From the NCBI GenBank assembly GCA_963521035.1, contig CAUQTL010000001.1, positions 25,063 to 89,062 of the forward strand: DNA of 64,000 nt. The letters are read 5' to 3'. Under the pieces are notes generated by a model. It was not told where the DNA came from and ran no database searches. It saw only the letters and a list, made by a program, of their open reading frames with translations. This document shows, piece after piece, positions 1 to 64,000 of the stretch. Positions within the stretch are counted from its first letter, which is position 1. Every line of letters starts with the position of its first letter. The translations under genes were made by a program, and so were the position numbers. The stretch is from an uncultured Streptococcus sp. GTDB lineage: Bacteria; Bacillota; Bacilli; Lactobacillales; Streptococcaceae.

Positions 1-2
1 TA

Positions 3-173
3 AATCAGATCATTCAACATTATAGGTTGCCAATAGTTGTTCCAGTAGATGAGGCTATTTCCTTAGCTGAAAAGGTTATACGAGAAAACAGGGAAGCGGT
101 ATCTAAACGTATCATAGAGCAGTATGAAGAGCCTACATTAAAGGAAAAAATAAAATTTATGACAAGATATTAG
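3..173 (+). CDS. 3' end of an unidentified gene truncated by the window edge
   Basis: Open frame from base 3 to TAG at 171-173, directly upstream of the ABC ATPase RBS (AGGAG). Confidence 0.55.
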   Translation, partial: NQIIQHYRLPIVVPVDEAISLAEKVIRENREAVSKRIIEQYEEPTLKEKIKFMTRY

Positions 174-181
174 GAGTATGT

Positions 182-859
182 ATGATTCAGTTTCAAAATG
201 TTAGTAAGATTTATAAGGTGGGGGAGCAAGAAGTTCGTGCTTTAGATCAAGTTAGTTTTTCCATTGAGAAAGGGAAATTTACAGTTATTTTAGGTCCATC
301 AGGTTCAGGGAAAAGTACGTTACTAAATTTACTTGGTGGGATGGATCGTGCGACATCGGGAACCTTTATATTTGATGAGGAACTAGTAACAAAATTTACA
401 GACAAGGAATTATCTGCTTATCGAAAAGATAAAATTGGTTTTGTTTTTCAATTTTATAACTTAGTTCCAAGTTTAACAGCCAAGGAGAATATAGGTATTG
501 CAGCAAATTTAGTGAAAAACAATAAAGAAATTGATATGTATTTAGATCAAGTTGGTTTACTTCATAGAAAAAATAATTTTCCTAATCAACTTTCTGGAGG
601 TGAAATGCAACGTGTATCAATTGCAAGGGCATTGGCTAAAGAGCCTAGTCTATTATTGTGTGATGAACCTACAGGAGCGTTAGATTCAAAGACAGGCGAT
701 AGTATTTTAACTTTATTGAAGGAAGTTTCTAGAAATGGGAATGCTGCAGTTGTAATGGTTACACACAATAGAGAGTTTGCTAAATTTGCAGATCGAGTTA
801 TATATTTGAAAGATGGAAGTATTGAAAAAATAGAGAATAATGAAGAGGTGTTGGGATGA
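182..859 (+). CDS. ABC exporter ATP-binding protein (LolD/MacB-like)
   Basis: Walker A GPSGSGKST, LSGGE signature, LLLCDEPTGALD Walker B/D-loop. Confidence 0.93.
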   Translation: MIQFQNVSKIYKVGEQEVRALDQVSFSIEKGKFTVILGPSGSGKSTLLNLLGGMDRATSGTFIFDEELVTKFTDKELSAYRKDKIGFVFQFYNLVPSLTAKENIGIAANLVKNNKEIDMYLDQVGLLHRKNNFPNQLSGGEMQRVSIARALAKEPSLLLCDEPTGALDSKTGDSILTLLKEVSRNGNAAVVMVTHNREFAKFADRVIYLKDGSIEKIENNEEVLG

Positions 860-3123
860 GGTATCTTCATATAAAATTATTAAGAGATCTCCGGCAAAAT
901 TGGCAACAATTTTTCTCTGTTTTTCTGATGTCTCTATTAAGTGTATTAATCTTTGTAGGTCTACAAGGAGCTTGGCATGGACTTGAAAAGAGTCTAGAGA
1001 GTTATTTGAAACAATCTGAACTTCCTGTTGTTTGGGTTCAAGCGAGACAGATTGCTGAATCAAAAATCAAGCAGGTTGAACAATTATCTTCTGTTGAAAA
1101 AGTTGTCAGTAAAAAGAAAGGCTTTGCTAATATTGTTCGTTTAGACAAGACTGACGGACGAATCAATCTTGAAACGATTACAGATAATCAACTGGTTACA
1201 GTAACAGAAGGAAGTCCTTTTTCTGAGGGAAAACAAGATTCGATTTGGATTGATGGGAATTATGCGAAGAAGAATCATTTACAGATTGGAGATTCAATTT
1301 CTATTTCATCAAGGGGGAAACAGATAGATTTAGAAATTGTAGGATTTGTTCAGGCAACAGATAAGATTTATTTTACAGGTAGTATGGAATATATAGCTCC
1401 AAATCCTGACAATGATGCCTATGGTTATATTGCAGATAATGAAATTGCAAAAGGAATTCTGGGTTTATCGTCAGATAATGCCTTAGAAATTTATGGCTCT
1501 AAGATAGATTTGCGAGGAGATTTAGAGTCTATTTTTGGGGGCGATTTAGTTTCTTATCAAGATCAAAAAAGTTTAACTGAAATATCAGAAGCTACCGATC
1601 GAGTTGGGCAAATTAGAAACTTATCTTACTTATTTTCTTTTATCTTTATTTTGTTAGCTATTTTGGCTATGTTTACAACTATTCAGCGTTTGATTGATGG
1701 CCAAACAAAAGAGATTGCTGTATTAAAGGCTTTAGGTTTTTCAAATCAGGCTATCAGTTTACATTATATTTTATTTGGCTTAGTAGTGAGTTTATTAGGA
1801 AGTTTCACAGGATTTACTATATCTCCCTTGATGTCATGGTTTGTACTAGAAACTCAAAAGTCAATGTTTACACTTCCAAATTGGCAAATCTCTTATTCAT
1901 CTTCATCAATAGTCGTTGGTATTGTAGTCATTATTATTTGTATTTTAGCTGCCTATTTAGCTTCTAGAGAGTCAGCTAGAGGCTTACCAGCAATATTTTT
2001 AAGAGGTAAAGAAAAAGTTGCTAAATCTGTCTTTGTGGAAAGATTTTCCTCTATCTGGCAACGGATTTCTTATCCTTCAAGATGGGCAATTCGGGATGCC
2101 TCGTTTAATCGTATTCGAGTTTTGATGGGAATCGTGGGAGTTGCAGGAAGTATGATGTTACTGATTGCTGGAATTGGTATGCCTGTGTCCATGAATCATC
2201 TTGTTGATAAGGCATATAATGAAGATTTTTCTTATTCAAAACGACTGACCGTAGCGGATTATACCACTTCTAAGTCCAGATATGGTGGGCAAGGTGTACA
2301 AATTTCACAAGCACATTTTAATCCAGATGATGGTTACAATCGTTTATTGATTATATTTGATGATGGAGATATGATTCAAGCAAAAACAGAGAGTGCTGAT
2401 TCTTTGAAAGATGATGGTTTGTATGTAACTAGATCATTTGCCCATTTAGCAGGTATTAAAGTCGGAGATTTTTTAAATGTGACTCCCTATCAAGATGGTC
2501 ATACTTACAAGTTTGAAGTAAAAGGGATTGTCACAAGTGAAACCAATCAAGGGGCTTATCTTCATGCTAGAGTCTTTGAAAAATCAGGGGGAGATTTTAC
2601 TCCACATACTTTATTAGTTGGGCCGGAGGTGGACGAAGATACTATTAAGCAAGACAAAGGTGTTCTATCTGTCATTGAAAAAGGGAGCCAAGAAAAAAAT
2701 GCCTATGATTTTGTATCTAGTTTGATGAGTGTATTTCTAATGATTATTGGCTTTGCCTTATTACTTGTTATTATTGTTCTCTATAATCTGGGCTCTTTAA
2801 ACTTTGTAGAGAGAATGAGAGACTATGCTACATTACAAGTATTAGGATTTTCTAATCAATATCTACAGATGGTAACTCTTTTTGAGACTATACTAACTAC
2901 CTTTATTGGTTGGCTAGTAGGAATTCCTTTAGGCATATGGTTTTTGAAAGAATATGTAGCAACATTTTCGACGATTCGAATTGAGTATACCGCTTATATC
3001 AGTATGTATGTCCTTGCTTCTGCTACGTTATTGGTTTGGTTTACATCTTTAGGGACTGCTTATTTTATTAGTCTTCGTATGAGAAAGATTGACATGATTA
3101 GTGCTCTAAAGGGGGTAGACTAG
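856..3123 (+). CDS. ABC exporter permease (two FtsX-like domains)
   Basis: Overlaps ATPase stop; repeated EIAVLKALGFS / DYATLQVLGFS motifs; two transmembrane bundles. Confidence 0.88.
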   Translation: MRYLHIKLLRDLRQNWQQFFSVFLMSLLSVLIFVGLQGAWHGLEKSLESYLKQSELPVVWVQARQIAESKIKQVEQLSSVEKVVSKKKGFANIVRLDKTDGRINLETITDNQLVTVTEGSPFSEGKQDSIWIDGNYAKKNHLQIGDSISISSRGKQIDLEIVGFVQATDKIYFTGSMEYIAPNPDNDAYGYIADNEIAKGILGLSSDNALEIYGSKIDLRGDLESIFGGDLVSYQDQKSLTEISEATDRVGQIRNLSYLFSFIFILLAILAMFTTIQRLIDGQTKEIAVLKALGFSNQAISLHYILFGLVVSLLGSFTGFTISPLMSWFVLETQKSMFTLPNWQISYSSSSIVVGIVVIIICILAAYLASRESARGLPAIFLRGKEKVAKSVFVERFSSIWQRISYPSRWAIRDASFNRIRVLMGIVGVAGSMMLLIAGIGMPVSMNHLVDKAYNEDFSYSKRLTVADYTTSKSRYGGQGVQISQAHFNPDDGYNRLLIIFDDGDMIQAKTESADSLKDDGLYVTRSFAHLAGIKVGDFLNVTPYQDGHTYKFEVKGIVTSETNQGAYLHARVFEKSGGDFTPHTLLVGPEVDEDTIKQDKGVLSVIEKGSQEKNAYDFVSSLMSVFLMIIGFALLLVIIVLYNLGSLNFVERMRDYATLQVLGFSNQYLQMVTLFETILTTFIGWLVGIPLGIWFLKEYVATFSTIRIEYTAYISMYVLASATLLVWFTSLGTAYFISLRMRKIDMISALKGVD

Positions 3124-3181
3124 TATAGTCAGTTCTGAGTGAATTTATAGACATTTATGAATAATTGTTAATCATCAGTTC

Positions 3182-3380
3182 TAATACTCAATGAAAATCA
3201 AAGAGCAAACTAGGAAGCTAGCCGTGGGCTGCTCAAAGCACTGCTTTGAGGTTGTAGATAGAACTGACGAAGTCAGCTCAAAACACTGTTTTGAGGTTGT
3301 GGATAGAACTGACGAAGTCAGTAACCATACCTACGGTAAGGCGATGCTGACGTGGTTTGAAGAGATTTTCGAAGAGTATA
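3182..3380 (+). repeat. BOX element (boxA-boxB2-boxC)
   Basis: Starts TAATACTCAATGAAAATCAAAGAGCAAACTAGGAAG, two 45-bp boxB copies, ends GAGATTTTCGAAGAGTATA. Confidence 0.93.
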
Positions 3381-3431
3381 AGGTCTAAATTTACCTATTT
3401 GTGTTTCGGTTCACTGCATTACTGCATTCAA

Positions 3432-3468
3432 AATCCGTCAGCTCAATAAGAGTTGACGGATTATTTTA
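3432..3468. terminator. Intrinsic terminator between convergent genes
   Basis: AATCCGTCAGCTC-aataa-GAGTTGACGGATT hairpin with A/T flanks. Confidence 0.7.
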
Positions 3469-3471
3469 TAC

Positions 3472-4017
3472 TTATACTTGGGTTAAAAATTCTTCTGTAG
3501 TAAGAATTTGAGCAAACTCATCTTGTAGAGAAAGGAGATTAATCTCATGGATAGTCTCAGGAGAGATGGCCTGACCGTTTTTGTTAGATAGGGTAAAACT
3601 GGCAGTGGCATCTGCTAGTAAAGTGACTTTAAAATCAAGATTTGCTGCCATTCGTGTCGTAGTAGATACACAATGAGGCAGGGTCAAACCAACAACGACT
3701 AAATGACAAATCTGATTTTTTCGTAAATATGTTTCAAGATTTGTTCCAATGAAGGCGCTATTAACCGTTTTTTGAAAGATAGGTTCTGAGGTGACTGGTT
3801 CAAATCCACTTTTAAACTCCTGATTTTGTTTGTTATGAAATTGCGACTGGGGATTGTCAGATATGTGTTGAACATGTAAGATTGGAAGAGCGTGTTTACG
3901 AAAGTATGCCAGTACCCTCAATGCTTGTTGTTCAGCTTGAGGGTTGTTCCGTTCTCCCCAGATAGGGTTATCAAATGCTTTTTGCATATCGATAACAAGT
4001 AGAGCAGTATGAACCAT
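3472..4017 (-). CDS. Isochorismatase-like cysteine hydrolase
   Basis: ALLVIDMQ, K-TVNSAF and HCVSTT motifs; start trimmed to the ATG just after the dusB stop. Confidence 0.88.
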   Translation of the reverse strand: MVHTALLVIDMQKAFDNPIWGERNNPQAEQQALRVLAYFRKHALPILHVQHISDNPQSQFHNKQNQEFKSGFEPVTSEPIFQKTVNSAFIGTNLETYLRKNQICHLVVVGLTLPHCVSTTTRMAANLDFKVTLLADATASFTLSNKNGQAISPETIHEINLLSLQDEFAQILTTEEFLTQV

Positions 4018-4018
4018 T

Positions 4019-4999
4019 TTAAGCCTTATCCAATTGCAAGAGAGCTTCAATCTCTGCTAGGGTGCTAGCTTGTGAAATAGCTCCACGAAGTTTGGCAGCG
4101 CCAGATGTTCCACGGAGGTAGTGAGGAGCGAGGCCACGGAATTCACGAACTGCGACATTTTCCCCTTTGAGGTTAATCAAGCGTTTCAAGTGTTCGTAGG
4201 CAATTTTCATCTTGTCTTCAAAGGTCAAATCAGGTAGAATTTCTCCTGTTTCAAAGTAGTGGTTGATTTGGTTGAAGAGGTAAGGATTTCCCATGGCAGC
4301 TCGGCCAATCATAACTGCATCAGCACCGACTTCTTCGATGCGTTGCTTGGCTTCTTGAACTGTACGGATGTCACCGTTGGCGATAAATGGAATCTTGGTC
4401 AAAGCTTGAGCGACCTTGTGAAGGGTCTCAAGGTCTGCGTGACCTGTATACATTTGCTCACGGGTGCGGCCATGCATGGCGAGGGCAGAAACACCTGCAG
4501 CTTCAGCAGCGAGGGCATTTTCTACTGCCAGAGATGGATCGGCCCAGCCGGTACGCATTTTGACAGTAAGTGGGATATCAAGGACAGATTGGACCTTGTT
4601 GATGATAGAGTAAATCTTATCTGGATCCTTGAGCCACATAGCGCCAGCTTCGTTCTTCACGATTTTGTTAACTGGGCAGCCCATGTTGATATCGACTATA
4701 TCGGTCTTGGTATTTTCTTGGATGAATTCTGCTGCGCGCGCTAGGCTGTCTTCATCACTACCAAAAAGTTGGATAGAAACAGGGTTTTCACCTTCATCGA
4801 TATGAAGCATGTGCAGGGTTTTTTCATTGTTGTATTGGATTCCCTTGTCAGAGACCATTTCCATTACAACGAGTCCAGCTCCAAGCTCTTTTGCGATAGT
4901 ACGAAAGGCTGAGTTGGTCACGCCAGCCATGGGTGCTAAAACGGTACGATTGGGAATCTCAACATTGCCAATCATAAAAGGTGTATTAAGATTTGTCAC
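4019..4999 (-). CDS. dusB: tRNA-dihydrouridine synthase B
   Basis: [20 protein letters not shown] motifs; GTG start with GGAGGA RBS. Confidence 0.93.
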
Positions 5000-5858
5000 G
5001 AATGAGTTCCTCCAGGTCGTTTTCATCAAAGTTGTAAGTAGTTTGGCAGAATTGACAAGTGATTTCTGCTCCGTGGTCTTCCTCTTTCATTTCCTGTAAG
5101 TCTGAGCTTGGAAGGCTAGCAAGAGCGTTCATAAAGCGCTCATGGCTACAGTCACATTGGAAACGGATTTCTTCTTCGGAAAGACGCTTGTAGGCCTCGT
5201 CACCGTAGATTGCTTTGAGGAGGGCTTCGATATGGTCTTCACTTTCGAGAAGAGTTGAGATAGCTGGCATTTCTTGGATGCGTTTTTCAAAGCGAGCAAT
5301 CTCTTCTTCCTTGGCTCCTGGCAAGACTTGGACTAGGAAACCACCTGCAACCTTGACCTTATCTTCTTCGTCTAAAAGGACATTGAGACCGACTGCTGAA
5401 GGAGTCTGTTGGCTTTCAGTCAGGTAAAAGGCAAGGTCTTCACCGATTTCCCCAGAAATGAGGGGAGTCATAGAGTTGTAAGGATTTCCAGTACCGTAGT
5501 CTGTGATAACGAGGAATTGACCATTTCCAACAAAAGGTCCGACTAGAACTTCACCAGTTGCAGTCTTTTTGATATCGACACCGGGATTTTGAACGTAGCC
5601 TTTGACGTTCCCCTTGGTGTCAGCGACGGTGATGATAGCACCGAGAGAGCTCGTTCCAAGAACTTTAACTGTTAGTTTAGTATTTCCTTTTTCATTGGCT
5701 GCGAGAATCTGGCTAGCGATAAGAGTTCGACCAAGCGCTACAGTTGAGCTAGCTTGGGTTTGGTGTTTTTCTTGAGCAGTGCGGACTGTTTCTGTGCTAT
5801 CAAGGACAAAAGCACGAAAGGCTCCGCTTTCTGATATAGTTTTAATAATTTTATCCAT
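4986..5858 (-). CDS. hslO: Hsp33 redox-regulated chaperone
   Basis: CDCS...CQFC zinc motif, ALGRTL, GGFLVQ; start trimmed to MDKIIK. Confidence 0.93.
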
Positions 5859-6022
5859 AGCTACTATTTTAGCATAAAAATGCCCAAAGGGGGAGCCGTG
5901 TGTTTGCTGATTTTTAGGATAATGGGCCGGGAAATCAGCATGAAAATAAAAAGAGAAACAGATTATTTCAGCATTTGTAAGATTTATGCTATGCTTAAGG
6001 TAGAAAATGAAAGGGGTAACAA

Positions 6023-7450
6023 ATGTATTTAGGAGATTTGATGGAAAAGGCAGAATCTGGCCAATTTTCAATCCTTTCCTTTCTATTACAAGAGTCTCAG
6101 ACGACCGTCAAGGCTGTAATGGAGGAAACAGGATTTTCAAAAGCAACTCTAACCAAATATGTCACCCTGCTCAATGACAAGGCTTTGGACAGTGGCTTAG
6201 AGCTGACTATCTCCTTAGAAGATGAAAATCTGCGCCTGTCAATCGGTGCAGCTACCAAGGGGAGAGATATCCGAAGCCTATTTTTAGAAAATGCTGTTAA
6301 ATACCAGATTTTGATCTATCTTCTCTACCACCAACAGTTTTTAGCCCATCAGCTGGCTCAAGAATTGATGATTAGTGAGGCTACACTTGGTCGCCACTTA
6401 GCTAGTTTAAATCATATTTTGTCAGAATTTGATTTATCCATCCAAAATGGACGTTGGCGAGGTCCAGAGCATCAGATTCGCTATTTCTATTTCTGTCTTT
6501 TTCGCAAGGTCTGGTCAAGTCAGGAGTGGGAAGGTCACATGCAGAAACCAGAGAGAAAACAGGAGATTGCTACACTAGAAGAAATCTGCGGTGCAAGTTT
6601 GTCTGCGGGGCAGAAATTGGACTTGGTTCTCTGGGCTCATATCAGTCAACAGCGTCTTCGGGTCAATGCCTGTCAGTTCCAAGTGATAGAAGAGAAAATG
6701 CGAGGCTATTTTGACAATATTTTCTACCTTCGTTTGCATCGAAAGGCTCCGTCCTTTTTTGCTGGACAACACCTTCCTCTAGGAACTGAGGATGGTGAGA
6801 TGATGATATTCTTCTCTTTCCTCCTATCTCATCGCATTCTTCCCCTTCATACTATGGAGTATATCCTTGGTTTTGGAGGACAGTTGGCAGATTTACTGAC
6901 GCAATTGATTCAAGAAATGAAGAAGGAGGAGTTGCTGGGGGATTATACAGAGGACCATGTCACCTATGAACTTAGTCAGCTTTGTGCTCAAGTCTATCTC
7001 TATAAGGGCTATATTTTACAGGATCGCTACAAGTACCAGTTAGAGAATCGTCATCCTTATTTGCTGATGGAACATGATTTTAAAGAGACAGCAGAAGAGA
7101 TTTTTCATGCTTTATCTGCCTTTCATCAGGGAACGGATTTGGATAAGAAAATTCTCTGGGAATGGCTCCAGTTGATGGAATATATGGCTGAAAATGGTGG
7201 TCAGCATATGCGGATTGGTCTGGATTTGACATCTGGTTTTCTTGTCTTTTCAAGGATGGCAGCCATTTTGAAACGATATTTGGAATACAATCGTTTTATT
7301 ACCATTGAAGCCTATGACCGAACTCGACATTATGATTTGCTGGTTACCAATAACCCGATTCATAAGAAGGAACAAGCACCAGTCTATTATTTAAAAAATG
7401 ACTTGGATATGGAAGATTTGGCGGCTATTCGTCAGTTATTATTCACTTAA
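6023..7450 (+). CDS. Mga-like HTH transcriptional regulator
   Basis: Two N-terminal HTH regions ([20 protein letters not shown]) and [10 protein letters not shown] motif typical of the Mga family; upstream of glpK as in pneumococcus. Confidence 0.8.
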
Positions 7451-7524
7451 AAGGCTTGGTCGTTCCAGGTCTTTTTTGTGAAATTCACACAATCTCCTCA
7501 CATTTTTTAAAAAATTAAAAAAAG

Positions 7525-7558
7525 TTGATAAGCAGGAAAGCGCTTTATTTTGTATACT
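7525..7558 (+). promoter_or_regulatory. glp promoter region with CcpA cre site
   Basis: AGGAAAGCGCTTTA cre-like site (7534-7547) upstream of TATACT -10 (7553-7558). Confidence 0.65.
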
Positions 7559-7564
7559 AGTTAG

Positions 7565-9118
<1,554 letters not shown>

Positions 9119-9159
9119 TACTGGAAGAATAAAGCGACTCAGTTAGAAAGTGTGTAAAT

Positions 9160-10986
9160 ATGGAATTTTCAAAGAAAACACGTGAATTATCAATTCAAAA
9201 AATGCAGGAACGTACCTTGGACCTCTTGATTATCGGTGGAGGTATCACTGGTGCTGGTGTAGCCTTGCAGGCGGCAGCTAGTGGTCTAGATACTGGTTTG
9301 ATTGAAATGCAGGACTTCGCAGAAGGAACATCCAGCCGTTCAACAAAATTGGTTCATGGAGGACTACGTTACCTTAAGCAATTTGATGTAGAAGTGGTAT
9401 CAGATACAGTTTCTGAACGTGCAGTGGTTCAACAAATCGCTCCACACATTCCAAAACCAGACCCAATGCTCTTACCAGTTTACGATGAAGATGGAGCTAC
9501 TTTTAGCCTTTTCCGTCTTAAAGTAGCTATGGACTTGTATGACCTTTTGGCAGGAGTTAACAACACACCAGCTGCTAACAAGGTTTTGAGCAAGGAAGAA
9601 GTCTTGGAACGCCAGCCAAACTTGAAGAAAGAAGGTTTGGTAGGAGGTGGAGTCTATCTTGACTTCCGTAACAACGATGCGCGTCTCGTGATCGAAAACA
9701 TCAAACGTGCCAACCAAGACGGTGCCCTTATTGCCAACCACGTGAAGGCAGAAGGTTTCCTCTTTGACGAAAGTGGCAAGATTACAGGTGTTGTAGCTCG
9801 TGATTTGTTGACAGACCAAGTCTTTGAAATCAAGGCCCGTCTGGTGATTAACACAACAGGTCCTTGGAGCGATAAGGTACGCAATTTGTCTAATATGGGA
9901 ACCCAATTCTCACAAATGCGTCCAACTAAGGGAGTTCACCTAGTCGTGGATTCAAGCAAGATCAAGGTTTCACAGCCAGTTTACTTTGACACAGGTTTGG
10001 GTGACGGCCGTATGGTCTTTGTTCTCCCACGTGAAAACAAGACTTACTTTGGGACAACTGATACAGACTACACAGGTGATTTGGAACATCCAAAAGTGAC
10101 GCAGGAAGATGTAGATTACCTACTTGGTATTGTCAACAACCGCTTCCCAGAAGCTAACATTACCATTGATGATATCGAAAGTAGCTGGGCAGGTCTTCGT
10201 CCATTGATCGCAGGCAATAGTGCTTCTGACTACAATGGAGGAAATAACGGAACCATCAGTGATGAAAGCTTTAACAACTTGATTGCGACTGTTGAGTCTT
10301 ACCTCTCTAAAGAAAAAACTCGTGAAGATGTAGAGGCTGCTGTCAGCAAGCTTGAAAGCAGTACCTCTGAGAAACATTTGGACCCATCTGCAGTTTCACG
10401 TGGTTCGAGCTTGGACCGAGATGATAATGGTCTCTTGACCCTTGCTGGTGGTAAAATCACAGACTATCGTAAGATGGCTGAAGGAGCTATGGAGCGCGTG
10501 GTTGACATCCTCAAAGCAGAATTTGACCGTAGCTTTAAACTCATCAATTCTAAGACTTACCCTGTTTCAGGTGGGGAATTGAACCCAGCAAATGTGGACT
10601 CAGAAATCGAAGCCTTTGCGCAACTTGGAGTGTCACGTGGTTTGGATAGCAAGGAAGCTCATTACCTAGCAAATCTTTACGGTTCAAATGCACCGAAGGT
10701 CTTTGCTCTTGCTCATAGTTTGGAACAAGCACCAGGACTCAGCTTGGCAGACACCTTGTCCCTTCACTATGCAATGCGCAATGAGTTGGCTCTTAGCCCA
10801 GTTGACTTCCTTCTTCGTCGTACCAACCACATGCTCTTTATGCGTGATAGCTTGGATAGCATCGTTGAGCCAGTTTTGGATGAAATGGGACGATTCTATG
10901 ATTGGTCAGAAGAAGAAAAAGCAGGCTACCGTGCGGATGTCGAAGCGGCTCTCGCTAACAACGATTTAGCAGAATTAAAAAATTAA
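9160..10986 (+). CDS. glpO: Alpha-glycerophosphate oxidase
   Basis: FAD motif IIGGGITGAG, GTSSRSTKLVHGGLRYL; operon context. Confidence 0.93.
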   Translation: MEFSKKTRELSIQKMQERTLDLLIIGGGITGAGVALQAAASGLDTGLIEMQDFAEGTSSRSTKLVHGGLRYLKQFDVEVVSDTVSERAVVQQIAPHIPKPDPMLLPVYDEDGATFSLFRLKVAMDLYDLLAGVNNTPAANKVLSKEEVLERQPNLKKEGLVGGGVYLDFRNNDARLVIENIKRANQDGALIANHVKAEGFLFDESGKITGVVARDLLTDQVFEIKARLVINTTGPWSDKVRNLSNMGTQFSQMRPTKGVHLVVDSSKIKVSQPVYFDTGLGDGRMVFVLPRENKTYFGTTDTDYTGDLEHPKVTQEDVDYLLGIVNNRFPEANITIDDIESSWAGLRPLIAGNSASDYNGGNNGTISDESFNNLIATVESYLSKEKTREDVEAAVSKLESSTSEKHLDPSAVSRGSSLDRDDNGLLTLAGGKITDYRKMAEGAMERVVDILKAEFDRSFKLINSKTYPVSGGELNPANVDSEIEAFAQLGVSRGLDSKEAHYLANLYGSNAPKVFALAHSLEQAPGLSLADTLSLHYAMRNELALSPVDFLLRRTNHMLFMRDSLDSIVEPVLDEMGRFYDWSEEEKAGYRADVEAALANNDLAELKN

Positions 10987-11055
10987 GAAAAAATAAAAGA
11001 GGTGGAGGGCAGGACTCCTTGCCGCCCGCCCCTTCTTTTTAATGGAGACAGAAAG

Positions 11056-11760
11056 ATGATGAATGAATTATTTGGAGAATTTCTAGGGACTTTAATCCTG
11101 ATTCTTCTAGGAAATGGTGTTGTTGCAGGTGTGGTTCTTCCTAAAACCAAGAGCAACAGCTCAGGTTGGATTGTGATTACCATGGGTTGGGGGATTGCAG
11201 TTGCGGTTGCAGTATTTGTATCTGGCAAGCTCAGTCCAGCTCATTTAAACCCAGCTGTGACTATCGGTGTGGCCTTAAAAGGGGACTTACCTTGGGCATC
11301 AGTATTCCCTTATATATTAGCCCAGTTCGCAGGAGCTATGCTCGGTCAGATTTTGGTTTGGTTGCAATTCAAACCGCATTATGAGGCAGAAGAAAATGCA
11401 GGCAATATCCTGGCAACCTTCAGCACTGGTCCAGCTATCAAGGATACAGTTTCTAACTTGATCAGCGAAATCCTTGGCACCTTTGTATTGGTATTGACAA
11501 TTTTTGCTTTGGGACTTTATGACCTTCAAGCAGGTATCGGAACCTTTGCAGTGGGAACTTTGATTGTCGGTATCGGTCTATCACTAGGTGGGACAACAGG
11601 TTATGCCTTGAACCCTGCACGTGACCTTGGACCTCGTATCATGCACAGTATCCTTCCAATTTCAAACAAGGGAGACGGAGACTGGTCTTATGCCTGGATT
11701 CCTGTTGTGGGACCTGTTATCGGTGCAGCCTTGGCCGTGCTTGTATTCTCACTTTTCTAA
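11056..11760 (+). CDS. glpF: Glycerol uptake facilitator (MIP)
   Basis: Two NPA motifs (HLNPAVT, ALNPARD); start trimmed to ATG after GGAG. Confidence 0.93.
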   Translation: MMNELFGEFLGTLILILLGNGVVAGVVLPKTKSNSSGWIVITMGWGIAVAVAVFVSGKLSPAHLNPAVTIGVALKGDLPWASVFPYILAQFAGAMLGQILVWLQFKPHYEAEENAGNILATFSTGPAIKDTVSNLISEILGTFVLVLTIFALGLYDLQAGIGTFAVGTLIVGIGLSLGGTTGYALNPARDLGPRIMHSILPISNKGDGDWSYAWIPVVGPVIGAALAVLVFSLF

Positions 11761-11984
11761 TCTAGAAAACAATTATGTTGATAGAGCTTGAGATGAAAAT
11801 CTCAGGCTTTTTTAAAAATATACATAGAAAAACCGCATAATTTTAAAATTAGCTTAAATATAATGAAAATCTACGGCAAACAATTGAAAAAATACTATAT
11901 AAAGTGGTACAATGGTAGAAAAATAAGCTAGTAAGAATCACTCTTATTTTAGCTAAAAATTACAGAAATGAATGGTTTTTCTTG

Positions 11985-12116
11985 ATGAAACAGAGAAAAG
12001 AATTGTACCTCTTTCTTGGTCGGACAGCCTTGTATTTTCTTATCTTTCTGGGGCTGCTTTACTTTTTTAGCTATCTTGGTCAGGGTCAAGGAAGCTTTAT
12101 CTATAATGAATTTTAA
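11985..12116 (+). CDS. dltX: DltX small membrane protein (absent from ORF track)
   Basis: 43 aa MKQRKELYLFLGRTALYFLIFLGLLYFFSYLGQGQGSFIYNEF with conserved FIYNEF C-terminus, directly before dltA. Confidence 0.9.
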   Translation: MKQRKELYLFLGRTALYFLIFLGLLYFFSYLGQGQGSFIYNEF

Positions 12117-12136
12117 CTTGAAGGAGAATTCCTATT

Positions 12137-13687
12137 GTGTCAAATAAACCAATAGTAGATATGATTGAAACCATTGAGCATTTTGCTCAGACACAGCCTA
12201 ACTATCCTGTTTACAATGTTTTGGGACAGGAACACACTTATGGAGATTTGAAGGCTGATTCGGATAGTTTGGCTGCAGCCATTGACCAACTAGGCTTGCC
12301 TGAGAAGTCTCCTGTGGTTGTTTTTGGTGGCCAAGAATATGAAATGTTGGCAACCTTTGTAGCGCTGACTAAGTCAGGTCATGCCTACATTCCAATTGAT
12401 AGCCATTCGGCCTTGGAGCGAGTTTCGGCTATTTTAGAAGTAGCAGAGCCAAGCTTGATTATTGCCAACTCAGACTTTCCATTGGAGCAGGTTTCTACGC
12501 CAATGATGACTCTGGATCAGGTGCAAGAAGCCTTTGCTCAAGGGACTAGCTATGAGATCACGCATCCAGTCAAGGGCGATGATAACTACTACATTATCTT
12601 TACTTCTGGTACGACTGGTAAGCCTAAAGGAGTGCAGATTTCCCATGATAACCTCCTCAGCTTTACCAATTGGATGATTACGGATAAGGAATTTGCGACG
12701 CCAAGTCGTCCGCAAATGCTGGCTCAGCCACCTTATTCATTTGACCTGTCCGTCATGTACTGGGCGCCAACCTTGGCACTTGGTGGTACGCTTTTTGCTC
12801 TTCCTTCAGCCATCACTCAGGACTTTAAGCAACTTTTTGCGACCATCTTTTCATTGCCAATCGCTATCTGGACATCAACCCCTTCTTTTGCAGATATGGC
12901 CATGTTGTCTGAAGACTTCAACAGTGAGAAAATGCCAGGTATCACGCATTTCTACTTTGATGGAGAAGAATTGACGGTCAAAACGGCTCAAAAACTGCGT
13001 GAGCGTTTCCCAAATGCCCGTATTATCAATGCCTACGGGCCAACAGAAGCGACAGTAGCCCTGTCAGCAGTTGCCGTGACAGACGAGATGTTGGCGACTC
13101 TCAAACGCTTACCAATCGGCTATACCAAGGCTGATTCTCCAACCTTTATCATTGATGAGAATGGCAAGAAACTGCCAAATGGTGAACAGGGAGAAATCAT
13201 TGTTTCTGGGCCAGCTGTTTCAAAAGGTTATATGAACAATCCTGAAAAAACAGCAGAAGCCTTCTTTGAGTTTGAAGGTCTGCCAGCCTATCACACAGGC
13301 GATGTGGGAACCATGACAGATGAGGGCTTGCTTCTCTACGGTGGCCGCATGGACTTCCAGATTAAATTCAACGGTTACCGCATTGAGTTAGAAGATGTCT
13401 CTCAAAATCTCAACAAGTCTCGTTTTATAGAGTCTGCTGTCGCAGTTCCACGTTATAACAAGGACCACAAGGTGCAAAATCTATTAGCCTATGTCATCTT
13501 AAAAGACGGTGTTCGTGAGCAGTTTGAACGTGATATCGATATTACCAAGGCCATTAAGGAAGACTTGACAGATATCATGATGTCCTACATGATGCCGTCT
13601 AAATTTCTTTATCGAGACAGTTTGCCACTGACTCCAAATGGAAAGATTGACATCAAAGGATTGATTAACGAGGTGAATAAGAGATGA
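12137..13687 (+). CDS. dltA: D-alanine--D-alanyl carrier protein ligase
   Basis: [31 protein letters not shown] adenylation motifs. Confidence 0.96.
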
Positions 13688-14928
13688 TGGAGTTCTTTCA
13701 ACAGCTTCCTCATTTAGAGCCATACGGCAATCCTCAGTATTTTGTCTATGTGATTGCTGCAACCTTGCCCATCTTTATCGGTCTCTTTTTCAAGAAACGC
13801 TTTGCCTGGTATGAAGTGCTGGTTAGCCTCTTCTTTATCGTCACCATGTTGGTAGGTGGGAAGACCAATCAATTGGCTGCCTTGGGTATTTACCTGTGCT
13901 GGGAAATATTGCTCCTACTCTTCTACAAGCATTATCGAAAAAGCAAGGATGGCAAGTGGGCCTTCTACCTAGTTAGTTTTCTGTCCCTCCTTCCGATTAT
14001 CTTTGTCAAGGTGCAGCCAGCTATCAATGGAACGCAGTCTTTGCTTGGGTTCTTGGGAATTTCTTACCTGACCTTTCGTTCGGTTGGAATTATCATCGAG
14101 CTGAGAGATGGAGTGATTAAGGATTTTACCCTCTGGGAATTCCTCCGTTTTCTTCTCTTCATGCCGACTTTTTCAAGTGGTCCAATCGATCGCTTTAAGC
14201 GTTTTAATGAAAATTATCAGACCATTCCTGAGCGGGATGAGTTGATGGATATGTTGGAAGAATCCGTTCGCTATATTATGTGGGGATTTTTGTACAAGTT
14301 TATCCTGGCTCATATTTTAGGAGAGACTTTGTTGCCTCCTCTGAAGAATCTAGCTTTGCAGTCAGGTGGCTTCTTTAACCACTATGCTTTAGCGGTTATG
14401 TATACCTTTGGTCTGGAGCTATTCTTTGACTTTGCAGGTTACTCTATGTTTGCCTTAGCCATTTCAAACTTGATGGGAATCCGTAGTCCCATCAACTTTA
14501 ACAAGCCCTTTTTATCAAGGGATTTAAAGGAATTTTGGAATCGTTGGCACATGAGTCTTTCTTTCTGGTTCCGTGACTTTGTCTTTATGCGAATGGTGAT
14601 GGTATTGACCAGAAAGAAGGTCTTTAAGAATCGCAATGTAACCTCAAGTGTGGCCTATATTGTAAATATGCTGATTATGGGATTTTGGCATGGAGTGACT
14701 TGGTACTACGTCGCCTATGGCCTCTTTCATGGGATTGGACTGGTTATCAATGACGCTTGGATTCGCAAGAAAAAAACGCTCAATAAGGAACGGAAAAAAG
14801 CAGGGAAGGCTGCTCTACCTGAGAATCGCTGGATTCAGTTGCTTGGCATGGTTATCACCTTCCATGTCGTCATGCTGTCATTCTTGATCTTTTCTGGATT
14901 TTTGAATGATTTATGGTTTAAAAAATAA
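13684..14928 (+). CDS. dltB: D-alanyl transfer MBOAT protein
   Basis: [23 protein letters not shown]. Confidence 0.96.
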
Positions 14929-14937
14929 AGGAAATAA

Positions 14938-16441
<1,504 letters not shown>

Positions 16442-16490
16442 ATCATAATATAGAAGAGTTCAAGAATGAAACTAGTTTTCACGTTTTTTC

Positions 16491-16529
16491 TTGACTCTTT
16501 TTTTGGTTGTGATATAATTAACCAGTAAA
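16491..16529 (+). promoter_or_regulatory. adc promoter with AdcR operator
   Basis: TTGACT, TGATATAAT and TTAACCAGTAAA (16518-16529) matching the AdcR box TTAACNRGTTAA. Confidence 0.75.
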
Positions 16530-16594
16530 TAATTTTTTTAAAGAATAGTATTTTTCTCTTAAAAAAGAGAAGTCCAAAAGGAAAGGAGTCAGAT

Positions 16595-17035
16595 ATGAGA
16601 CAGCTAGCGAAGGATATCGATGCTTTTTTGAATGAGGTGATTTTGCAGGCAGAAAATCAGCATGAAATCCTAATAGGTCATTGTACTAGCGAGGTAGCTC
16701 TGACCAATACTCAGGAGCATATTCTCATGCTCTTGTCAGAGGAATCTTTAACAAATTCAGAATTGGCGCGTCGCCTCAATGTCAGTCAGGCAGCAGTTAC
16801 CAAGGCCATTAAGTCTTTGGTCAAGGAAGGGATGTTGGAAACATCTAAAGATCCGAAGGATGCGCGTGTGATTTTTTATCAATTGACTGATTTGGCTCGT
16901 CCAATCGCTGAGGAGCACCATCATCACCATGAGCATACACTTTTAACCTATGAACAAGTGGCGACTCAGTTTACTCCAAATGAACAAAAAGTGATTCAGC
17001 GGTTTTTGACTGCTTTAGTAGGAGAAATCAAATAA
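16595..17035 (+). CDS. adcR: Zinc-responsive MarR regulator
   Basis: MarR HTH with EEHHHHHEH. Confidence 0.95.
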
Positions 17036-17739
17036 TGAGATATATTACGGTAGAGGATTTATCCTTCTATTATGATAAGGAGCCAGTTCTTGAACATATC
17101 AATTATAGTGTTGATAGTGGGGAATTTGTTACCTTGACAGGGGAGAATGGGGCAGCTAAGACGACACTGATTAAGGCCAGTCTTGGAATCCTTCAGCCAC
17201 GCATTGGAAAGGTGACTATTTCAAAGACAAATACGCAGGGTAAGAAATTGAGAATAGCCTACCTTCCTCAACAGATTGCCAGTTTTAATGCAGGTTTTCC
17301 AAGTACGGTTTATGAATTTGTCAAGTCGGGTCGCTATCCACGAAAGGGTTGGTTCCGTCGTTTGAATGCTCATGATGAGGAGCATATCAAGGCTAGTTTG
17401 GACTCAGTTGGTATGTGGGAACACCGAGACAAACGCTTGGGTTCTCTATCTGGAGGACAAAAGCAGCGAGCGGTGATTGCGCGTATGTTTGCTTCGGATC
17501 CAGATGTGTTTATCCTAGATGAGCCGACAACGGGGATGGATGCAGGAAGTAAAAACGAATTTTACGAACTCATGCACCACAGCGCTCATCATCACGGCAA
17601 GGCTGTTTTGATGATTACTCATGACCCTGAAGAAGTTAAGGACTATGCGGACCGCAATATTCATCTAGTACGTAACCAAGACTCGCCATGGCGTTGTTTC
17701 AACGTTCATGAGAATGATCAGGAGGTGGGCCATGCTTAG
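17035..17739 (+). CDS. adcC: Zinc ABC transporter ATPase
   Basis: [18 protein letters not shown]. Confidence 0.95.
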
Positions 17740-18538
17740 TTTGTTATCTTATGACTTTATGCAACGCGCCTTTCTGGCCGTTATTGCCATGAGTCTTTTC
17801 TCGCCAGTATTGGGGACCTTCCTTATCTTGCGCCGTCAGAGTTTGATGAGTGATACCCTCAGCCACGTCTCGCTTTCGGGTGTAGCCTTTGGTCTGGTTC
17901 TGGGGATTTCTCCGACTATTTCTACGATTGCTATTGTCTTGATTGCGGCAGTCTTCCTGGAGTATCTCCGTACGGTTTACAAGAACTTTATGGAAATCGG
18001 GACAGCTATCCTCATGTCGACAGGTCTGGCTGTTTCTCTGATTGTCATGAGCAAGGGTAAAAGCTCTAGTTCTATGAGTTTGGACCAGTACCTTTTTGGT
18101 TCAATCGTGACTATTAGCGAAGAGCAGGTCATTTCCCTCTTTGTCATTGCGGCGGTTGTCTTGATTTTGACCTTTCTCTTCCTTCGTCCTATGTATATCC
18201 TGACCTTTGATGAGGATACGGCCTTTGTGGATGGTTTGCCAGTTCGTACCATGTCCATTCTTTTTAACATGGTGACGGGGGTGGCCATTGCCCTTATGAT
18301 TCCAGCTGCGGGAGCTCTTCTGGTATCGACCATTATGGTCTTGCCAGCTAGTATTGCCCTGCGTCTGGGGAAAAACTTTAAATCGGTTATGCTGCTTGCC
18401 AGTGCTATTGGATTTTTGGGAATGGTAGCAGGACTTTACATTTCCTACTATGCAGAAACACCTGCAAGTGCAAGTATTACTATTATTTTTGTAACTGTTT
18501 TCTTGCTAATCAGTTTAGTAAGACGTTTTATCAAATAG
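17732..18538 (+). CDS. adcB: Zinc ABC transporter permease
   Basis: [15 protein letters not shown]; start trimmed to ATG after GGAGG. Confidence 0.95.
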
Positions 18539-18547
18539 GAGATGAAC

Positions 18548-20053
18548 ATGAAAAAAATTAGCTTATTACTCGCCAGTCTATGTGCCTTGTTTTTAGTGGC
18601 TTGTTCTAATCAAAAGCAGGCAGATGGCAAACTAAATATTGTGACAACCTTTTACCCTGTCTATGAATTTACCAAGCAAGTCGCAGGAGATACTGCTAAT
18701 GTAGAACTCCTAATCGGTGCAGGGACAGAACCTCATGAATATGAACCGTCTGCCAAGGCAGTTGCTAAAATCCAAGACGCAGATACCTTCGTTTATGAAA
18801 ATGAAAACATGGAAACATGGGTTCCTAAATTGCTAGATACCTTGGATAAGAAAAAGGTGAAAACCATCAAGGCGACAGGCGATATGTTGCTCTTGCCAGG
18901 TGGTGAGGAAGAAGAGGGAGACCATGACCATGGAGAAGAAGGCCATCACCATGAGTTCGATCCCCATGTTTGGTTATCACCAGTTCGTGCCATTAAACTA
19001 GTAGAGCACATCCGTGATAGCTTGTCAGCAGATTATCCTGATAAAAAAGAGACCTTTGAGAAGAATGCTGCTGCCTATATCGAAAAATTACAAGCCTTGG
19101 ATAAGGCGTATGCAGAAGGATTGTCTCAAGCCAAACAAAAGAGCTTTGTAACGCAACACGCAGCTTTTAACTACCTTGCCTTGGACTATGGACTCAAACA
19201 AGTCGCAATTTCAGGCCTTTCTCCAGATGCCGAGCCATCAGCTGCTCGCTTGGCAGAATTGACAGAGTATGTCAAGAAAAATAAAATTGCCTATATCTAC
19301 TTTGAAGAGAATGCTTCACAAGCCCTTGCTAACACACTTTCAAAAGAGGCAGGTGTCAAAACAGATGTCCTCAATCCTTTAGAAAGTCTGACAGAAGAGG
19401 ATACCAAGGCTGGCGAAAACTACATCTCCGTTATGGAGAAAAACCTCAAGGCTCTGAAACAAACAACGGACCAAGAAGGCCCAGCAATTGAGCCTGAAAA
19501 GGCAGAGGATACCAAGACAGTTCAAAATGGTTACTTTGAGGATGCAGACGTCAAGGACCGCACCTTGAGTGACTATGCAGGTAACTGGCAATCAGTTTAT
19601 CCTTTCCTTGAAGATGGTACTTTTGATCAAGTCTTTGACTACAAGGCTAAGTTGACAGGTAAGATGACTCAGGCTGAGTACAAGGCCTACTATACAAAAG
19701 GCTATCAGACAGATGTGACTAAGATTAATATCACTGATAACACTATGGAATTTGTTCAAGGTGGACAAAGTAAGAAATTCACCTACAAGTATGTTGGTAA
19801 GAAAATCTTGACTTATAAGAAAGGAAATCGTGGCGTGCGCTTCCTCTTTGAAGCGACAGATGCGGATGCTGGACAATTCAAGTATGTTCAGTTTAGTGAC
19901 CACAATATCGCCCCAGTTAAGGCAGAACATTTCCATATCTTCTTTGGAGGCACAAGCCAAGAAGCTCTCTTTGAAGAAATGGATAACTGGCCAACCTACT
20001 ACCCAGATAACCTATCTGGCCAAGAAATTGCCCAAGAAATGTTGGCGCATTGA
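18548..20053 (+). CDS. adcA: Zinc-binding lipoprotein with C-terminal ZinT domain
   Basis: Lipobox LVAC, EPHEYEP, His-rich loop, DPHVWL, ZinT NWPTYYP. Confidence 0.95.
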   Translation: MKKISLLLASLCALFLVACSNQKQADGKLNIVTTFYPVYEFTKQVAGDTANVELLIGAGTEPHEYEPSAKAVAKIQDADTFVYENENMETWVPKLLDTLDKKKVKTIKATGDMLLLPGGEEEEGDHDHGEEGHHHEFDPHVWLSPVRAIKLVEHIRDSLSADYPDKKETFEKNAAAYIEKLQALDKAYAEGLSQAKQKSFVTQHAAFNYLALDYGLKQVAISGLSPDAEPSAARLAELTEYVKKNKIAYIYFEENASQALANTLSKEAGVKTDVLNPLESLTEEDTKAGENYISVMEKNLKALKQTTDQEGPAIEPEKAEDTKTVQNGYFEDADVKDRTLSDYAGNWQSVYPFLEDGTFDQVFDYKAKLTGKMTQAEYKAYYTKGYQTDVTKINITDNTMEFVQGGQSKKFTYKYVGKKILTYKKGNRGVRFLFEATDADAGQFKYVQFSDHNIAPVKAEHFHIFFGGTSQEALFEEMDNWPTYYPDNLSGQEIAQEMLAH

Positions 20054-20202
20054 TGAGAATCAAAGGATAGCTTTGTATGAGGCTATCTTTTTAGTTACAA
20101 AATAGATGGTTAACATTTTATTTTTAAAAATCGCAGTTAAAACTGCACAGCCTTCTTTAAATGTGCTATAATACAGGAAAAATAATGATGGAGGTCACGA
20201 TA

Positions 20203-21102
20203 ATGGCAACATTTTTGATGATTTTTGTGGTGGTTTGTGTGCTCCTATTGGTGATAGTCACACTGAGTACAGTTTATGTGGTTCGTCAACAGTCGGTGGC
20301 GATTATTGAACGCTTTGGGAAATACCAAAAGGTTGCCAATAGCGGTATTCATATTCGCTTGCCTTTTGGAATTGACTCGATTGCAGCACGGATTCAGTTG
20401 CGCTTGTTGCAAAGCGATATTGTGGTTGAGACCAAGACCAAGGATAATGTGTTCGTTATGATGAATGTGGCGACTCAGTACCGTGTCAATGAGCAGAGCG
20501 TGACAGATGCCTACTATAAACTCATGCGTCCAGAATCTCAGATTAAATCTTATATCGAAGATGCCCTTCGTTCTTCTGTTCCAAAATTAACCTTGGATGA
20601 ATTGTTTGAGAAAAAAGATGAGATTGCCCTTGAAGTCCAACACCAAGTAGCAGAAGAAATGACTACTTATGGTTATATTATCGTGAAAACCTTGATAACC
20701 AAGGTTGAACCAGATGCAGAAGTCAAGCAATCCATGAATGAAATCAATGCGGCGCAACGTAAGCGGGTTGCAGCGCAAGAATTGGCGGAAGCAGACAAGA
20801 TTAAAATCGTCACTGCAGCTGAAGCCGAAGCAGAAAAAGACCGCCTTCATGGTGTGGGGATTGCCCAACAACGTAAGGCGATTGTGGATGGATTGGCAGA
20901 GTCTATCACAGAACTCAAGGAAGCCAATGTTGGCATGACAGAAGAACAAATCATGTCCATCCTCTTGACCAACCAGTATTTGGATACCTTGAACACTTTT
21001 GCTTCTAAAGGAAATCAAACCATCTTTTTACCAAATACGCCAAATGGTGTTGATGATATCCGTACACAAATCTTGTCAGCCCTCCGTGCTGAGAAGAAAT
21101 AA
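20203..21102 (+). CDS. SPFH/band 7 membrane protein
   Basis: IIERFGKY, ETKTKDNV, AEAEAE coiled coil. Confidence 0.9.
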   Translation: MATFLMIFVVVCVLLLVIVTLSTVYVVRQQSVAIIERFGKYQKVANSGIHIRLPFGIDSIAARIQLRLLQSDIVVETKTKDNVFVMMNVATQYRVNEQSVTDAYYKLMRPESQIKSYIEDALRSSVPKLTLDELFEKKDEIALEVQHQVAEEMTTYGYIIVKTLITKVEPDAEVKQSMNEINAAQRKRVAAQELAEADKIKIVTAAEAEAEKDRLHGVGIAQQRKAIVDGLAESITELKEANVGMTEEQIMSILLTNQYLDTLNTFASKGNQTIFLPNTPNGVDDIRTQILSALRAEKK

Positions 21103-21221
21103 TAGACTAAAGAGCCTGGAGTCAGGCTCTTTTTGTATCACCCTTGTATCTTTGAGAACTAAATCCTCCTCCACAAATTATAGAATCTTTTCTGAGGATT
21201 TAGGGAGTGATGGAGGAAGTC

Positions 21222-21250
21222 TTGAAAGCGCTTTTGTTTTGTGCTATAGT
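21222..21250 (+). promoter_or_regulatory. GH2 promoter with cre overlapping -35
   Basis: TTGAAA -35 inside TGAAAGCGCTTTTG; TGCTATAGT extended -10. Confidence 0.65.
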
Positions 21251-21285
21251 CAAGTAAATCGAGTTGTTTAAAGAGGAATGCCTGT

Positions 21286-24200
21286 ATGAGAAGAGAAGAA
21301 GTTTTGCGAAATCACTGGTTTTTTAGCCAAGAGGTGGGGAAAGAAGAGGCCTTGGCGCCGGATTTTCATAGAGAAAATTGGCAGGCTATTCAAGTGCCAC
21401 ACGACTGGAGTATTTACAATGATTTTGACCAGTATTCGCCAGCGCAAAATGAGGGTGGTCAGCTAAATGGGGGTCAGGCCTGGTACCGGACGCAGTTTTA
21501 CTTGGAAGAAGATGTTAGTCTTGTATCGGTGCGTTTGTTGTTTGATGGAGTTTATATGAATGCCCAAGTCTATATCAACGGGCAAGTGCTGGGCTATTAT
21601 CCCAATGGCTACACACCTTTTTCTTATGATATCACGCCTTATCTAAGAAATGATGGGACGGCCAACCAGCTTGCGGTTTTTGTGGAAAATCAGCAACCTA
21701 GCAGTCGTTGGTACTCTGGTAGCGGTATTTACCGAGAAGTGAAATTGTTGATTACGGATTCGGTACATCTGGATTTATATGGGATTAAGATAGAAAGTCC
21801 CAAGCTAATGGAACAAAGAGATGGATGGGTGGAAACTCAGCTTACAAGTAAGGTTTCAAATGATGGAACTCAGTCCGTGTCGGTGTATTTGGAACAGAGT
21901 ATCTGGTATGATGGACAACAGCTGTCAGACTGGCAGGTGACTGATTCTGTAATGATTGAGTCTGGGGAAAAACATCATTTCAAACAAGCCATATCAATTT
22001 TCCAACCTTTGCTTTGGGATATTGATCATCCCCACATTTACCAATTGAAGACTCGCCTTTACAAAAATGGCATGTTGGTTGATGAAGAAGAGGAGGCTTT
22101 TGGTTACCGTTATATGGATTGGCAAGCGGATAAGGGCTTCTTTCTAAATGGTCGCTGGTTGAAGATTCACGGGGTTTGTTTGCACCATGACTATGGATCT
22201 CTGGGAGCTGTGGAAAATAGGTCAGCTGCTGAGAGACGATTGCGCCAGATGAAGGAAATGGGTGTCAATGCAATCCGAATCACCCATAATCCAGCCAGTA
22301 GCATTTTGCTGGATGTGGCTGCTAAAATGGGCTTACTCATCCAAGAAGAAGCCTTTGATACCTGGTATGGAGGCAAGAAAGAATATGACTATGGTCGCTT
22401 TTTTGAGGAAGAAGCTACTCATCCAGAAGCGAAAGCAGGCGATTTCTGGTCAGATTATGATTTGCGCACTATGATTGAGCGTGGCAAGAATAATCCAGCG
22501 ATTTTTATGTGGTCCTTAGGAAATGAAGTCAGCGAAGCAAATGGCGATGCTCATTCATTGAAGACTATCAAACGCTTGCTAGAAAGGGTAAAGGAAGTGG
22601 ATGATAGTCGTTTTGTGACCATGGGAATGGACCAGTTCCGCTTTGGAGATGGTTCTGGAGGTCATGAAAAGATTGCTGATTTGCTGGATGTGGTGGGTTT
22701 GAATTACTCGGAAGATAATATTGATGGAATTCGCAAAAGACATCCCAAGTGGCGACTTTACGGGTCTGAAACCTCATCGGCTACACGGACGCGTGATAGC
22801 TATTTTCGCCCAGATAAGGAATGGATTGGGGATAATCGCCGCGTGCGGAATTTTGAACAGTCAGACTATGGTAATGATCGGGTTCCTTGGGGGAAGACGG
22901 CGACGGCTGCTTGGATAGTAGATCGAAATCGGTTAGACTATGCGGGTCAGTTTATCTGGACAGGAGTGGACTATATCGGTGAGCCGACTCCTTGGCACAA
23001 CCAAAATGACACACCTGTCAAGAGTTCCTATTTTGGGATCGTGGATACGGCAGGGATTCCTAAAAATGATTATTATCTCTATCAAAGTCAGTGGTTGGCA
23101 CTAGATCAGCAACCTATGGTTCATATCCTGCCCCATTGGAATTGGGAAATCCACAAGAGTTATCAACAAGTTGTGGATAAGTATGGGGATATCCCTGTTC
23201 GAGTGTATTCAAATGCTGGTTCTGTAGAGCTATTTCTAAATGGAAAATCTCAAGGTAGGAAGACTTTTCAGGAAAAATGGACTTCAGACGGTCGAAAATA
23301 CCAAGAGGGAGAAGGATCTGACCAACTCTATCTCGAATGGCGCTTGGCTTATCAACCAGGAGAATTGCATGCTGTAGCCTATGACCGTCAAGGTCAGATT
23401 GTAGCAGAAGATAGGGTGGTAACTGCAGGTAAGCCAGCCAAAATCGGGTTACATGCCGATAAATCACAACTGGAGCCAGATGGGCAAGACCTCCTTTATC
23501 TCTATTTTGATGTATTGGATAAATCAGGAAACTGGGTGCCGACTGCTTCCAATCAGCTTCATTTTGAAATTGAAGGGCCTGCTCGCATTGTGGGTGTTGA
23601 TAATGGCAGGCAGGCCAGTCGTGAACGTTATCAGGCTCAGAAAAATGGTTGGTTTAAGAGGAAAGCCTTCCATGGCAGAGGTGTACTTTTGGTTCAGAGC
23701 TTGGAGCAGGCAGGCCAAGTAAGAGTAAAGGCCAGTGCCAGAGGGCTAGAGACAGCAAGTTTTGATCTCTTAGTGGGAGAGGCTTTTGATTGCCAGCCAG
23801 TGAAAAATCAGCGCTTATTTGAGATTCGAGTGGATAAGCAGGCCGGATTACAAGAAGGGGATTCCCCAGCTATTGGACTTTATCCACAAACTGTGGATAA
23901 CCCTGTGAACAAGGTGGGGAATAGTGAAGTGATTTGGGAGATGAGTGGTAGTGCCCAGGCCATTATCAAACAGGGAGTGCTTCATTGTTTATCTGCTGGC
24001 GACTTGGCTATCCGAGCCATGTATCAAGGCAAAACCTATCAAACTCATTTGCAGGTCGCAGAAAATACCTCACTAGGGCAGGCAGTTTCTGTACGACCAC
24101 TTCGCTTGTATACAGCTAAGGGAACTTATCCACAGCTGCCATCTTCAGTTTTGGTGGACTATGAGCTCGGGGGTGCAAAACGAGTCAAGGTTGTTTGGGA

Positions 24201-25074
24201 GGCAATATCCGAAGAAGATATGGCAAGCTTTCATGAGTTTACGGTATCTGGTCAGCTAGAGGGTTTGGATTTAAAGGCTTCTGCTCAGGTTTGTGTCCAA
24301 GGGATTTCCGCTATTGAACCTGAAAGGGTTTGGACGCTTGTCAAGGAAGTCCCACATTTACCAGACCGAGTCAAGCTAGTCTTATCAGATGGCAGACGAG
24401 ATACAGCCAAGGTTACTTGGGATGAACTCAAGCCTCAAATCTATACTCAGGTAGGAGAATGCGTTCTCACAGGGCAGGTAGCGGGCTGTGAGTTGCCAGC
24501 AACAGTCACCATTCATGTGACAGATGCCAGTGTAGATGGAGAAGTTATTTCCAATCAGTGGACAGGGTCCAACCTGCCTCTGGTCTTTGCTTCTCACTCA
24601 GAACCGAATCACCCAGCCTCTTACCTCAATGACAAGGTCATTACTCGGAAAAAATCGACAGCCAATACTTGGATTACCAAGTCAGAGCAAGCCAGCGTGG
24701 GCATGCTTTTTGGAGATGCAGGGATTTTAAAACCGCGATTTGTGGATAACGTGACCTTGTATTATGTTGAAAATCAAGAATACCTGGCGATGGAGCCTAC
24801 TTTTATTGATTATTATGTAGGGAATGAGCCTAGTTTGCCTCGGACCCCAAATCATTTGGATAAGGATTCTATGCTCAAACAAGAGGAGAATTGGCGACCT
24901 GTATCAGCTATCCGAAAAGTGTCAAGCGACAAGGCTGAAGAGATTCGTTTTGAATTTGACAAGGTGGAAACCTATGCCCTTCGTCTTCGATTTGAAGGCT
25001 TGGCAAGCCCTCTAGCGTTAACAGAATTGCAAGTACATGACAAAAAAGTAAAGAAAAGTGTAGATAGGAAATAG
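21286..25074 (+). CDS. GH2 beta-galactosidase (BgaA-like catalytic region; no signal peptide or LPXTG seen)
   Basis: VPHDWS, SSRWYSGSGIYR, GVCLHHD, WSLGNE, GSET, DYIGEPTP motifs. Confidence 0.88.
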   Translation: MRREEVLRNHWFFSQEVGKEEALAPDFHRENWQAIQVPHDWSIYNDFDQYSPAQNEGGQLNGGQAWYRTQFYLEEDVSLVSVRLLFDGVYMNAQVYINGQVLGYYPNGYTPFSYDITPYLRNDGTANQLAVFVENQQPSSRWYSGSGIYREVKLLITDSVHLDLYGIKIESPKLMEQRDGWVETQLTSKVSNDGTQSVSVYLEQSIWYDGQQLSDWQVTDSVMIESGEKHHFKQAISIFQPLLWDIDHPHIYQLKTRLYKNGMLVDEEEEAFGYRYMDWQADKGFFLNGRWLKIHGVCLHHDYGSLGAVENRSAAERRLRQMKEMGVNAIRITHNPASSILLDVAAKMGLLIQEEAFDTWYGGKKEYDYGRFFEEEATHPEAKAGDFWSDYDLRTMIERGKNNPAIFMWSLGNEVSEANGDAHSLKTIKRLLERVKEVDDSRFVTMGMDQFRFGDGSGGHEKIADLLDVVGLNYSEDNIDGIRKRHPKWRLYGSETSSATRTRDSYFRPDKEWIGDNRRVRNFEQSDYGNDRVPWGKTATAAWIVDRNRLDYAGQFIWTGVDYIGEPTPWHNQNDTPVKSSYFGIVDTAGIPKNDYYLYQSQWLALDQQPMVHILPHWNWEIHKSYQQVVDKYGDIPVRVYSNAGSVELFLNGKSQGRKTFQEKWTSDGRKYQEGEGSDQLYLEWRLAYQPGELHAVAYDRQGQIVAEDRVVTAGKPAKIGLHADKSQLEPDGQDLLYLYFDVLDKSGNWVPTASNQLHFEIEGPARIVGVDNGRQASRERYQAQKNGWFKRKAFHGRGVLLVQSLEQAGQVRVKASARGLETASFDLLVGEAFDCQPVKNQRLFEIRVDKQAGLQEGDSPAIGLYPQTVDNPVNKVGNSEVIWEMSGSAQAIIKQGVLHCLSAGDLAIRAMYQGKTYQTHLQVAENTSLGQAVSVRPLRLYTAKGTYPQLPSSVLVDYELGGAKRVKVVWEAISEEDMASFHEFTVSGQLEGLDLKASAQVCVQGISAIEPERVWTLVKEVPHLPDRVKLVLSDGRRDTAKVTWDELKPQIYTQVGECVLTGQVAGCELPATVTIHVTDASVDGEVISNQWTGSNLPLVFASHSEPNHPASYLNDKVITRKKSTANTWITKSEQASVGMLFGDAGILKPRFVDNVTLYYVENQEYLAMEPTFIDYYVGNEPSLPRTPNHLDKDSMLKQEENWRPVSAIRKVSSDKAEEIRFEFDKVETYALRLRFEGLASPLALTELQVHDKKVKKSVDRK
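23147..24749. promoter_or_regulatory. Intragenic DnaA-box cluster
   Basis: Perfect TTATCCACA/TGTGGATAA at 23172, 23880, 23892, 24126, 24741; near matches at 23147, 23160, 23829, 23904. Confidence 0.6.
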
Positions 25075-25075
25075 T

Positions 25076-26758
25076 ATGGTAAGAGAAATAAAACCTCATG
25101 GCCCCTTGCCTAGTCAGGCCCAGCTAGCGTATTTAGAGGATGAATTAGCAGCCTTTATCCATTTTGGACCCAATACCTTTTATGATCAGGAATGGGGGAC
25201 AGGTCAGGAGGATCCTGAACTCTTTAACCCGACAAGGTTAGATGCGCGTGAGTGGGTTCGCGTGCTTAAGGAAACGGGCTTTAAGAAGTTGATTTTGGTG
25301 GTCAAGCACCATGATGGCTTTGTCCTCTACCCGACAGCTCACACGGATTATTCGGTCAAGGCCAGTCCTTGGAGGAATGGAGAGGGGGATTTGCTCCTTG
25401 AAGTATCCCAAGCTGCCACAGAGTTTGATATGGATATGGGGGTCTACCTATCGCCTTGGGATGCTCACAGTCCTCTCTATCATGTGGAGCGAGAAGCAGA
25501 CTATAATACCTATTATCTGGCTCAGCTGAAGGAGATTTTATCAAATCCTGCCTATGGAAATGAAGGGAAATTTGCTGAAGTCTGGATGGATGGTGCCAGA
25601 GGAGAGGGAGCTCAAAAGGTCAATTATGAATTTGAAAAATGGTTTGAAACCATTCGTGAACTGCAGGGCGATTGCTTAATTTTTTCAACAGAAGGCACTA
25701 GTATCCGCTGGATTGGCAATGAACGAGGGTATGCAGGTGATCCACTGTGGCAAAAGGTGAATCCTGACAAACTAGGAACAGAAGCGGCGCTGGATTATCT
25801 TCAGCATGGAGATTCTTCAGGCACTATTTTTTCAATCGGTGAGGCAGATGTTTCTATTCGGCCGGGTTGGTTTTACCATGAAGAGCAGGATACTAAGTCT
25901 CTTGAGGAGTTGGTGGAAATCTACTTTCACTCAGTGGGGAGAGGAACCCCGCTCCTACTTAATATTCCGCCGAATCAAGATGGTCTCTTTGATGAGAAGG
26001 ATATCAAACGGCTTTATGAATTTGCGGCTTATCGTGATGAGCTCTATAAAGAAGATTTGGCTCTGGGAGCTAAGGTATCTGGTCCAGCTCTATCACCAGA
26101 CTTTGCTTGTCATCATCTGACAGATGGCCTTGAGACCAGCTCTTGGGCAAGTGATGTAGGCTTGCCCATCCAGTTAGAACTCGACTTAGGGTCACCTAAA
26201 ACTTTTGATGTAATTGAGTTAAGAGAAGATTTGAAGCTAGGGCAACGAATCGCTGCTTTTCATGTGCTAGTAGAGGTGGACGGTGTCTGGCAAGAATTTG
26301 GCATGGGCTTTACAGTTGGTCATAAGCGTCTCTTGCGAGGTCCGCTAGTAGAGGCACAGAAGGTGCGCGTGATGATTACCGAGGCGCAATCTAAGCCTGT
26401 ATTGACCAAGATTTCACTCTATAAAACTCCTAGCTTATCACAAAAAGAAGTTGTTCAGGGACTAGAATTTGCAGAAAAAAGTCTAGCTGTAGCAAAGGGA
26501 GAGACTCTTCATTTTAGGATTGAACGTAGCGAAAGTAATACTCCTTTGGAAGCTAAGATTTCGATTCAACCAGGGACGGGGGTACATGGTGTCGCTTATC
26601 AGGATGAGATTCAATTCCTTCAATTCCAAGCAGGGGAAAGCAAAAAAGATTTGTGCCTACCAACCCTGTATTTTGCTGCTGATAAGACCTTGGATTTCTA
26701 TCTAAATCTAACTGTGGATGGACAACTGGTTGATCAAGCTCAAGTACAAGTTTCATAA
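25076..26758 (+). CDS. GH29 alpha-L-fucosidase
   Basis: FIHFGPNTF, KHHDGF, YLSPWD, WMDGA, RWIGNE. Confidence 0.93.
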   Translation: MVREIKPHGPLPSQAQLAYLEDELAAFIHFGPNTFYDQEWGTGQEDPELFNPTRLDAREWVRVLKETGFKKLILVVKHHDGFVLYPTAHTDYSVKASPWRNGEGDLLLEVSQAATEFDMDMGVYLSPWDAHSPLYHVEREADYNTYYLAQLKEILSNPAYGNEGKFAEVWMDGARGEGAQKVNYEFEKWFETIRELQGDCLIFSTEGTSIRWIGNERGYAGDPLWQKVNPDKLGTEAALDYLQHGDSSGTIFSIGEADVSIRPGWFYHEEQDTKSLEELVEIYFHSVGRGTPLLLNIPPNQDGLFDEKDIKRLYEFAAYRDELYKEDLALGAKVSGPALSPDFACHHLTDGLETSSWASDVGLPIQLELDLGSPKTFDVIELREDLKLGQRIAAFHVLVEVDGVWQEFGMGFTVGHKRLLRGPLVEAQKVRVMITEAQSKPVLTKISLYKTPSLSQKEVVQGLEFAEKSLAVAKGETLHFRIERSESNTPLEAKISIQPGTGVHGVAYQDEIQFLQFQAGESKKDLCLPTLYFAADKTLDFYLNLTVDGQLVDQAQVQVS

Positions 26759-26761
26759 AAT

Positions 26762-26794
26762 AAAAGAGCCTTTGCACGATACAAAGGTTCTTTT
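26762..26794. terminator. Bidirectional intrinsic terminator
   Basis: AAAAGAGCCTTTG...CAAAGGTTCTTTT between convergent GH29 and GH92. Confidence 0.75.
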
Positions 26795-26803
26795 GTCTAC
26801 TAG

Positions 26804-28888
26804 CTAGTGACTTGGTAACCAGCTGAGGGTGAAGGTTAGTTGTTCAGCTTTTAAGAGGTTTTGGTGTTGAATAGTTGATATGAGTGTTTTATCCAGTCGG
26901 CATTCTTTTACAAAATTGAAATGGCTGTGGTTTTGTTTAGTATAGATATCCAGCCATTTACCTTCTTTAGCAAGGTAGATACGGAGGTGGTCAAAGAGAG
27001 GGATTCCGAGATCATAGATTGGTTTGCCTGGACAGGTCGGATAAAATCCGAGAGACGACCAAATGTACCAGGCTGAGAGACTGCCATTGTCTTCATCGCC
27101 AGGATAGGCTTCCCAACTTGGGTGAAAAGCTTTCTGACGGAGCGTCTTGATGAGAAGAGCAGTGTAGTCAGGGTAATCGCTGTAACGGAAGAGATAAGGA
27201 ATGTGGAAGCTTGGCTGGTTGGAAATGGCGAGTTGTCCAAAAGGAGCAGTAGCCATCTCGCTCATTTCGTGAATCTCGTAACCATAGCCTGTTGTCTCAA
27301 AGAGGGGAGCCTCCTGACAGGCTTTTAAAAGATAGTTGCTAAAGGCTTCTTTTCCACCCATAAGCTGGATCAAGCCTGGGATATCGTGGAGGACGCCTAA
27401 AGTTGCTTGGATGGCAGAGCATTCGGCATAGTCGCGTCCCCAACTATAAGGAGAGAAGTCAGGACGGAAGTTGCCTTGACTATCAAGCGCTCGCATGTAA
27501 CCTGTCTCAGCGTCAAATAGATGGCGGTAATTTTGTGATGCGGCCTTGTAGGTTTCAGCGATTTCTATTTTCCCTAGTTTTTCAGCACAGCTAGCGATAC
27601 AAAAGTCACTATAGGCATAGTCTAGGGTGTGGCTGACGCTTTCGTGGTGGTCGGTAGAGAGGTAGCCTAGTTCTTGGTATTGGACTAGTCCGTGACGACC
27701 ATTGATGCCGAGAGGGTCGGCCTTGCTGGCTGTTTCAAGCATGGCTTGGAGGAGTTCTTCTTCTAGGTCGGGGGCCATGTCCTTGCAGGCGCTATCTGCG
27801 ATAATACCGTCTAAAAGTGTACCTGGCATCATACCCCGTTCATCTGGAGCCAGCCATTTTGGAAGGAAACCAGTATCGCGGTAGTTATTGAGAAATCCTT
27901 CTAAAAAGCGGTGGTAGTGTTCCGGTATGATAAGGGCAAAGAGGGGGAAGGTGGTTCGGAAGGTATCCCAGAAACCATTGTTGTTGAAGAGGACACCAGA
28001 CTTGACAGTTCCAGTAGCCAGATCCATGTGGATGACTTGTCCTGATTCATCAACCTCATAAAAAGTCTGAGGAAAGAGGAAGAGTCTGTAGAGACAGTGA
28101 TCAAAGAAGGTTCGGTCAGCTTCTCCTGTCTCTATAATGTCAAAACGATGGAGGAGATTTCCCCAATCTTTTTGTGCACTTGCTTTGCAATTATCGAAGT
28201 CTTGTTGAGGTAGATTAAGCAGTGCTTGAGAAGGAGAGATGAAAGAAGTTCCTAGCTGAATTTCAGCATGGCTACTTGCTAAGTCGATTCGCCAGTCTTC
28301 GCCTTCTTGGCTGATAGCAAGAATATCTGTATTCATTTGCAAGGTAGTGAACATCGTTAGTGGATTTTTGTTGGTTTCAGTTTTCCCTTCTTGTCGCAGG
28401 GCAAGAGTTCGCTTATCTACTTGTTCCACGGTCAGCTTATCTGCTACGTGAAGGTAGAGGGAGAGGGCTTTGCCTTGCTTTTGCTCCAAACGAATAGAAG
28501 CACCGTAGCAAGTCGGTGTAAGCTGGCTTTCAATCTGATAGCGCAGGGAGAAAATATTCAGATAATGAGGTTGGAAAGAGGCCTTATCCATATCATAAGA
28601 AGACTGGCGGTGAAAGAGACTGTCTCCACTAATCTGGCCTGTGACAGGTGTCAGGAGGAGCCAAGAGTAGTCGCCAATCCAAGGGCTGGGCTGGTGGGTT
28701 AATCGAATCCCCTGAAAGATAGGCAGATGCGGATCGAAAAACCAAGATCCTTCCTGGTTACTGGTCTGGGGTACAAAGTAATTCATCCCAAAAGGCACGC
28801 CTGTGTATGGCAGGGTATTTCCCCGAGAAAAGGCATGCTTGCTGGCAGTTCCAAAGCGGGTATCGATGGTTTCAAGTAGTGGTTTCAT
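26804..28888 (-). CDS. GH92 alpha-1,2-mannosidase
   Basis: GNTLP..PFGMN, HQPSPWIGDY, WDTFRT, SNQPSFHIPY, GDEDNG. Confidence 0.93.
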   Translation of the reverse strand: MKPLLETIDTRFGTASKHAFSRGNTLPYTGVPFGMNYFVPQTSNQEGSWFFDPHLPIFQGIRLTHQPSPWIGDYSWLLLTPVTGQISGDSLFHRQSSYDMDKASFQPHYLNIFSLRYQIESQLTPTCYGASIRLEQKQGKALSLYLHVADKLTVEQVDKRTLALRQEGKTETNKNPLTMFTTLQMNTDILAISQEGEDWRIDLASSHAEIQLGTSFISPSQALLNLPQQDFDNCKASAQKDWGNLLHRFDIIETGEADRTFFDHCLYRLFLFPQTFYEVDESGQVIHMDLATGTVKSGVLFNNNGFWDTFRTTFPLFALIIPEHYHRFLEGFLNNYRDTGFLPKWLAPDERGMMPGTLLDGIIADSACKDMAPDLEEELLQAMLETASKADPLGINGRHGLVQYQELGYLSTDHHESVSHTLDYAYSDFCIASCAEKLGKIEIAETYKAASQNYRHLFDAETGYMRALDSQGNFRPDFSPYSWGRDYAECSAIQATLGVLHDIPGLIQLMGGKEAFSNYLLKACQEAPLFETTGYGYEIHEMSEMATAPFGQLAISNQPSFHIPYLFRYSDYPDYTALLIKTLRQKAFHPSWEAYPGDEDNGSLSAWYIWSSLGFYPTCPGKPIYDLGIPLFDHLRIYLAKEGKWLDIYTKQNHSHFNFVKECRLDKTLISTIQHQNLLKAEQLTFTLSWLPSH

Positions 28889-28962
28889 AGTCTTTCCTTT
28901 AGCTGTTTTTCTACATTATATCAGAAAAATGGGGCCTTTAGAAAAGGAGCTTCAAAGATAAC

Positions 28963-28980
28963 TATTTTGTAGAAAAATGA
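28963..28980 (+). repeat. Left att core
   Basis: TATTTTGTAGAAAAATGA; 17/18 identical to 43380-43397, last 13 bp exact. Confidence 0.85.
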
Positions 28981-29058
28981 ACCTGTTTCAAAATAAATCT
29001 AACAAAAACCCTGTTGCTATTGGCTTTTTGCTTTGTCTTGAATTGTTAATTTTTGAAT

Positions 29059-29080
29059 TTGTTCCCCTTTTTGCTCCCCC
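29059..29080. repeat. Putative integrase arm-type sites (left)
   Basis: Tandem TTGTTCCCC / TTGCTCCCC, echoed at the right end (43257-43289). Confidence 0.55.
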
Positions 29081-30246
29081 TATAGTGCTTTTAGTGCAGT
29101 TTCGTAGAATGATACTGCTTTTTTTGCGTTCTCTTTTGAGAGGTGGCTATATGTGTCCATGGTCATGCTGATTTGAGAGTGACCTAGACGGTGCTGGAGT
29201 TCCTTGTAAGGTATTCCAGAGTTAAGCAGTAAACTAGCGTGAGTATGACGGAAACCATGAAAACCTATATTCGGAACATCAGCGCGTTTAAAATGTGTTA
29301 GTAATCTTTTTTTAAGTTTTACAATGCTAGTATATTCATGAATGAAGTCAGAAAATACTACACTTTCACGTTGCCCTATCTTCCAAGCCTCTTTAGTTTG
29401 GCGTAGTTTGTACTGCTTCAGCATGCTAACAGTCGCTTGATCTATATCTATATCCCGATAACTAGCCTTAGATTTTGGGCTATTGATTTCTAGATCCCGA
29501 TTTAGTGTTTTGGTAATATGCACAACGGCATTATCTAAGTCTATATCAGACCAGCTAAGCGCTAGAGCCTCATTGATACGGCAACCAGTTGCCAGTAGGA
29601 ACTTATAGAGCGTTACATCATAGTAATAACGATATTTACAACTATCTAAATTATCAAGATAAACAAGAAACTTTTTTAACTCTTGATTATCAAAGTGCTT
29701 TAGCTTTTGTCGCTTTGCTTTCTGAGTGTTACGAGGTAAAACCACATCACGCGCAGGATTGGACGGTATTGCTTGCATGGTTACGCCATACTGTAAGATA
29801 CGTTTGTTTAAAGCGTGTATCATATCATAGTGTAGAAAAGCGCCCTCTTCCCCTCTATTAGCCTTATCAGCAAGTTTATTGATAATTGACTGAATAAGTG
29901 GAGTAGTGAGCTTATCGAGCTTATACTCCCCGAAAGTAGGCAATATGTGATTATCTATTAGCGCTCTAACGTTTCCTTGAGTGTTTGGCTTAACTGTATT
30001 CTTATAGCTTTCCCACCAGAGAGTTGCCAATTCTTGATAGTTTTTTATGGTAATAGCCTTTTGTCTGGTAGATCCTGCTTTTTGAAAAGCTATTTTTTCT
30101 TGATTGGCTTTCTGCTTAACTTCCTTTTGTGTCCGACCTGTTACTTTGGTTTTTACTTTCTTTCCTGTTACCTGGTCAACTCCTAGATAGACATTAGCAC
30201 GGTAAACTTTACTACCGTCTTTTTTTATAACTTCAGTTATTTTCAT
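29080..30246 (-). CDS. Tyrosine integrase
   Basis: TGCRINEALAL, HGFRHTHAS, RLGH, catalytic Y in DTYSH; transcribed toward the att site. Confidence 0.96.
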   Translation of the reverse strand: MKITEVIKKDGSKVYRANVYLGVDQVTGKKVKTKVTGRTQKEVKQKANQEKIAFQKAGSTRQKAITIKNYQELATLWWESYKNTVKPNTQGNVRALIDNHILPTFGEYKLDKLTTPLIQSIINKLADKANRGEEGAFLHYDMIHALNKRILQYGVTMQAIPSNPARDVVLPRNTQKAKRQKLKHFDNQELKKFLVYLDNLDSCKYRYYYDVTLYKFLLATGCRINEALALSWSDIDLDNAVVHITKTLNRDLEINSPKSKASYRDIDIDQATVSMLKQYKLRQTKEAWKIGQRESVVFSDFIHEYTSIVKLKKRLLTHFKRADVPNIGFHGFRHTHASLLLNSGIPYKELQHRLGHSQISMTMDTYSHLSKENAKKAVSFYETALKAL

Positions 30247-30432
30247 GATGATAAACCTTTCTAAAATACATCAGCAGGCAAGCCATTATCAAAAAGGTTT
30301 TATATCATGCTAGGGGCTACGAGATCCCCCTTATTTTCGTTTTTAAGTAGTCAGACGGTAAATAATACCAGAGTAGGAAACAAGGCGGATATGGGGCTAA
30401 TATGGGCTTGTTTATAGTAAACGGGCATGTAT

Positions 30433-31428
30433 TTAAAGTTTTTTATCGTCAGTTAGCTGTTTTAAAGTTTTTTCAAAGTCCGAGTTTATCTTTTGAGTTT
30501 TGTTGAATAGTTGGTATTCTGCTTTTGCTTTATCTTTCGCAACCTTGGAAGTGATTTTTCCATGACCTTCTAAAATATCGTATTCTTGGAAAGTCAAAAA
30601 GCGGTCAATGCTTTGGGCTAGTTGTTGCATTGTCTGAGCTTTTCGCTGTTCTATCTGTCTTTCCAGGTAATCAAAATAGCTAGATATTCCTCTTTCAAGG
30701 GAACGGATTTCTGTTTCTGAAAGGTAATTCTTTGCTATTTGGGTATCTGCTTGCAGTATGCGACCGTTAGGGGAGTTTTTCCACGTTGTAAGTCCCATGT
30801 TGTCTTTTGTATGGTCAGCTTTCGTGTAGATAATTTCCGCAGCAGTTTGGCCAGTAATTGCATAATGAAACTTATTCTGTACATCAGCATAGAATTGCTT
30901 AGTCAATGTACTTTGTGGATCATAGTCAATAGAGATTTCTGCAAAAATATCTGTAATCTGCAACCATATACGACGCTCACTAGCTCGGATAGAACGCACG
31001 CGCTCCAAGAGCTCACGGAAATAGTCTTTTTCCAGCAAGTTTTCGCCTTGTTTCAGACGGTTGTCATCCATGGCGAACCCTTTTATCATGTACTCACGAA
31101 GTACCGAAGTAGCCCACTGTCTAAATCTCGTAGCTTTTTGGGAATTGACACGATAACCAACTGAAATGATGGCGTCAAGATTGTAGTAAGTAATTAAGTA
31201 ATTCTTCCCATCGGTAGCAGTTGTTTCCATTTTGGAAATAACTGAATCTTCTTCTAATTCGCCCTCTTCAAAGATATTTTTTAGGTGTTTACTAATTGCA
31301 GGAACACCGACATCGAAAAGTCTAGCCATTTCTTTCTGACTAGCCCAGATAGTTTCGCCTTTGATGATGACACTAGCTGTCTCGCTATCGTTATCAGCGG
31401 TATAGATTAAGAATTGTAATTCGTTCAT
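30433..31428 (-). CDS. RhuM-family protein (accessory)
   Basis: ETIWASQKEMARLF, YNLDAIISVGYRVNS, FRQWATSVLREY..KGF, IRASERR; start trimmed to MNELQF after AGAAAGGA. Confidence 0.85.
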   Translation of the reverse strand: MNELQFLIYTADNDSETASVIIKGETIWASQKEMARLFDVGVPAISKHLKNIFEEGELEEDSVISKMETTATDGKNYLITYYNLDAIISVGYRVNSQKATRFRQWATSVLREYMIKGFAMDDNRLKQGENLLEKDYFRELLERVRSIRASERRIWLQITDIFAEISIDYDPQSTLTKQFYADVQNKFHYAITGQTAAEIIYTKADHTKDNMGLTTWKNSPNGRILQADTQIAKNYLSETEIRSLERGISSYFDYLERQIEQRKAQTMQQLAQSIDRFLTFQEYDILEGHGKITSKVAKDKAKAEYQLFNKTQKINSDFEKTLKQLTDDKKL

Positions 31429-31603
31429 GAAATCCTTTCTAAAATATTGTAAGTGGTTGACATTTGTTGACATCAACAAAATTAGTAGATATGGGGCTTA
31501 TATGAGCTTGAAGCTCGAACGAAGCTTGAGAATCCACGCGCTTCAGGATTGTTGAACATTGTGGCGCGTGGGTATGGTATAGGTCGCATTTTAAATGCAA
31601 GAG

Positions 31604-31694
31604 TGGTATAATGATGTTGTAAATACCTAACCTTTAGCTTATTTTCAGTTAGGTACTATTAGACAAGTTGGCAGTAGCTAGCTTGTCTTTTTTT
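31604..31694 (+). ncRNA. Putative small RNA (promoter, hairpin, terminator)
   Basis: TGGTATAAT extended -10, ACCTAAC/GTTAGGT hairpin, AGACAAG...CTTGTCT plus T-run; no ORF seen. Confidence 0.5.
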
Positions 31695-31811
31695 GTTGCT
31701 ATTTGTCAATTTTGCCCATTTTTGCGCTTTAGTTTGAAAAATCGGCTTTCTATTCTTCAATTTCCCCCGTTTTTGCACTTTAGAGAGTGGAAAGTGGAAA
31801 TTTATTTGATA

Positions 31812-32261
31812 TTAATCGTTATCTTTTTTAAATGATACTGCATCTTTCTTTGCAAATTTTTTTGCAATAGTTCTAAGTAGTTCTCTCTCATCATCTGTGC
31901 AGAAAAAGTAGTTAAGCATCAATTCTAGGGCGAATGGTTCAAGATGCTTTCTTAATTTTTCATAGTCATAAAAATCTAAATCGGTTTTTGATAATTGCAT
32001 ATAGTCAAATTCTTGCCATGAACGATACTCTCTTGGTGTTGGAATGTAACCATCAAATGGGTCTTTTTTACTATTTGTGTAATTTAGTAAGTATCCAACA
32101 CTTACCCCAAAGTAATCAGCTAATTGTTTTGCTTTTTCTGGTTTGATTTGGCTTTCTCCATTTTCCCAATTTTGAAGAGTCCGATAATGAACCCCAATAT
32201 TCTCAGCTAACTCTTTTTGAGATAGCTTTTTTTCTTGTCTTAATTCTTTCAATCTATTCAT
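31812..32261 (-). CDS. XRE-family master repressor (Stl/cI-like)
   Basis: MNRLKELRQEKKLSQKELAE...WENG HTH; divergent from cro-like gene; no S24 peptidase domain evident. Confidence 0.88.
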   Translation of the reverse strand: MNRLKELRQEKKLSQKELAENIGVHYRTLQNWENGESQIKPEKAKQLADYFGVSVGYLLNYTNSKKDPFDGYIPTPREYRSWQEFDYMQLSKTDLDFYDYEKLRKHLEPFALELMLNYFFCTDDERELLRTIAKKFAKKDAVSFKKDND

Positions 32262-32285
32262 GCTTTATCACACCTTTCACAGATG

Positions 32286-32372
32286 ATTATATACTATATC
32301 TTAGAAAAAGTACAATTTTTTTGTGCAAAAATTAAAAAAACAGTTGACAACAGAAAAAATATTGTGTATTAT
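32286..32372. promoter_or_regulatory. Divergent genetic-switch promoters
   Basis: Rightward TTGACA(32344)-17-TATTAT(32367); leftward TTGTAC-18-TATAAT (32315 to 32286). Confidence 0.75.
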
Positions 32373-32378
32373 ACAAAT

Positions 32379-32451
32379 CAAGCATAGAAAAACTGTGCAT
32401 AACCCCCTCCAACCTTTCACACTTTCAATCTATTCATGGAGGGGATTTTTT
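32379..32451 (+). ncRNA. cro-leader hairpin/attenuator with antisense copy of the repressor start region
   Basis: CCCCTCCA...TGGAGGGG stem followed by T-run; 32422-32438 identical to 32246-32262. Confidence 0.6.
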
Positions 32452-32467
32452 AGAAAGGGGGAAACCT

Positions 32468-32668
32468 ATGAGCAAACTACGAGGCTATCGGGTTATGTTA
32501 GGACTAACTCAACAACAGATGGCGGACAAGCTAAAAATTTCTTTGCAGTCATACAACAACAAAGAATTAGGTAAAACGCCATTTAACGACAAGGAACGCC
32601 TAGCGATTAAGTCAATGGTTGCAGAAGTCAAATCAGATATAACCATAGATGAACTATTTTATAGCTAG
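32468..32668 (+). CDS. Cro/Str-like HTH protein
   Basis: 66 aa XRE HTH (GLTQQQMADKLKISLQSYNNKELG), first gene of rightward operon. Confidence 0.85.
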   Translation: MSKLRGYRVMLGLTQQQMADKLKISLQSYNNKELGKTPFNDKERLAIKSMVAEVKSDITIDELFYS

Positions 32669-32683
32669 AAAGGCAGGCAAGCA

Positions 32684-33454
32684 ATGAAGAGGAACTATAC
32701 AAGGGTCATCGATGAAATGCGAACCACTCACGGGCTGAACTTGGTAGCTATTGGCCAACGGATAGGCATAGATCCCCGAACAGTTGGCAAGTGGGCACAG
32801 GGCAAACATAAGCCCAACAAGGAAAGCAGAAAAAGACTAAATCAGTTATACAGAGAGGTTAAGCAAGATATGACAACACAGCAAAAAGATTTATGTGATT
32901 TTTTTGGGAACTTCTATCCCAAAGGAGAACCACACAACAAAAAGGAAGTTTTGGAAGTTGTAACAACTCAACGATTTGGATCTAAACACTTTGATGTTTA
33001 TGGAGACATTCAAAATCCGTTATTTGTAGCGGTAGAGGTTGCTGAGATGATTGAAATCCAAAACACCACGGATTTACTAAAACGGGTAGATGATGATGAA
33101 AAGCTGACCTATGTAATATCTAGGGCAGGTCAAAAAAGAGAAATGAATATGCTGACAGAGTTCGGAGTCTATGAAGTTTTATCGCAGTCACGCAAACCAC
33201 TAGCAAAAGAGTTTAAAAAAGTGGTCAAGCACATTCTGAAAGAAATCCGACTAAATGGCTACTACATGGCTGGGGAACTGGTGGAAGAACCACAGACCAC
33301 TATAAAAGCCCCTGATACGTTGGCAGAGGCAGAGCGGTATTATATCGATACACTAGCCAAAGCCATTGCAGAGGCTCAAAATATGGACGAGAAGAGCCGT
33401 CTGACAAGCAAGTTAACCAAATTCATGCAGGAGGTAGAACCACAATGGAACTAG
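32684..33454 (+). CDS. HTH plus BRO-N antirepressor-like protein
   Basis: N-terminal HTH; PLFVAVEVA, LTEFGVYEVL, SRKPLAKEFKK, IRLNGYY BRO-N motifs. Confidence 0.82.
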   Translation: MKRNYTRVIDEMRTTHGLNLVAIGQRIGIDPRTVGKWAQGKHKPNKESRKRLNQLYREVKQDMTTQQKDLCDFFGNFYPKGEPHNKKEVLEVVTTQRFGSKHFDVYGDIQNPLFVAVEVAEMIEIQNTTDLLKRVDDDEKLTYVISRAGQKREMNMLTEFGVYEVLSQSRKPLAKEFKKVVKHILKEIRLNGYYMAGELVEEPQTTIKAPDTLAEAERYYIDTLAKAIAEAQNMDEKSRLTSKLTKFMQEVEPQWN

Positions 33455-34071
33455 TCTACATGGACGGTAAAAAAGAGCCGTATACACTGAGCAGTATTGT
33501 GGCAGAATGCACGGGATTGCAACATCACACAATCACCAAGACGATCCGCAAACATCAAGCAAGATTTGAACAGTTCGGAAAGGTTGGATTTAAAATCCAA
33601 GCTATGGAGAGTGGCCAGAATACCAAGGACTATATTTTGAATGAGCAACAAGCAACCTTGTTAGTTACATTCTTAAAGAACACCGAGCAAGTGGCCAACT
33701 TCAAAACCAACCTGGTCAAAGCATTCTTTGAAATGCGTGATGAACTTTCTAAGTTCCGTATGCAGAGGGCGCTAGAAAAGCCAAAAAGAAAAACACTGCA
33801 TGACAGTATTGAGAACTGGGAGGCAAAACCCAAGCACGCGCATAGCACCATGAACAACTTGCTACTGAAAGCAGTAACCGACAGGAACGCTAAGCAGTTA
33901 AGGGAAGAACGTGGGGGCTATAATGGCATCGATAGCTTGACAAGTGACGAGCTGGAGCAATACCAGGCATTTGAAGACATGGTCATAGCTATGATTGGCT
34001 TGAATATGAGTTACCAAGAAATCAAGGCTATGGCATTCAGAAATAAAAAAACACGCCAAAGAAGCGCGTGA
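33445..34071 (+). CDS. Rha-family phage regulatory protein
   Basis: YILNEQQATLLVTFLKNT, FKTNLVKAFFEM. Confidence 0.82.
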   Translation: MELVYMDGKKEPYTLSSIVAECTGLQHHTITKTIRKHQARFEQFGKVGFKIQAMESGQNTKDYILNEQQATLLVTFLKNTEQVANFKTNLVKAFFEMRDELSKFRMQRALEKPKRKTLHDSIENWEAKPKHAHSTMNNLLLKAVTDRNAKQLREERGGYNGIDSLTSDELEQYQAFEDMVIAMIGLNMSYQEIKAMAFRNKKTRQRSA

Positions 34072-34077
34072 TAGCAA

Positions 34078-34201
34078 CAAAAAAAGGCTTAGCAATAACC
34101 ACACCGCAGAGCCTTTCACACTAACACTAAAACGAATTTAACAAAGCAGGCAAGCTATTATCAAAGAGGTTTTAGTAAAGATTTATACCTAGATTATAGC
34201 A
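34078..34201 (-). ncRNA. Putative antisense small RNA
   Basis: Minus-strand TGCTATAAT (34201 to 34193) and terminator AAGGCT...AGCCTTTTTTT ending near 34078. Confidence 0.5.
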
Positions 34202-34204
34202 TAT

Positions 34205-34484
34205 TTAGGGCAATTTGACCATACGGAGAGCGCCAACTCTTAAAACTGGTACTTTCTCACGCTTTCAATTTGGCGACTCTGAGCGTGAAGATATCGTCTA
34301 TACGAAACAACTCAAAAAGCCCCACGCTCTCAAAACTTTGGCGAGTCTGAGCGTGAGGAACTTCATTGCAAGAAAAACTGTATAAGAAACAACCATTCAA
34401 AATCCCCACACTCGCCATCGCCCAACTTTGAGTGTGAGGATATCTAGTATAAGAAAAAAAGCATTAAAAGCTCTTAGGGCAATT
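34205..34484. repeat. Three-hairpin array bracketed by an 11-bp direct repeat
   Basis: CACGCT/CACACTC...GAGCGTG/GAGTGTG stems at 34257, 34323, 34407; TTAGGGCAATT at 34205 and 34474. Confidence 0.7.
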
Positions 34485-34512
34485 ACACAACATAGAAACA
34501 GAGGTAATAAAC

Positions 34513-34965
34513 ATGGAAGAAACAACATACGAGAATTTGACTAGACGTATAGACAGAATTAGCGCAGAAATGCTAGAAATTAGCGAAAAAAATGATCTAT
34601 TCGGACTTTCTTTGTTGGCAAATCAGATAAAGTCTATCAAAGAAGATTTACACCGCTTACTTTGGATTGAACTTCCTGAATTGAATGACAGCCATAAAAT
34701 CGAAGCACTCTCTAAAAGAACTACGGGAATGTTTTTCAACCCTGGTATTTTTGAAATGGACGCTATGCGACAAGCATTCTTTAAACGCCAAGCTAAGCAC
34801 TTTTTTGACAATGAAGCAGAGCAACAGGCGTATATAGAACATGCTGAAAAGGAGTATTTAGAGGCTACTATAACCTTAAAAGATATTCTTTTTAACTCTA
34901 AAAAAGGAACTCAAAAAGCAAATAAAAGTTGTCTTATAGAGAAGTTTGAGGAGGCAATGCAATGA
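34513..34965 (+). CDS. Hypothetical satellite protein
   Basis: GAGGT RBS, 150 aa, operon context. Confidence 0.7.
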   Translation: MEETTYENLTRRIDRISAEMLEISEKNDLFGLSLLANQIKSIKEDLHRLLWIELPELNDSHKIEALSKRTTGMFFNPGIFEMDAMRQAFFKRQAKHFFDNEAEQQAYIEHAEKEYLEATITLKDILFNSKKGTQKANKSCLIEKFEEAMQ

Positions 34966-35162
34966 CACTAGACCTAAACAATATGACACAATCAGAATTT
35001 GATGAAGTAATGGCTGAAATCAAGTCAGAACGCCCCAGCGTCTTTCAGTTTATTGCTGATTTTTTAGATAGAAAGGTAACACCCGAAGAGGTGGATGAGT
35101 TTTTGAAGATGGAGCGAACTGATCAAGTGGACTATATCAAGAATTACAAAGCGAGGGCATGA
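34962..35162 (+). CDS. Hypothetical satellite protein
   Basis: GGAGG RBS, ATGA overlap with upstream stop. Confidence 0.7.
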   Translation: MTLDLNNMTQSEFDEVMAEIKSERPSVFQFIADFLDRKVTPEEVDEFLKMERTDQVDYIKNYKARA

Positions 35163-35163
35163 C

Positions 35164-35379
35164 ATGAATGAATTAGATTTGACCAATACACAGGCGGTAA
35201 TCTGTATGGTTGTATTGATTGGCTTACTGCTTTATTTAAACCACCGAGACCGCAAAAAAAGCGCCCAATTTGAGCGAGAAAACCAACAGACGATAGAAAC
35301 ACCTAGCGAGAGTTTAAGCCCTGATTATGGGCGATATATCCAGCTTGCAGGGGTAAGAGTTTACGGAGGAATGAAATGA
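35164..35379 (+). CDS. Small single-TM satellite protein
   Basis: Hydrophobic AVICMVVLIGLLLYL segment; coupled to neighbours. Confidence 0.65.
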   Translation: MNELDLTNTQAVICMVVLIGLLLYLNHRDRKKSAQFERENQQTIETPSESLSPDYGRYIQLAGVRVYGGMK

Positions 35380-35669
35380 GTTACACAATGAATTTATACC
35401 CTGATATTGAAAAAATATCAGACGAACCTTATTTTACTAAAGATATTTTTCTAGCTACGTGTATGGACAATGCAACAAAGTTAGCTGTAACTATGGGCTT
35501 GTTGACAAAACAAACGTTGGATTTAGAGACTAAGACAGCTATTTTGAAAACCCTTGATACCATTATAGAAACTCAAAAAGATATTTTGCGAGGGGTAGCG
35601 AGCGGACAAATAACCTTTTTGAATAAAAGCAAAGGAGAGGAGGAACTGAATGAGCCTATCGGAGAATGA
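35376..35669 (+). CDS. Hypothetical satellite protein
   Basis: GGAGG RBS, ATGA overlap. Confidence 0.65.
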   Translation: MSYTMNLYPDIEKISDEPYFTKDIFLATCMDNATKLAVTMGLLTKQTLDLETKTAILKTLDTIIETQKDILRGVASGQITFLNKSKGEEELNEPIGE

Positions 35670-35991
35670 TAAGCGAGTCTTAAGACTAATAAAAGTGGGG
35701 GCTGAGAACTCCATAACAGGGGCAGAAATAAGCCTGATCACTAAGCTAGCAGAAAGAACCGTGCAAGATATTATCAGCCGTCTAATCACGCGCCATAGCG
35801 TTCCTATTGTTGGGGTTCGACACGGAACATTTAGAGGATATTTTATCCCAGCTAACAAAGAGGAGCTACTGGACGGAGCAAAAACATTTTACAATCAGAT
35901 ACGAGAAGAAGAAAAGCGCCTAGCAGTGTTGATGAATAGCGACCTAGAAAGCTACAAAGAAACCTTGAAGGGGGCGGACGAATATGTTTAG
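35650..35991 (+). CDS. Winged-HTH satellite protein
   Basis: ITGAEISLITKLAERTVQDIISRL...GYFI pattern. Confidence 0.7.
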   Translation: MSLSENDKRVLRLIKVGAENSITGAEISLITKLAERTVQDIISRLITRHSVPIVGVRHGTFRGYFIPANKEELLDGAKTFYNQIREEEKRLAVLMNSDLESYKETLKGADEYV

Positions 35992-36259
35992 CCTAAGCCG
36001 AGAAAGCGAGCAAGACCTAGCGCATGGCATTCTGGAGGTAGTGGAAAGATACCTGGAAGCGCGTGATACAGTCAAACCACGACTGACAGGTTTAATATCA
36101 GCCCAGGAAGTCATGGACGAGTTAGATATAAAATACATGACACTCCAAAAATGGGAAAAAGCAGGGCTAAGACGATACCATCCACCGCTTGAAGATACAA
36201 GAAAGGTTTACTATAAAATAACTGACATCTGGAAGTTTCTGGGGGTAGAAAATGGGTAG
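35984..36259 (+). CDS. MerR-like HTH protein (possible excisionase)
   Basis: LISAQEVMDELDIKYMTLQKWEKAGL...KVYY. Confidence 0.65.
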   Translation: MFSLSRESEQDLAHGILEVVERYLEARDTVKPRLTGLISAQEVMDELDIKYMTLQKWEKAGLRRYHPPLEDTRKVYYKITDIWKFLGVENG

Positions 36260-36398
36260 ATACATGACAGAGCCAGCTTATGCTGGTATGAAGTTAGCCA
36301 AGGAAGATAAAACCAAGGTCAGACGCCCAAAGTTGAAGCAACTCAAAGAACGGAAACAACTGAAGAAACTGAGGAAGAAACGTCGGAAAGGGAGCTGA
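36252..36398 (+). CDS. 48-aa highly basic peptide (absent from ORF track)
   Basis: MGRYMTEPAYAGMKLAKEDKTKVRRPKLKQLKERKQLKKLRKKRRKGS fills the gap; stop 1 nt before primase ATG. Confidence 0.6.
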   Translation: MGRYMTEPAYAGMKLAKEDKTKVRRPKLKQLKERKQLKKLRKKRRKGS

Positions 36399-36399
36399 T

Positions 36400-37260
36400 A
36401 TGACGATTTACGAGGCTAGAGGCTTTCAGGGTAATCTTGTCTATCCATTTGATAAAATTGAGCCGTTCCAGTACATTGAACGCTTTAAGCCTTTGGTAGT
36501 CCCTGAAGGGGCAAACATTGAAGAATTTAAACGTACACAAGCGCCTTACTGTATCAGTGGGAAAGTGACGCCAGAAAAGCATGGCAGTTACAAGCGAAAC
36601 AACTCCAGTCTAATCTATCGGGATTTGATTTTCCTTGATTATGATGATATACAGGGGACGACTGAGGGCTTTATAAAGGCTGTTTCTAGCGCTTTATTTG
36701 GCTACTCCTATATCTTATACCCAACTATTAAGCATAGCTTAGAAAAGCCCCGTTTTCGCCTTGTAGTGAAGCCTGATGATGTGATGAATGAGGCAACCTA
36801 TAAGCAGGTAGTGAAAGAGATTGCTGATAAGATTGGGCTACCCTTTGACATGGCCAGTCTAACCTGGTCACAACTCCAAGGGCTACCAGTAACAACAGGC
36901 GACCCAGAAAGTTATCAAAAGATTGTGGAGCATGGTCTAGATTATCCAGTCCCCAAGGTTGAACCAAGAGCGAAGCAAGGAACTACTGAGCTTTACAAGC
37001 CTAGAGCAAGTGGCCAGAGGTCAATGACTATGAGGATCATTGACACGCTTTTTAATGGCTTTGGAGACGAGGGAGGGCGCAACGTAGCACTGACACGCTT
37101 TGTAGGCTTACTCTTTAATAAGTGGGTTGATTGTGACCTAGAGACCGCCTATGAACTTACTAAGATAGCCAATAGCGTGACAGTTGAACCATTGCCTATT
37201 GAAGAGCTAGACCGCACTTTTAGCAGTATAGCACGGGCTGAATATAGAAAGAGAGGATAG
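36400..37260 (+). CDS. Primase-like protein with PriCT-1-type C-terminus
   Basis: LIFLDYDD, HSLEKPRFRLV, GGRNVALTRFVG, PLPIEELDRTFSS. Confidence 0.82.
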   Translation: MTIYEARGFQGNLVYPFDKIEPFQYIERFKPLVVPEGANIEEFKRTQAPYCISGKVTPEKHGSYKRNNSSLIYRDLIFLDYDDIQGTTEGFIKAVSSALFGYSYILYPTIKHSLEKPRFRLVVKPDDVMNEATYKQVVKEIADKIGLPFDMASLTWSQLQGLPVTTGDPESYQKIVEHGLDYPVPKVEPRAKQGTTELYKPRASGQRSMTMRIIDTLFNGFGDEGGRNVALTRFVGLLFNKWVDCDLETAYELTKIANSVTVEPLPIEELDRTFSSIARAEYRKRG

Positions 37261-37264
37261 AACC

Positions 37265-38920
37265 ATAGAACTAGAAGAATTAGGAAACCTAGAAAGTGAA
37301 ATCTTAGAGGCGCGTGAAAGCGAAGATAAGCACTTTAAGACTTTCAAAGGTGTTAGGGGACAGCTTATCAAAGAGTGTCAAGAAATCAAGGACAAGGCTT
37401 ATCAGCAAGCTTATGAAGAAGTTATGGCAGACAGCAAACACCTTGAAAATGTAAAGGCAGGCAGGTTGACCGAGGCCCAGCATGAAGAACTAGCCCAGCA
37501 GAAAGGCGAGGAAAAGAGCAGTAAGGCCTTACCAACTAATCCGCTGGGAGTTGCTATTATATTAAAAAAGTACGTCCGATTTATTAGAATTAAGCCAGAG
37601 GCACAAGGGCAAAAAGCCCCATTATATTTCTATAATCCTGATTTTGGTATCTGGTTAGAGGATAATGAATTTTTGCAAGATCTTATTTCTGTCATTTATC
37701 CAAACGCAACGGAAAAACAGGCATTTGATACGCTTTATAAAATAGCTAGACAGAGCCAAATGAGGGAAATCCAAGGCAATTATACTGTAATTGGGAAACA
37801 GCTATACAATGCTAAGACAGGCATTTTTGAAGAAACGACACCAGAGATTACAGCAACAAGAAAGATAAAAACAGGTTATAGCCCTGGAGCAGAAGAGCCT
37901 ATAATTAACGGCTGGAAGCCGACAGCTTGGCTTTTAGAGTTGTTTGACGGTGACAAGGAGCTTTATAACCTTGCTATCCAGATTATAAAAGCAAGCGTCA
38001 CAGGGCAGTCTTTGCAAAAAATCTTTTGGCTTTTCGGTGAAGGTGGAACAGGAAAAGGAACTTTTCAGCAGCTACTTATAAACCTAGTTGGTATGGAAAA
38101 TGTGGCAAGTTTGAAGATCACTGGTTTAACAAAAAGTCAATTTTCAACGTCTATATTATTGGGAAAGTCGCTTGTAATCGGTGATGATGTACAAAAGGAC
38201 GCAGTAATTAGAGACACTTCAGATATGTTTAGCTTAGCAACAGGCGACATAATGACCATAGAGGACAAAGGGAAACGCCCTTATAGCATACGCCTTAATA
38301 TGACGGTAGTACAATCTTCTAATGGTTTACCAAGAATGAACGGGGATAAATCAGCTATTGATAGGCGATTTAGAATTTTACCTTTTACCAAAATATTTAA
38401 AGGTAATCCTAACAAGGCTATCAAAGACGATTACATTAACCGCAAAGAAGTGCTGGAGTACCTGGTTAAGTTGGCTATTGAAACACCAATCGCTGACATT
38501 AACCCTACGAAGTCTATTGAAATACTTGAAGAACACCATAAGGACATGAACCCCGTTATTGATTTTGTTTCTAAGTTTTTTACTGATGAATTGACAAGTG
38601 AGTTTATTCCTAATAGTTTTGTCTATCACGTTTGGAAAGGTTTCCTAGAATACTATGGTATTAAAGAAAACAGGTCAGAAATGGGCTTACATCGAGAAAT
38701 CAAAAGCAACCTGCCTGAAGGTTTCGCAGTTGGCCAGAAGGTTATCCCTGCAGGGCAACAGATCCATAAAGGTTTTTATCCTAAAGAAGACCTACCGCCG
38801 TTTGCAAGCGTAGCCTATGCTAATGGTAGGGCAACACCCGAAAAGCAGAAAAAGCCAAAGAATGAACGCGGGTATTACAACCATTGGCCAGAGTACAAAA
38901 AGAGAAGGAAAAGAAAATAA
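37265..38920 (+). CDS. SF3 (D5/P4-like) helicase / Rep; possible ATA start 53 codons upstream of first ATG (37424)
   Basis: Walker A GEGGTGKG, IGDD, SSNGLP, AIDRRF. Confidence 0.85.
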   Translation: MELEELGNLESEILEARESEDKHFKTFKGVRGQLIKECQEIKDKAYQQAYEEVMADSKHLENVKAGRLTEAQHEELAQQKGEEKSSKALPTNPLGVAIILKKYVRFIRIKPEAQGQKAPLYFYNPDFGIWLEDNEFLQDLISVIYPNATEKQAFDTLYKIARQSQMREIQGNYTVIGKQLYNAKTGIFEETTPEITATRKIKTGYSPGAEEPIINGWKPTAWLLELFDGDKELYNLAIQIIKASVTGQSLQKIFWLFGEGGTGKGTFQQLLINLVGMENVASLKITGLTKSQFSTSILLGKSLVIGDDVQKDAVIRDTSDMFSLATGDIMTIEDKGKRPYSIRLNMTVVQSSNGLPRMNGDKSAIDRRFRILPFTKIFKGNPNKAIKDDYINRKEVLEYLVKLAIETPIADINPTKSIEILEEHHKDMNPVIDFVSKFFTDELTSEFIPNSFVYHVWKGFLEYYGIKENRSEMGLHREIKSNLPEGFAVGQKVIPAGQQIHKGFYPKEDLPPFASVAYANGRATPEKQKKPKNERGYYNHWPEYKKRRKRK

Positions 38921-38922
38921 GA

Positions 38923-39192
38923 ATTTTATACACTTTACACAGTAGGGCAAAAATTTTATACACTTAAAAACGTTGTCATATCAAGGGTTTTATACACTTT
39001 ATACGAAAAACACGGAAATAAAAAAATTTCCTTATATCATGTTTCAGAAATAGAGTCCCTATTATCCCTATATATATTTTTATTTTAATGTATAAAGTGT
39101 ATAAAACAATAGCAAAACCCTTGGTACTACTGACTTTATTTTTTATACACTTTTAAAAACAAGTGTATAAAATTTGTAAGAAGCGTATAAAA
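38923..39192. promoter_or_regulatory. Satellite replication origin (iterons)
   Basis: Several TTTATACACT direct and AGTGTATAAA inverted copies around an AT-rich core right after rep, as in SaPI-type origins. Confidence 0.8.
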
Positions 39193-39235
39193 AAGGGGAC
39201 AGAAAAATCAATTAAGTACAAAAGGAGTAAAAAAC

Positions 39236-39412
39236 ATGAAAATTAAACTATTTTTTTATTACAAATGGCAACAATCACTAGAAAATTTTGAACAGGAAGT
39301 AAATGATTTTATGGCGACCGTGCAGGTAATTGATGTAAAACATTCAACCGCAACCGTAGGAGATAGTGATGGTATGGGTGCGATTGCTGGTTTGCTAGTA
39401 TTATACAGATAA
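39236..39412 (+). CDS. 58-aa protein, DUF2758-like (absent from ORF track)
   Basis: AAGGAG RBS; MKIKLF...FEQEVNDFMATVQVIDVK...LVLYR. Confidence 0.7.
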   Translation: MKIKLFFYYKWQQSLENFEQEVNDFMATVQVIDVKHSTATVGDSDGMGAIAGLLVLYR

Positions 39413-39495
39413 CAAAATGGGGTAGATAGTACCGACCCCCTTGCAATGGTGTAACTACTAGTGACACCCTTAAAAACAGAAAGAGGAAAAACAAC

Positions 39496-40026
39496 ATGAC
39501 ATTAAAAACATTTTCGGATAAAGCAAAAACATTTACTTTCACTTACTATTTTTGTGATCAGGCGACCGCTCAAGTAGCAGGTCACGCGCTACTGGGATAT
39601 ATGACTGGGACATATTGCCAGCCTGTAATCTCATTGACCTACAAGGATAAAGGCACGCTAGTAGCTGAGTATGTGGAAGATCACAAGCTAAACAAGACCT
39701 TTAAGCGTATTTGTGACAGTTTTAAAGACTACCACAAACAACCAGGAGAGGTTGAAGCATTTGAAGAACGTTACAAACGGGAGCGCGTGCTTCAACTCAA
39801 AGAGTCAGAGGACTTTGAGAGCTTGCTGAATAAGATCACAGACTACGAGCTGGAACTATTAGACTATGCTGATCGCTTGCTTTCTGATACGCCTATCCCT
39901 ATGGACTCTATGACTGCTTTTGGTACGTTGGAAAAGCTAGGCGATGAAAGTATTAGCCTACTCCAAAAGTTGGACGTAGAGGGCGAATATAAAGGACTTG
40001 CTGGTTATACAGAGCATTTGAAGTAG
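39496..40026 (+). CDS. Hypothetical satellite protein
   Basis: GAGG RBS; followed by hairpin AGGGGGAGCAATCCCCTTTTT. Confidence 0.7.
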   Translation: MTLKTFSDKAKTFTFTYYFCDQATAQVAGHALLGYMTGTYCQPVISLTYKDKGTLVAEYVEDHKLNKTFKRICDSFKDYHKQPGEVEAFEERYKRERVLQLKESEDFESLLNKITDYELELLDYADRLLSDTPIPMDSMTAFGTLEKLGDESISLLQKLDVEGEYKGLAGYTEHLK

Positions 40027-40097
40027 AACACAGGGGGAGCAATCCCCTTTTTGCTATCAACCCAATAGTTTTGGGTTTTTCCATATAGGGGGAAATA

Positions 40098-40601
40098 ATG
40101 AAGCAGTTAGCAATAGAAACAATCACTAAACCAATGAAGCTGAGAGGAATATCTAAGGGTATAGCCGAGTTGGACGGTCAACGTTTAGAGATTGATTTGG
40201 ATAATTTAATGATTGATTTTGGTGGAGAGTCATTTGAATTAGACAGAATAGCAGGAACTAAGGGAGGTAATCGATATTTCTTTCTTTGCCCTGATTGTGG
40301 GAGACGGTGCAGGTTGCTTTATAAACGGTATTTATATTTTAGTTGCGGTACTTGTCTAGATATCCACAAGAGCACTCTGAACCGCAGTAAAACGGATTGC
40401 CAATACTACTGGGAGCTTGCACTAAAAGAAGCCAGAAAGGTAGAACCAGGGTGGAGTCCTAGACGTGGTAGATATATGTTTGATGGTTTCCCTGAAAGAC
40501 CAAGGTATATGAAACGTGACAGGTATCATAAGCACTATAAGAAGTTTTTGAAGTATATTGAAAAAGGGGATAGATTTTGGCTGAATGGTTCGAGATTGTA
40601 G
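40098..40601 (+). CDS. Zinc-ribbon satellite protein
   Basis: YFFLCPDCGRRCRLLY...CGTC. Confidence 0.7.
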   Translation: MKQLAIETITKPMKLRGISKGIAELDGQRLEIDLDNLMIDFGGESFELDRIAGTKGGNRYFFLCPDCGRRCRLLYKRYLYFSCGTCLDIHKSTLNRSKTDCQYYWELALKEARKVEPGWSPRRGRYMFDGFPERPRYMKRDRYHKHYKKFLKYIEKGDRFWLNGSRL

Positions 40602-40625
40602 GATAATATGAAGTAGTGTGTAATT

Positions 40626-40943
40626 TACCAAACGAACAAATACTACATATTAGACGGTTTAAATGTTAAAAAAGCTAGATATATCAAGGATTTAAGTAAG
40701 TAGAGCGTTCCAAAAAGGGTGCGGTAAACGTTCCAAAAAAGGGTGAGGTAAGGATTAGGTTATATATAAAAAGTACAAGGTTAGTACAAGGTCACATACT
40801 TCAAAATACTAAGGTTTTACAAAGGTACAGGGCTTTTTTCTAGTGATAGAACCCCAAGGTTACCACAAGGTAGAGAGGTTTACCGAGGGTTAGAAAAGGT
40901 GAGGTTTTTGTGAAGTAGTGGCAAAAAAAATACCAAACGAACA
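40626..40943. repeat. Phased direct-repeat region upstream of TerS-like gene
   Basis: CGTTCCAAAAA(A)GGGTG twice; AAGGT pairs 11 bp apart at 40777/40788, 40811/40822, 40856/40867; TACCAAACGAACA at 40626 and 40931. Confidence 0.65.
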
Positions 40944-40961
40944 CCGTAGAAAGGATGCAAT

Positions 40962-41276
40962 ATGGAACGTGATAGCCGAGGGAGATTTTTACCAGGCAAC
41001 CAAGTAGCAAAAGGCAACAGGGGCAACAGAAAGCCAAAATATGGCAATAGCAACGCTTTGAAGCATGGACTACGCAGAGGATATACTGGACTGTTACCAA
41101 GCCGAGAAGGTGGGGTATCTATATATAAAAATGGTGCATACCTTGGAACACTACCAGACAAGTATTTTAACCATTCTGAAGATGGAGCGCTTTGGGTAGA
41201 TTATAGCGCGTGTCAGTATCTTGTATTAGTTTGTGGCTTGCCTGAAAGTATGTTTAGCGAACCAGAAGAATGGTAA
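40962..41276 (+). CDS. Small protein with terminase-small-subunit-like motif
   Basis: RDSRGRFLPGN...GNSNALKHGL resembles the GNxNAxKHG motif of TerS proteins; AAAGGA RBS. Confidence 0.55.
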   Translation: MERDSRGRFLPGNQVAKGNRGNRKPKYGNSNALKHGLRRGYTGLLPSREGGVSIYKNGAYLGTLPDKYFNHSEDGALWVDYSACQYLVLVCGLPESMFSEPEEW

Positions 41277-41316
41277 GGGTCTATATACTTGAACTCCGAG
41301 CGAACGCCGAGAAAGT

Positions 41317-41805
41317 GGCTATCTCCCCCCTATCATTTATCAAGCAGATAAGCGGAGTTTTTACCCCTCTTATTTCCGATTTACTCCTTGCAGAATGACA
41401 AGCAGATAAGGACGACAATAAGCCTTCTTAATTACTTACAAAACGATAGGAAGTTAAGACGAATTTAAAAGCCCCTTATTTTCGTTTTTCTCCTTGTCAA
41501 ACGGTAACGGTAAGGAAATAAGACAGGAAATAACATCGCTTATTTTGATTTTGCTCCCTGAAAAACTGTAAGGAGATAAGGAGACTTATTAGCTTCCTTA
41601 ATTTGGATTTTCTCCTTACAAAATGATAGGGAAATAAGAACTAAAATAACTCCCCTTATTTTCCTACCAAATGACAGGGAGATAAGAGCGGTTTAAAAGT
41701 CTGTTATTTTGGATTTGTTGCTTACCAAATGATAAGCAGATAGGCAAAGAACTAACTTGCCTTAATTGCTTATCAAACCATAAGGAGATATGGGGGCTAT
41801 CTCCC
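41317..41805. repeat. Array of nine palindromic 12-8-12 units with fixed 16-bp unique spacers
   Basis: TAAGGAGATAAG-like half-sites at 41341, 41399, 41447, 41511, 41569, 41627, 41675, 41733, 41781. Confidence 0.85.
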
Positions 41806-41969
41806 TCCCCACGCGCTTCTATGAGCTTCACCCGTCATTGTACATTTTTTCTCACGGGAAAGCATTTGAAGCTAGAGCGAACATAGAGAAATAGCAAAAA
41901 AAGCCAGCACAGGGCTGACTCCTTTGTGATATTCCGATAAAAATATTATATCATAGAGGAGGCCGAGGC

Positions 41970-42389
41970 ATGACACCAGAGCAGGTAAAAGAAAAACTAG
42001 AGGGCGTTAAGTGGATAAGCAAGGAAATCAAAGGCTTATATTTGGAATTGGAGGCCCTGGAAGGTGGTATTATCAAAAAGCCAACACTAAGCCATAGCAG
42101 GGTACAGGCAAGCAGAGAGAACAAGACAGAGAACAATCTTATAAGTGTTCTAAAACTAAAAGAGGATACGCTTCAGAGGATTGAGCGACTTACTGAAGAG
42201 AGAATGGAAATATCTAGGCTGATTGATAAGTTGGTCAATCCGCTTGAGCGTTCTGTTCTAAGACTTTTTTATTTGAATAATCTTGTAGCTTTGGAAGTAG
42301 CTGAAGAAATAGGAAAATCAAGAACAAATGTATACTTAATTAGGCAAAAAGCTATAGAACACTTGAGCAAGGTGGAAGGAGCGAACTAA
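41970..42389 (+). CDS. RinA/ArpU-like late transcription activator (sigma region-4-like HTH)
   Basis: LIDKLVNPLERSVLRLFYL...VAEEIGKSRTNVYLIRQKAI. Confidence 0.72.
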   Translation: MTPEQVKEKLEGVKWISKEIKGLYLELEALEGGIIKKPTLSHSRVQASRENKTENNLISVLKLKEDTLQRIERLTEERMEISRLIDKLVNPLERSVLRLFYLNNLVALEVAEEIGKSRTNVYLIRQKAIEHLSKVEGAN

Positions 42390-42781
42390 TGGAGCTGGAT
42401 AAGTTTAAAACGATGATGAACGTCAGAGAGCGGATGACTTACTTTCTACGTTTCCAGAGGATGGCAGGAAGTGAAAACCAAGTTACGATAGATGAAGAGG
42501 CTTGGGAACTTATCTTACCTGATCAGTGGAATTTGAGCGGTGAGCATGAAAAAGCAATCCGTGAGGGATTGGAGATATTCGCCCAAGACATCAACAGCAT
42601 AGAGAACAAACGAGCCAGAAAATACTTTATTATCCATTATTGCTACATGAGGAAGAAAACAATGAGTGAATGCGTAGAGATGGCAGGTACTAGCTCCACT
42701 AGCTACCACCGATACAAACAGATAGCCGTCTTAAACTTTGCGAGAATCCACCAGAACGGAGAGCTAGAAGTGTATAAGTAG
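42389..42781 (+). CDS. ArpU-like transcriptional regulator
   Basis: C-terminal HTH GTSSTSYHRYKQIAVLNFA. Confidence 0.6.
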   Translation: MELDKFKTMMNVRERMTYFLRFQRMAGSENQVTIDEEAWELILPDQWNLSGEHEKAIREGLEIFAQDINSIENKRARKYFIIHYCYMRKKTMSECVEMAGTSSTSYHRYKQIAVLNFARIHQNGELEVYK

Positions 42782-42829
42782 GCAAATGTAGGCTGAGACT
42801 TCATATTTGCCCATTGTATAAAGATAATA

Positions 42830-42858
42830 TTGAAAAGTTTGCGAAAAAGGATTATACT
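42830..42858 (+). promoter_or_regulatory. Sigma-A promoter of small accessory gene
   Basis: TTGAAA-17-TATACT. Confidence 0.65.
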
Positions 42859-42934
42859 GAAGTTGTAGCACAAGAGAAAACTCTTGAATTATTATCTCAA
42901 GCATTCGACTTTGAATTTGGAAGGATTGAATGAT

Positions 42935-43093
42935 ATGGTTAAAAAAGATATTTATGATTGGCCAGAAGGCGAAGACGACAATCTGGATGAATTGTTAAAA
43001 AAAGCCTATGAACGAAATAAGAATAAAACTGTTGAGGAGTTAGATGCCGAATGGGATGAATTTGTCAAGAGTCTAAAACTTGAAACGATTTAA
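42935..43093 (+). CDS. 52-aa acidic accessory (moron) protein
   Basis: ATG after GGAAGGA; own promoter and terminator (43096-43124). Confidence 0.6.
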   Translation: MVKKDIYDWPEGEDDNLDELLKKAYERNKNKTVEELDAEWDEFVKSLKLETI

Positions 43094-43157
43094 ATAAGCA
43101 CCTAGAACAATCTAAGTGCTTTTTGATATGAGTTATTTTTGCCTTTTATATACTACG

Positions 43158-43258
43158 TGGTATAATGAACCTATCAGCAATAAAAAAAGCACGTTTGACC
43201 GTGCTAGTTTCTTGCCTGCTGAACTCGTCAAATCTTAGCCCTTTTGTGGGGCTTTTTT
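43158..43258 (+). ncRNA. Putative ~85-nt small RNA at the right end of the island
   Basis: TGGTATAAT extended -10, AGCACG/CGTGCT hairpin, CTTGCCTGCTGA motif, AGCCC...GGGCTTTTTT terminator. Confidence 0.6.
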
Positions 43259-43379
43259 GCTCCCCTTTTTGCGTACTTTGGGGGAGCAAGTATTAAAAAG
43301 TAATGTTAGTATTTTTTGTTAAAAAGCGCGTGATATAAGGGTCAGGAAGCCCTAAGGAAACCTAAAATAATAATTCTTT

Positions 43380-43397
43380 TATTATGTAGAAAAATGA
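43380..43397 (+). repeat. Right att core
   Basis: TATTATGTAGAAAAATGA, direct repeat of 28963-28980. Confidence 0.85.
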
Positions 43398-43475
43398 CTA
43401 TCATTTGTGTATGTATTTTCTGTCTCAAAAGCTATATACTGAAAATGAAACTTGTTTGAAAGAGGATACTGCACG

Positions 43476-44756
43476 ATGATTTATTCAAAAGAAATTGTTA
43501 GAGAATGGCTAGATGAAGTGGCAGAGCGAGCTAAGGACCATCCAGAGTGGGTGGATGTTTTCGAGCGTTGTTACACAGACACCTTGGACAATACGGTTGA
43601 AATCCTAGAAGATGGTTCAACCTTTGTGCTCACAGGAGATATTCCTGCTATGTGGCTTCGAGATTCGACAGCTCAACTCAGACCCTACCTTCATGTGGCT
43701 AAAAGAGATGCCCTCCTGCGTCAGACCATTGCAGGTTTGGTCAAACGTCAGATGACCTTGGTACTCAAGGATCCTTATGCCAATTCCTTCAACATTGAGG
43801 AAAACTGGAAGGGGCACCACGAGACCGACCATACAGACCTTAATGGCTGGATTTGGGAACGCAAGTACGAGGTGGACTCGCTTTGCTATCCTTTGCAGTT
43901 GGCTTATCTCCTCTGGAAAGAGACTGGCGAGACTAGTCAGTTTGATGAGACTTTTGTCGCAGCGACCAAGGAAATCCTCCATCTGTGGACGGTGGAACAA
44001 GACCACAAGAACTCTCCTTATCGTTTTGTCCGAGATACGGACCGCAAGGAAGACACCTTGGTAAATGATGGCTTTGGACCTGATTTTGCAGTGACAGGTA
44101 TGACTTGGTCAGCCTTTCGTCCGAGTGATGATTGCTGTCAGTATAGTTACTTGATTCCGTCAAATATGTTTGCAGCAGTAGTCTTGGGTTATGTGCAAGA
44201 AATCTTTACAGAATTGAATCTAGCTGATAGCGAGAGTGTCATCGCAGACGCTAAACGTCTGCAAGAAGAGATCCAAGAAGGTATCGAAAACTATGCTTAC
44301 ACCACCAACAGCAAGGGCGAAAAGATTTATGCCTTTGAAGTGGATGGTCTAGGAAATGCCAGCATCATGGATGATCCAAACGTTCCAAGTTTGTTGGCTG
44401 CGCCTTATCTGGGCTACTGCGATGTCAACGATGAAGTGTATCAATCAACTCGTCGTACCATTCTGAGCCCTGAAAATCCCTACTTCTACCAAGGAGAATA
44501 CGCTAGTGGTCTCGGAAGTTCTCATACCTTCTATCGCTATATCTGGCCAATCGCCCTTTCTATCCAAGGTTTGACAACAAGAGATAAGGCAGAGAAAAAA
44601 TTCTTGCTGGATCAGCTGGTTGCTTGCGATGGTGGTACAGGTGTTATGCACGAAAGCTTCCACGTGGATGACCCAACTCTCTACTCTCGTGAATGGTTCT
44701 CTTGGGCTAACATGATGTTCTGTGAATTGGTCTTGGATTACTTGGATATCCGCTAA
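43476..44756 (+). CDS. GH125 exo-alpha-1,6-mannosidase
   Basis: TGDIPAMWLRDS, WERKYEVDS, FRPSDD, WFSWAN. Confidence 0.93.
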   Translation: MIYSKEIVREWLDEVAERAKDHPEWVDVFERCYTDTLDNTVEILEDGSTFVLTGDIPAMWLRDSTAQLRPYLHVAKRDALLRQTIAGLVKRQMTLVLKDPYANSFNIEENWKGHHETDHTDLNGWIWERKYEVDSLCYPLQLAYLLWKETGETSQFDETFVAATKEILHLWTVEQDHKNSPYRFVRDTDRKEDTLVNDGFGPDFAVTGMTWSAFRPSDDCCQYSYLIPSNMFAAVVLGYVQEIFTELNLADSESVIADAKRLQEEIQEGIENYAYTTNSKGEKIYAFEVDGLGNASIMDDPNVPSLLAAPYLGYCDVNDEVYQSTRRTILSPENPYFYQGEYASGLGSSHTFYRYIWPIALSIQGLTTRDKAEKKFLLDQLVACDGGTGVMHESFHVDDPTLYSREWFSWANMMFCELVLDYLDIR

Positions 44757-44869
44757 TACTCTTCGAAAATCTCTTCAAACCACGTCAGCTTTATCTGCAA
44801 CCTCAAAGCTGTGCTTTGAGCAACCTGCGGCTAGCTTCCTAGTTTGCTCTTTGATTTTCATTGAGTATA
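44754..44869 (-). repeat. BOX element with internal deletion
   Basis: Reverse-complement boxA and boxC ends with shortened middle. Confidence 0.85.
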
Positions 44870-44967
44870 AGGAGCTCGCTTTCGCTTCACTGATTCTTGT
44901 CAGAATCACAAATTTACATTTAAAACGTTAACAATAAAAATTTAAATTTAGAATGAGGTTTTACTTC

Positions 44968-47613
44968 ATGGAAAATGTTGTCGTACATATTATCTCACAT
45001 AGTCACTGGGATCGTGAGTGGTACTTGCCTTTTGAAAGCCACCGTATGCAGTTGGTGGAATTATTTGACAATCTCTTCGATCTCTTTGAAAATGACCCTG
45101 AGTTCAAGAGCTTTCACTTAGATGGTCAAACCATTGTCCTTGATGACTACTTGGAGATTCGCCCTGAGAATCGCGACAAAGTCCAACGATATATTGACGA
45201 AGGCAAACTTAAAATTGGTCCTTTTTACATCTTGCAAGATGACTACTTGATTTCAAGTGAAGCCAATGTCCGTAATACTCTTATCGGTCAGCAGGAGGCT
45301 GCAAAATGGGGCAAATCAACTCAGATTGGTTACTTCCCAGATACCTTTGGAAATATGGGGCAAGCGCCTCAAATCCTTCAAAAATCAGGCATTCACGTGG
45401 CAGCCTTCGGTCGTGGTGTGAAGCCGATTGGGTTTGATAACCAAGTCCTCGAAGATGAGCAGTTTACTTCCCAGTTTTCAGAAATGTACTGGCAGGGTGC
45501 GGATGGTAGCCGTGTCCTCGGTATCCTCTTTGCCAACTGGTACAGTAATGGGAATGAAATTCCAGTTGACAAGGACGAGGCCTTGACCTTCTGGAAACAA
45601 AAACTGGCAGAAGTGCGTGACTACGCTTCGACCAACCAGTGGTTGATGATGAACGGCTGTGACCACCAGCCTGTTCAGAAAAATTTGAGTGAAGCCATTC
45701 GTGTGGCAAATGAACTCTTCCCAGATGTAACCTTTGTTCATAGTTCTTTTGATGAATATGTCCAAGCCGTGGAAAGTGCCCTACCAGAGCAGTTATCAAC
45801 GGTTATAGGTGAGTTGACCAGTCAGGAAACAGACGGCTGGTACACACTTGCCAACACTTCTTCATCTCGTATTTATCTCAAACAAGCCTTCCAAGAAAAT
45901 AGCAACCTCCTAGAGCAAGTTGTAGAACCCTTGACGATTATCACTGGCGGTCATAACCACAAGGACCAGTTGACCTATGCTTGGAAAACTCTTTTGCAAA
46001 ATGCGCCGCATGATAGCATTTGTGGTTGTAGCGTGGACGAAGTTCATCGTGAGATGGAAACTCGTTTTGCCAAGGTTAATCAAGTCGGAAACTTTGTTAA
46101 GAGCAATCTTCTTAACGAGTGGAAGGGTAAAATTGCTACGGCTAAGGCTCAAAGTGACTATCTCTTTACTGTCATTAACACAGGCTTGCATGATAAGGTT
46201 GATACTGTCAGCACAGTGATTGATGTTGCGACTTGTGATTTCAAGGAATTGCACCCAACAGAGGGTTACAAGAAGATGGCTGCTCTTACCTTGCCAAGCT
46301 ACCGTGTGGAGGACTTGGATGGTCGTCCTGTAGAGGCTAAAATCGAAGATCTCGGAGCTAATTTTGAGTATGATTTACCAAAAGATAAGTTCCGCCAAGC
46401 TCGTATTGCTCGTCAAGTGCGCGTGACCATTCCAGTTCACCTAGCGCCACTTTCTTGGACAACCTTCCAATTGCTGGAAGGAGAACAAGAACACCGCGAA
46501 GGCATTTACCAAAACGGGGTGATTGATACACCGTTTGTAACGGTAAGTGTGGATGACAATATCACAGTCTATGACAAGACAACTCACGAAGCCTATGAAG
46601 ATTTTATCCGCTTCGAAGACCGTGGTGACATCGGAAACGAGTATATCTATTTCCAACCCAAAGGAACAGAGCCAATCTATGCAGAGCTTAAGGGCTACGA
46701 GGTCTTGGAAAACACAGCTCGCTATGCTAAAATTTTGCTCAAACATGAATTGACTGTACCTGTCAGTGCGGATGAAAAGCTAGAAGAAGAGCAAAAAGGT
46801 ATCATCGAGTTCATGAAGCGTGAAGCTGGACGTTCAGAAGAGTTAACAAGTATTCCTCTGGAAACTGAGATGACTGTCTTCGTTGATAATCCACAAATCC
46901 GTTGCAAGACTCGCTTTACTAACACTGCCAAGGATCACCGTATCCGTCTCTTGGTCAAGACTCATAACACGCGTCCAAGCAATGATTCTGAAAGCATCTA
47001 TGAGGTGGTGACACGACCAAACAAACCAGCAGCTTCATGGGAAAATCCTGAAAATCCTCAACACCAACAAGCCTTTGTCAGTCTGTATGACGATGAAAAA
47101 GGGGTGACTGTATCCAACAAGGGATTAAATGAATACGAAATCCTTGGAGACGACACCATTGCAGTGACTATTTTGCGTGCATCAGGTGAGCTAGGTGACT
47201 GGGGTTACTTCCCAACACCAGAAGCTCAATGCTTGCGTGAGTTTGAAGTTGAGTTTGCGCTTGAATGCCACCAAGCCCAAGAACGCTTCTCAGCTTTCCG
47301 TCGTGCTAAGGCCTTGCAGACACCATTTACCAGCCTTCAGCTTGCTAGACAGGAAGGAAGCGTGGCTGCGACTGGTAGCCTCTTGAGCCATTCTGTTCTC
47401 AGCATACCACAAATCTGTCCAACAGCCTTTAAGGTAGCTGAAAATGAGGAGGGCTATGTTCTTCGTTACTACAATATGTGTAGTGAAAATGTACGTGTAC
47501 CGGAAAGCCAACATCTCTTCCTTGACCTACTTGAACGACCATACCCAGTTCATAGAGGCCTCATTTCACCACAAGAGATTCGTACAGAATTCATCAAAAA
47601 AGAAGAAATTTAA
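44968..47613 (+). CDS. GH38 alpha-mannosidase
   Basis: HSHWDREWY, LDGQ, PDTFG, NGCDHQ, HDSICGCS. Confidence 0.95.
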   Translation: MENVVVHIISHSHWDREWYLPFESHRMQLVELFDNLFDLFENDPEFKSFHLDGQTIVLDDYLEIRPENRDKVQRYIDEGKLKIGPFYILQDDYLISSEANVRNTLIGQQEAAKWGKSTQIGYFPDTFGNMGQAPQILQKSGIHVAAFGRGVKPIGFDNQVLEDEQFTSQFSEMYWQGADGSRVLGILFANWYSNGNEIPVDKDEALTFWKQKLAEVRDYASTNQWLMMNGCDHQPVQKNLSEAIRVANELFPDVTFVHSSFDEYVQAVESALPEQLSTVIGELTSQETDGWYTLANTSSSRIYLKQAFQENSNLLEQVVEPLTIITGGHNHKDQLTYAWKTLLQNAPHDSICGCSVDEVHREMETRFAKVNQVGNFVKSNLLNEWKGKIATAKAQSDYLFTVINTGLHDKVDTVSTVIDVATCDFKELHPTEGYKKMAALTLPSYRVEDLDGRPVEAKIEDLGANFEYDLPKDKFRQARIARQVRVTIPVHLAPLSWTTFQLLEGEQEHREGIYQNGVIDTPFVTVSVDDNITVYDKTTHEAYEDFIRFEDRGDIGNEYIYFQPKGTEPIYAELKGYEVLENTARYAKILLKHELTVPVSADEKLEEEQKGIIEFMKREAGRSEELTSIPLETEMTVFVDNPQIRCKTRFTNTAKDHRIRLLVKTHNTRPSNDSESIYEVVTRPNKPAASWENPENPQHQQAFVSLYDDEKGVTVSNKGLNEYEILGDDTIAVTILRASGELGDWGYFPTPEAQCLREFEVEFALECHQAQERFSAFRRAKALQTPFTSLQLARQEGSVAATGSLLSHSVLSIPQICPTAFKVAENEEGYVLRYYNMCSENVRVPESQHLFLDLLERPYPVHRGLISPQEIRTEFIKKEEI

Positions 47614-47695
47614 TTTCAAAAAGTAAACATAAAGAGAAAGGAGGGGCGAAAAAGTAAGAACTAACTGCTGATTCGCCCCTTTTATGGTAAAAACA

Positions 47696-48565
47696 ATGAC
47701 CATTGCAACGATTGATATCGGAGGGACTGGGATTAAGTTTGCCAGTCTGACTCCTGATGGGAAAATACTGAATAAGACAAGCATTCCAACGCCTGAAAGT
47801 TTGGAGGATTTACTAGCTTGGTTAGACCAGCGCTTGTCAGAGCAGGATTACAGTGGGATTGCTTTGAGCGTTCCAGGCGCGGTCAATCAAGAAACAGGTG
47901 TGATTGATGGTTTCAGTGCCGTGCCCTACATCCACGGATTTTCTTGGTATGAGGCGCTTGCTCATCATCAGCTACCTGTCCATCTAGAAAATGATGCCAA
48001 CTGTGTTGGACTCAGTGAATTACTAGCACATCCAGAGATTGAAAATGCAGCCTGTGTCGTGATTGGGACAGGGATTGGCGGAGCCATGATTATCAATGGT
48101 AGACTTCATCGAGGTCGCCACGGCCTGGGTGGAGAATTTGGCTACATGACCACCCTTGCCCCTGCTGAAAAGCTCAACAACTGGTCGCAACTAGCGTCAA
48201 CTGGGAATATGGTACGCTACGTGATTGAAAAATCTGGTCAGACTGATTGGGACGGTCGCAAGATTTACCAAGAGGCCGAAGCAGGAAATGCCCTTTGTCA
48301 AGAAGCCATTGAGCGCATGAACCGCAATCTGGCGCAAGGCTTGCTCAATATCCAATATCTCATCGACCCAGATGTCATCAGTCTGGGAGGCTCTATCAGT
48401 CAAAATCCAGATTTTATTCAAGGTGTCAAGAAGGCTGTTGATAACTTTGTCGATACCTACGAAGAATACACGGTCGCACCAGTTATCCAAGCTTGCACCT
48501 ATCATGCAGATGCCAATCTCTACGGAGCCCTTGTCAACTGGCTACAGGAGGAAAATCAATGGTAA
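47696..48565 (+). CDS. ROK-family sugar kinase
   Basis: IDIGGT, ENDANC, GTGIGG, GEFG. Confidence 0.9.
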
Positions 48566-50439
48566 GATTTACAGGACTTAGTTCCAAACAAACTCAGGCA
48601 ATTGACTTGCTGATAAAGCACATTCCGCTACCAGAGGTAGAGGTAGCTATCGCTCAATCTGACCAAGCTTCTATCTCTATCAAGGGTGAGGGTGGCCACT
48701 ATCAATTGACCTACCGCAAACCCCACCAACTTTATCGTGCCTTGTCCTTGTTGGCAACAGCTCTAGTAGAAGGTGATAAAGTAGAGATTGAAGAGAAGGC
48801 GGCTTATGAAGATTTAGCCTACATGGCTGACTGTTCGCGCAATGCGGTGCTGAATGTGGCTGCTGCCAAGCAGATGATTGAGGTCTTGGCTCTCATGGGC
48901 TACTCAACCTTTGAGCTCTACATGGAAGACACCTACCAAATTGAAGGGCAGCCTTACTTTGGCTATTTCCGTGGAGCCTACTCCGCTGAGGAGTTGCAGG
49001 AAATTGAAGCCTATGCCCAGCAGTTTGACATGACCTTTGTGCCCTGCATCCAGACCTTGGCCCACTTGTCAGCCTTTGTCAAATGGGGTGTCAAAGAAGT
49101 CCAGGAGCTCCGTGATGTGGAGGATATTCTTCTCATCGGCGAAGAAAAGGTTTATGACCTGATTGATGGCATGTTTGCTACCCTATCTAAACTGAAGACT
49201 CGCAAGGTCAATATTGGGATGGACGAAGCCCACTTGGTTGGTTTGGGACGCTACTTGATTCTGAACGGTGTTGTGGATCGTAGTCTCCTCATGTGCCAAC
49301 ACTTGGAGCGCGTGCTAGATATTGCTGACAAATATGGTTTCCACTGCCAGATGTGGAGCGATATGTTCTTTAAACTTATGTCAGCAGATGGCCAGTACGA
49401 CCGTGATGTGGAAATTCCAGAAGAAACTCGTGTCTACCTAGACCGTCTCAAAGACCGAGTGACTTTGGTTTACTGGGACTATTATCAGGATAGCGAGGAA
49501 AAATACAACCGTAACTTTAGTAACCACCACAAGATTAGTCATGACCTTGCCTTTGCGGGGGGTGCTTGGAAGTGGATTGGTTTCACACCCAACAACCATT
49601 TCAGCCGTCTCATCGCTCTTGAAGCCAATAAAGCCTGTCGTGCCAATGACATCAAAGAAGTCATCGTGACGGGTTGGGGGGACAATGGTGGTGAGACCGC
49701 TCAGTTTTCTATCCTACCAAGTTTGCAAATCTGGGCAGAACTCAGCTATCGCAATGACCTAGACCGACTGTCTGCTCATTTCCAGACCAATACAGGTCTA
49801 TCGGTTGAAGATTTTATGCAGATTGACCTTGCCAACCTCTTGCCAGACTTGCCAGGCAATCTCAGTGGCATCAATCCCAACCGCTATGTCTTTTATCAGG
49901 ATGTTCTCTGTCCGATCCTTGACCGACACATGACACCTGAACAGGACAAACCGCACTTCGCTCAGGCTGCTGAGACGCTTGCTAACATTAAAGAAAAAGC
50001 TGGCAACTATGCCTACCTCTTTGAAACTCAGGCCCAGTTGAACCAGATTTTAAGTAGCAAAGTGGATGTGGGACGACGCATTCGTCAGGCCTATCAAGTA
50101 AACGATAAGGAAAGCCTGCAAGAAATCGCAAGACAAGAATTACCAGAACTCAGAAGCCAAATTGAAGACTTCCATGCCCTCTTTAGCCACCAATGGCTGA
50201 AAGAAAACAAGGTCTTTGGTTTGGATACGGTCGATATCCGTATGGGCGGACTCTTGCAACGCATCAAACGCGCAGAAAGTCGCATCGAGGCTTATCTGGC
50301 AGGTCAGCTGGACCGTATCGATGAGCTAGAAGTGGAAATCCTGCCATTTACTGACTTTTACACAGATAAGGACTTCGCAGCCACAACAGCCAACCAGTGG
50401 CATACTATTGCGACAGCTTCAACGATTTACACGACATAA
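48559..50439 (+). CDS. GH20 beta-N-acetylhexosaminidase
   Basis: DCSRNAV, IQTLAH, IGMDEAH, WGDNG. Confidence 0.92.
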
Positions 50440-50570
50440 AAAACAAGAACACCTTGCATTGGGCAGAGTGTTTCTCGTGAAACATCCCTTTCTTAAAAAA
50501 GTACTCCACATAAAATAATTTGTGGAGTTTTTTCTATAATTAGTAGTTTAACCTAACCTTCAAATAGGAG

Positions 50571-50595
50571 TATACTAATAATGTAATCGTTATCA
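50571..50595 (+). promoter_or_regulatory. -10 and cre site of N-glycan ABC operon
   Basis: TATACT followed by TGTAATCGTTATCA (50582-50595). Confidence 0.7.
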
Positions 50596-50649
50596 AAAGT
50601 CTAAAAAGGAATTTTTAGATGGATATCAAAATAAAAAAGGGAGGAAATT

Positions 50650-51579
50650 ATGAATAAGTTTTCAAAAACCTTGAGAGACAACTGGATCTTTCTCTTGATG
50701 GTTTTGCCAGGGGCACTCTGGTTGATTCTATTCTTCTACATTCCAGTATTTGGGAACGTGGTTGCCTTTAAAGACTACCACATGACCAGTAATGGATTTA
50801 TAGATAGTATCGTGAATAGTAAATGGGTCGGACTCGATAATTTCAGATTCTTGTTTAGTTCAAAAGACGCCTTTATTATCACACGAAATACTGTCCTCTA
50901 CAATCTAGGCTTTATCTTTATCGGTTTGATTGTATCAGTAGGGATTGCCATCATCTTAAGTGAACTCCGTTCTAAGAGAATGGTTAAGATCTTCCAAACT
51001 TCTATGTTGTTCCCTTACTTCTTGTCTTGGGTTATCATCAGTTTCTTTACAGATGCCTTCCTAAACATTGATAAAGGGGTGTTCAACCATTTCCTAGAAT
51101 CTATTGGAATGAAGGAAATCAATTTCTACGCTGATTTGGGTATCTGGCCATATCTCCTACTTTTCCTAGGTATTTGGAAAGGCTTTGGATATAGCAGTGT
51201 CATGTACTATGCGACAATCATGGGAATTGATCCAACCTACTACGAAGCAGCGACAGTGGACGGAGCTAGCAAATGGCAACGAATTCGCAATGTAACCATT
51301 CCGCAGTTGACACCATTGGTAACTGTATTGACCATCCTTGCAGTCGGAAACATCTTCCGTGCAGACTTTGGTCTCTTCTACCAAATCCCCCACAATGCTG
51401 GTCAGCTTTATAACGTAACCAACGTCTTGGATGTATATGTTTATAACGGTTTGACTCAGACAGCGGATATCGGGATGGCTTCAGCAGCAGGTCTCTACCA
51501 ATCAGTTGTCGGCTTGATTCTGGTTATCCTATCAAACTTACTTGCAAGACGAGTTGATCCAAACTCAGCCTTGTTCTAG
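50650..51579 (+). CDS. Carbohydrate ABC permease (N-glycan importer)
   Basis: WVGLDNF, YEAATVDGA EAA loop; locus context. Confidence 0.9.
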   Translation: MNKFSKTLRDNWIFLLMVLPGALWLILFFYIPVFGNVVAFKDYHMTSNGFIDSIVNSKWVGLDNFRFLFSSKDAFIITRNTVLYNLGFIFIGLIVSVGIAIILSELRSKRMVKIFQTSMLFPYFLSWVIISFFTDAFLNIDKGVFNHFLESIGMKEINFYADLGIWPYLLLFLGIWKGFGYSSVMYYATIMGIDPTYYEAATVDGASKWQRIRNVTIPQLTPLVTVLTILAVGNIFRADFGLFYQIPHNAGQLYNVTNVLDVYVYNGLTQTADIGMASAAGLYQSVVGLILVILSNLLARRVDPNSALF

Positions 51580-51592
51580 AAAGGAGGAGAAT

Positions 51593-52516
51593 ATGGCAGA
51601 AAAGAAAATTAAAAAAGAAAAAATTGATAATGTCGGCATTCACTCCTTCAGTAAGAAAGCAGATATCTTCTTTAGTACCATTTCTGGTTTGGTTGCCCTC
51701 TCTTGTATCCTACCCTTTGTATTCGTTATTGTTATCTCTGTGACAGATGAAAAGAGTATCCTCCAAAATGGATATAGCTTCTTCCCATCTCAATTTGGCT
51801 TAGACGGTTTTGAGTTCTTGGCACAATTTAAGGATAAAATTCTCCAAGCCCTCTTCATCTCAGTCTTTGTAACAGTGGTGGGGACTATCACAAACGTTTT
51901 TATCACAACAACTTATGCCTACGCTATTTCACGGACAACCTTTAAGTATCGCAGATTCTTTACGATTTTTGCCCTTCTTAGTATGTTGTTTAACGCGGGT
52001 TTGGTACCGGGCTATATCGTGGTAACTCGTTTACTTCAACTTGGTGATACAGTTTGGGCCTTGATTGTTCCAATGCTTCTCTCACCATTTAACATCATCT
52101 TGATGCGTTCCTTCTTCAAGAAGACCATTCCAGAAGCCATTCTAGAATCCGCTCGTATCGATGGTGCTAGTGAGGCCCGGATTTTCTTCCAAATCTGTTT
52201 GCCATTGTCATTACCAGGTATCGCAACCATCACGCTTTTGACAGCTCTTGGTTTCTGGAATGACTGGTTCAACGCCCTTCTTTACATCAAGAGTGACAAC
52301 TTGTATCCATTGCAATATTTGCTCATGCAAATCCAGCAAAATATGGATTACATCGCCAAAGCAGTCGGTCTATCTGGTCAACTGGGAGTTGCTCTTCCAA
52401 AAGAAACAGGTCGTATGGCCATGGTTGTGGTCGCAACCCTTCCAATCGCGATTCTGTATCCATTCTTCCAACGCTACTTTGTAAAAGGTTTGACTATCGG
52501 TGGTGTGAAAGAATAG
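51593..52516 (+). CDS. Carbohydrate ABC permease (N-glycan importer)
   Basis: ESARIDGA, YPFFQRYFVKG. Confidence 0.9.
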   Translation: MAEKKIKKEKIDNVGIHSFSKKADIFFSTISGLVALSCILPFVFVIVISVTDEKSILQNGYSFFPSQFGLDGFEFLAQFKDKILQALFISVFVTVVGTITNVFITTTYAYAISRTTFKYRRFFTIFALLSMLFNAGLVPGYIVVTRLLQLGDTVWALIVPMLLSPFNIILMRSFFKKTIPEAILESARIDGASEARIFFQICLPLSLPGIATITLLTALGFWNDWFNALLYIKSDNLYPLQYLLMQIQQNMDYIAKAVGLSGQLGVALPKETGRMAMVVVATLPIAILYPFFQRYFVKGLTIGGVKE

Positions 52517-52619
52517 CGCTTGTCGAGAAAAATCATTTCTCATTTCCAAACTTCCCTTGCGTGAAGTTAAGATCATTACATTGTTTATAAGTTTAAAAAT
52601 AAAAAAAGGAGTTTTTGTC

Positions 52620-54101
52620 ATGAAAAACTGGAAAAAATATGCTTTTGCATCTGCTAGCGTAGTCGCTTTGGCTGCTGGTCTCGCTGCTTGTGGAAACCTT
52701 TCAGGTAACAAGAAAGCTGCTGACTCAGCTTCAGGTGAAAAAACTGTTATCAAAATGTACCAAATCGGTGACAAACCAGATAACTTAGATGAATTGCTAG
52801 AAAATGCCAACAAAATCATCGGTGAAAAAGTTGGTGCTAAATTGGATATCCAATATCTTGGATGGGGTGACTATGATAAGAAAATGTCAGTTATCACATC
52901 ATCTGGTGAAAACTACGATATCGCCTTTGCATCTAACTATGTTGTAAATGCTCAAAAAGGTGCCTATGCTGACTTGACTGACTTGTATAAGAAAGAAGGG
53001 GCAGAGCTTTATAAAGCACTTGACCCAGCTTACATCAAAGGTAACAGCATTAACGGTAAAATTTACGCAGTTCCAGTTGCAGCCAACGTTGCATCATCTC
53101 AAAACTTCGCTTTCAACGGAACTCTTCTTGCTAAATACGGTATCGATATTTCAGGTGTCACTTCATATGAAACACTTGAACCAGTCTTGAAACAAATCAA
53201 AGAAAAAGCTCCAGATGTAGTGCCATTTGCGGTTACTAAGAACTTCATCCCATCTGATAACTTTGACTACCCAGTTCCAAATGGACTTCCATTCGTTATC
53301 GACCTTGAAGGGGACACTACTAAGATCGTAAACCGTTACGAAGTGCCTCGCTTTAAAGAACACTTGAAGACTCTTCACAAATTCTATGAAGCTGGATACA
53401 TTCCAAAAGACGTAGCAACAAGCGATACTTCATTTGACCTTCAACAAGATACTTGGTTCGTTCGTGAAGAAACAGTAGGACCAGCTGACTACGGTAACAG
53501 CTTGCTTTCACGTGTTGCGAACAAAGATATCCAAATCAAACCAATCACTAACTTCATTAAGAAAAACCAAACAACACAAGTTGCTAACTTTGTTATCTCA
53601 AACAACTCTAAGAACAAAGAAAAATCAATGGAAGTGTTGAACCTCTTGAACACTAACCCAGAACTCTTGAACGGTCTTGTTTATGGTCCAGAAGGCAAGA
53701 ACTGGGAAAAAATTCCAGGTAAAGAAAACCGTGTTAAAGTCCTTGATGGCTACAAAGGAAACACTCACATGGGTGGATGGAACACTGGTAACAACTGGAT
53801 CCTTTACATCAACGAAAACGTTACAGACCAACAAATCGAAGATTCTAAGAAACAGTTGGCTGAAGCTAAAGAATCTCCAGCACTTGGATTCATCTTTAAC
53901 ACTGACAATGTGAAATCTGAAATCTCAGCAATCTCTAACACAATGCAACAATTCGATACAGCTATCAACACTGGTACTGTAGACCCAGATAAAGCTATTC
54001 CAGAATTGATGGAAAAATTGAAATCTGAAGGTGCTTACGATAAAGTATTGAACGAAATGCAAAAACAATACGATGAATTCTTGAAAAACAAAAAATCATA
54101 A
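52620..54101 (+). CDS. Carbohydrate ABC substrate-binding lipoprotein (NgtS-like)
   Basis: Lipobox LAAC, GKIYAVP; follows two permeases. Confidence 0.88.
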   Translation: MKNWKKYAFASASVVALAAGLAACGNLSGNKKAADSASGEKTVIKMYQIGDKPDNLDELLENANKIIGEKVGAKLDIQYLGWGDYDKKMSVITSSGENYDIAFASNYVVNAQKGAYADLTDLYKKEGAELYKALDPAYIKGNSINGKIYAVPVAANVASSQNFAFNGTLLAKYGIDISGVTSYETLEPVLKQIKEKAPDVVPFAVTKNFIPSDNFDYPVPNGLPFVIDLEGDTTKIVNRYEVPRFKEHLKTLHKFYEAGYIPKDVATSDTSFDLQQDTWFVREETVGPADYGNSLLSRVANKDIQIKPITNFIKKNQTTQVANFVISNNSKNKEKSMEVLNLLNTNPELLNGLVYGPEGKNWEKIPGKENRVKVLDGYKGNTHMGGWNTGNNWILYINENVTDQQIEDSKKQLAEAKESPALGFIFNTDNVKSEISAISNTMQQFDTAINTGTVDPDKAIPELMEKLKSEGAYDKVLNEMQKQYDEFLKNKKS

Positions 54102-54333
54102 GATCAATTGATTTCGTGTATTCATTCCTAATTCCTAAAAATTGAATCACTGTTTTCCTCAGGCTTATCTGGGGGAGGCAGTGATTTTTTGAAACGAGAG
54201 CATAGATATCCGTGTTTTCTTATCGCTGTTTAACCATTCAGGAAATCTCAAATACCATTTAGGATTTGGAGTAAGGATTTAGGAAAATATAGCTTATATT
54301 AGAGATGTCTCGAGTTTACAAAGGAGAGTTCAT

Positions 54334-55023
54334 ATGAAGAAGTATCAACTTCTATTCAAAATTAGTGCAGTTTTCTCTTACCTATTTTTCGTATTTGGTC
54401 TTTCTCAGCTGACGCTTATTGTTCAAAATTATTGGCAATTTTCTTCCCAGATTGGCAATTTCGTCTGGATTCAAAATCTCTTGAGTTTGCTATTTAGCGG
54501 AGTCATGATTTGGATTCTGGTTAAGACAGGCCATGGCTATCTCTTTCGCATTCCAAGAAAAAAATGGCTTTGGTATTCGATTTTGACAGTATTAGTGGTA
54601 GTGCTCCAGATCTCTTTTAACGTTCAGACAGCTAAACATGTTCAGTCAACTGCTGAAGGTTGGGCTGTATTGATCGGTTATAGTGGGACCAACTTTGCTG
54701 AGCTAGGTATCTATATAACTTTGTTCTTTCTGACTCCACTTATGGAAGAGCTAATCTATAGAGGATTACTGCAACACGCCTTTTTTAAGCATTCGAGATT
54801 TGGCCTTGATTTGCTTCTTCCGTCAATTTTATTTGCTCTTCCTCATTTTTCAAGCCTGCCTAGTTTGTTAGATATCTTCGTCTTTGCAACATCTGGCATC
54901 ATCTTTGCTAGTTTGACCCGCTATACCAAGAGCATTTATCCATCCTATGCGGTGCATGTGATTAATAATATTTTTGCAACATTACCATTTTTGCTGACTT
55001 TTTTACAGAGGGTGTTTGGGTAA
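54334..55023 (+). CDS. CPBP/Abi (CAAX) membrane protease
   Basis: EELIYRG, FALPH, HVINN. Confidence 0.88.
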   Translation: MKKYQLLFKISAVFSYLFFVFGLSQLTLIVQNYWQFSSQIGNFVWIQNLLSLLFSGVMIWILVKTGHGYLFRIPRKKWLWYSILTVLVVVLQISFNVQTAKHVQSTAEGWAVLIGYSGTNFAELGIYITLFFLTPLMEELIYRGLLQHAFFKHSRFGLDLLLPSILFALPHFSSLPSLLDIFVFATSGIIFASLTRYTKSIYPSYAVHVINNIFATLPFLLTFLQRVFG

Positions 55024-55084
55024 ATACTGGCGCGAGAGTTAGGAATGATAGTTTTTCAATTTATAAACGAATTTCAGGAGGTAA

Positions 55085-55387
55085 ATGAGTATGACACCAT
55101 TAAAATGGTTTGCCGGAGGCAGCGAAAGACGTTGTGAAGCCATGATTATCATTGATTATCTACTGGAAGGTATAAACAATACGCCTCAACTGACTCCTTT
55201 GAAAAATCTGTTAGTAAGTTATAAAAGGCGATTAGAGGACGATGGGACCTCTACCCCATTTATATTGAGTCAAATGAATGTTGACATCTCACGTGTGTTG
55301 ATTGACAATAAGCTGATGTTATCAGAAAGTCAATCCGAGCAGATCAAAAAATTGAGAGAATTATCTGCTATTCGCTATGGTTACTGA
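55085..55387 (+). CDS. Bacteriocin immunity-family protein
   Basis: KWFAGGSER N-terminus and LSAIRYGY C-terminus typical of enterocin-A-type immunity proteins. Confidence 0.7.
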   Translation: MSMTPLKWFAGGSERRCEAMIIIDYLLEGINNTPQLTPLKNLLVSYKRRLEDDGTSTPFILSQMNVDISRVLIDNKLMLSESQSEQIKKLRELSAIRYGY

Positions 55388-55518
55388 TGAAGTGCAGGGA
55401 TAAGCACCTTTCTACAATTTCCAGTCAAATAAATTGCATTCGTTTTCTCAAGCAGGTATACTAGTATAGTTAGATGAAAAATTCTGAAAATTTAAGAATA
55501 GAAAAGAGAACAAATCTT

Positions 55519-56505
55519 ATGGCAAAAGATATTCGTGTCTTACTTTACTACCTTTATACTCCAATTGAAAATGCAGAGCAATTTGCTGCAGATCACTTGG
55601 CTTTCTGTAAATCAATCGGCCTTAAAGGCCGTATCCTAGTCGCTGACGAGGGAATTAACGGAACAGTTTCAGGTGACTACGAAACAACTCAAAAATACAT
55701 GGACTACGTTCACAGCCTCCCAGGCATGGAAGACCTCTGGTTTAAGATTGACGAAGAAAGTGAACAAGCCTTCAAGAAGATGTTCGTTCGCTACAAAAAA
55801 GAAATTGTCCACCTTGGTTTGGAAGACAACGACTTTGACAACGACATCAACCCACTTGAAACAACAGGTGCCTACTTGTCTCCAAAAGAGTTCAAAGAAG
55901 CCCTTCTTGACGAAGATACAGTTGTCCTTGACACACGTAACGATTATGAGTACGACCTAGGACACTTCCGTGGGGCTATCCGCCCAGATATCCGCAACTT
56001 CCGTGAGTTGCCACAATGGGTTCGTGATAACAAGGAAAAATTCATGGACAAGCGCGTCGTGGTTTACTGTACAGGTGGTGTTCGCTGTGAGAAATTCTCA
56101 GGCTGGATGGTCCGTGAAGGCTACAAAGATGTTGGTCAATTGCACGGAGGAATCGCAACTTACGGTAAAGACCCAGAAGTCCAAGGTGAACTTTGGGATG
56201 GGAAAATGTACGTCTTTGACGAGCGTATTGCCGTAGATGTTAACCATGTCAACCCAACTATCGTAGGAAAAGACTGGTTTGATGGAACACCATGTGAACG
56301 TTATGTCAACTGTGGAAATCCATTCTGTAACCGTCGTATCTTGACATCAGAAGAAAATGAAGACAAGTACCTTCGTGGATGCTCACACGAGTGCCGTGTT
56401 CACCCACGTAACCGCTATGTTTCAGAAAATGAATTGACACAAGCTGAAGTTGTCGAGCGCCTAGCCGCTATCGGTGAAAGCTTGGATCAAGCAGCTACTG
56501 TATAA
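55519..56505 (+). CDS. trhO: Rhodanese-domain tRNA hydroxylase (UPF0176)
   Basis: [30 protein letters not shown]. Confidence 0.9.
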
Positions 56506-56626
56506 GATTAAACAGTCCTCAGGGGCTGTTTTTCTATGCTTTTTACTCAAAAATCTAAAGTTTGTTTCTGTATCTTTCAGGAAAATAAGGTATACTATAT
56601 GTAAACGATTTCAAAGGAGTCCAGTT

Positions 56627-57487
56627 ATGACGAAAACATTTTTTATTCCAAATAAACAGAGCATTTTAGGAGAACAGGAAATTTTGACTGCCAAGTCTAT
56701 CTTGACCTTGGTAGATGGCTTGGAGTCACATAGCTATGATGCAGTCTATCTCCGTCAGCCTCTTAATCGTCTCGAGTATATCGAGTGTGCGATAGTGGGG
56801 CAATCACAATTTCTTTTTAAAGTCAGTTATGATGATGGTCAAAAGGCTTACCGTGTCGATCTTCCTGACCTACTAACGAAGACAGACTGGCAGATTATCA
56901 AAGCATTTTTAGAAGCCCTACTTGCTTATACAGGAACTGAGATTGAAGGGCTCAATGGTTTTGACTTTGAAGCTTATTTCCAAGCAAGTATTCAAGCCTA
57001 TCTAGCAGACACTGGAGCTCGTTTGACGATTTTCCAAGGAATTTTTAATCCTGTTTTCTTTAGTCATGAGGATTTGAAAAGCTTTTTAGGGGAAGATGGC
57101 TTGGCTCAGTTTGAAGCGCGTGTACGTGCGGTTCAAGAGACAGACGCCTACTTTGCAAGAGTTTCCTTCTATCAGGATGGAGAAGGTCAAGTGCACGGTG
57201 TTTACCATCTGGCTCAAGGGGTCAAGACCGTTTTACCGAGAGAACCATTTGTTCCTGCAGCCTATACTGAGCAATTGGTGGATAAGGAAGTGCAGTGGGA
57301 GATTGACTTGGTTCAAATCACAGGAGATGGCTCTAAACCAGAAGACTATCAAGCCATTGCCCGCTTGAACTATGCAAAATTCCTAGAGTCACTACCATCA
57401 GCATCTTACCACCAACTAGATGCCAATCAATTAGAAGTACAACCCATCCTAGGACAAGATTTTAAAACATTAGCACAAGAAAAGTAA
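56627..57487 (+). CDS. Conserved streptococcal protein (DUF4299-like)
   Basis: ATG after AAGGAG; cre-like TGTAAACGATTTCA at 56600-56613. Confidence 0.65.
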   Translation: MTKTFFIPNKQSILGEQEILTAKSILTLVDGLESHSYDAVYLRQPLNRLEYIECAIVGQSQFLFKVSYDDGQKAYRVDLPDLLTKTDWQIIKAFLEALLAYTGTEIEGLNGFDFEAYFQASIQAYLADTGARLTIFQGIFNPVFFSHEDLKSFLGEDGLAQFEARVRAVQETDAYFARVSFYQDGEGQVHGVYHLAQGVKTVLPREPFVPAAYTEQLVDKEVQWEIDLVQITGDGSKPEDYQAIARLNYAKFLESLPSASYHQLDANQLEVQPILGQDFKTLAQEK

Positions 57488-57555
57488 AGTAGAAGCAGGT
57501 CAATCGACTTGCTTTTTTGACATAGAAAAAATCCTGCCATGGAAGACAGGATTGC

Positions 57556-57706
57556 TACTCAATGAAAATCAAAGAGCAAACTAGGAAGCTAGCCGCAGGC
57601 TGCTCAAAACACTGTTTTGAGGTTGTAGATAAGACTGACAAAGTCAGGAACATATATCTACGGTAAGGCGAAGCTGACGTGGTTTGAAGGGATTTTCGAA
57701 GAGTAT
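57556..57706 (+). repeat. BOX element (boxABC)
   Basis: TACTCAATGAAAATCAAAGAGCAAACTAGG...TTTTCGAAGAGTAT. Confidence 0.9.
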
Positions 57707-57711
57707 GAAGT

Positions 57712-58776
57712 TTAAATAAAGGCTAAGATACGGAGATAATCCCCAATCAGTGCCACTTCAGCTACAAAGAAGAGGAGGATAATGACTCCGTTCACAAGGA
57801 CAGACAAGAATAATTGATAGAAGGAGTCGGTTTCACTTGCTTGGCTTGGTCTTGTAATGATATGGAGACTGGCAAGAAGAATGATTCCAATGCTAATCAC
57901 ACACAAGAGGGCTGTAAATCGCAGGCTATCAAAGAAGGCAAAGAAACTAGCAATAGCAGTGAGGAAGATTGGAATTGCCAAGAGTTGACTATATTGTTGG
58001 AGAATCTTTTCTAGCGTCCAGTCCTTTTCCTGGTAGATAAATCGTCTCACGACGAAACTACCCAAGAGGAATGAAAAGAAGAAGAGCGTTGTTGCTACTA
58101 GGATAGAGATAATCGAAAAGAGATTTAATGAAGCAAATTGTTCAGGGAAGTGATTATGCATAGTTGCTATATGTCCATAGTAGGCTTGTTTGATGTGGTA
58201 GATACTAAAGAAAAAGGAAGATGCAGAAAACAGAATGAGCAAGAGAAAGGCTGTGTAACTGTGTGTGCTACTTGTTTCAAGATTGCTCGTAGGAGATTTG
58301 AGAGCTTCCACTAGCCAAGACCAAAAATCAAGCGCTTGCTCTTTCCATCTATCCGTAGATTTTGGAGCTTGGTCGGGGATATAGGGACTTTCTAAGGATT
58401 GACTGATAAGAAGGGGCTCTTTCGTGCTTGTTTTTTGCTGCGGAAGAGCTTCTTGGCTTTCTTCGGCTATAGTGACTTTTTCTGTTTCTTTAGAAATATC
58501 TGGCTCTTCTTCAGTAGAATCTAATGCTTTCTTTTCTTCTATTTCTGTTCTAGCTTCACTGTCTTCAGGAGCTTCGATTTTCTCTTCTTGCTGATTTTCA
58601 AGTTCGACTTTAGCTTGAGAGACTTCCTCCTCTACTTGAGTATTTTTTTCAATTGGTGTATCGAGATCGGCTATCGTTTCTTCAGCCTTGTCTGCAACCT
58701 CTTGAGCTTGCTCTTCAGGTTTGTTCTTGCTTGTTGTTTTTACAAAATCATTACTTTCAAACCATTCTTGTTTCAT
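57712..58776 (-). CDS. Membrane protein with acidic low-complexity N-terminus
   Basis: Glu-rich N-half, five hydrophobic segments; GGAGG RBS. Confidence 0.75.
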   Translation of the reverse strand: MKQEWFESNDFVKTTSKNKPEEQAQEVADKAEETIADLDTPIEKNTQVEEEVSQAKVELENQQEEKIEAPEDSEARTEIEEKKALDSTEEEPDISKETEKVTIAEESQEALPQQKTSTKEPLLISQSLESPYIPDQAPKSTDRWKEQALDFWSWLVEALKSPTSNLETSSTHSYTAFLLLILFSASSFFFSIYHIKQAYYGHIATMHNHFPEQFASLNLFSIISILVATTLFFFSFLLGSFVVRRFIYQEKDWTLEKILQQYSQLLAIPIFLTAIASFFAFFDSLRFTALLCVISIGIILLASLHIITRPSQASETDSFYQLFLSVLVNGVIILLFFVAEVALIGDYLRILAFI

Positions 58777-58838
58777 GGTAGAACCTCCTTTTTAGTTAGA
58801 TAAATATGCTTCCATAGTAGCAGATGTAAGCGCTTTTG

Positions 58839-59750
58839 TCAACGTCTGTTTGATGTGGATACTAGCTCAATATTATCATCAGATCTCGCAATGAGTTGAT
58901 CCTTGACATCGGCTTTTTCAGTTTTGTAAGGGTTGCTTAATTCCGTGCCTCTTGATTCAGGCTTTACTCTTGTGAATTGGTGGATAGGACCATATTTACT
59001 TGAGACGTCCCAGTTAATTCGTTGGTTCTCTTTCTGGTCTAGGATGATTCTGAGATACTTTTTGGCAGTCAGTTCAACCTTACCATGGACTTGGATATTT
59101 TCAGCATGGAAGTGCTTCTCTGTTGACTCTAGCTGACTATCTGTAAGGTCTGTATCAAAGATATTAACGATATTAGGGGTTGTGAGTTTACTGTTTTTGA
59201 TACGACTTCCTTCAATTCGGAGGATATAGCTGTTTGTATTGAGGGTCGCATTTTCAAGGCTAGCATTAGTGATACTGGTTTGTCTGCGATTGGCTGAGAT
59301 GTTGATTCCTTTTAGATTTCTCCCTTTTGGTAGTCGGAGAATAACTTCTTCAAAACGACTAGAGTAGCTACTTGCGATATGGAGAATCCCACCAATTCCA
59401 GAAGATAGAAACTGAGTTTCAGACAGTTTTTTATCCGTTAGGCTCAGCGTTTTATTGTTCTGATTTGTGATAAGATCATGGTTAGCAGAAATAGATGGAT
59501 GGTAAGAAATGTGGATTTGATCATCGAAAGAGTCTGTGATGGTCAGCGCGTGTTGGTGGAGAGTAATTTCTAGGTTTTCGACTTCCTTGCCAAAGGTTAG
59601 CTCTTCCGTACGGCTATCATAGACAGGTTCTTTGGACATGGCAAGTAGGCTCTTAATTCCGTCAGATTGGATGCCTACAAAGAGCAGGACAAAGCCGATA
59701 ACGGTAGTCACAACACCAAAAATGAGAAATCCTTTTGTCCATTTACGCAT
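58839..59750 (-). CDS. DUF4097-like membrane-anchored protein
   Basis: N-terminal TM, beta-rich body; follows PadR and DUF1700 genes. Confidence 0.7.
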   Translation of the reverse strand: MRKWTKGFLIFGVVTTVIGFVLLFVGIQSDGIKSLLAMSKEPVYDSRTEELTFGKEVENLEITLHQHALTITDSFDDQIHISYHPSISANHDLITNQNNKTLSLTDKKLSETQFLSSGIGGILHIASSYSSRFEEVILRLPKGRNLKGINISANRRQTSITNASLENATLNTNSYILRIEGSRIKNSKLTTPNIVNIFDTDLTDSQLESTEKHFHAENIQVHGKVELTAKKYLRIILDQKENQRINWDVSSKYGPIHQFTRVKPESRGTELSNPYKTEKADVKDQLIARSDDNIELVSTSNRR

Positions 59751-60336
59751 GCTGGTCACCTCTCTTTCCTTTTTTAAGAACAAATTGCACCAGGCGAACA
59801 ATGAGTAGACCGAAGAAGCGAGCTACATAGGAAATACCTAATAAAACCAGCGAAGAAGCACCGATAGCTAGTAAACCAGAACCGAAAATCAAGATAAAGG
59901 CTGATTTAGCTTGGGCTAGGACAGTAAAACTTTCAACTAAAAATAGGAATCCGCCGATGATACCAAGTATGGAAACTGCAAAGAAAGCCAGAATGACAGT
60001 CAAAGCAGCAACAAGGATTGCGAACAGGGACACGAGGATGGCGATTCCCAGAGGAATACCAATAGGGGCTGCAAGGAGAGCTAACAAGGCGATATGCAAA
60101 ATTTGTCGGTTATTCTTTTGAGCGGGTGCTTCATTGATTTTTTTATCGAGAAGATTAGAGAGAACTTCGTGGGCCGCTTCTTTGGGAGTTCCCAAGCTAG
60201 CGATAAGTTCTTCTTCTCCTTCGACTCCAGCATCGTCAAAGAGTTCCCTGAAATAGTCCATGGCTTCAATTTGGTCAGCCTGAGGCAGTTTTTTGAGATA
60301 GAGTTCTAGCTGAGTCAGGTATTCAGTTCTTGTCAT
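59743..60336 (-). CDS. DUF1700-like membrane protein
   Basis: YLTQLELYLKKLP...LGTPKEAA motif. Confidence 0.8.
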   Translation of the reverse strand: MTRTEYLTQLELYLKKLPQADQIEAMDYFRELFDDAGVEGEEELIASLGTPKEAAHEVLSNLLDKKINEAPAQKNNRQILHIALLALLAAPIGIPLGIAILVSLFAILVAALTVILAFFAVSILGIIGGFLFLVESFTVLAQAKSAFILIFGSGLLAIGASSLVLLGISYVARFFGLLIVRLVQFVLKKGKRGDQHA

Positions 60337-60649
60337 GGCGGATACTCCCTTCTATGATGCCATTGATGGTGTCTGTATAAAGTGCCCATTCATCTTTTAG
60401 GGTCACGAGCTGCTCTATACCACCGTTTGTCAAGGAGTAGTATTTGCGCATGCGACCTTGGAACTCTCTAGAATAGGTGGTCAGAAAGCTATTGCCTTCC
60501 AATTTTTTGAGAATGGGATAGAGCGTAGATTCTTTGATGTTAGCGATAAGCTTAATGGTTTGGCTAATTTCATAACCATAAGAATCATCCTGCTCTAGTA
60601 CGGCCAAGATGAGAAATTCAATCAAGGCAGAGGATGTTGGAAAGTACAT
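60323..60649 (-). CDS. PadR-family regulator
   Basis: SYGYEI, ESTLYPILKKLE, RKYYSLT. Confidence 0.92.
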   Translation of the reverse strand: MYFPTSSALIEFLILAVLEQDDSYGYEISQTIKLIANIKESTLYPILKKLEGNSFLTTYSREFQGRMRKYYSLTNGGIEQLVTLKDEWALYTDTINGIIEGSIRHDKN

Positions 60650-60787
60650 GGGAAACCTCCTTTTCTAATGTGTAAGATTTTTATATATAATTTTTCTACA
60701 CATACATTGTACATCTAAAAGAAAGCCCTGTCAAGAAAAATGTGTAAAATTTTTATATATAAAAAACTTCTAGCTAAAACTAGAAGT

Positions 60788-61954
60788 TTAGAGGATTTTA
60801 TCAGCCCTATCTACTGTAAAGAGGGCCACAGTCATCAGGATATCGACGAGCAAGAGGGCAGCTACAGCTGGCACCCAAGAGTGGAAAAGGTCAAAACTGT
60901 AACCAAAGAGAGTCGGTCCAAAGGCTGCCAGAATATAGCCTCCTGTTTGAGATAGACCGGACAATTGGGCTGTCTTTTCAGGAGCGCTTGTCTTGAGTGA
61001 AAAGTTGACCATGAGATAAGGGAAGAGGGCACTGGTTGCGGTTCCGATGAGGAGATGGATGGCAAGCCAGTAAAAGAAATTACCGATTGGGAAAAAGAGC
61101 ATGGAAATACCGACCACACCAGCTAGTGAAACCAGAGTGAGCATGAGCTGACGGTTACGAGTAGATAAACTGGTTGTCAGGCTTGGGATGGTCATTGAAA
61201 AAGGAATGCTAATCAGAGAGAAGATAGAGGTCAGCAAGCCAGCTTCGTGACTGGATAGGCCTGCATGGATGGCCATGGTAGGTAGCCAGGTCATAGCGGT
61301 GTAAAAGAGCAAGGATTGAAAACCTGCAAAGACAATCACTGCCCAGACCTGTTTATTACGCATGACCTTTGCTTTGCTTTTTTGTTTGGTTTGTGGAGCT
61401 AGTCTGTGATTATAGCGGTGATTTGGGAGCCAGACCAAAAAAGTTGCTAGACAGAGCAGGGTGAGGAGGATGATAAGTCCTTTCCAAGAACTGGCTTGTG
61501 TAATGGGCACAGCTAGATAGGAAGCCAGAGCCGTCGCAACCCCCATAGAAGTTACATATAAGGTGGTCAGATAACCAATTTTCTTTGGTTGATTAGCTTG
61601 GATAAGACTAGGAAGCAGAACATTGATGACTGCGATACTTGCCCCAACCATCAAGGTTCCTAGATAGAGCAGGGGCAGATTGATTAGTCGAATGAGAGAA
61701 CCGATGGTCAAGAAGAAAAGGCCATAGGTAAAGAGATGCTCCAAGCCAATTTTCTGAGCTAGTCGGGTAGAAAATAGCGAGAAGAGGGTAAACATGAGGA
61801 GAGGAAGGCTGGTCAGGACACCAAGTGAACTAACTTCGACTCCCAGCCCTTGCGAAATATCTCCCAAAATAATGGGTAAAACAGTAAAAGGGGTCCGCAA
61901 GGAAACACCAATCAGGATAATACCTGGAACAAAAAAGAGTGATTGCTTTTTCAT
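60788..61954 (-). CDS. CynX-like MFS transporter
   Basis: 12-TM pattern, LSGLSQTGGYILAAFGP. Confidence 0.85.
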   Translation of the reverse strand: MKKQSLFFVPGIILIGVSLRTPFTVLPIILGDISQGLGVEVSSLGVLTSLPLLMFTLFSLFSTRLAQKIGLEHLFTYGLFFLTIGSLIRLINLPLLYLGTLMVGASIAVINVLLPSLIQANQPKKIGYLTTLYVTSMGVATALASYLAVPITQASSWKGLIILLTLLCLATFLVWLPNHRYNHRLAPQTKQKSKAKVMRNKQVWAVIVFAGFQSLLFYTAMTWLPTMAIHAGLSSHEAGLLTSIFSLISIPFSMTIPSLTTSLSTRNRQLMLTLVSLAGVVGISMLFFPIGNFFYWLAIHLLIGTATSALFPYLMVNFSLKTSAPEKTAQLSGLSQTGGYILAAFGPTLFGYSFDLFHSWVPAVAALLLVDILMTVALFTVDRADKIL

Positions 61955-62108
61955 ATAATACCTCTCCTAGCTGATTTTAATAACAGCTTATTTTAAGGTT
62001 TTTTCCTTATAATGTCAAGTAAGGTTTTGGGCTTTCAAGATAAAAATGGGAAAGTCTTGAAAATTATGATAAAATAGTGGAAGGAAATCTATACATTGGA
62101 GAAAAACT

Positions 62109-62939
62109 GTGTCTGAAAAGCAAAAAATCAGCGTATTGATGTCGGTCTATATCAAGGAAAATCCGACATTTTTAAAGGATGCTATTGAGAGTGTTCAAAA
62201 TCAGACCCTGAAACCGAGCGAATTGGTTCTGGTTGAGGATGGGCCTTTGACATCTGAACTCTATCAGGTATTAGACCAGCTTGAAGTTGAGTCTGATATT
62301 CCAGTGAAACGCTATCCTCTTGAGCAGAATCAAGGTTTGGGTCTGGCTCTTCGACAGGGTGTTTTGCAGTGTCAGTACGATATCATCGCTCGTATGGATA
62401 CGGATGATATAGCTGTTCCAGACCGTTTTGAGAAACAGGTTCAGCTAATGGAGGAGGACAACCTCGACCTATTAGGTGGACATATTGCAGAGTTTATTGA
62501 CAATCCTGATGAGATCGTTTCTTACCGTCGTGTTCCAACCCAGCATGCAGATATTGTAACTTATCAAAGGATGAGAAGTGCCTTTAACCACATGACTGTC
62601 ATGTTCAAGAAGGACATGGTTCTCAAGGCAGGCAACTATGAGGATGGCCTTTATATGGAGGATGACCTCCTCTGGCTCAACATGATTGCTGCAGGAGCCA
62701 AGACTGGAAATCTGGATCAAATCTTGTGTAAGGTTCGTGTCGGAGCAGGGATGTTTGAGCGTCGTGGGGGACTGCGTTACCTCAAACTCTATCGTCAAGC
62801 TCGTCAGCGCATGCTGAAGAGAGGGCAAATTTCTTACATGGAGTATGCCAAGAGTGTTGCCATTCAGATGGTTGTTGCTCTTTGTCCCGGATTTGTCCGA
62901 CAGTTTATTTTTATGAAACTGTTACGAAAAAGCAAGTAA
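62109..62939 (+). CDS. GT2 glycosyltransferase
   Basis: SVLMSVY, VEDGPL, ARMDTDD, EDDLLW. Confidence 0.9.
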   Translation: MSEKQKISVLMSVYIKENPTFLKDAIESVQNQTLKPSELVLVEDGPLTSELYQVLDQLEVESDIPVKRYPLEQNQGLGLALRQGVLQCQYDIIARMDTDDIAVPDRFEKQVQLMEEDNLDLLGGHIAEFIDNPDEIVSYRRVPTQHADIVTYQRMRSAFNHMTVMFKKDMVLKAGNYEDGLYMEDDLLWLNMIAAGAKTGNLDQILCKVRVGAGMFERRGGLRYLKLYRQARQRMLKRGQISYMEYAKSVAIQMVVALCPGFVRQFIFMKLLRKSK

Positions 62940-63024
62940 AAGATTGTAGCAAATCATAAACTAGAGAAAAAGTGTTATAATAACAATATAACTATTCGGC
63001 TCTTTTAAGGAGGAGTAAATTTCT

Positions 63025-64000
63025 ATGAATAAAAAACTCACAGATTATGTGATTGATCTGGTGGAAATTTTAAATAAACAACAAAAACAGGTTTTCTGGG
63101 GAATATTTGATATTTTGAGTATGGTGGTTTCCATCATTGTATCTTATATCTTATTCTACGGCTTGATTAATCCAGCCCCTGTTGACTACATTATCTATAC
63201 GAGTTTGGCCTTCCTGTTCTATCAATTGATGATTGGATTTTGGGGGTTGAACGCTAGTATTAGTCGTTACAGCAAGATTACGGATTTCATGAAAATCTTT
63301 TTTGGTGTGACTGCTAGCAGTATCTTGTCATATAGTATCTGCTATGCTTTCTTGCCACTTTTTTCAATCCGTTTCATCATTCTCTTTATCTTGTTGAGTA
63401 CCTTCTTGATTTTATTGCCACGGATTACTTGGCAGTTAATCTACTCTAAACGCAAAAAGGGAAGTGGTGATGGAGAACACCGTCGGACCTTCTTAATTGG
63501 TGCCGGTGATGGTGGAGCTCTCTTTATGGATAGCTACCAACATCCAACTAGTGAATTAGAACTTGTCGGTATTTTGGACAAGGATTCTAAGAAAAAGGGC
63601 CAAAAACTTGGTGGAATCCCTGTTTTGGGTTCATATGATGATCTGCCTGAATTAGCCAAACGCCATCAAATCGAGCGTGTTATCGTTGCGATTCCGTCGC
63701 TTGACCCGTCAGAATATGAACGTATCTTGCAGATGTGTAATAAGCTGGGTGTCAAATGTTACAAGATGCCTAAGGTTGAAACGGTTGTTCAAGGACTTCA
63801 CCAAGCAGGTACTGGCTTCCAAAAAATTGATATTACGGACCTTTTGGGACGTCAGGAAATTCGTCTTGATGAATCGCGTCTGGGCGCAGAACTGACAGGT
63901 AAGACAATCTTAGTCACAGGTGCTGGTGGCTCAATCGGTTCTGAAATCTGTCGCCAAGTTAGTCGCTTCAATCCTGAACGCATCGTCTTGCTCGGTCATG
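63025..64000 (+). CDS. CapD/PglF-like nucleoside-diphosphate sugar dehydratase (truncated by window edge; absent from ORF track)
   Basis: ATG after AAGGAGGAG; N-terminal TMs, LIGAGDGG, TDLLGR, LVTGAGGSIGSEICRQ. Confidence 0.88.
   Translation, partial: MNKKLTDYVIDLVEILNKQQKQVFWGIFDILSMVVSIIVSYILFYGLINPAPVDYIIYTSLAFLFYQLMIGFWGLNASISRYSKITDFMKIFFGVTASSILSYSICYAFLPLFSIRFIILFILLSTFLILLPRITWQLIYSKRKKGSGDGEHRRTFLIGAGDGGALFMDSYQHPTSELELVGILDKDSKKKGQKLGGIPVLGSYDDLPELAKRHQIERVIVAIPSLDPSEYERILQMCNKLGVKCYKMPKVETVVQGLHQAGTGFQKIDITDLLGRQEIRLDESRLGAELTGKTILVTGAGGSIGSEICRQVSRFNPERIVLLGH

Follow-up and report, generated by a model that had tools for sequence, protein, structure and literature searches.

A candidate antisense leader RNA in the repressor/cro switch of streptococcal satellite prophages

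The CI RNA of P4 and the C4 RNA of P1/P7 are short, structured operon-leader RNAs that carry two complementary loop blocks and act in trans. P4 CI and P1 C4 maintain immunity by acting on their own operon, where each RNA and its targets share one transcript. Lambda OOP and P22 Sar are antisense RNAs within the lysis-lysogeny switch itself and are cis-encoded opposite their targets. Streptococcal satellite prophages and Gram-positive PICI-like elements comprise an integrase, a divergent HTH repressor and cro pair, a primase and a helicase in about 8-16 kb, without capsid or tail genes, and the repressor/cro switches of Gram-positive satellites have been described as protein-on-DNA circuits. The lambda pRE transcript antisense to cro is a further case of antisense control within the lysis-lysogeny switch (PMC13492144). 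AimX of the Bacillus arbitrium system is introduced as a phage non-coding RNA promoting lysis against lysogeny (PMC8612738, PMC13389391), and it is a gene of its own under AimR/AimP control, whose mechanism the former paper calls undeciphered. StxS of Shiga-toxin phages is a regulatory RNA of ~74 nt that arises by early termination after a phage lytic promoter; it is made from the late promoter, which is constitutive, associates with Hfq and has stx1 and rpoS as its targets (PMC7547250). As to satellites, according to PMC6813308 35% of the examined pneumococci carry one, and virulence in mice has been linked to one of them; in the main text of this paper, which deals with the Javan series, the words repressor, antisense and small RNA are absent. 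Supplementary figure S4 of PMC4689407 maps unannotated SpyCIM1 small RNAs, which may bear on both the expression and the novelty of the element reported here. Full-text literature searches, in which subscription papers are sparsely covered, turned up no title or abstract that describes this element.

We analyzed a DNA stretch of 64,000 nucleotides, referred to as the window. The locus at 31812-32668 forms the repressor/cro switch of a satellite prophage of streptococci. The ORF map of the satellite region (29080-43093) displayed an integrase gene, a RhuM-family gene, an XRE repressor gene, a cro-like gene, Bro-N and Rha genes, a primase gene and a D5-type helicase gene. Pfam returned matches to the integrase, the HTH pair, PriCT_1 and the D5-type helicase, and no capsid or tail genes among 16 scanned proteins (seven had no Pfam family, and small ORFs lay outside the scan). 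Furthermore, positions 32230-32480 were 100% identical over 251 nt to satellite phage Javan332, which has the same gene order and whose record leaves the leader without annotation; 62 of the 64 phage records matching this segment were streptococcal. The minus-strand ORF at 31812-32261 encodes an XRE/HTH_3 protein of 149 aa with an MNRLKELR start (Pfam HTH_3, E 5.5e-19; regulator/repressor families in PHROGs). Since it is divergent to cro and located upstream of the integrase gene, it presumably acts as the repressor. On the plus strand, a Cro-like HTH protein of 66 aa (32468-32668; ORF, Pfam and PHROGs) is encoded by the first gene of the lytic operon. The neighboring Bro-N antirepressor-like gene (32684-33454) specifies an additional HTH domain at its N-terminus according to Pfam and PHROGs, and the RhuM-family gene (30433-31428), situated between the repressor and integrase genes, is carried as cargo by the leftward operon. 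Behind the Rha gene, the gap at 34215-34430 contains three similar hairpins with GCCAAA/GCCCAA-type loops on both strands, one of which scored 41.8 bits against the Rfam family Spy779816 (gathering threshold 67, E 0.0003).

The rightward (lytic) promoter, TTGACA-17-TATTAT on the plus strand (32344-32372), matches 11 of 12 consensus positions. As the original prediction had it, this near-consensus promoter reads into a stem followed by six T (32446-32451), a possible terminator tail, before cro. The predicted leader RNA, drawn from the promoter to the T-run with both ends predicted, covers 32379-32451 and measures about 73 nt; predicted leaders were 66-79 nt long in 88 of 99 homologs and 85-88 nt long in 11. 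Folding yielded a G+C stem at 32404-32444, whose 8-bp arms CCCCTCCA (32404-32411) and TGGAGGGG (32437-32444) enclose an unpaired loop of 25 nt (-14.1 kcal/mol, z -3.4, matched by 0 of 200 shuffles). Upstream of this stem-loop lies a first predicted hairpin. The palindrome at 32382-32398 folds as this first hairpin in silico, but its type followed the recognition helix of the repressor (RTLQN 43/44, KTISR 16/16, LTISN 13/13, ITILR 14/15, and 16/19 and 8/11 for two further helix types). It was therefore rejected as an RNA structure and is probably a repressor operator. The same pattern recurs at 32310-32326 over the leftward -35 region, where it would likewise be a repressor operator. At least five operator types, each matched with distinct repressor recognition helices, amount to a ready-made recognition code for satellite immunity groups. 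The leader loop stayed the same across helix types while the adjoining palindrome changed, so the loop is not the repressor operator.

The leftward repressor promoter has a -10 hexamer TATAAT on the minus strand (32286-32291), with a predicted start near 32279-32280. The resulting mRNA leader would be 18 nt long in the window, and 16-18 nt were predicted for 175 of the 185 homologs with a recognizable hexamer. Because the end of the 8-nt Shine-Dalgarno box lay 5-7 nt from this hexamer in all 163 of 163 loci, we took the box edge as the predicted transcription start of the repressor. Two sequences of this region recur in the lytic leader. The 17-mer CTTTCAATCTATTCATG was found exactly at 32246-32262 and 32422-32438, without a third exact copy in the 64-kb window, and the 10-mer ACCTTTCACA exactly at 32272-32281 and 32412-32421. 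Both repeats, their positions and the swapped block order relative to the target agreed with the original prediction. Elsewhere in the 64 kb, just one other direct repeat of 17 nt at a distance of at most 300 nt was present (3257-3321; 20 nt, 45-nt spacing). On the repressor mRNA, read from the minus strand, the repeats define two target sites: site A, comprising the start codon and codons 2-6 (32246-32262), and site B, the Shine-Dalgarno-like box UGAAAGGU at the predicted 5' end (32272-32279). The plus-strand counterparts are block A, the anti-start-codon sequence (32422-32438), and block B, the anti-Shine-Dalgarno sequence (32412-32421, with an 8-nt core at 32412-32419). Complementarity to the Shine-Dalgarno sequence and the start codon hence resides in a predicted single-stranded loop, as in antisense sRNAs. 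Two details of the proposed pairing had to be revised: complementarity from AUG into codon 6 is exact, but the 3' arm of the stem takes up the last 2 nt of block A; and transcription is predicted for only 8 nt of the 10-mer, the outer 2 nt of which probably lie upstream of the repressor start. Predicted duplexes amounted to -21.8 kcal/mol for block A and -13.1 kcal/mol for block B, and the enclosing stem was worth -13.7. An 11-nt copy of block B plus the junction (CCTTTCACACT) at 34112-34122 overlaps the 3' arm of a 7-bp stem after Rha and may be due to chance. A minus-strand mini-ORF running through block A was dropped as a candidate, as it had no Shine-Dalgarno sequence and its ATG was absent in many homologs.

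For the homolog set, 429 sequences (428 loci and the window) were surveyed. They yielded 216 distinct divergent repressor/cro loci; a divergent pair was missing from 90, and the remainder were duplicates. The 216 loci reduced to 195 distinct target/leader pairs, 164 with long and 31 with short intergenic regions; long means at least 178 nt, a threshold set once the data were known, and relatives of the window are overrepresented in the set. We counted as a match any uninterrupted stretch of 11 nt or more over which the lytic leader can form Watson-Crick or G-U pairs with the repressor translation start. Such matches occurred in 143 of the 164 long-intergenic loci as compared to 2 of the 31 short ones. 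By Cro family, the counts were 109/125 for that of the window, 9/10 and 24/27 for two more, and 1/12, 0/10, 2/7 and 0/4 for four others. The feature therefore goes together with three divergent Cro families, and close Cro relatives were found without it. In the window's family the median duplex reached -24.1 kcal/mol versus -8.7 kcal/mol for the opposite strand. Four block orders were observed, namely B-A as in the window, A-B (L261, L280, L224), fused around one CUUUCA (L204, L256, L318) and B only (L181, L327). On the Cro tree, which is short and weakly supported, 13 gains or losses of the feature were counted, and the existence of sister elements entirely without it indicates that it is not essential to the switch. 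Seven pattern matches without a nearby repressor looked like chance hits and were discarded. Among 400 genomes of the genus, 95 gave a match with E <=0.001, many of these matches spanning the repressor 5' end only, and no close repressor homolog outside the genus was detected in 400 genomes of the order. The antisense match was present in the A909 satellite and absent from the lactococcal bIL310 and bIL312, six further named streptococcal satellites, the NZ131 satellite and the 16 non-streptococcal loci (of 26) with a divergent ORF. Both bIL310 (L455:6176-6190) and bIL312 (L456:3257-3275) display the same TGAAAGG box before the repressor start without an antisense copy, suggesting that the target box is older than the leader. 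In L384, L404 and L424, where the repressor Shine-Dalgarno sequence is different, the hairpin before cro is kept and the antisense loop is missing. MNRLKELR-type HTH genes were also noticed in the lytic regions of full-size streptococcal phages (L172, L195, L199, L200, L231; matches H73-H104). Their products are near the DNA-binding domain of the satellite repressors, have other C-termini and could be mimics, antirepressors or extra targets.

A strong stem surrounded the box in 91/112, 11/11 and 11/21 leaders of the three Cro families, compared with 3.7, 0.0 and 0.4 when flanks were shuffled; a looser stem test left 20 of 123 leaders of the window's family without an enclosing stem. Stem sequences were unrelated between the families. 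RNAalifold did not recover the stem from 40 hand-picked leaders (-0.45 kcal/mol). Since spacers of variable length misalign the arms in such an alignment, we relied on per-sequence stem tests. Rfam covariance models gave no match over 32379-32451 at E values up to 5. With regard to termination, the 8-bp G+C stem and the six T are features of an intrinsic terminator, yet the 25-nt loop is too long for a simple scan that permits loops of 3-8 nt and accordingly reported no sites. Of the 103 stemmed leaders in the window's family, 94 had five or more T in a row after the stem, as did 3/11 and 2/16 in the other two families. Termination at the hairpin of the window is thus plausible from its sequence, and uncertain in the other two families.

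The original prediction had suggested looking for covariation of leader and repressor 5' end across satellite homologs, and this was borne out for one flank of block B and not for block A as a whole. Repressors differ in the spacer between Shine-Dalgarno sequence and start codon, and the flank in the leader changes accordingly. On the spacer side of block B, the mean complementary run was 1.69 nt (59 combinations from 163 loci), whereas permutation left 0.71 nt when free and 1.06 nt within families, and 0 of 5000 permutations each attained the observed value, a count that is overstated because kin are not independent. The promoter-side flank of block B did not covary (0.52 versus 0.49 nt, 30% of permutations), and for the 45 loci of the group to which the window itself belongs, the covarying extension was 0 nt. 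Covariation confined to the transcribed side and ceasing at the predicted start favors RNA pairing over a DNA site and is our strongest argument for it. Block A exhibited no overall covariation (11.08 versus 11.05, 14% of permutations) and was conserved instead, with single compensatory cases in L028, L055 and L241. Among 46 haplotypes from 130 loci, 34 leader changes were wobble-compatible and 32 mismatching, against 5 and 20 changes in the target; C to T was the commonest change (31), a predominance that mutation bias could explain. Wobble polarity was won in 63, lost in 49 and tied in 52 comparisons. Finally, where block A was present, 85 of 98 repressors had TTG as the Leu4 codon, compared with 10 of 36 where it was absent, figures that kinship likewise inflates; a tree-based version of this test comprised only three supported pairs and had no power, and the codon bias was not taken as proof.

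From these data we consider it probable, on balance, that the lytic-promoter leader RNA blocks translation of the repressor by antisense pairing after induction. The pairing that underlies the proposed silencing in trans is supported by conservation, by stems occurring above shuffled expectation, by the one-sided covariation of the flank and by a loop that does not track the recognition helix. In the lysogen, the repressor would occupy the palindromes at 32310 and 32382, keeping the leader off while its own mRNA is translated. Induction would free both promoters, and the leader, either as a terminated RNA of ~73 nt or as the 5' UTR of a read-through cro mRNA, could then pair with site A or site B of newly made repressor mRNA. 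In consequence, the repressor pool would not be refilled and the switch would be locked. With its predicted leader of 18 nt, the repressor mRNA would have a free 5' end, which could be threaded through the loop. Blocks A and B probably bind as alternatives or on separate molecules, since the B-A order would hinder simultaneous duplexes and the shared CUUUCA of the fused type makes them mutually exclusive. As for expression, four of 23 listed runs were analyzed. Two RNA-seq contig sets showed depths of 61 and 96 over the repressor gene, ending at 32262 and 32233, whereas depth was about 3-4 over portions of cro and of the gene that follows it. These contigs, which can show neither ends nor strand, reached no part of 32379-32417, and two raw-read RNA runs yielded 0 and 2 poorly matching reads. 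High repressor and low cro depth fits a quiet lysogen and is neutral as regards the small RNA.

Several other readings of the repeats have to be weighed against antisense silencing of the repressor. The pairing might mainly act in reverse, or both ways: the 5' end of the repressor mRNA would bind the loop of the nascent leader and open its stem. The cro ribosome-binding site would then be covered by the 5' arm together with block B, or termination would change, and the repressor message itself would be an immunity RNA. The energies agree with this, as the block A duplex exceeds the stem, invades 2 bp of it and opens it in a dimer fold. When block A was bound and the 3' arm barred, a constraint imposed on the fold, the 5' arm and block B paired across the cro Shine-Dalgarno sequence (plus strand, 32452-32461). 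Moreover, the repressor RNA was the more abundant partner in the RNA runs analyzed, and the blocks of L022, L025 and L028 stand directly before the cro Shine-Dalgarno sequence without a stem. The cis pairing motif was seen in 81 of 122 leaders of the window's Cro family, but in just 6/27 and 3/9 leaders of other families, and any anti-Shine-Dalgarno box pairs with a Shine-Dalgarno sequence by default. Every architecture covers exactly the repressor initiation region, which is the usual place of a translational block, and we regard a mainly reversed or two-way pairing as rather unlikely. A more elaborate two-way RNA toggle is conceivable but doubtful on the same scale; in it, the leader would silence repressor translation, the repressor message would refold the leader onto the cro ribosome-binding site, several unrelated hairpins would serve this end, and block A would also reach the repressors of other satellites and HTH genes of helper phages.

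We find it improbable that Cro, another satellite protein or a host factor recognizes the repeats as sites in double-stranded DNA, with one copy covering the repressor start and the other located in the lytic leader. Such a site would account for the CTTTCA shared by the blocks, for the partly palindromic block A that is conserved rather than covarying, and for a G-U test without clear preference for RNA. It is hard to reconcile with one core that accompanies every repressor specificity and three divergent Cro families but is missing from close Cro relatives, with varying block order and spacing, with a leader copy placed within a stem far above chance, and with covariation that ends at the predicted transcription start. 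We favor a conserved, unannotated RNA-pairing module, as deduced from comparative sequence data, in the switch of many streptococcal satellites. This module could have its main targets elsewhere, in repressor mRNAs of other resident satellites or in MNRLKELR-type HTH genes in helper-phage lytic regions. Targeting of other elements, already raised in the original prediction, is possible by sequence, given that 59 of 111 satellite repressor starts and 5 of 24 phage-borne MNRLKELR-type genes could pair with the loop of the window in a run of 15 nt or more, and that L330 and L339 retain block A although their cognate repressor start no longer matches. However, 19 of the 24 phage-borne genes match over less than 15 nt, the flank of block B follows the cognate repressor, and no second start-site target was recognized in the window's genome, which is 80% complete; targets lying mainly elsewhere are thus very unlikely. 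Slimmer still is the prospect that the leader copy has no function and is left over from a short duplication inside an ordinary attenuator. Elements without the copy do exist in every Cro lineage, and L238, L387 and L406 carry decayed copies. Against this, the copy is kept across species while the adjoining operator and spacers are replaced, four orders occur with unrelated stems, and the flank tracks its target.

If the lytic leader does silence the repressor message, the switch would gain a positive feedback acting through RNA. Such feedback could account for the lasting commitment of an induced satellite despite continued firing of its freed repressor promoter. The element is short and comes with natural pairs with and without it as well as natural compensatory variants. 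In its predicted action the leader works like known phage antisense RNAs, and it belongs to none of the families tested. The long matches involve the divergent repressor mRNA, unlike the same-transcript targets of P4 CI and C4, and in cis just a 6-nt core faces the cro Shine-Dalgarno sequence; the predicted target thus lies on the opposite strand, the predicted effect is pro-lytic, and no Rfam match was obtained. With AimX, the leader would share the character of a phage-type RNA favoring lysis in a Gram-positive host. It differs in being the leader of a repressor-controlled lytic promoter with its target on the divergent repressor mRNA, and in having no peptide module: aimR and aimP are absent beside the leader, where the neighbors are the XRE repressor, cro, Bro-N and Rha genes. 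StxS has an origin similar to that predicted for the leader but does not target the phage repressor, which is the predicted target in our case. The antisense RNAs OOP and Sar and the pRE transcript arise from the opposite strand of the respective target, whereas the complement in the satellite leader is a rearranged copy at a separate site, about 140-176 bp distant, and would be directed from the cro side against the repressor.

Follow-up and report, generated by a model that had tools for sequence, protein, structure and literature searches.

A non-coding array of tandem mirror-symmetric units lies in a PICI-like satellite (100% match to MK448435.1) within the window, a stretch of 64,000 nucleotides from an uncultured Streptococcus sp. 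(contig CAUQTL010000001.1). Such arrays, conserved and typically made of about ten units, are present in many phage satellites of mitis-group streptococci, and the element is kept in two satellite lineages with different neighbours as well as in one phage lineage. The unit lengths are strict while the sequences diverge, which favours a reading of the array as a cis-acting, phased DNA scaffold made of modules for a putative sequence-specific DNA-binding protein. This reading is put forward tentatively and with somewhat less than even confidence. The preliminary description of this DNA knew of no account of such an element in streptococcal satellites, and neither a description nor a name was found in annotation or in the papers of the searchable collection.

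Nine R half-sites with the consensus TAAGGAGATAAG (at most three mismatches) are located at 41341, 41399, 41447, 41511, 41569, 41627, 41675, 41733, and 41781, alternating with inverted L arms. The spacers between R and L arms measure exactly 16 bp, the linkers 8 bp with one exception of 14 bp, and the L arms 12 or 22 bp, resulting in unit periods of 58/48/64/58/58/48/58/48. These positions, lengths, and periods all read as initially described, as does the bracketing of the array by GGCTATCTCC at 41317 and 41795; the bracket is missing from one satellite lineage. The array and its immediate flanks are composed as follows.

41289..41314, + strand: left of the two copies of a direct-repeat motif (TTGAAC..GAGCGAAC..GAGAAA) that flank the array
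41317..41340, + strand: left bracket GGCTATCTCCCCCC and leader TATCATTTAT, the leader being an inverted copy of the linker consensus
41341..41398, + strand: unit B, 58 bp (R arm, 16-bp spacer, 22-bp L arm, 8-bp linker)
41399..41446, + strand: unit C, 48 bp
41447..41510, + strand: unit D, 64 bp in the window, its linker carrying a strain-specific 6-bp duplication
41511..41568, + strand: unit E, 58 bp
41569..41626, + strand: unit F, 58 bp, its spacer resembling the C-type spacer in reverse complement (11/16)
41627..41674, + strand: unit G, 48 bp
41675..41732, + strand: unit H, 58 bp
41733..41780, + strand: unit I, 48 bp
41781..41808, + strand: terminal R arm (TAAGGAGATATG) and right bracket GGCTATCTCCCTCC
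41866..41891, + strand: right copy of the flanking direct-repeat motif, 73% alike to the left copy

Each unit is a 40-bp quasi-palindrome, or one of 50 bp if one of its arms is longer by a turn of 10 bp, and consists of an R arm, an A/T-centred spacer, and an L arm with TAAG/CTTA boxes. A directional 8-bp linker with the consensus nnAAAnGA joins the units. The 58-bp unit is the 48-bp form with 10 bp inserted into an L arm that otherwise follows the consensus (CTTAT, 10 bp, CTCCTTG), which bears out the early remark that the periods mostly differ by one helical turn. As the insertion equals one turn, the helical face is kept, as expected for DNA recognition. The right end of the array (41781..41808) forms a tight inverted repeat, GGAGATA / TATCTCC. 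In both satellite lineages, most arrays with several units keep the leader ahead of their first R arm. The flanking motif precedes the array by 42-43 bp in lineage-1 loci, and lineage 2 lacks it. The G+C content of the array is 0.34-0.35. Its A/T content has a dominant period of 12.0 bp (48/4, 58/5) and not of 10.5 bp, with a power of 16.4 against a maximum of 11.5 over 278 control windows; given this period, no claim of simple planar curvature is made.

Across 31 parsed loci, every array is an ordered subset of one series of ten unit types, A to J. The unit number varies from two to eleven while the order is kept, which suits an additive or cooperative platform. Exactly 48 or 58 bp are measured by 212 of the 220 typed units, in line with the early statement that lengths are conserved while sequences diverge; the remaining eight comprise four units mis-split by the parser and four true length variants (47, 47, 64, and 66 bp). 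In 211 of the 212 standard-length units the L arm begins exactly 16 nt past the R arm. The 14-bp core with its 6-bp duplication is indeed present in unit D, but it is peculiar to the window strain: 20 other D units counted measure 58 bp, and 6 nt at 41500 are missing from the contigs of relatives. Short open frames in other arrays span only runs of 48-bp units.

The spacers had been described as unique. They are distinct from each other within the array, but they form one related family that recurs in the same order in the arrays of other species. Specifically, they represent one sequence in diverged form and in either orientation, with the reverse complement of spacer B agreeing with J at 12/16 positions and that of F with C at 11/16, while paralogous spacers agree at just 4-12 of 16 positions. 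Despite this deep divergence, no fixed indel was found in any of the ten spacers or ten linkers.

The same comparison provides material for an account without present function, in which an old quasi-palindromic tandem duplication, slowly eroded by unit deletions and kept recognisable by gene conversion between arms, hitch-hikes in a successful satellite backbone. The arrays are ordered deletion subsets of the ten-unit series, chimeric arms reveal exchange between units (a B/F chimera in locus L021, F-type arm ends in L018), and the spacer inversions are compatible with template switching at quasi-palindromes. Among orthologues, the arms vary about as much as the spacers and linkers do (0.02-0.07), so that at this shallow depth purifying selection on the arms is not demonstrated, which also counts against the scaffold. 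Decayed islands still hold remnants of two to three units, and the related satellite Javan2 possesses the same flanking motifs and a DUF1492 gene but no array, which makes the array dispensable for that satellite backbone and likewise counts against the scaffold. Mere hitch-hiking is nevertheless unlikely, given the lack of fixed indels, the independent retention in two satellite lineages and one phage lineage, and the presence of at least five units in 23 of 30 genome loci and of all ten types in eight loci, the typing of three of these having been corrected, the loci coming from genomes of different species.

The distribution of the array is narrow. Among 400 sampled Lactobacillales genomes, the junction pattern was detected in 4 of 61 Streptococcus genomes, in addition to the genome of the window, and in 0 of 339 genomes of other genera. 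The named hosts are mitis-group species, plus S. anginosus with a two-unit remnant. A scan of a virus collection with the junction pattern yielded eight loci, five of which trace to the same unrelated sequence, matched once by chance. The true-phage lineage is represented by two contigs of one metagenome, in which the array follows right after the lysin terminator and adjoins a serine integrase gene, between convergent genes and far from any packaging site. When this phage-borne array was compared with 300 genomes of the genus, only satellite arrays were matched, at 77% identity or less.

Half-site matches number 94 in the 64-kb window on both strands, 14 of them inside the ~450-bp array, an enrichment that clearly exceeds chance. 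Correctly spaced pairs (L-8-R or R-16-L), located with a weight matrix, number eight in the array and zero elsewhere in the window; over the 1.57-Mb assembly, which is 80% complete, four weak-scoring pairs are added. The array is thus a single locus in this assembly, without dispersed copies. This is expected of a dedicated site acting in cis more than of one operator within a regulon, and it speaks against a dispersed repeat such as REP/BIME, BOX, or MITE. The BIME-2/REP elements of enterobacteria consist of alternating palindromes and fixed-length motifs at the 3' ends of genes, occur in hundreds of dispersed copies, and have been proposed to act both at the DNA level (protein binding) and at the RNA level (stabilisation). 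Alternating palindromes, short fixed-length linkers, a variable copy number, and a location at the 3' ends of genes are common to these elements and the array; the latter, however, is a single locus in the genome and is confined to satellites and one phage lineage. Pneumococcal BOX elements are modular non-coding repeats of the mitis group with variable modules of ~45 bp and a strong structure potential, dispersed over the chromosome. The array is likewise modular and of the mitis group, but it has no dispersed copies and no known sequence resemblance to BOX.

The neighbourhood of the array in the satellite contains the following features.

40700..40910, + strand: AAGGT-repeat region upstream of the array, a candidate packaging-signal mimic
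40962..41276, + strand: ORF of 104 aa in which a short TerS-like motif scores below threshold, in 4/31 loci only
41897..41961, + strand: promoter region, with hairpin and inverted repeat, of the DUF1492 gene that lies downstream
41970..42781, + strand: two late-regulator-type genes, both DUF1492
41970-42389, + strand: the DUF1492/LtrB-like gene of this pair
42389-42781, + strand: the DUF1492/ArpU-like gene of this pair

The promoter region of the DUF1492 gene includes a promoter-like site (41926-41954) and a minus-strand terminator-like hairpin (41925-41897), and is common to true streptococcal phages, where it lies upstream of a small gene preceding terS. A late-regulator function of the DUF1492/LtrB family is described in passages of PMC3753634. 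By tblastn, a DUF1492 gene is located downstream of the array in 26 of the 31 loci, the other five being decayed remnants; wherever a gene can still be detected past the array, it belongs to this family. In lineage-1 satellites, the array starts ~115-450 bp 3' of the AAGGT region, which mimics phage terS or cos: in the window, 36 nt of it (40797-40832) are identical to part of a phage terS gene, and it includes TTACCACAAGGTA at 40860-40872 and was compared with the cos sequence of phage DT1 as quoted in a passage of PMC13376191.

The anatomy, the constraint on length, the conservation, the single-locus status, and the independence from Rep and Int types are observations. From the geometry and position we infer that a dimeric or oligomeric protein would sit on each module, that spacings fixed at 16 and 8 bp, together with the 10-bp variant, would hold successive contacts in helical register, and that two to eleven modules may build one cooperative nucleoprotein complex. 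In satellites, the complex would be placed between that end of the element which carries the packaging signal and the promoter of the late-regulator (LtrB/DUF1492) gene, and it might organise this junction in cis. It could serve as a cosB-like accessory platform that helps the helper terminase capture satellite DNA; alternatively, it could shield the late-regulator promoter from upstream read-through. The location of the array between the AAGGT region and the DUF1492 gene counts in favour of the scaffold. The lack of an AAGGT region in lineage-2 satellites counts against this reading, and so does the phage-lineage array with its distance from any packaging site.

The candidates for a binder were narrowed by comparing loci. 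No constant and closely linked satellite gene was found in the 31 loci besides the DUF1492 genes, and these are only 32-38% identical between some satellites whose arrays are 85-95% alike, which counts against the scaffold. A phased nucleoprotein scaffold had been among the first proposals and survives as the best reading, but its tie to the adjacent TerS-like protein does not. The 104-aa ORF shows a match of only ~28 residues to TerS families, below threshold, and its rarity among the loci also speaks against a packaging site for its product; look-ups with this ORF and with a 167-aa ORF matched unnamed clusters only. The 124-aa ORF before the lineage-2 array has no Pfam, PHROG, or NCBIfam match and was dropped as a TerS candidate, its match to phage TerS having an E value of 0.019 and its homologues being named 'replication protein' in some records. 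Neither Javan326 (41 kb), a candidate helper phage, nor the regulator-terS regions of IPP24 and Javan308 yielded spaced sites, and the single R-like matches of Javan326 are all on the + strand and resemble ribosome-binding sites. Helper TerS or a helper regulator is therefore no obvious binder, and the proposed sponge for a helper-phage protein finds no counterpart in these three phages.

The lambda cosB site is an accessory terminase-binding region made of phased protein-binding elements. The array resembles such a site, and the pac-site mimicry by satellites described in passages of PMC11417361, in adjoining a candidate packaging signal that copies phage sequence and in having several phased putative binding elements. 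It differs in that the phages examined contain no equivalent sites, that Javan2 does without an array, and that the phage array is positioned beside lysin and integrase genes. A pac or cos site proper is disfavoured, since paired sites are absent from the phages examined and the phage-shared sequence is found upstream instead (40797-40832).

The island carries three signals that are easily confused, namely a candidate iteron origin, the candidate packaging-signal mimic, and the palindrome array, and these can be told apart. In SaPIs, the iteron origin consists of repeats next to the initiator gene, around an A/T-rich stretch. SaPI-like iterons are found directly after the D5-type helicase gene of the island, where TTTTATACACTT occurs four times in direct and three times in inverted orientation (38919-39192) around a stretch of 24% G+C; the array follows 2.4 kb further on. 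Like a SaPI-type origin, the array is a set of repeats in a phage-inducible island, but the SaPI-like set is elsewhere and the array is not tied to the helicase type. In MissG2 the helicase is only 27% identical to that of the window although the array is closely similar, and in G302 the helicase region has no detectable DNA similarity while the array is ~80% alike. A function of the array as replication origin or copy-control iterons is suggested by its tandem repeats in a replicating island, PRCIs being described as replicating episomes in passages of PMC12416852. It is nonetheless extremely improbable, considering the separate candidate origin, with its G+C content of 0.24 in comparison to 0.34-0.35, and the similarity of arrays where helicases differ.

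Two further proposals, sites of a tyrosine recombinase (lox/dif-like) and a CRISPR- or TIGR-like guide array, are together regarded as highly improbable. The 12-8-12 arrangement of 12-bp arms around an asymmetric, directional 8-bp linker is that of recombinase sites, unit-precise deletions occur, and the motif AAAATGA is common to the linker and to the candidate att core TGTAGAAAAATGA. However, this att candidate has no CTTA/TAAG arms, the deletion junctions fall in homologous arms, and arrays are ~80% identical although the satellite integrases are ~54% identical (tblastx). With regard to a processed repeat-spacer guide RNA, the spacers are fixed, ordered paralogues, found in the same order in the 31 loci, and as diverged copies in two orientations they argue against a CRISPR-like array. 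None of the ten spacers has a match with one mismatch or fewer elsewhere in the host assembly, and matches with two mismatches (one to three per spacer) are at about chance level. No cas, Nop, or extra recombinase family was detected in the 22 island ORFs scanned (30433-47613). TIGR-Tas systems combine units of ~36 nt with an adjacent Tas protein containing a Nop domain, and such an array was rejected in view of the missing Nop-domain match in these ORFs and the units of 48 or 58 bp.

A decayed coding repeat was dismissed as well: the only ORFs overlapping the array are minus-strand frames of 45 and 55 aa, and 58 bp, as a period, is not divisible by three.

The array might also act as RNA: carried at the 3' end of the transcript of the upstream operon, or reached by read-through, it would fold into a row of hairpins, which could stabilise or insulate the transcript, be cut by a double-strand RNase, or serve as a sponge for an RNA-binding factor. 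This is a possible but doubtful alternative. Both strands fold far better than shuffled sequences (z -6.9 and -6.6), yet they do so equally well, as any DNA palindrome array would. The location is typical of 3' hairpins, as the array starts 12-40 bp past the stop codon of the upstream ORF in the two satellite lineages and after the lysin terminator in the phage; in the latter, however, the terminator stands ahead of the array. No promoter of its own was found for the array, and apart from the DUF1492 promoter region its flanks show neither a sigma-70-like promoter nor an intrinsic terminator. Related arrays are included in contigs of three RNA-seq libraries from three studies at a depth of 2-9, one contig of 837 nt extending from the upstream region through the array to the start of DUF1492, which counts against a purely DNA-level reading. 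These contigs show neither strand nor ends, and contigs of 22-23 kb in the same libraries make DNA carry-over possible. Wobble-type mismatches slightly favour the + strand (63-84 vs 37-44), but the strand bias of wobble-type changes among orthologues is not significant (18 vs 12). Pairing within a unit is Watson-Crick at 95/120 positions and across junctions at 94/120, compared with 94.8 +/- 2.4 for permuted partners, so partner-specific covariation is absent (permutation P = 0.56 and 0.69). At paired positions of orthologues, 38 disruptions stand against 0 (own-unit) or 3 (junction) double changes. Furthermore, the exact 16-nt loop and the one-sided 10-nt insertion are more than hairpin stability alone requires, and Rfam 15 gave no match in 41317-41805 at E up to 1. 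Arms that fit a common consensus without partner-specific covariation are what independently selected half-sites of a protein-binding scaffold would show.

Alternatively, hairpins could act in single-stranded DNA, while the element is taken up by natural transformation or in late replication of the rolling-circle type, as a signal for priming or second-strand synthesis or as a nuclease barrier. In support of this idea, the junction pattern is restricted to Streptococcus among the 400 genomes, with mitis-group hosts, and the array is independent of Rep, Int, and packaging modules. Passages of PMC13376191 describe S. thermophilus satellites that can be moved by natural competence; these, however, are not known to carry such arrays. 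The strict spacer lengths have no obvious need, and hairpin partner specificity is absent, which leaves this a very unlikely explanation.

The array could instead be a portable docking module for a host factor common to mitis-group streptococci rather than for a satellite or helper protein. A strong topoisomerase or gyrase site and a condensin-type loading site are candidates, with a possible role in segregating the small episome after excision or in managing its topology. The strong gyrase site of Mu and the par locus of pSC101 are precedents. Such docking would explain the unchanged travel of the array between differing helicases, integrases, and neighbours and into a phage, as well as the absence of further copies of the sites in the host and the phages examined, but it is considered quite unlikely. 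In the F plasmid, the centromere sopC consists of about ten tandem, near-identical direct repeats of ~43-58 bp with sopA and sopB adjacent; the short inverted repeat of each unit is the protein-binding site, the locus acts in cis, and the unit number can vary. The array resembles sopC in its tandem organisation, inverted repeats in each unit, putative binding modules, and variable unit number. It differs in having diverged unit interiors, some of them inverted, and two unit lengths, and no ParA-, ParB-, or ParR-type family was found among the 22 island ORFs.

PRCIs and PICIs are common in pneumococci and their relatives, and passages of PMC10602874, PMC12416852, and PMC6813308 describe how they replicate as episomes and affect competence and phage spread. 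With about 0.5 kb of conserved non-coding DNA and a geometry kept to the exact base, the array probably serves in the life cycle of these satellites. The variable unit number offers a natural dosage series, and the identity of the binder would open satellite packaging, regulation, or maintenance to study.

The array at 41317..41805 consists of tandem palindromic units, and its geometry as given in the preliminary description was reproduced by reading the region 40800-42600 and by a half-site scan. The R arms start at 41341, 41399, 41447, 41511, 41569, 41627, 41675, 41733, and 41781. Behind each of the first eight come a 16-bp spacer, an L arm in inverted orientation (12 or 22 bp), and a linker, which measures 8 bp in every case but one, where it is 14 bp. 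The periods of this locus (L001) are 58/48/64/58/58/48/58/48, and GGCTATCTCC brackets the array at both ends. The window contains 94 half-site matches, 14 of which fall inside the ~450 bp of the array. Correctly spaced pairs number eight in the array and zero elsewhere in the window, and outside the array only four weak pairs occur across the whole 1.57-Mb assembly. The A/T content of the array has a 12.0-bp sub-period (48/4, 58/5), with a power of 16.4 versus a maximum of 11.5 among 278 control windows. The regularity of the array is not explained by chance.

Ten unit types, A to J, fall into two paralogue classes of 48 bp (A, C, G, I, J) and 58 bp (B, D, E, F, H). Kept across paralogues are nAAGnAnATAAG in the R arm, CTTAWTT... 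in the L arm, and nnAAAnGA in the linker. The spacers have an A/T-rich centre and G/C-rich edges, and belong to a single family, direct or inverted: reverse-complemented, B agrees with J at 12/16 positions and F with C at 11/16, compared with ~4-6 for unrelated pairs. Since taking the ten middle bases out of the 22-bp L arm leaves a sequence exactly complementary to the R consensus, the 58-bp unit corresponds to the 48-bp unit plus one inserted helical turn. Exactly 48 or 58 bp were found for 212 of 220 typed units, the others being four parser artefacts and four true variants, and none of the spacer or linker types carries a fixed indel. As lengths are held this tightly despite deep divergence of the paralogues, unit spacing appears to be under constraint. 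That an array of this kind has no function is considered rather unlikely.

At least part of a 551-nt query was recovered in 55 of the 300 Streptococcus species genomes searched. With the 1.5-kb region, 80 records of a phage collection were hit, Streptococcus throughout; among the matches listed, most are Javan satellites of S. mitis, S. oralis, S. pneumoniae, and S. pseudopneumoniae. Thirty genome loci were returned (23 with arrays of at least five units, seven with one to three units), which together with satellite MissG2 (L031) make up the parsed set of 31 loci. Every one of these arrays is an ordered subset of A-J; in a handful of arrays, short or divergent ones, some units fell outside the typing threshold. 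The complete series is present at five loci as parsed and at three more split by the parser; other unit sets include BCDEFGHI (window), ACDEHIJ, ABGHIJ, AIJ, and HIJ. Neither reordered units nor novel spacers were seen in the parsed arrays of the 31 loci. The spacers, first described as unique, are thus unique inside one array only, being fixed across strains and species. Arrays vary through loss of whole units and exchange between arms, as in the B/F chimeric L arm of locus L021 and the F-type arm ends of L018. The junction pattern was found in five of 400 Lactobacillales genomes, all Streptococcus (4/61 plus the window's own genome), and in none of 339 genomes from 81 other genera.

A coding repeat was rejected, as the overlapping ORFs span only 45 and 55 aa and a length of 58 bp does not divide by three. 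No known RNA family matched at the array. The suggestion of a processed repeat-spacer RNA did not hold, the spacers being fixed paralogues that lack near-matches in the rest of the host genome; neither a cas nor a Nop gene was found in the island. Tyrosine-recombinase-type sites, also proposed earlier, are unlikely, since arrays do not vary with the type of integrase, and arms of this kind are missing from the candidate att core. Recombinase sites or a guide array are together highly improbable.

An array of RNA hairpins is unlikely, though of some weight. The folding z-scores of the two strands (-6.9 and -6.6) are equally good, as they must be for any palindrome array. Arm pairing reaches 95/120 with the own partner, 94/120 with the junction partner, and 94.8 +/- 2.4 with permuted partners. 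In the orthologue comparison, Watson-Crick pairs are broken by 38 single changes, compensated double changes occur zero times within units and three times at junctions, and wobble-type changes are split 18 vs 12 between strands. A structured RNA is thus favoured by none of these tests, the power of which is limited by shallow divergence. Related arrays occur in contigs of three RNA-seq libraries at a depth of 2-9; these contigs give neither strand nor ends and may stem from DNA carry-over. Helical phasing of DNA is the more natural reading of the exact 16/8 spacings and of the arm that is longer by 10 bp. A role as single-stranded DNA is very unlikely.

Positions 40900-42400 match Streptococcus satellite phage Javan332 (MK448435.1) at 100% identity. 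The island extends from ~28968 to 43397, bounded by 13-bp direct repeats.

Parts of the satellite island, in order along the island
Integrase, RhuM-family gene, HTH repressor, Bro- and Rha-type genes
Small ORFs, PriCT primase, D5-type helicase
Three ORFs without family
104-aa ORF, with a sub-threshold TerS-like motif of only ~28 residues
The array
Two late-regulator-type genes, DUF1492/LtrB-like, then ArpU-like

DUF1492 (LtrB) proteins are described in the available part of PMC3753634 as activators of the phage terS or late promoter. The 13-bp repeat TGTAGAAAAATGA (28968-28980 and 43385-43397), taken as the island's candidate att core, has AAAATGA in common with the array linker consensus, and the attR host flank CTATCATTT resembles the array leader; these resemblances may be coincidental. 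The non-coding stretch 34276-34459 carries three 35-nt direct repeats and, on the minus strand, a sub-threshold Rfam match to S. pyogenes sRNA Spy779816 (41.8 bits vs a gathering score of 67; E = 4.4e-4).

Iterons surrounding a 24% G+C stretch directly 3' of the D5-type helicase gene mark a likely satellite replication origin.

Candidate satellite replication origin
38919-39192, whole candidate region
38924, 38954, 38988, 39141, direct TTTTATACACTT iterons (four)
39092, 39158, 39178, inverted TTTTATACACTT iterons (three)

The MissG2 helicase is just 27% identical, with the array still alike; in genome G302 the helicase region is unalignable as DNA and the array ~80% alike. With an iteron set behind the helicase gene and arrays alike despite differing helicases, the array itself is very unlikely to be the origin.

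Upstream of the array, lineage-1 satellites carry a region of AAGGT repeats, the nearest motif lying ~115-450 bp before the first R arm. Within it, 36 nt (40797-40832) recur without mismatch inside the Terminase_2 terS gene of phage Javan326, and TTACCACAAGGTA (40860-40872) matches the S. thermophilus DT1 cos, as quoted in the available part of PMC13376191, at 10/13 positions. The region 40700-40910 is a candidate mimic of the helper's pac/cos. As the phage terS-/cos-like sequence of these satellites sits there, the array was rejected as the core packaging signal. The second satellite lineage lacks the AAGGT region and has a 124-aa ORF of no assigned family and an 83-aa ORF upstream. Upstream neighbours vary among the loci, a 167-aa ORF being present in 17/31 and a 104-aa ORF in 4/31. 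Just right of the array, GCGCGTG is present on the minus strand (41811-41817) and kept in relatives. We take it to be the Chi heptamer of lactococci and streptococci, which a nuclease moving rightwards from the packaging-signal side would encounter.

Downstream of the array lies a DUF1492 gene in 26 of 31 loci; decayed remnants adjoining an integrase fragment and rpsD make up the remaining five. In these (L026-L030, from genomes G238, G246, G172, G076, and G276), an integrase C-terminal fragment is accompanied by two to three units (H, I, J) whose arms are degenerating, the promoter region is kept, and the DUF1492 start is truncated. The promoter region, between the array and the DUF1492 gene (41897-41961), consists of a hairpin and of a promoter set between the arms of a 14-bp inverted repeat, CTCCTTTGTGATAT ... 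ATATCATAGAGGAG. It recurs in true phages at 80-95% identity (IPP24, Javan308, phiARI0285-1, others), upstream of a small gene that precedes terS and, in IPP24 and Javan308, diverges from mazEF. None of the phages examined has an array at this site. Phage Javan326 has no spaced half-site pairs, and none occur within the regulator-terS regions of phages IPP24 and Javan308. Between the small gene and terS, Javan326 (L067 1370-1790) and IPP24 (L033 3600-3950) contain tRNA-like segments with a T-arm-like GGTTCGA(T/G)TCC. Javan62 of S. anginosus has a two-unit remnant with I- and J-like spacers (L069 1703-1775); next come mazF/mazE, which lie on the other strand, and after them a terS-annotated gene.

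Copies of the direct-repeat motif TTGAAC..GAGCGAAC..GAGAAA lie on both sides of the array, at 41289-41314 and 41866-41891. The left copy alone (query positions 4-41) has matches of 91-100% identity in many further genomes of Streptococcus. The related satellite Javan2 has both GAGCGAAC motifs ~60 bp apart and a DUF1492 gene, with no array between the motifs.

Diverged arrays lie immediately 3' of the lysin terminator in two true-phage contigs of one metagenome, with at least 7 units in G301 (L038/L046) and 2.5 in G300 (L041/L045). In G300, the array is followed by a 36-nt hairpin resembling a serine-integrase att site and by the serine integrase gene. None of the GenBank collection's phages carries the array; all 36 records matching the phage-borne array are satellites.

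Tandem binding-site arrays are known from sopC, iterons, and BIMEs. The array is alike in kind, but differs from these in its diverged and invertible interiors, its two unit lengths, which differ by one helical turn, and its independence of the element's replication and integration modules. Database records leave the arrays unannotated or overlay them with 'hypothetical protein'. The preliminary description knew of no account of the array in streptococcal satellites, and none was found here in literature listings or in the available parts of PMC10602874, PMC12416852, PMC6813308, PMC13376191, PMC3753634, and PMC11417361.

The leading, tentative reading is that the array may be a cis-acting, phased DNA scaffold for a putative binding protein, placed where the packaging-signal end meets the late-regulator gene. 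Of the possible roles of such a scaffold, a packaging-accessory platform ranks first, ahead of promoter insulation, host-factor docking, and a decoy function, in that order.
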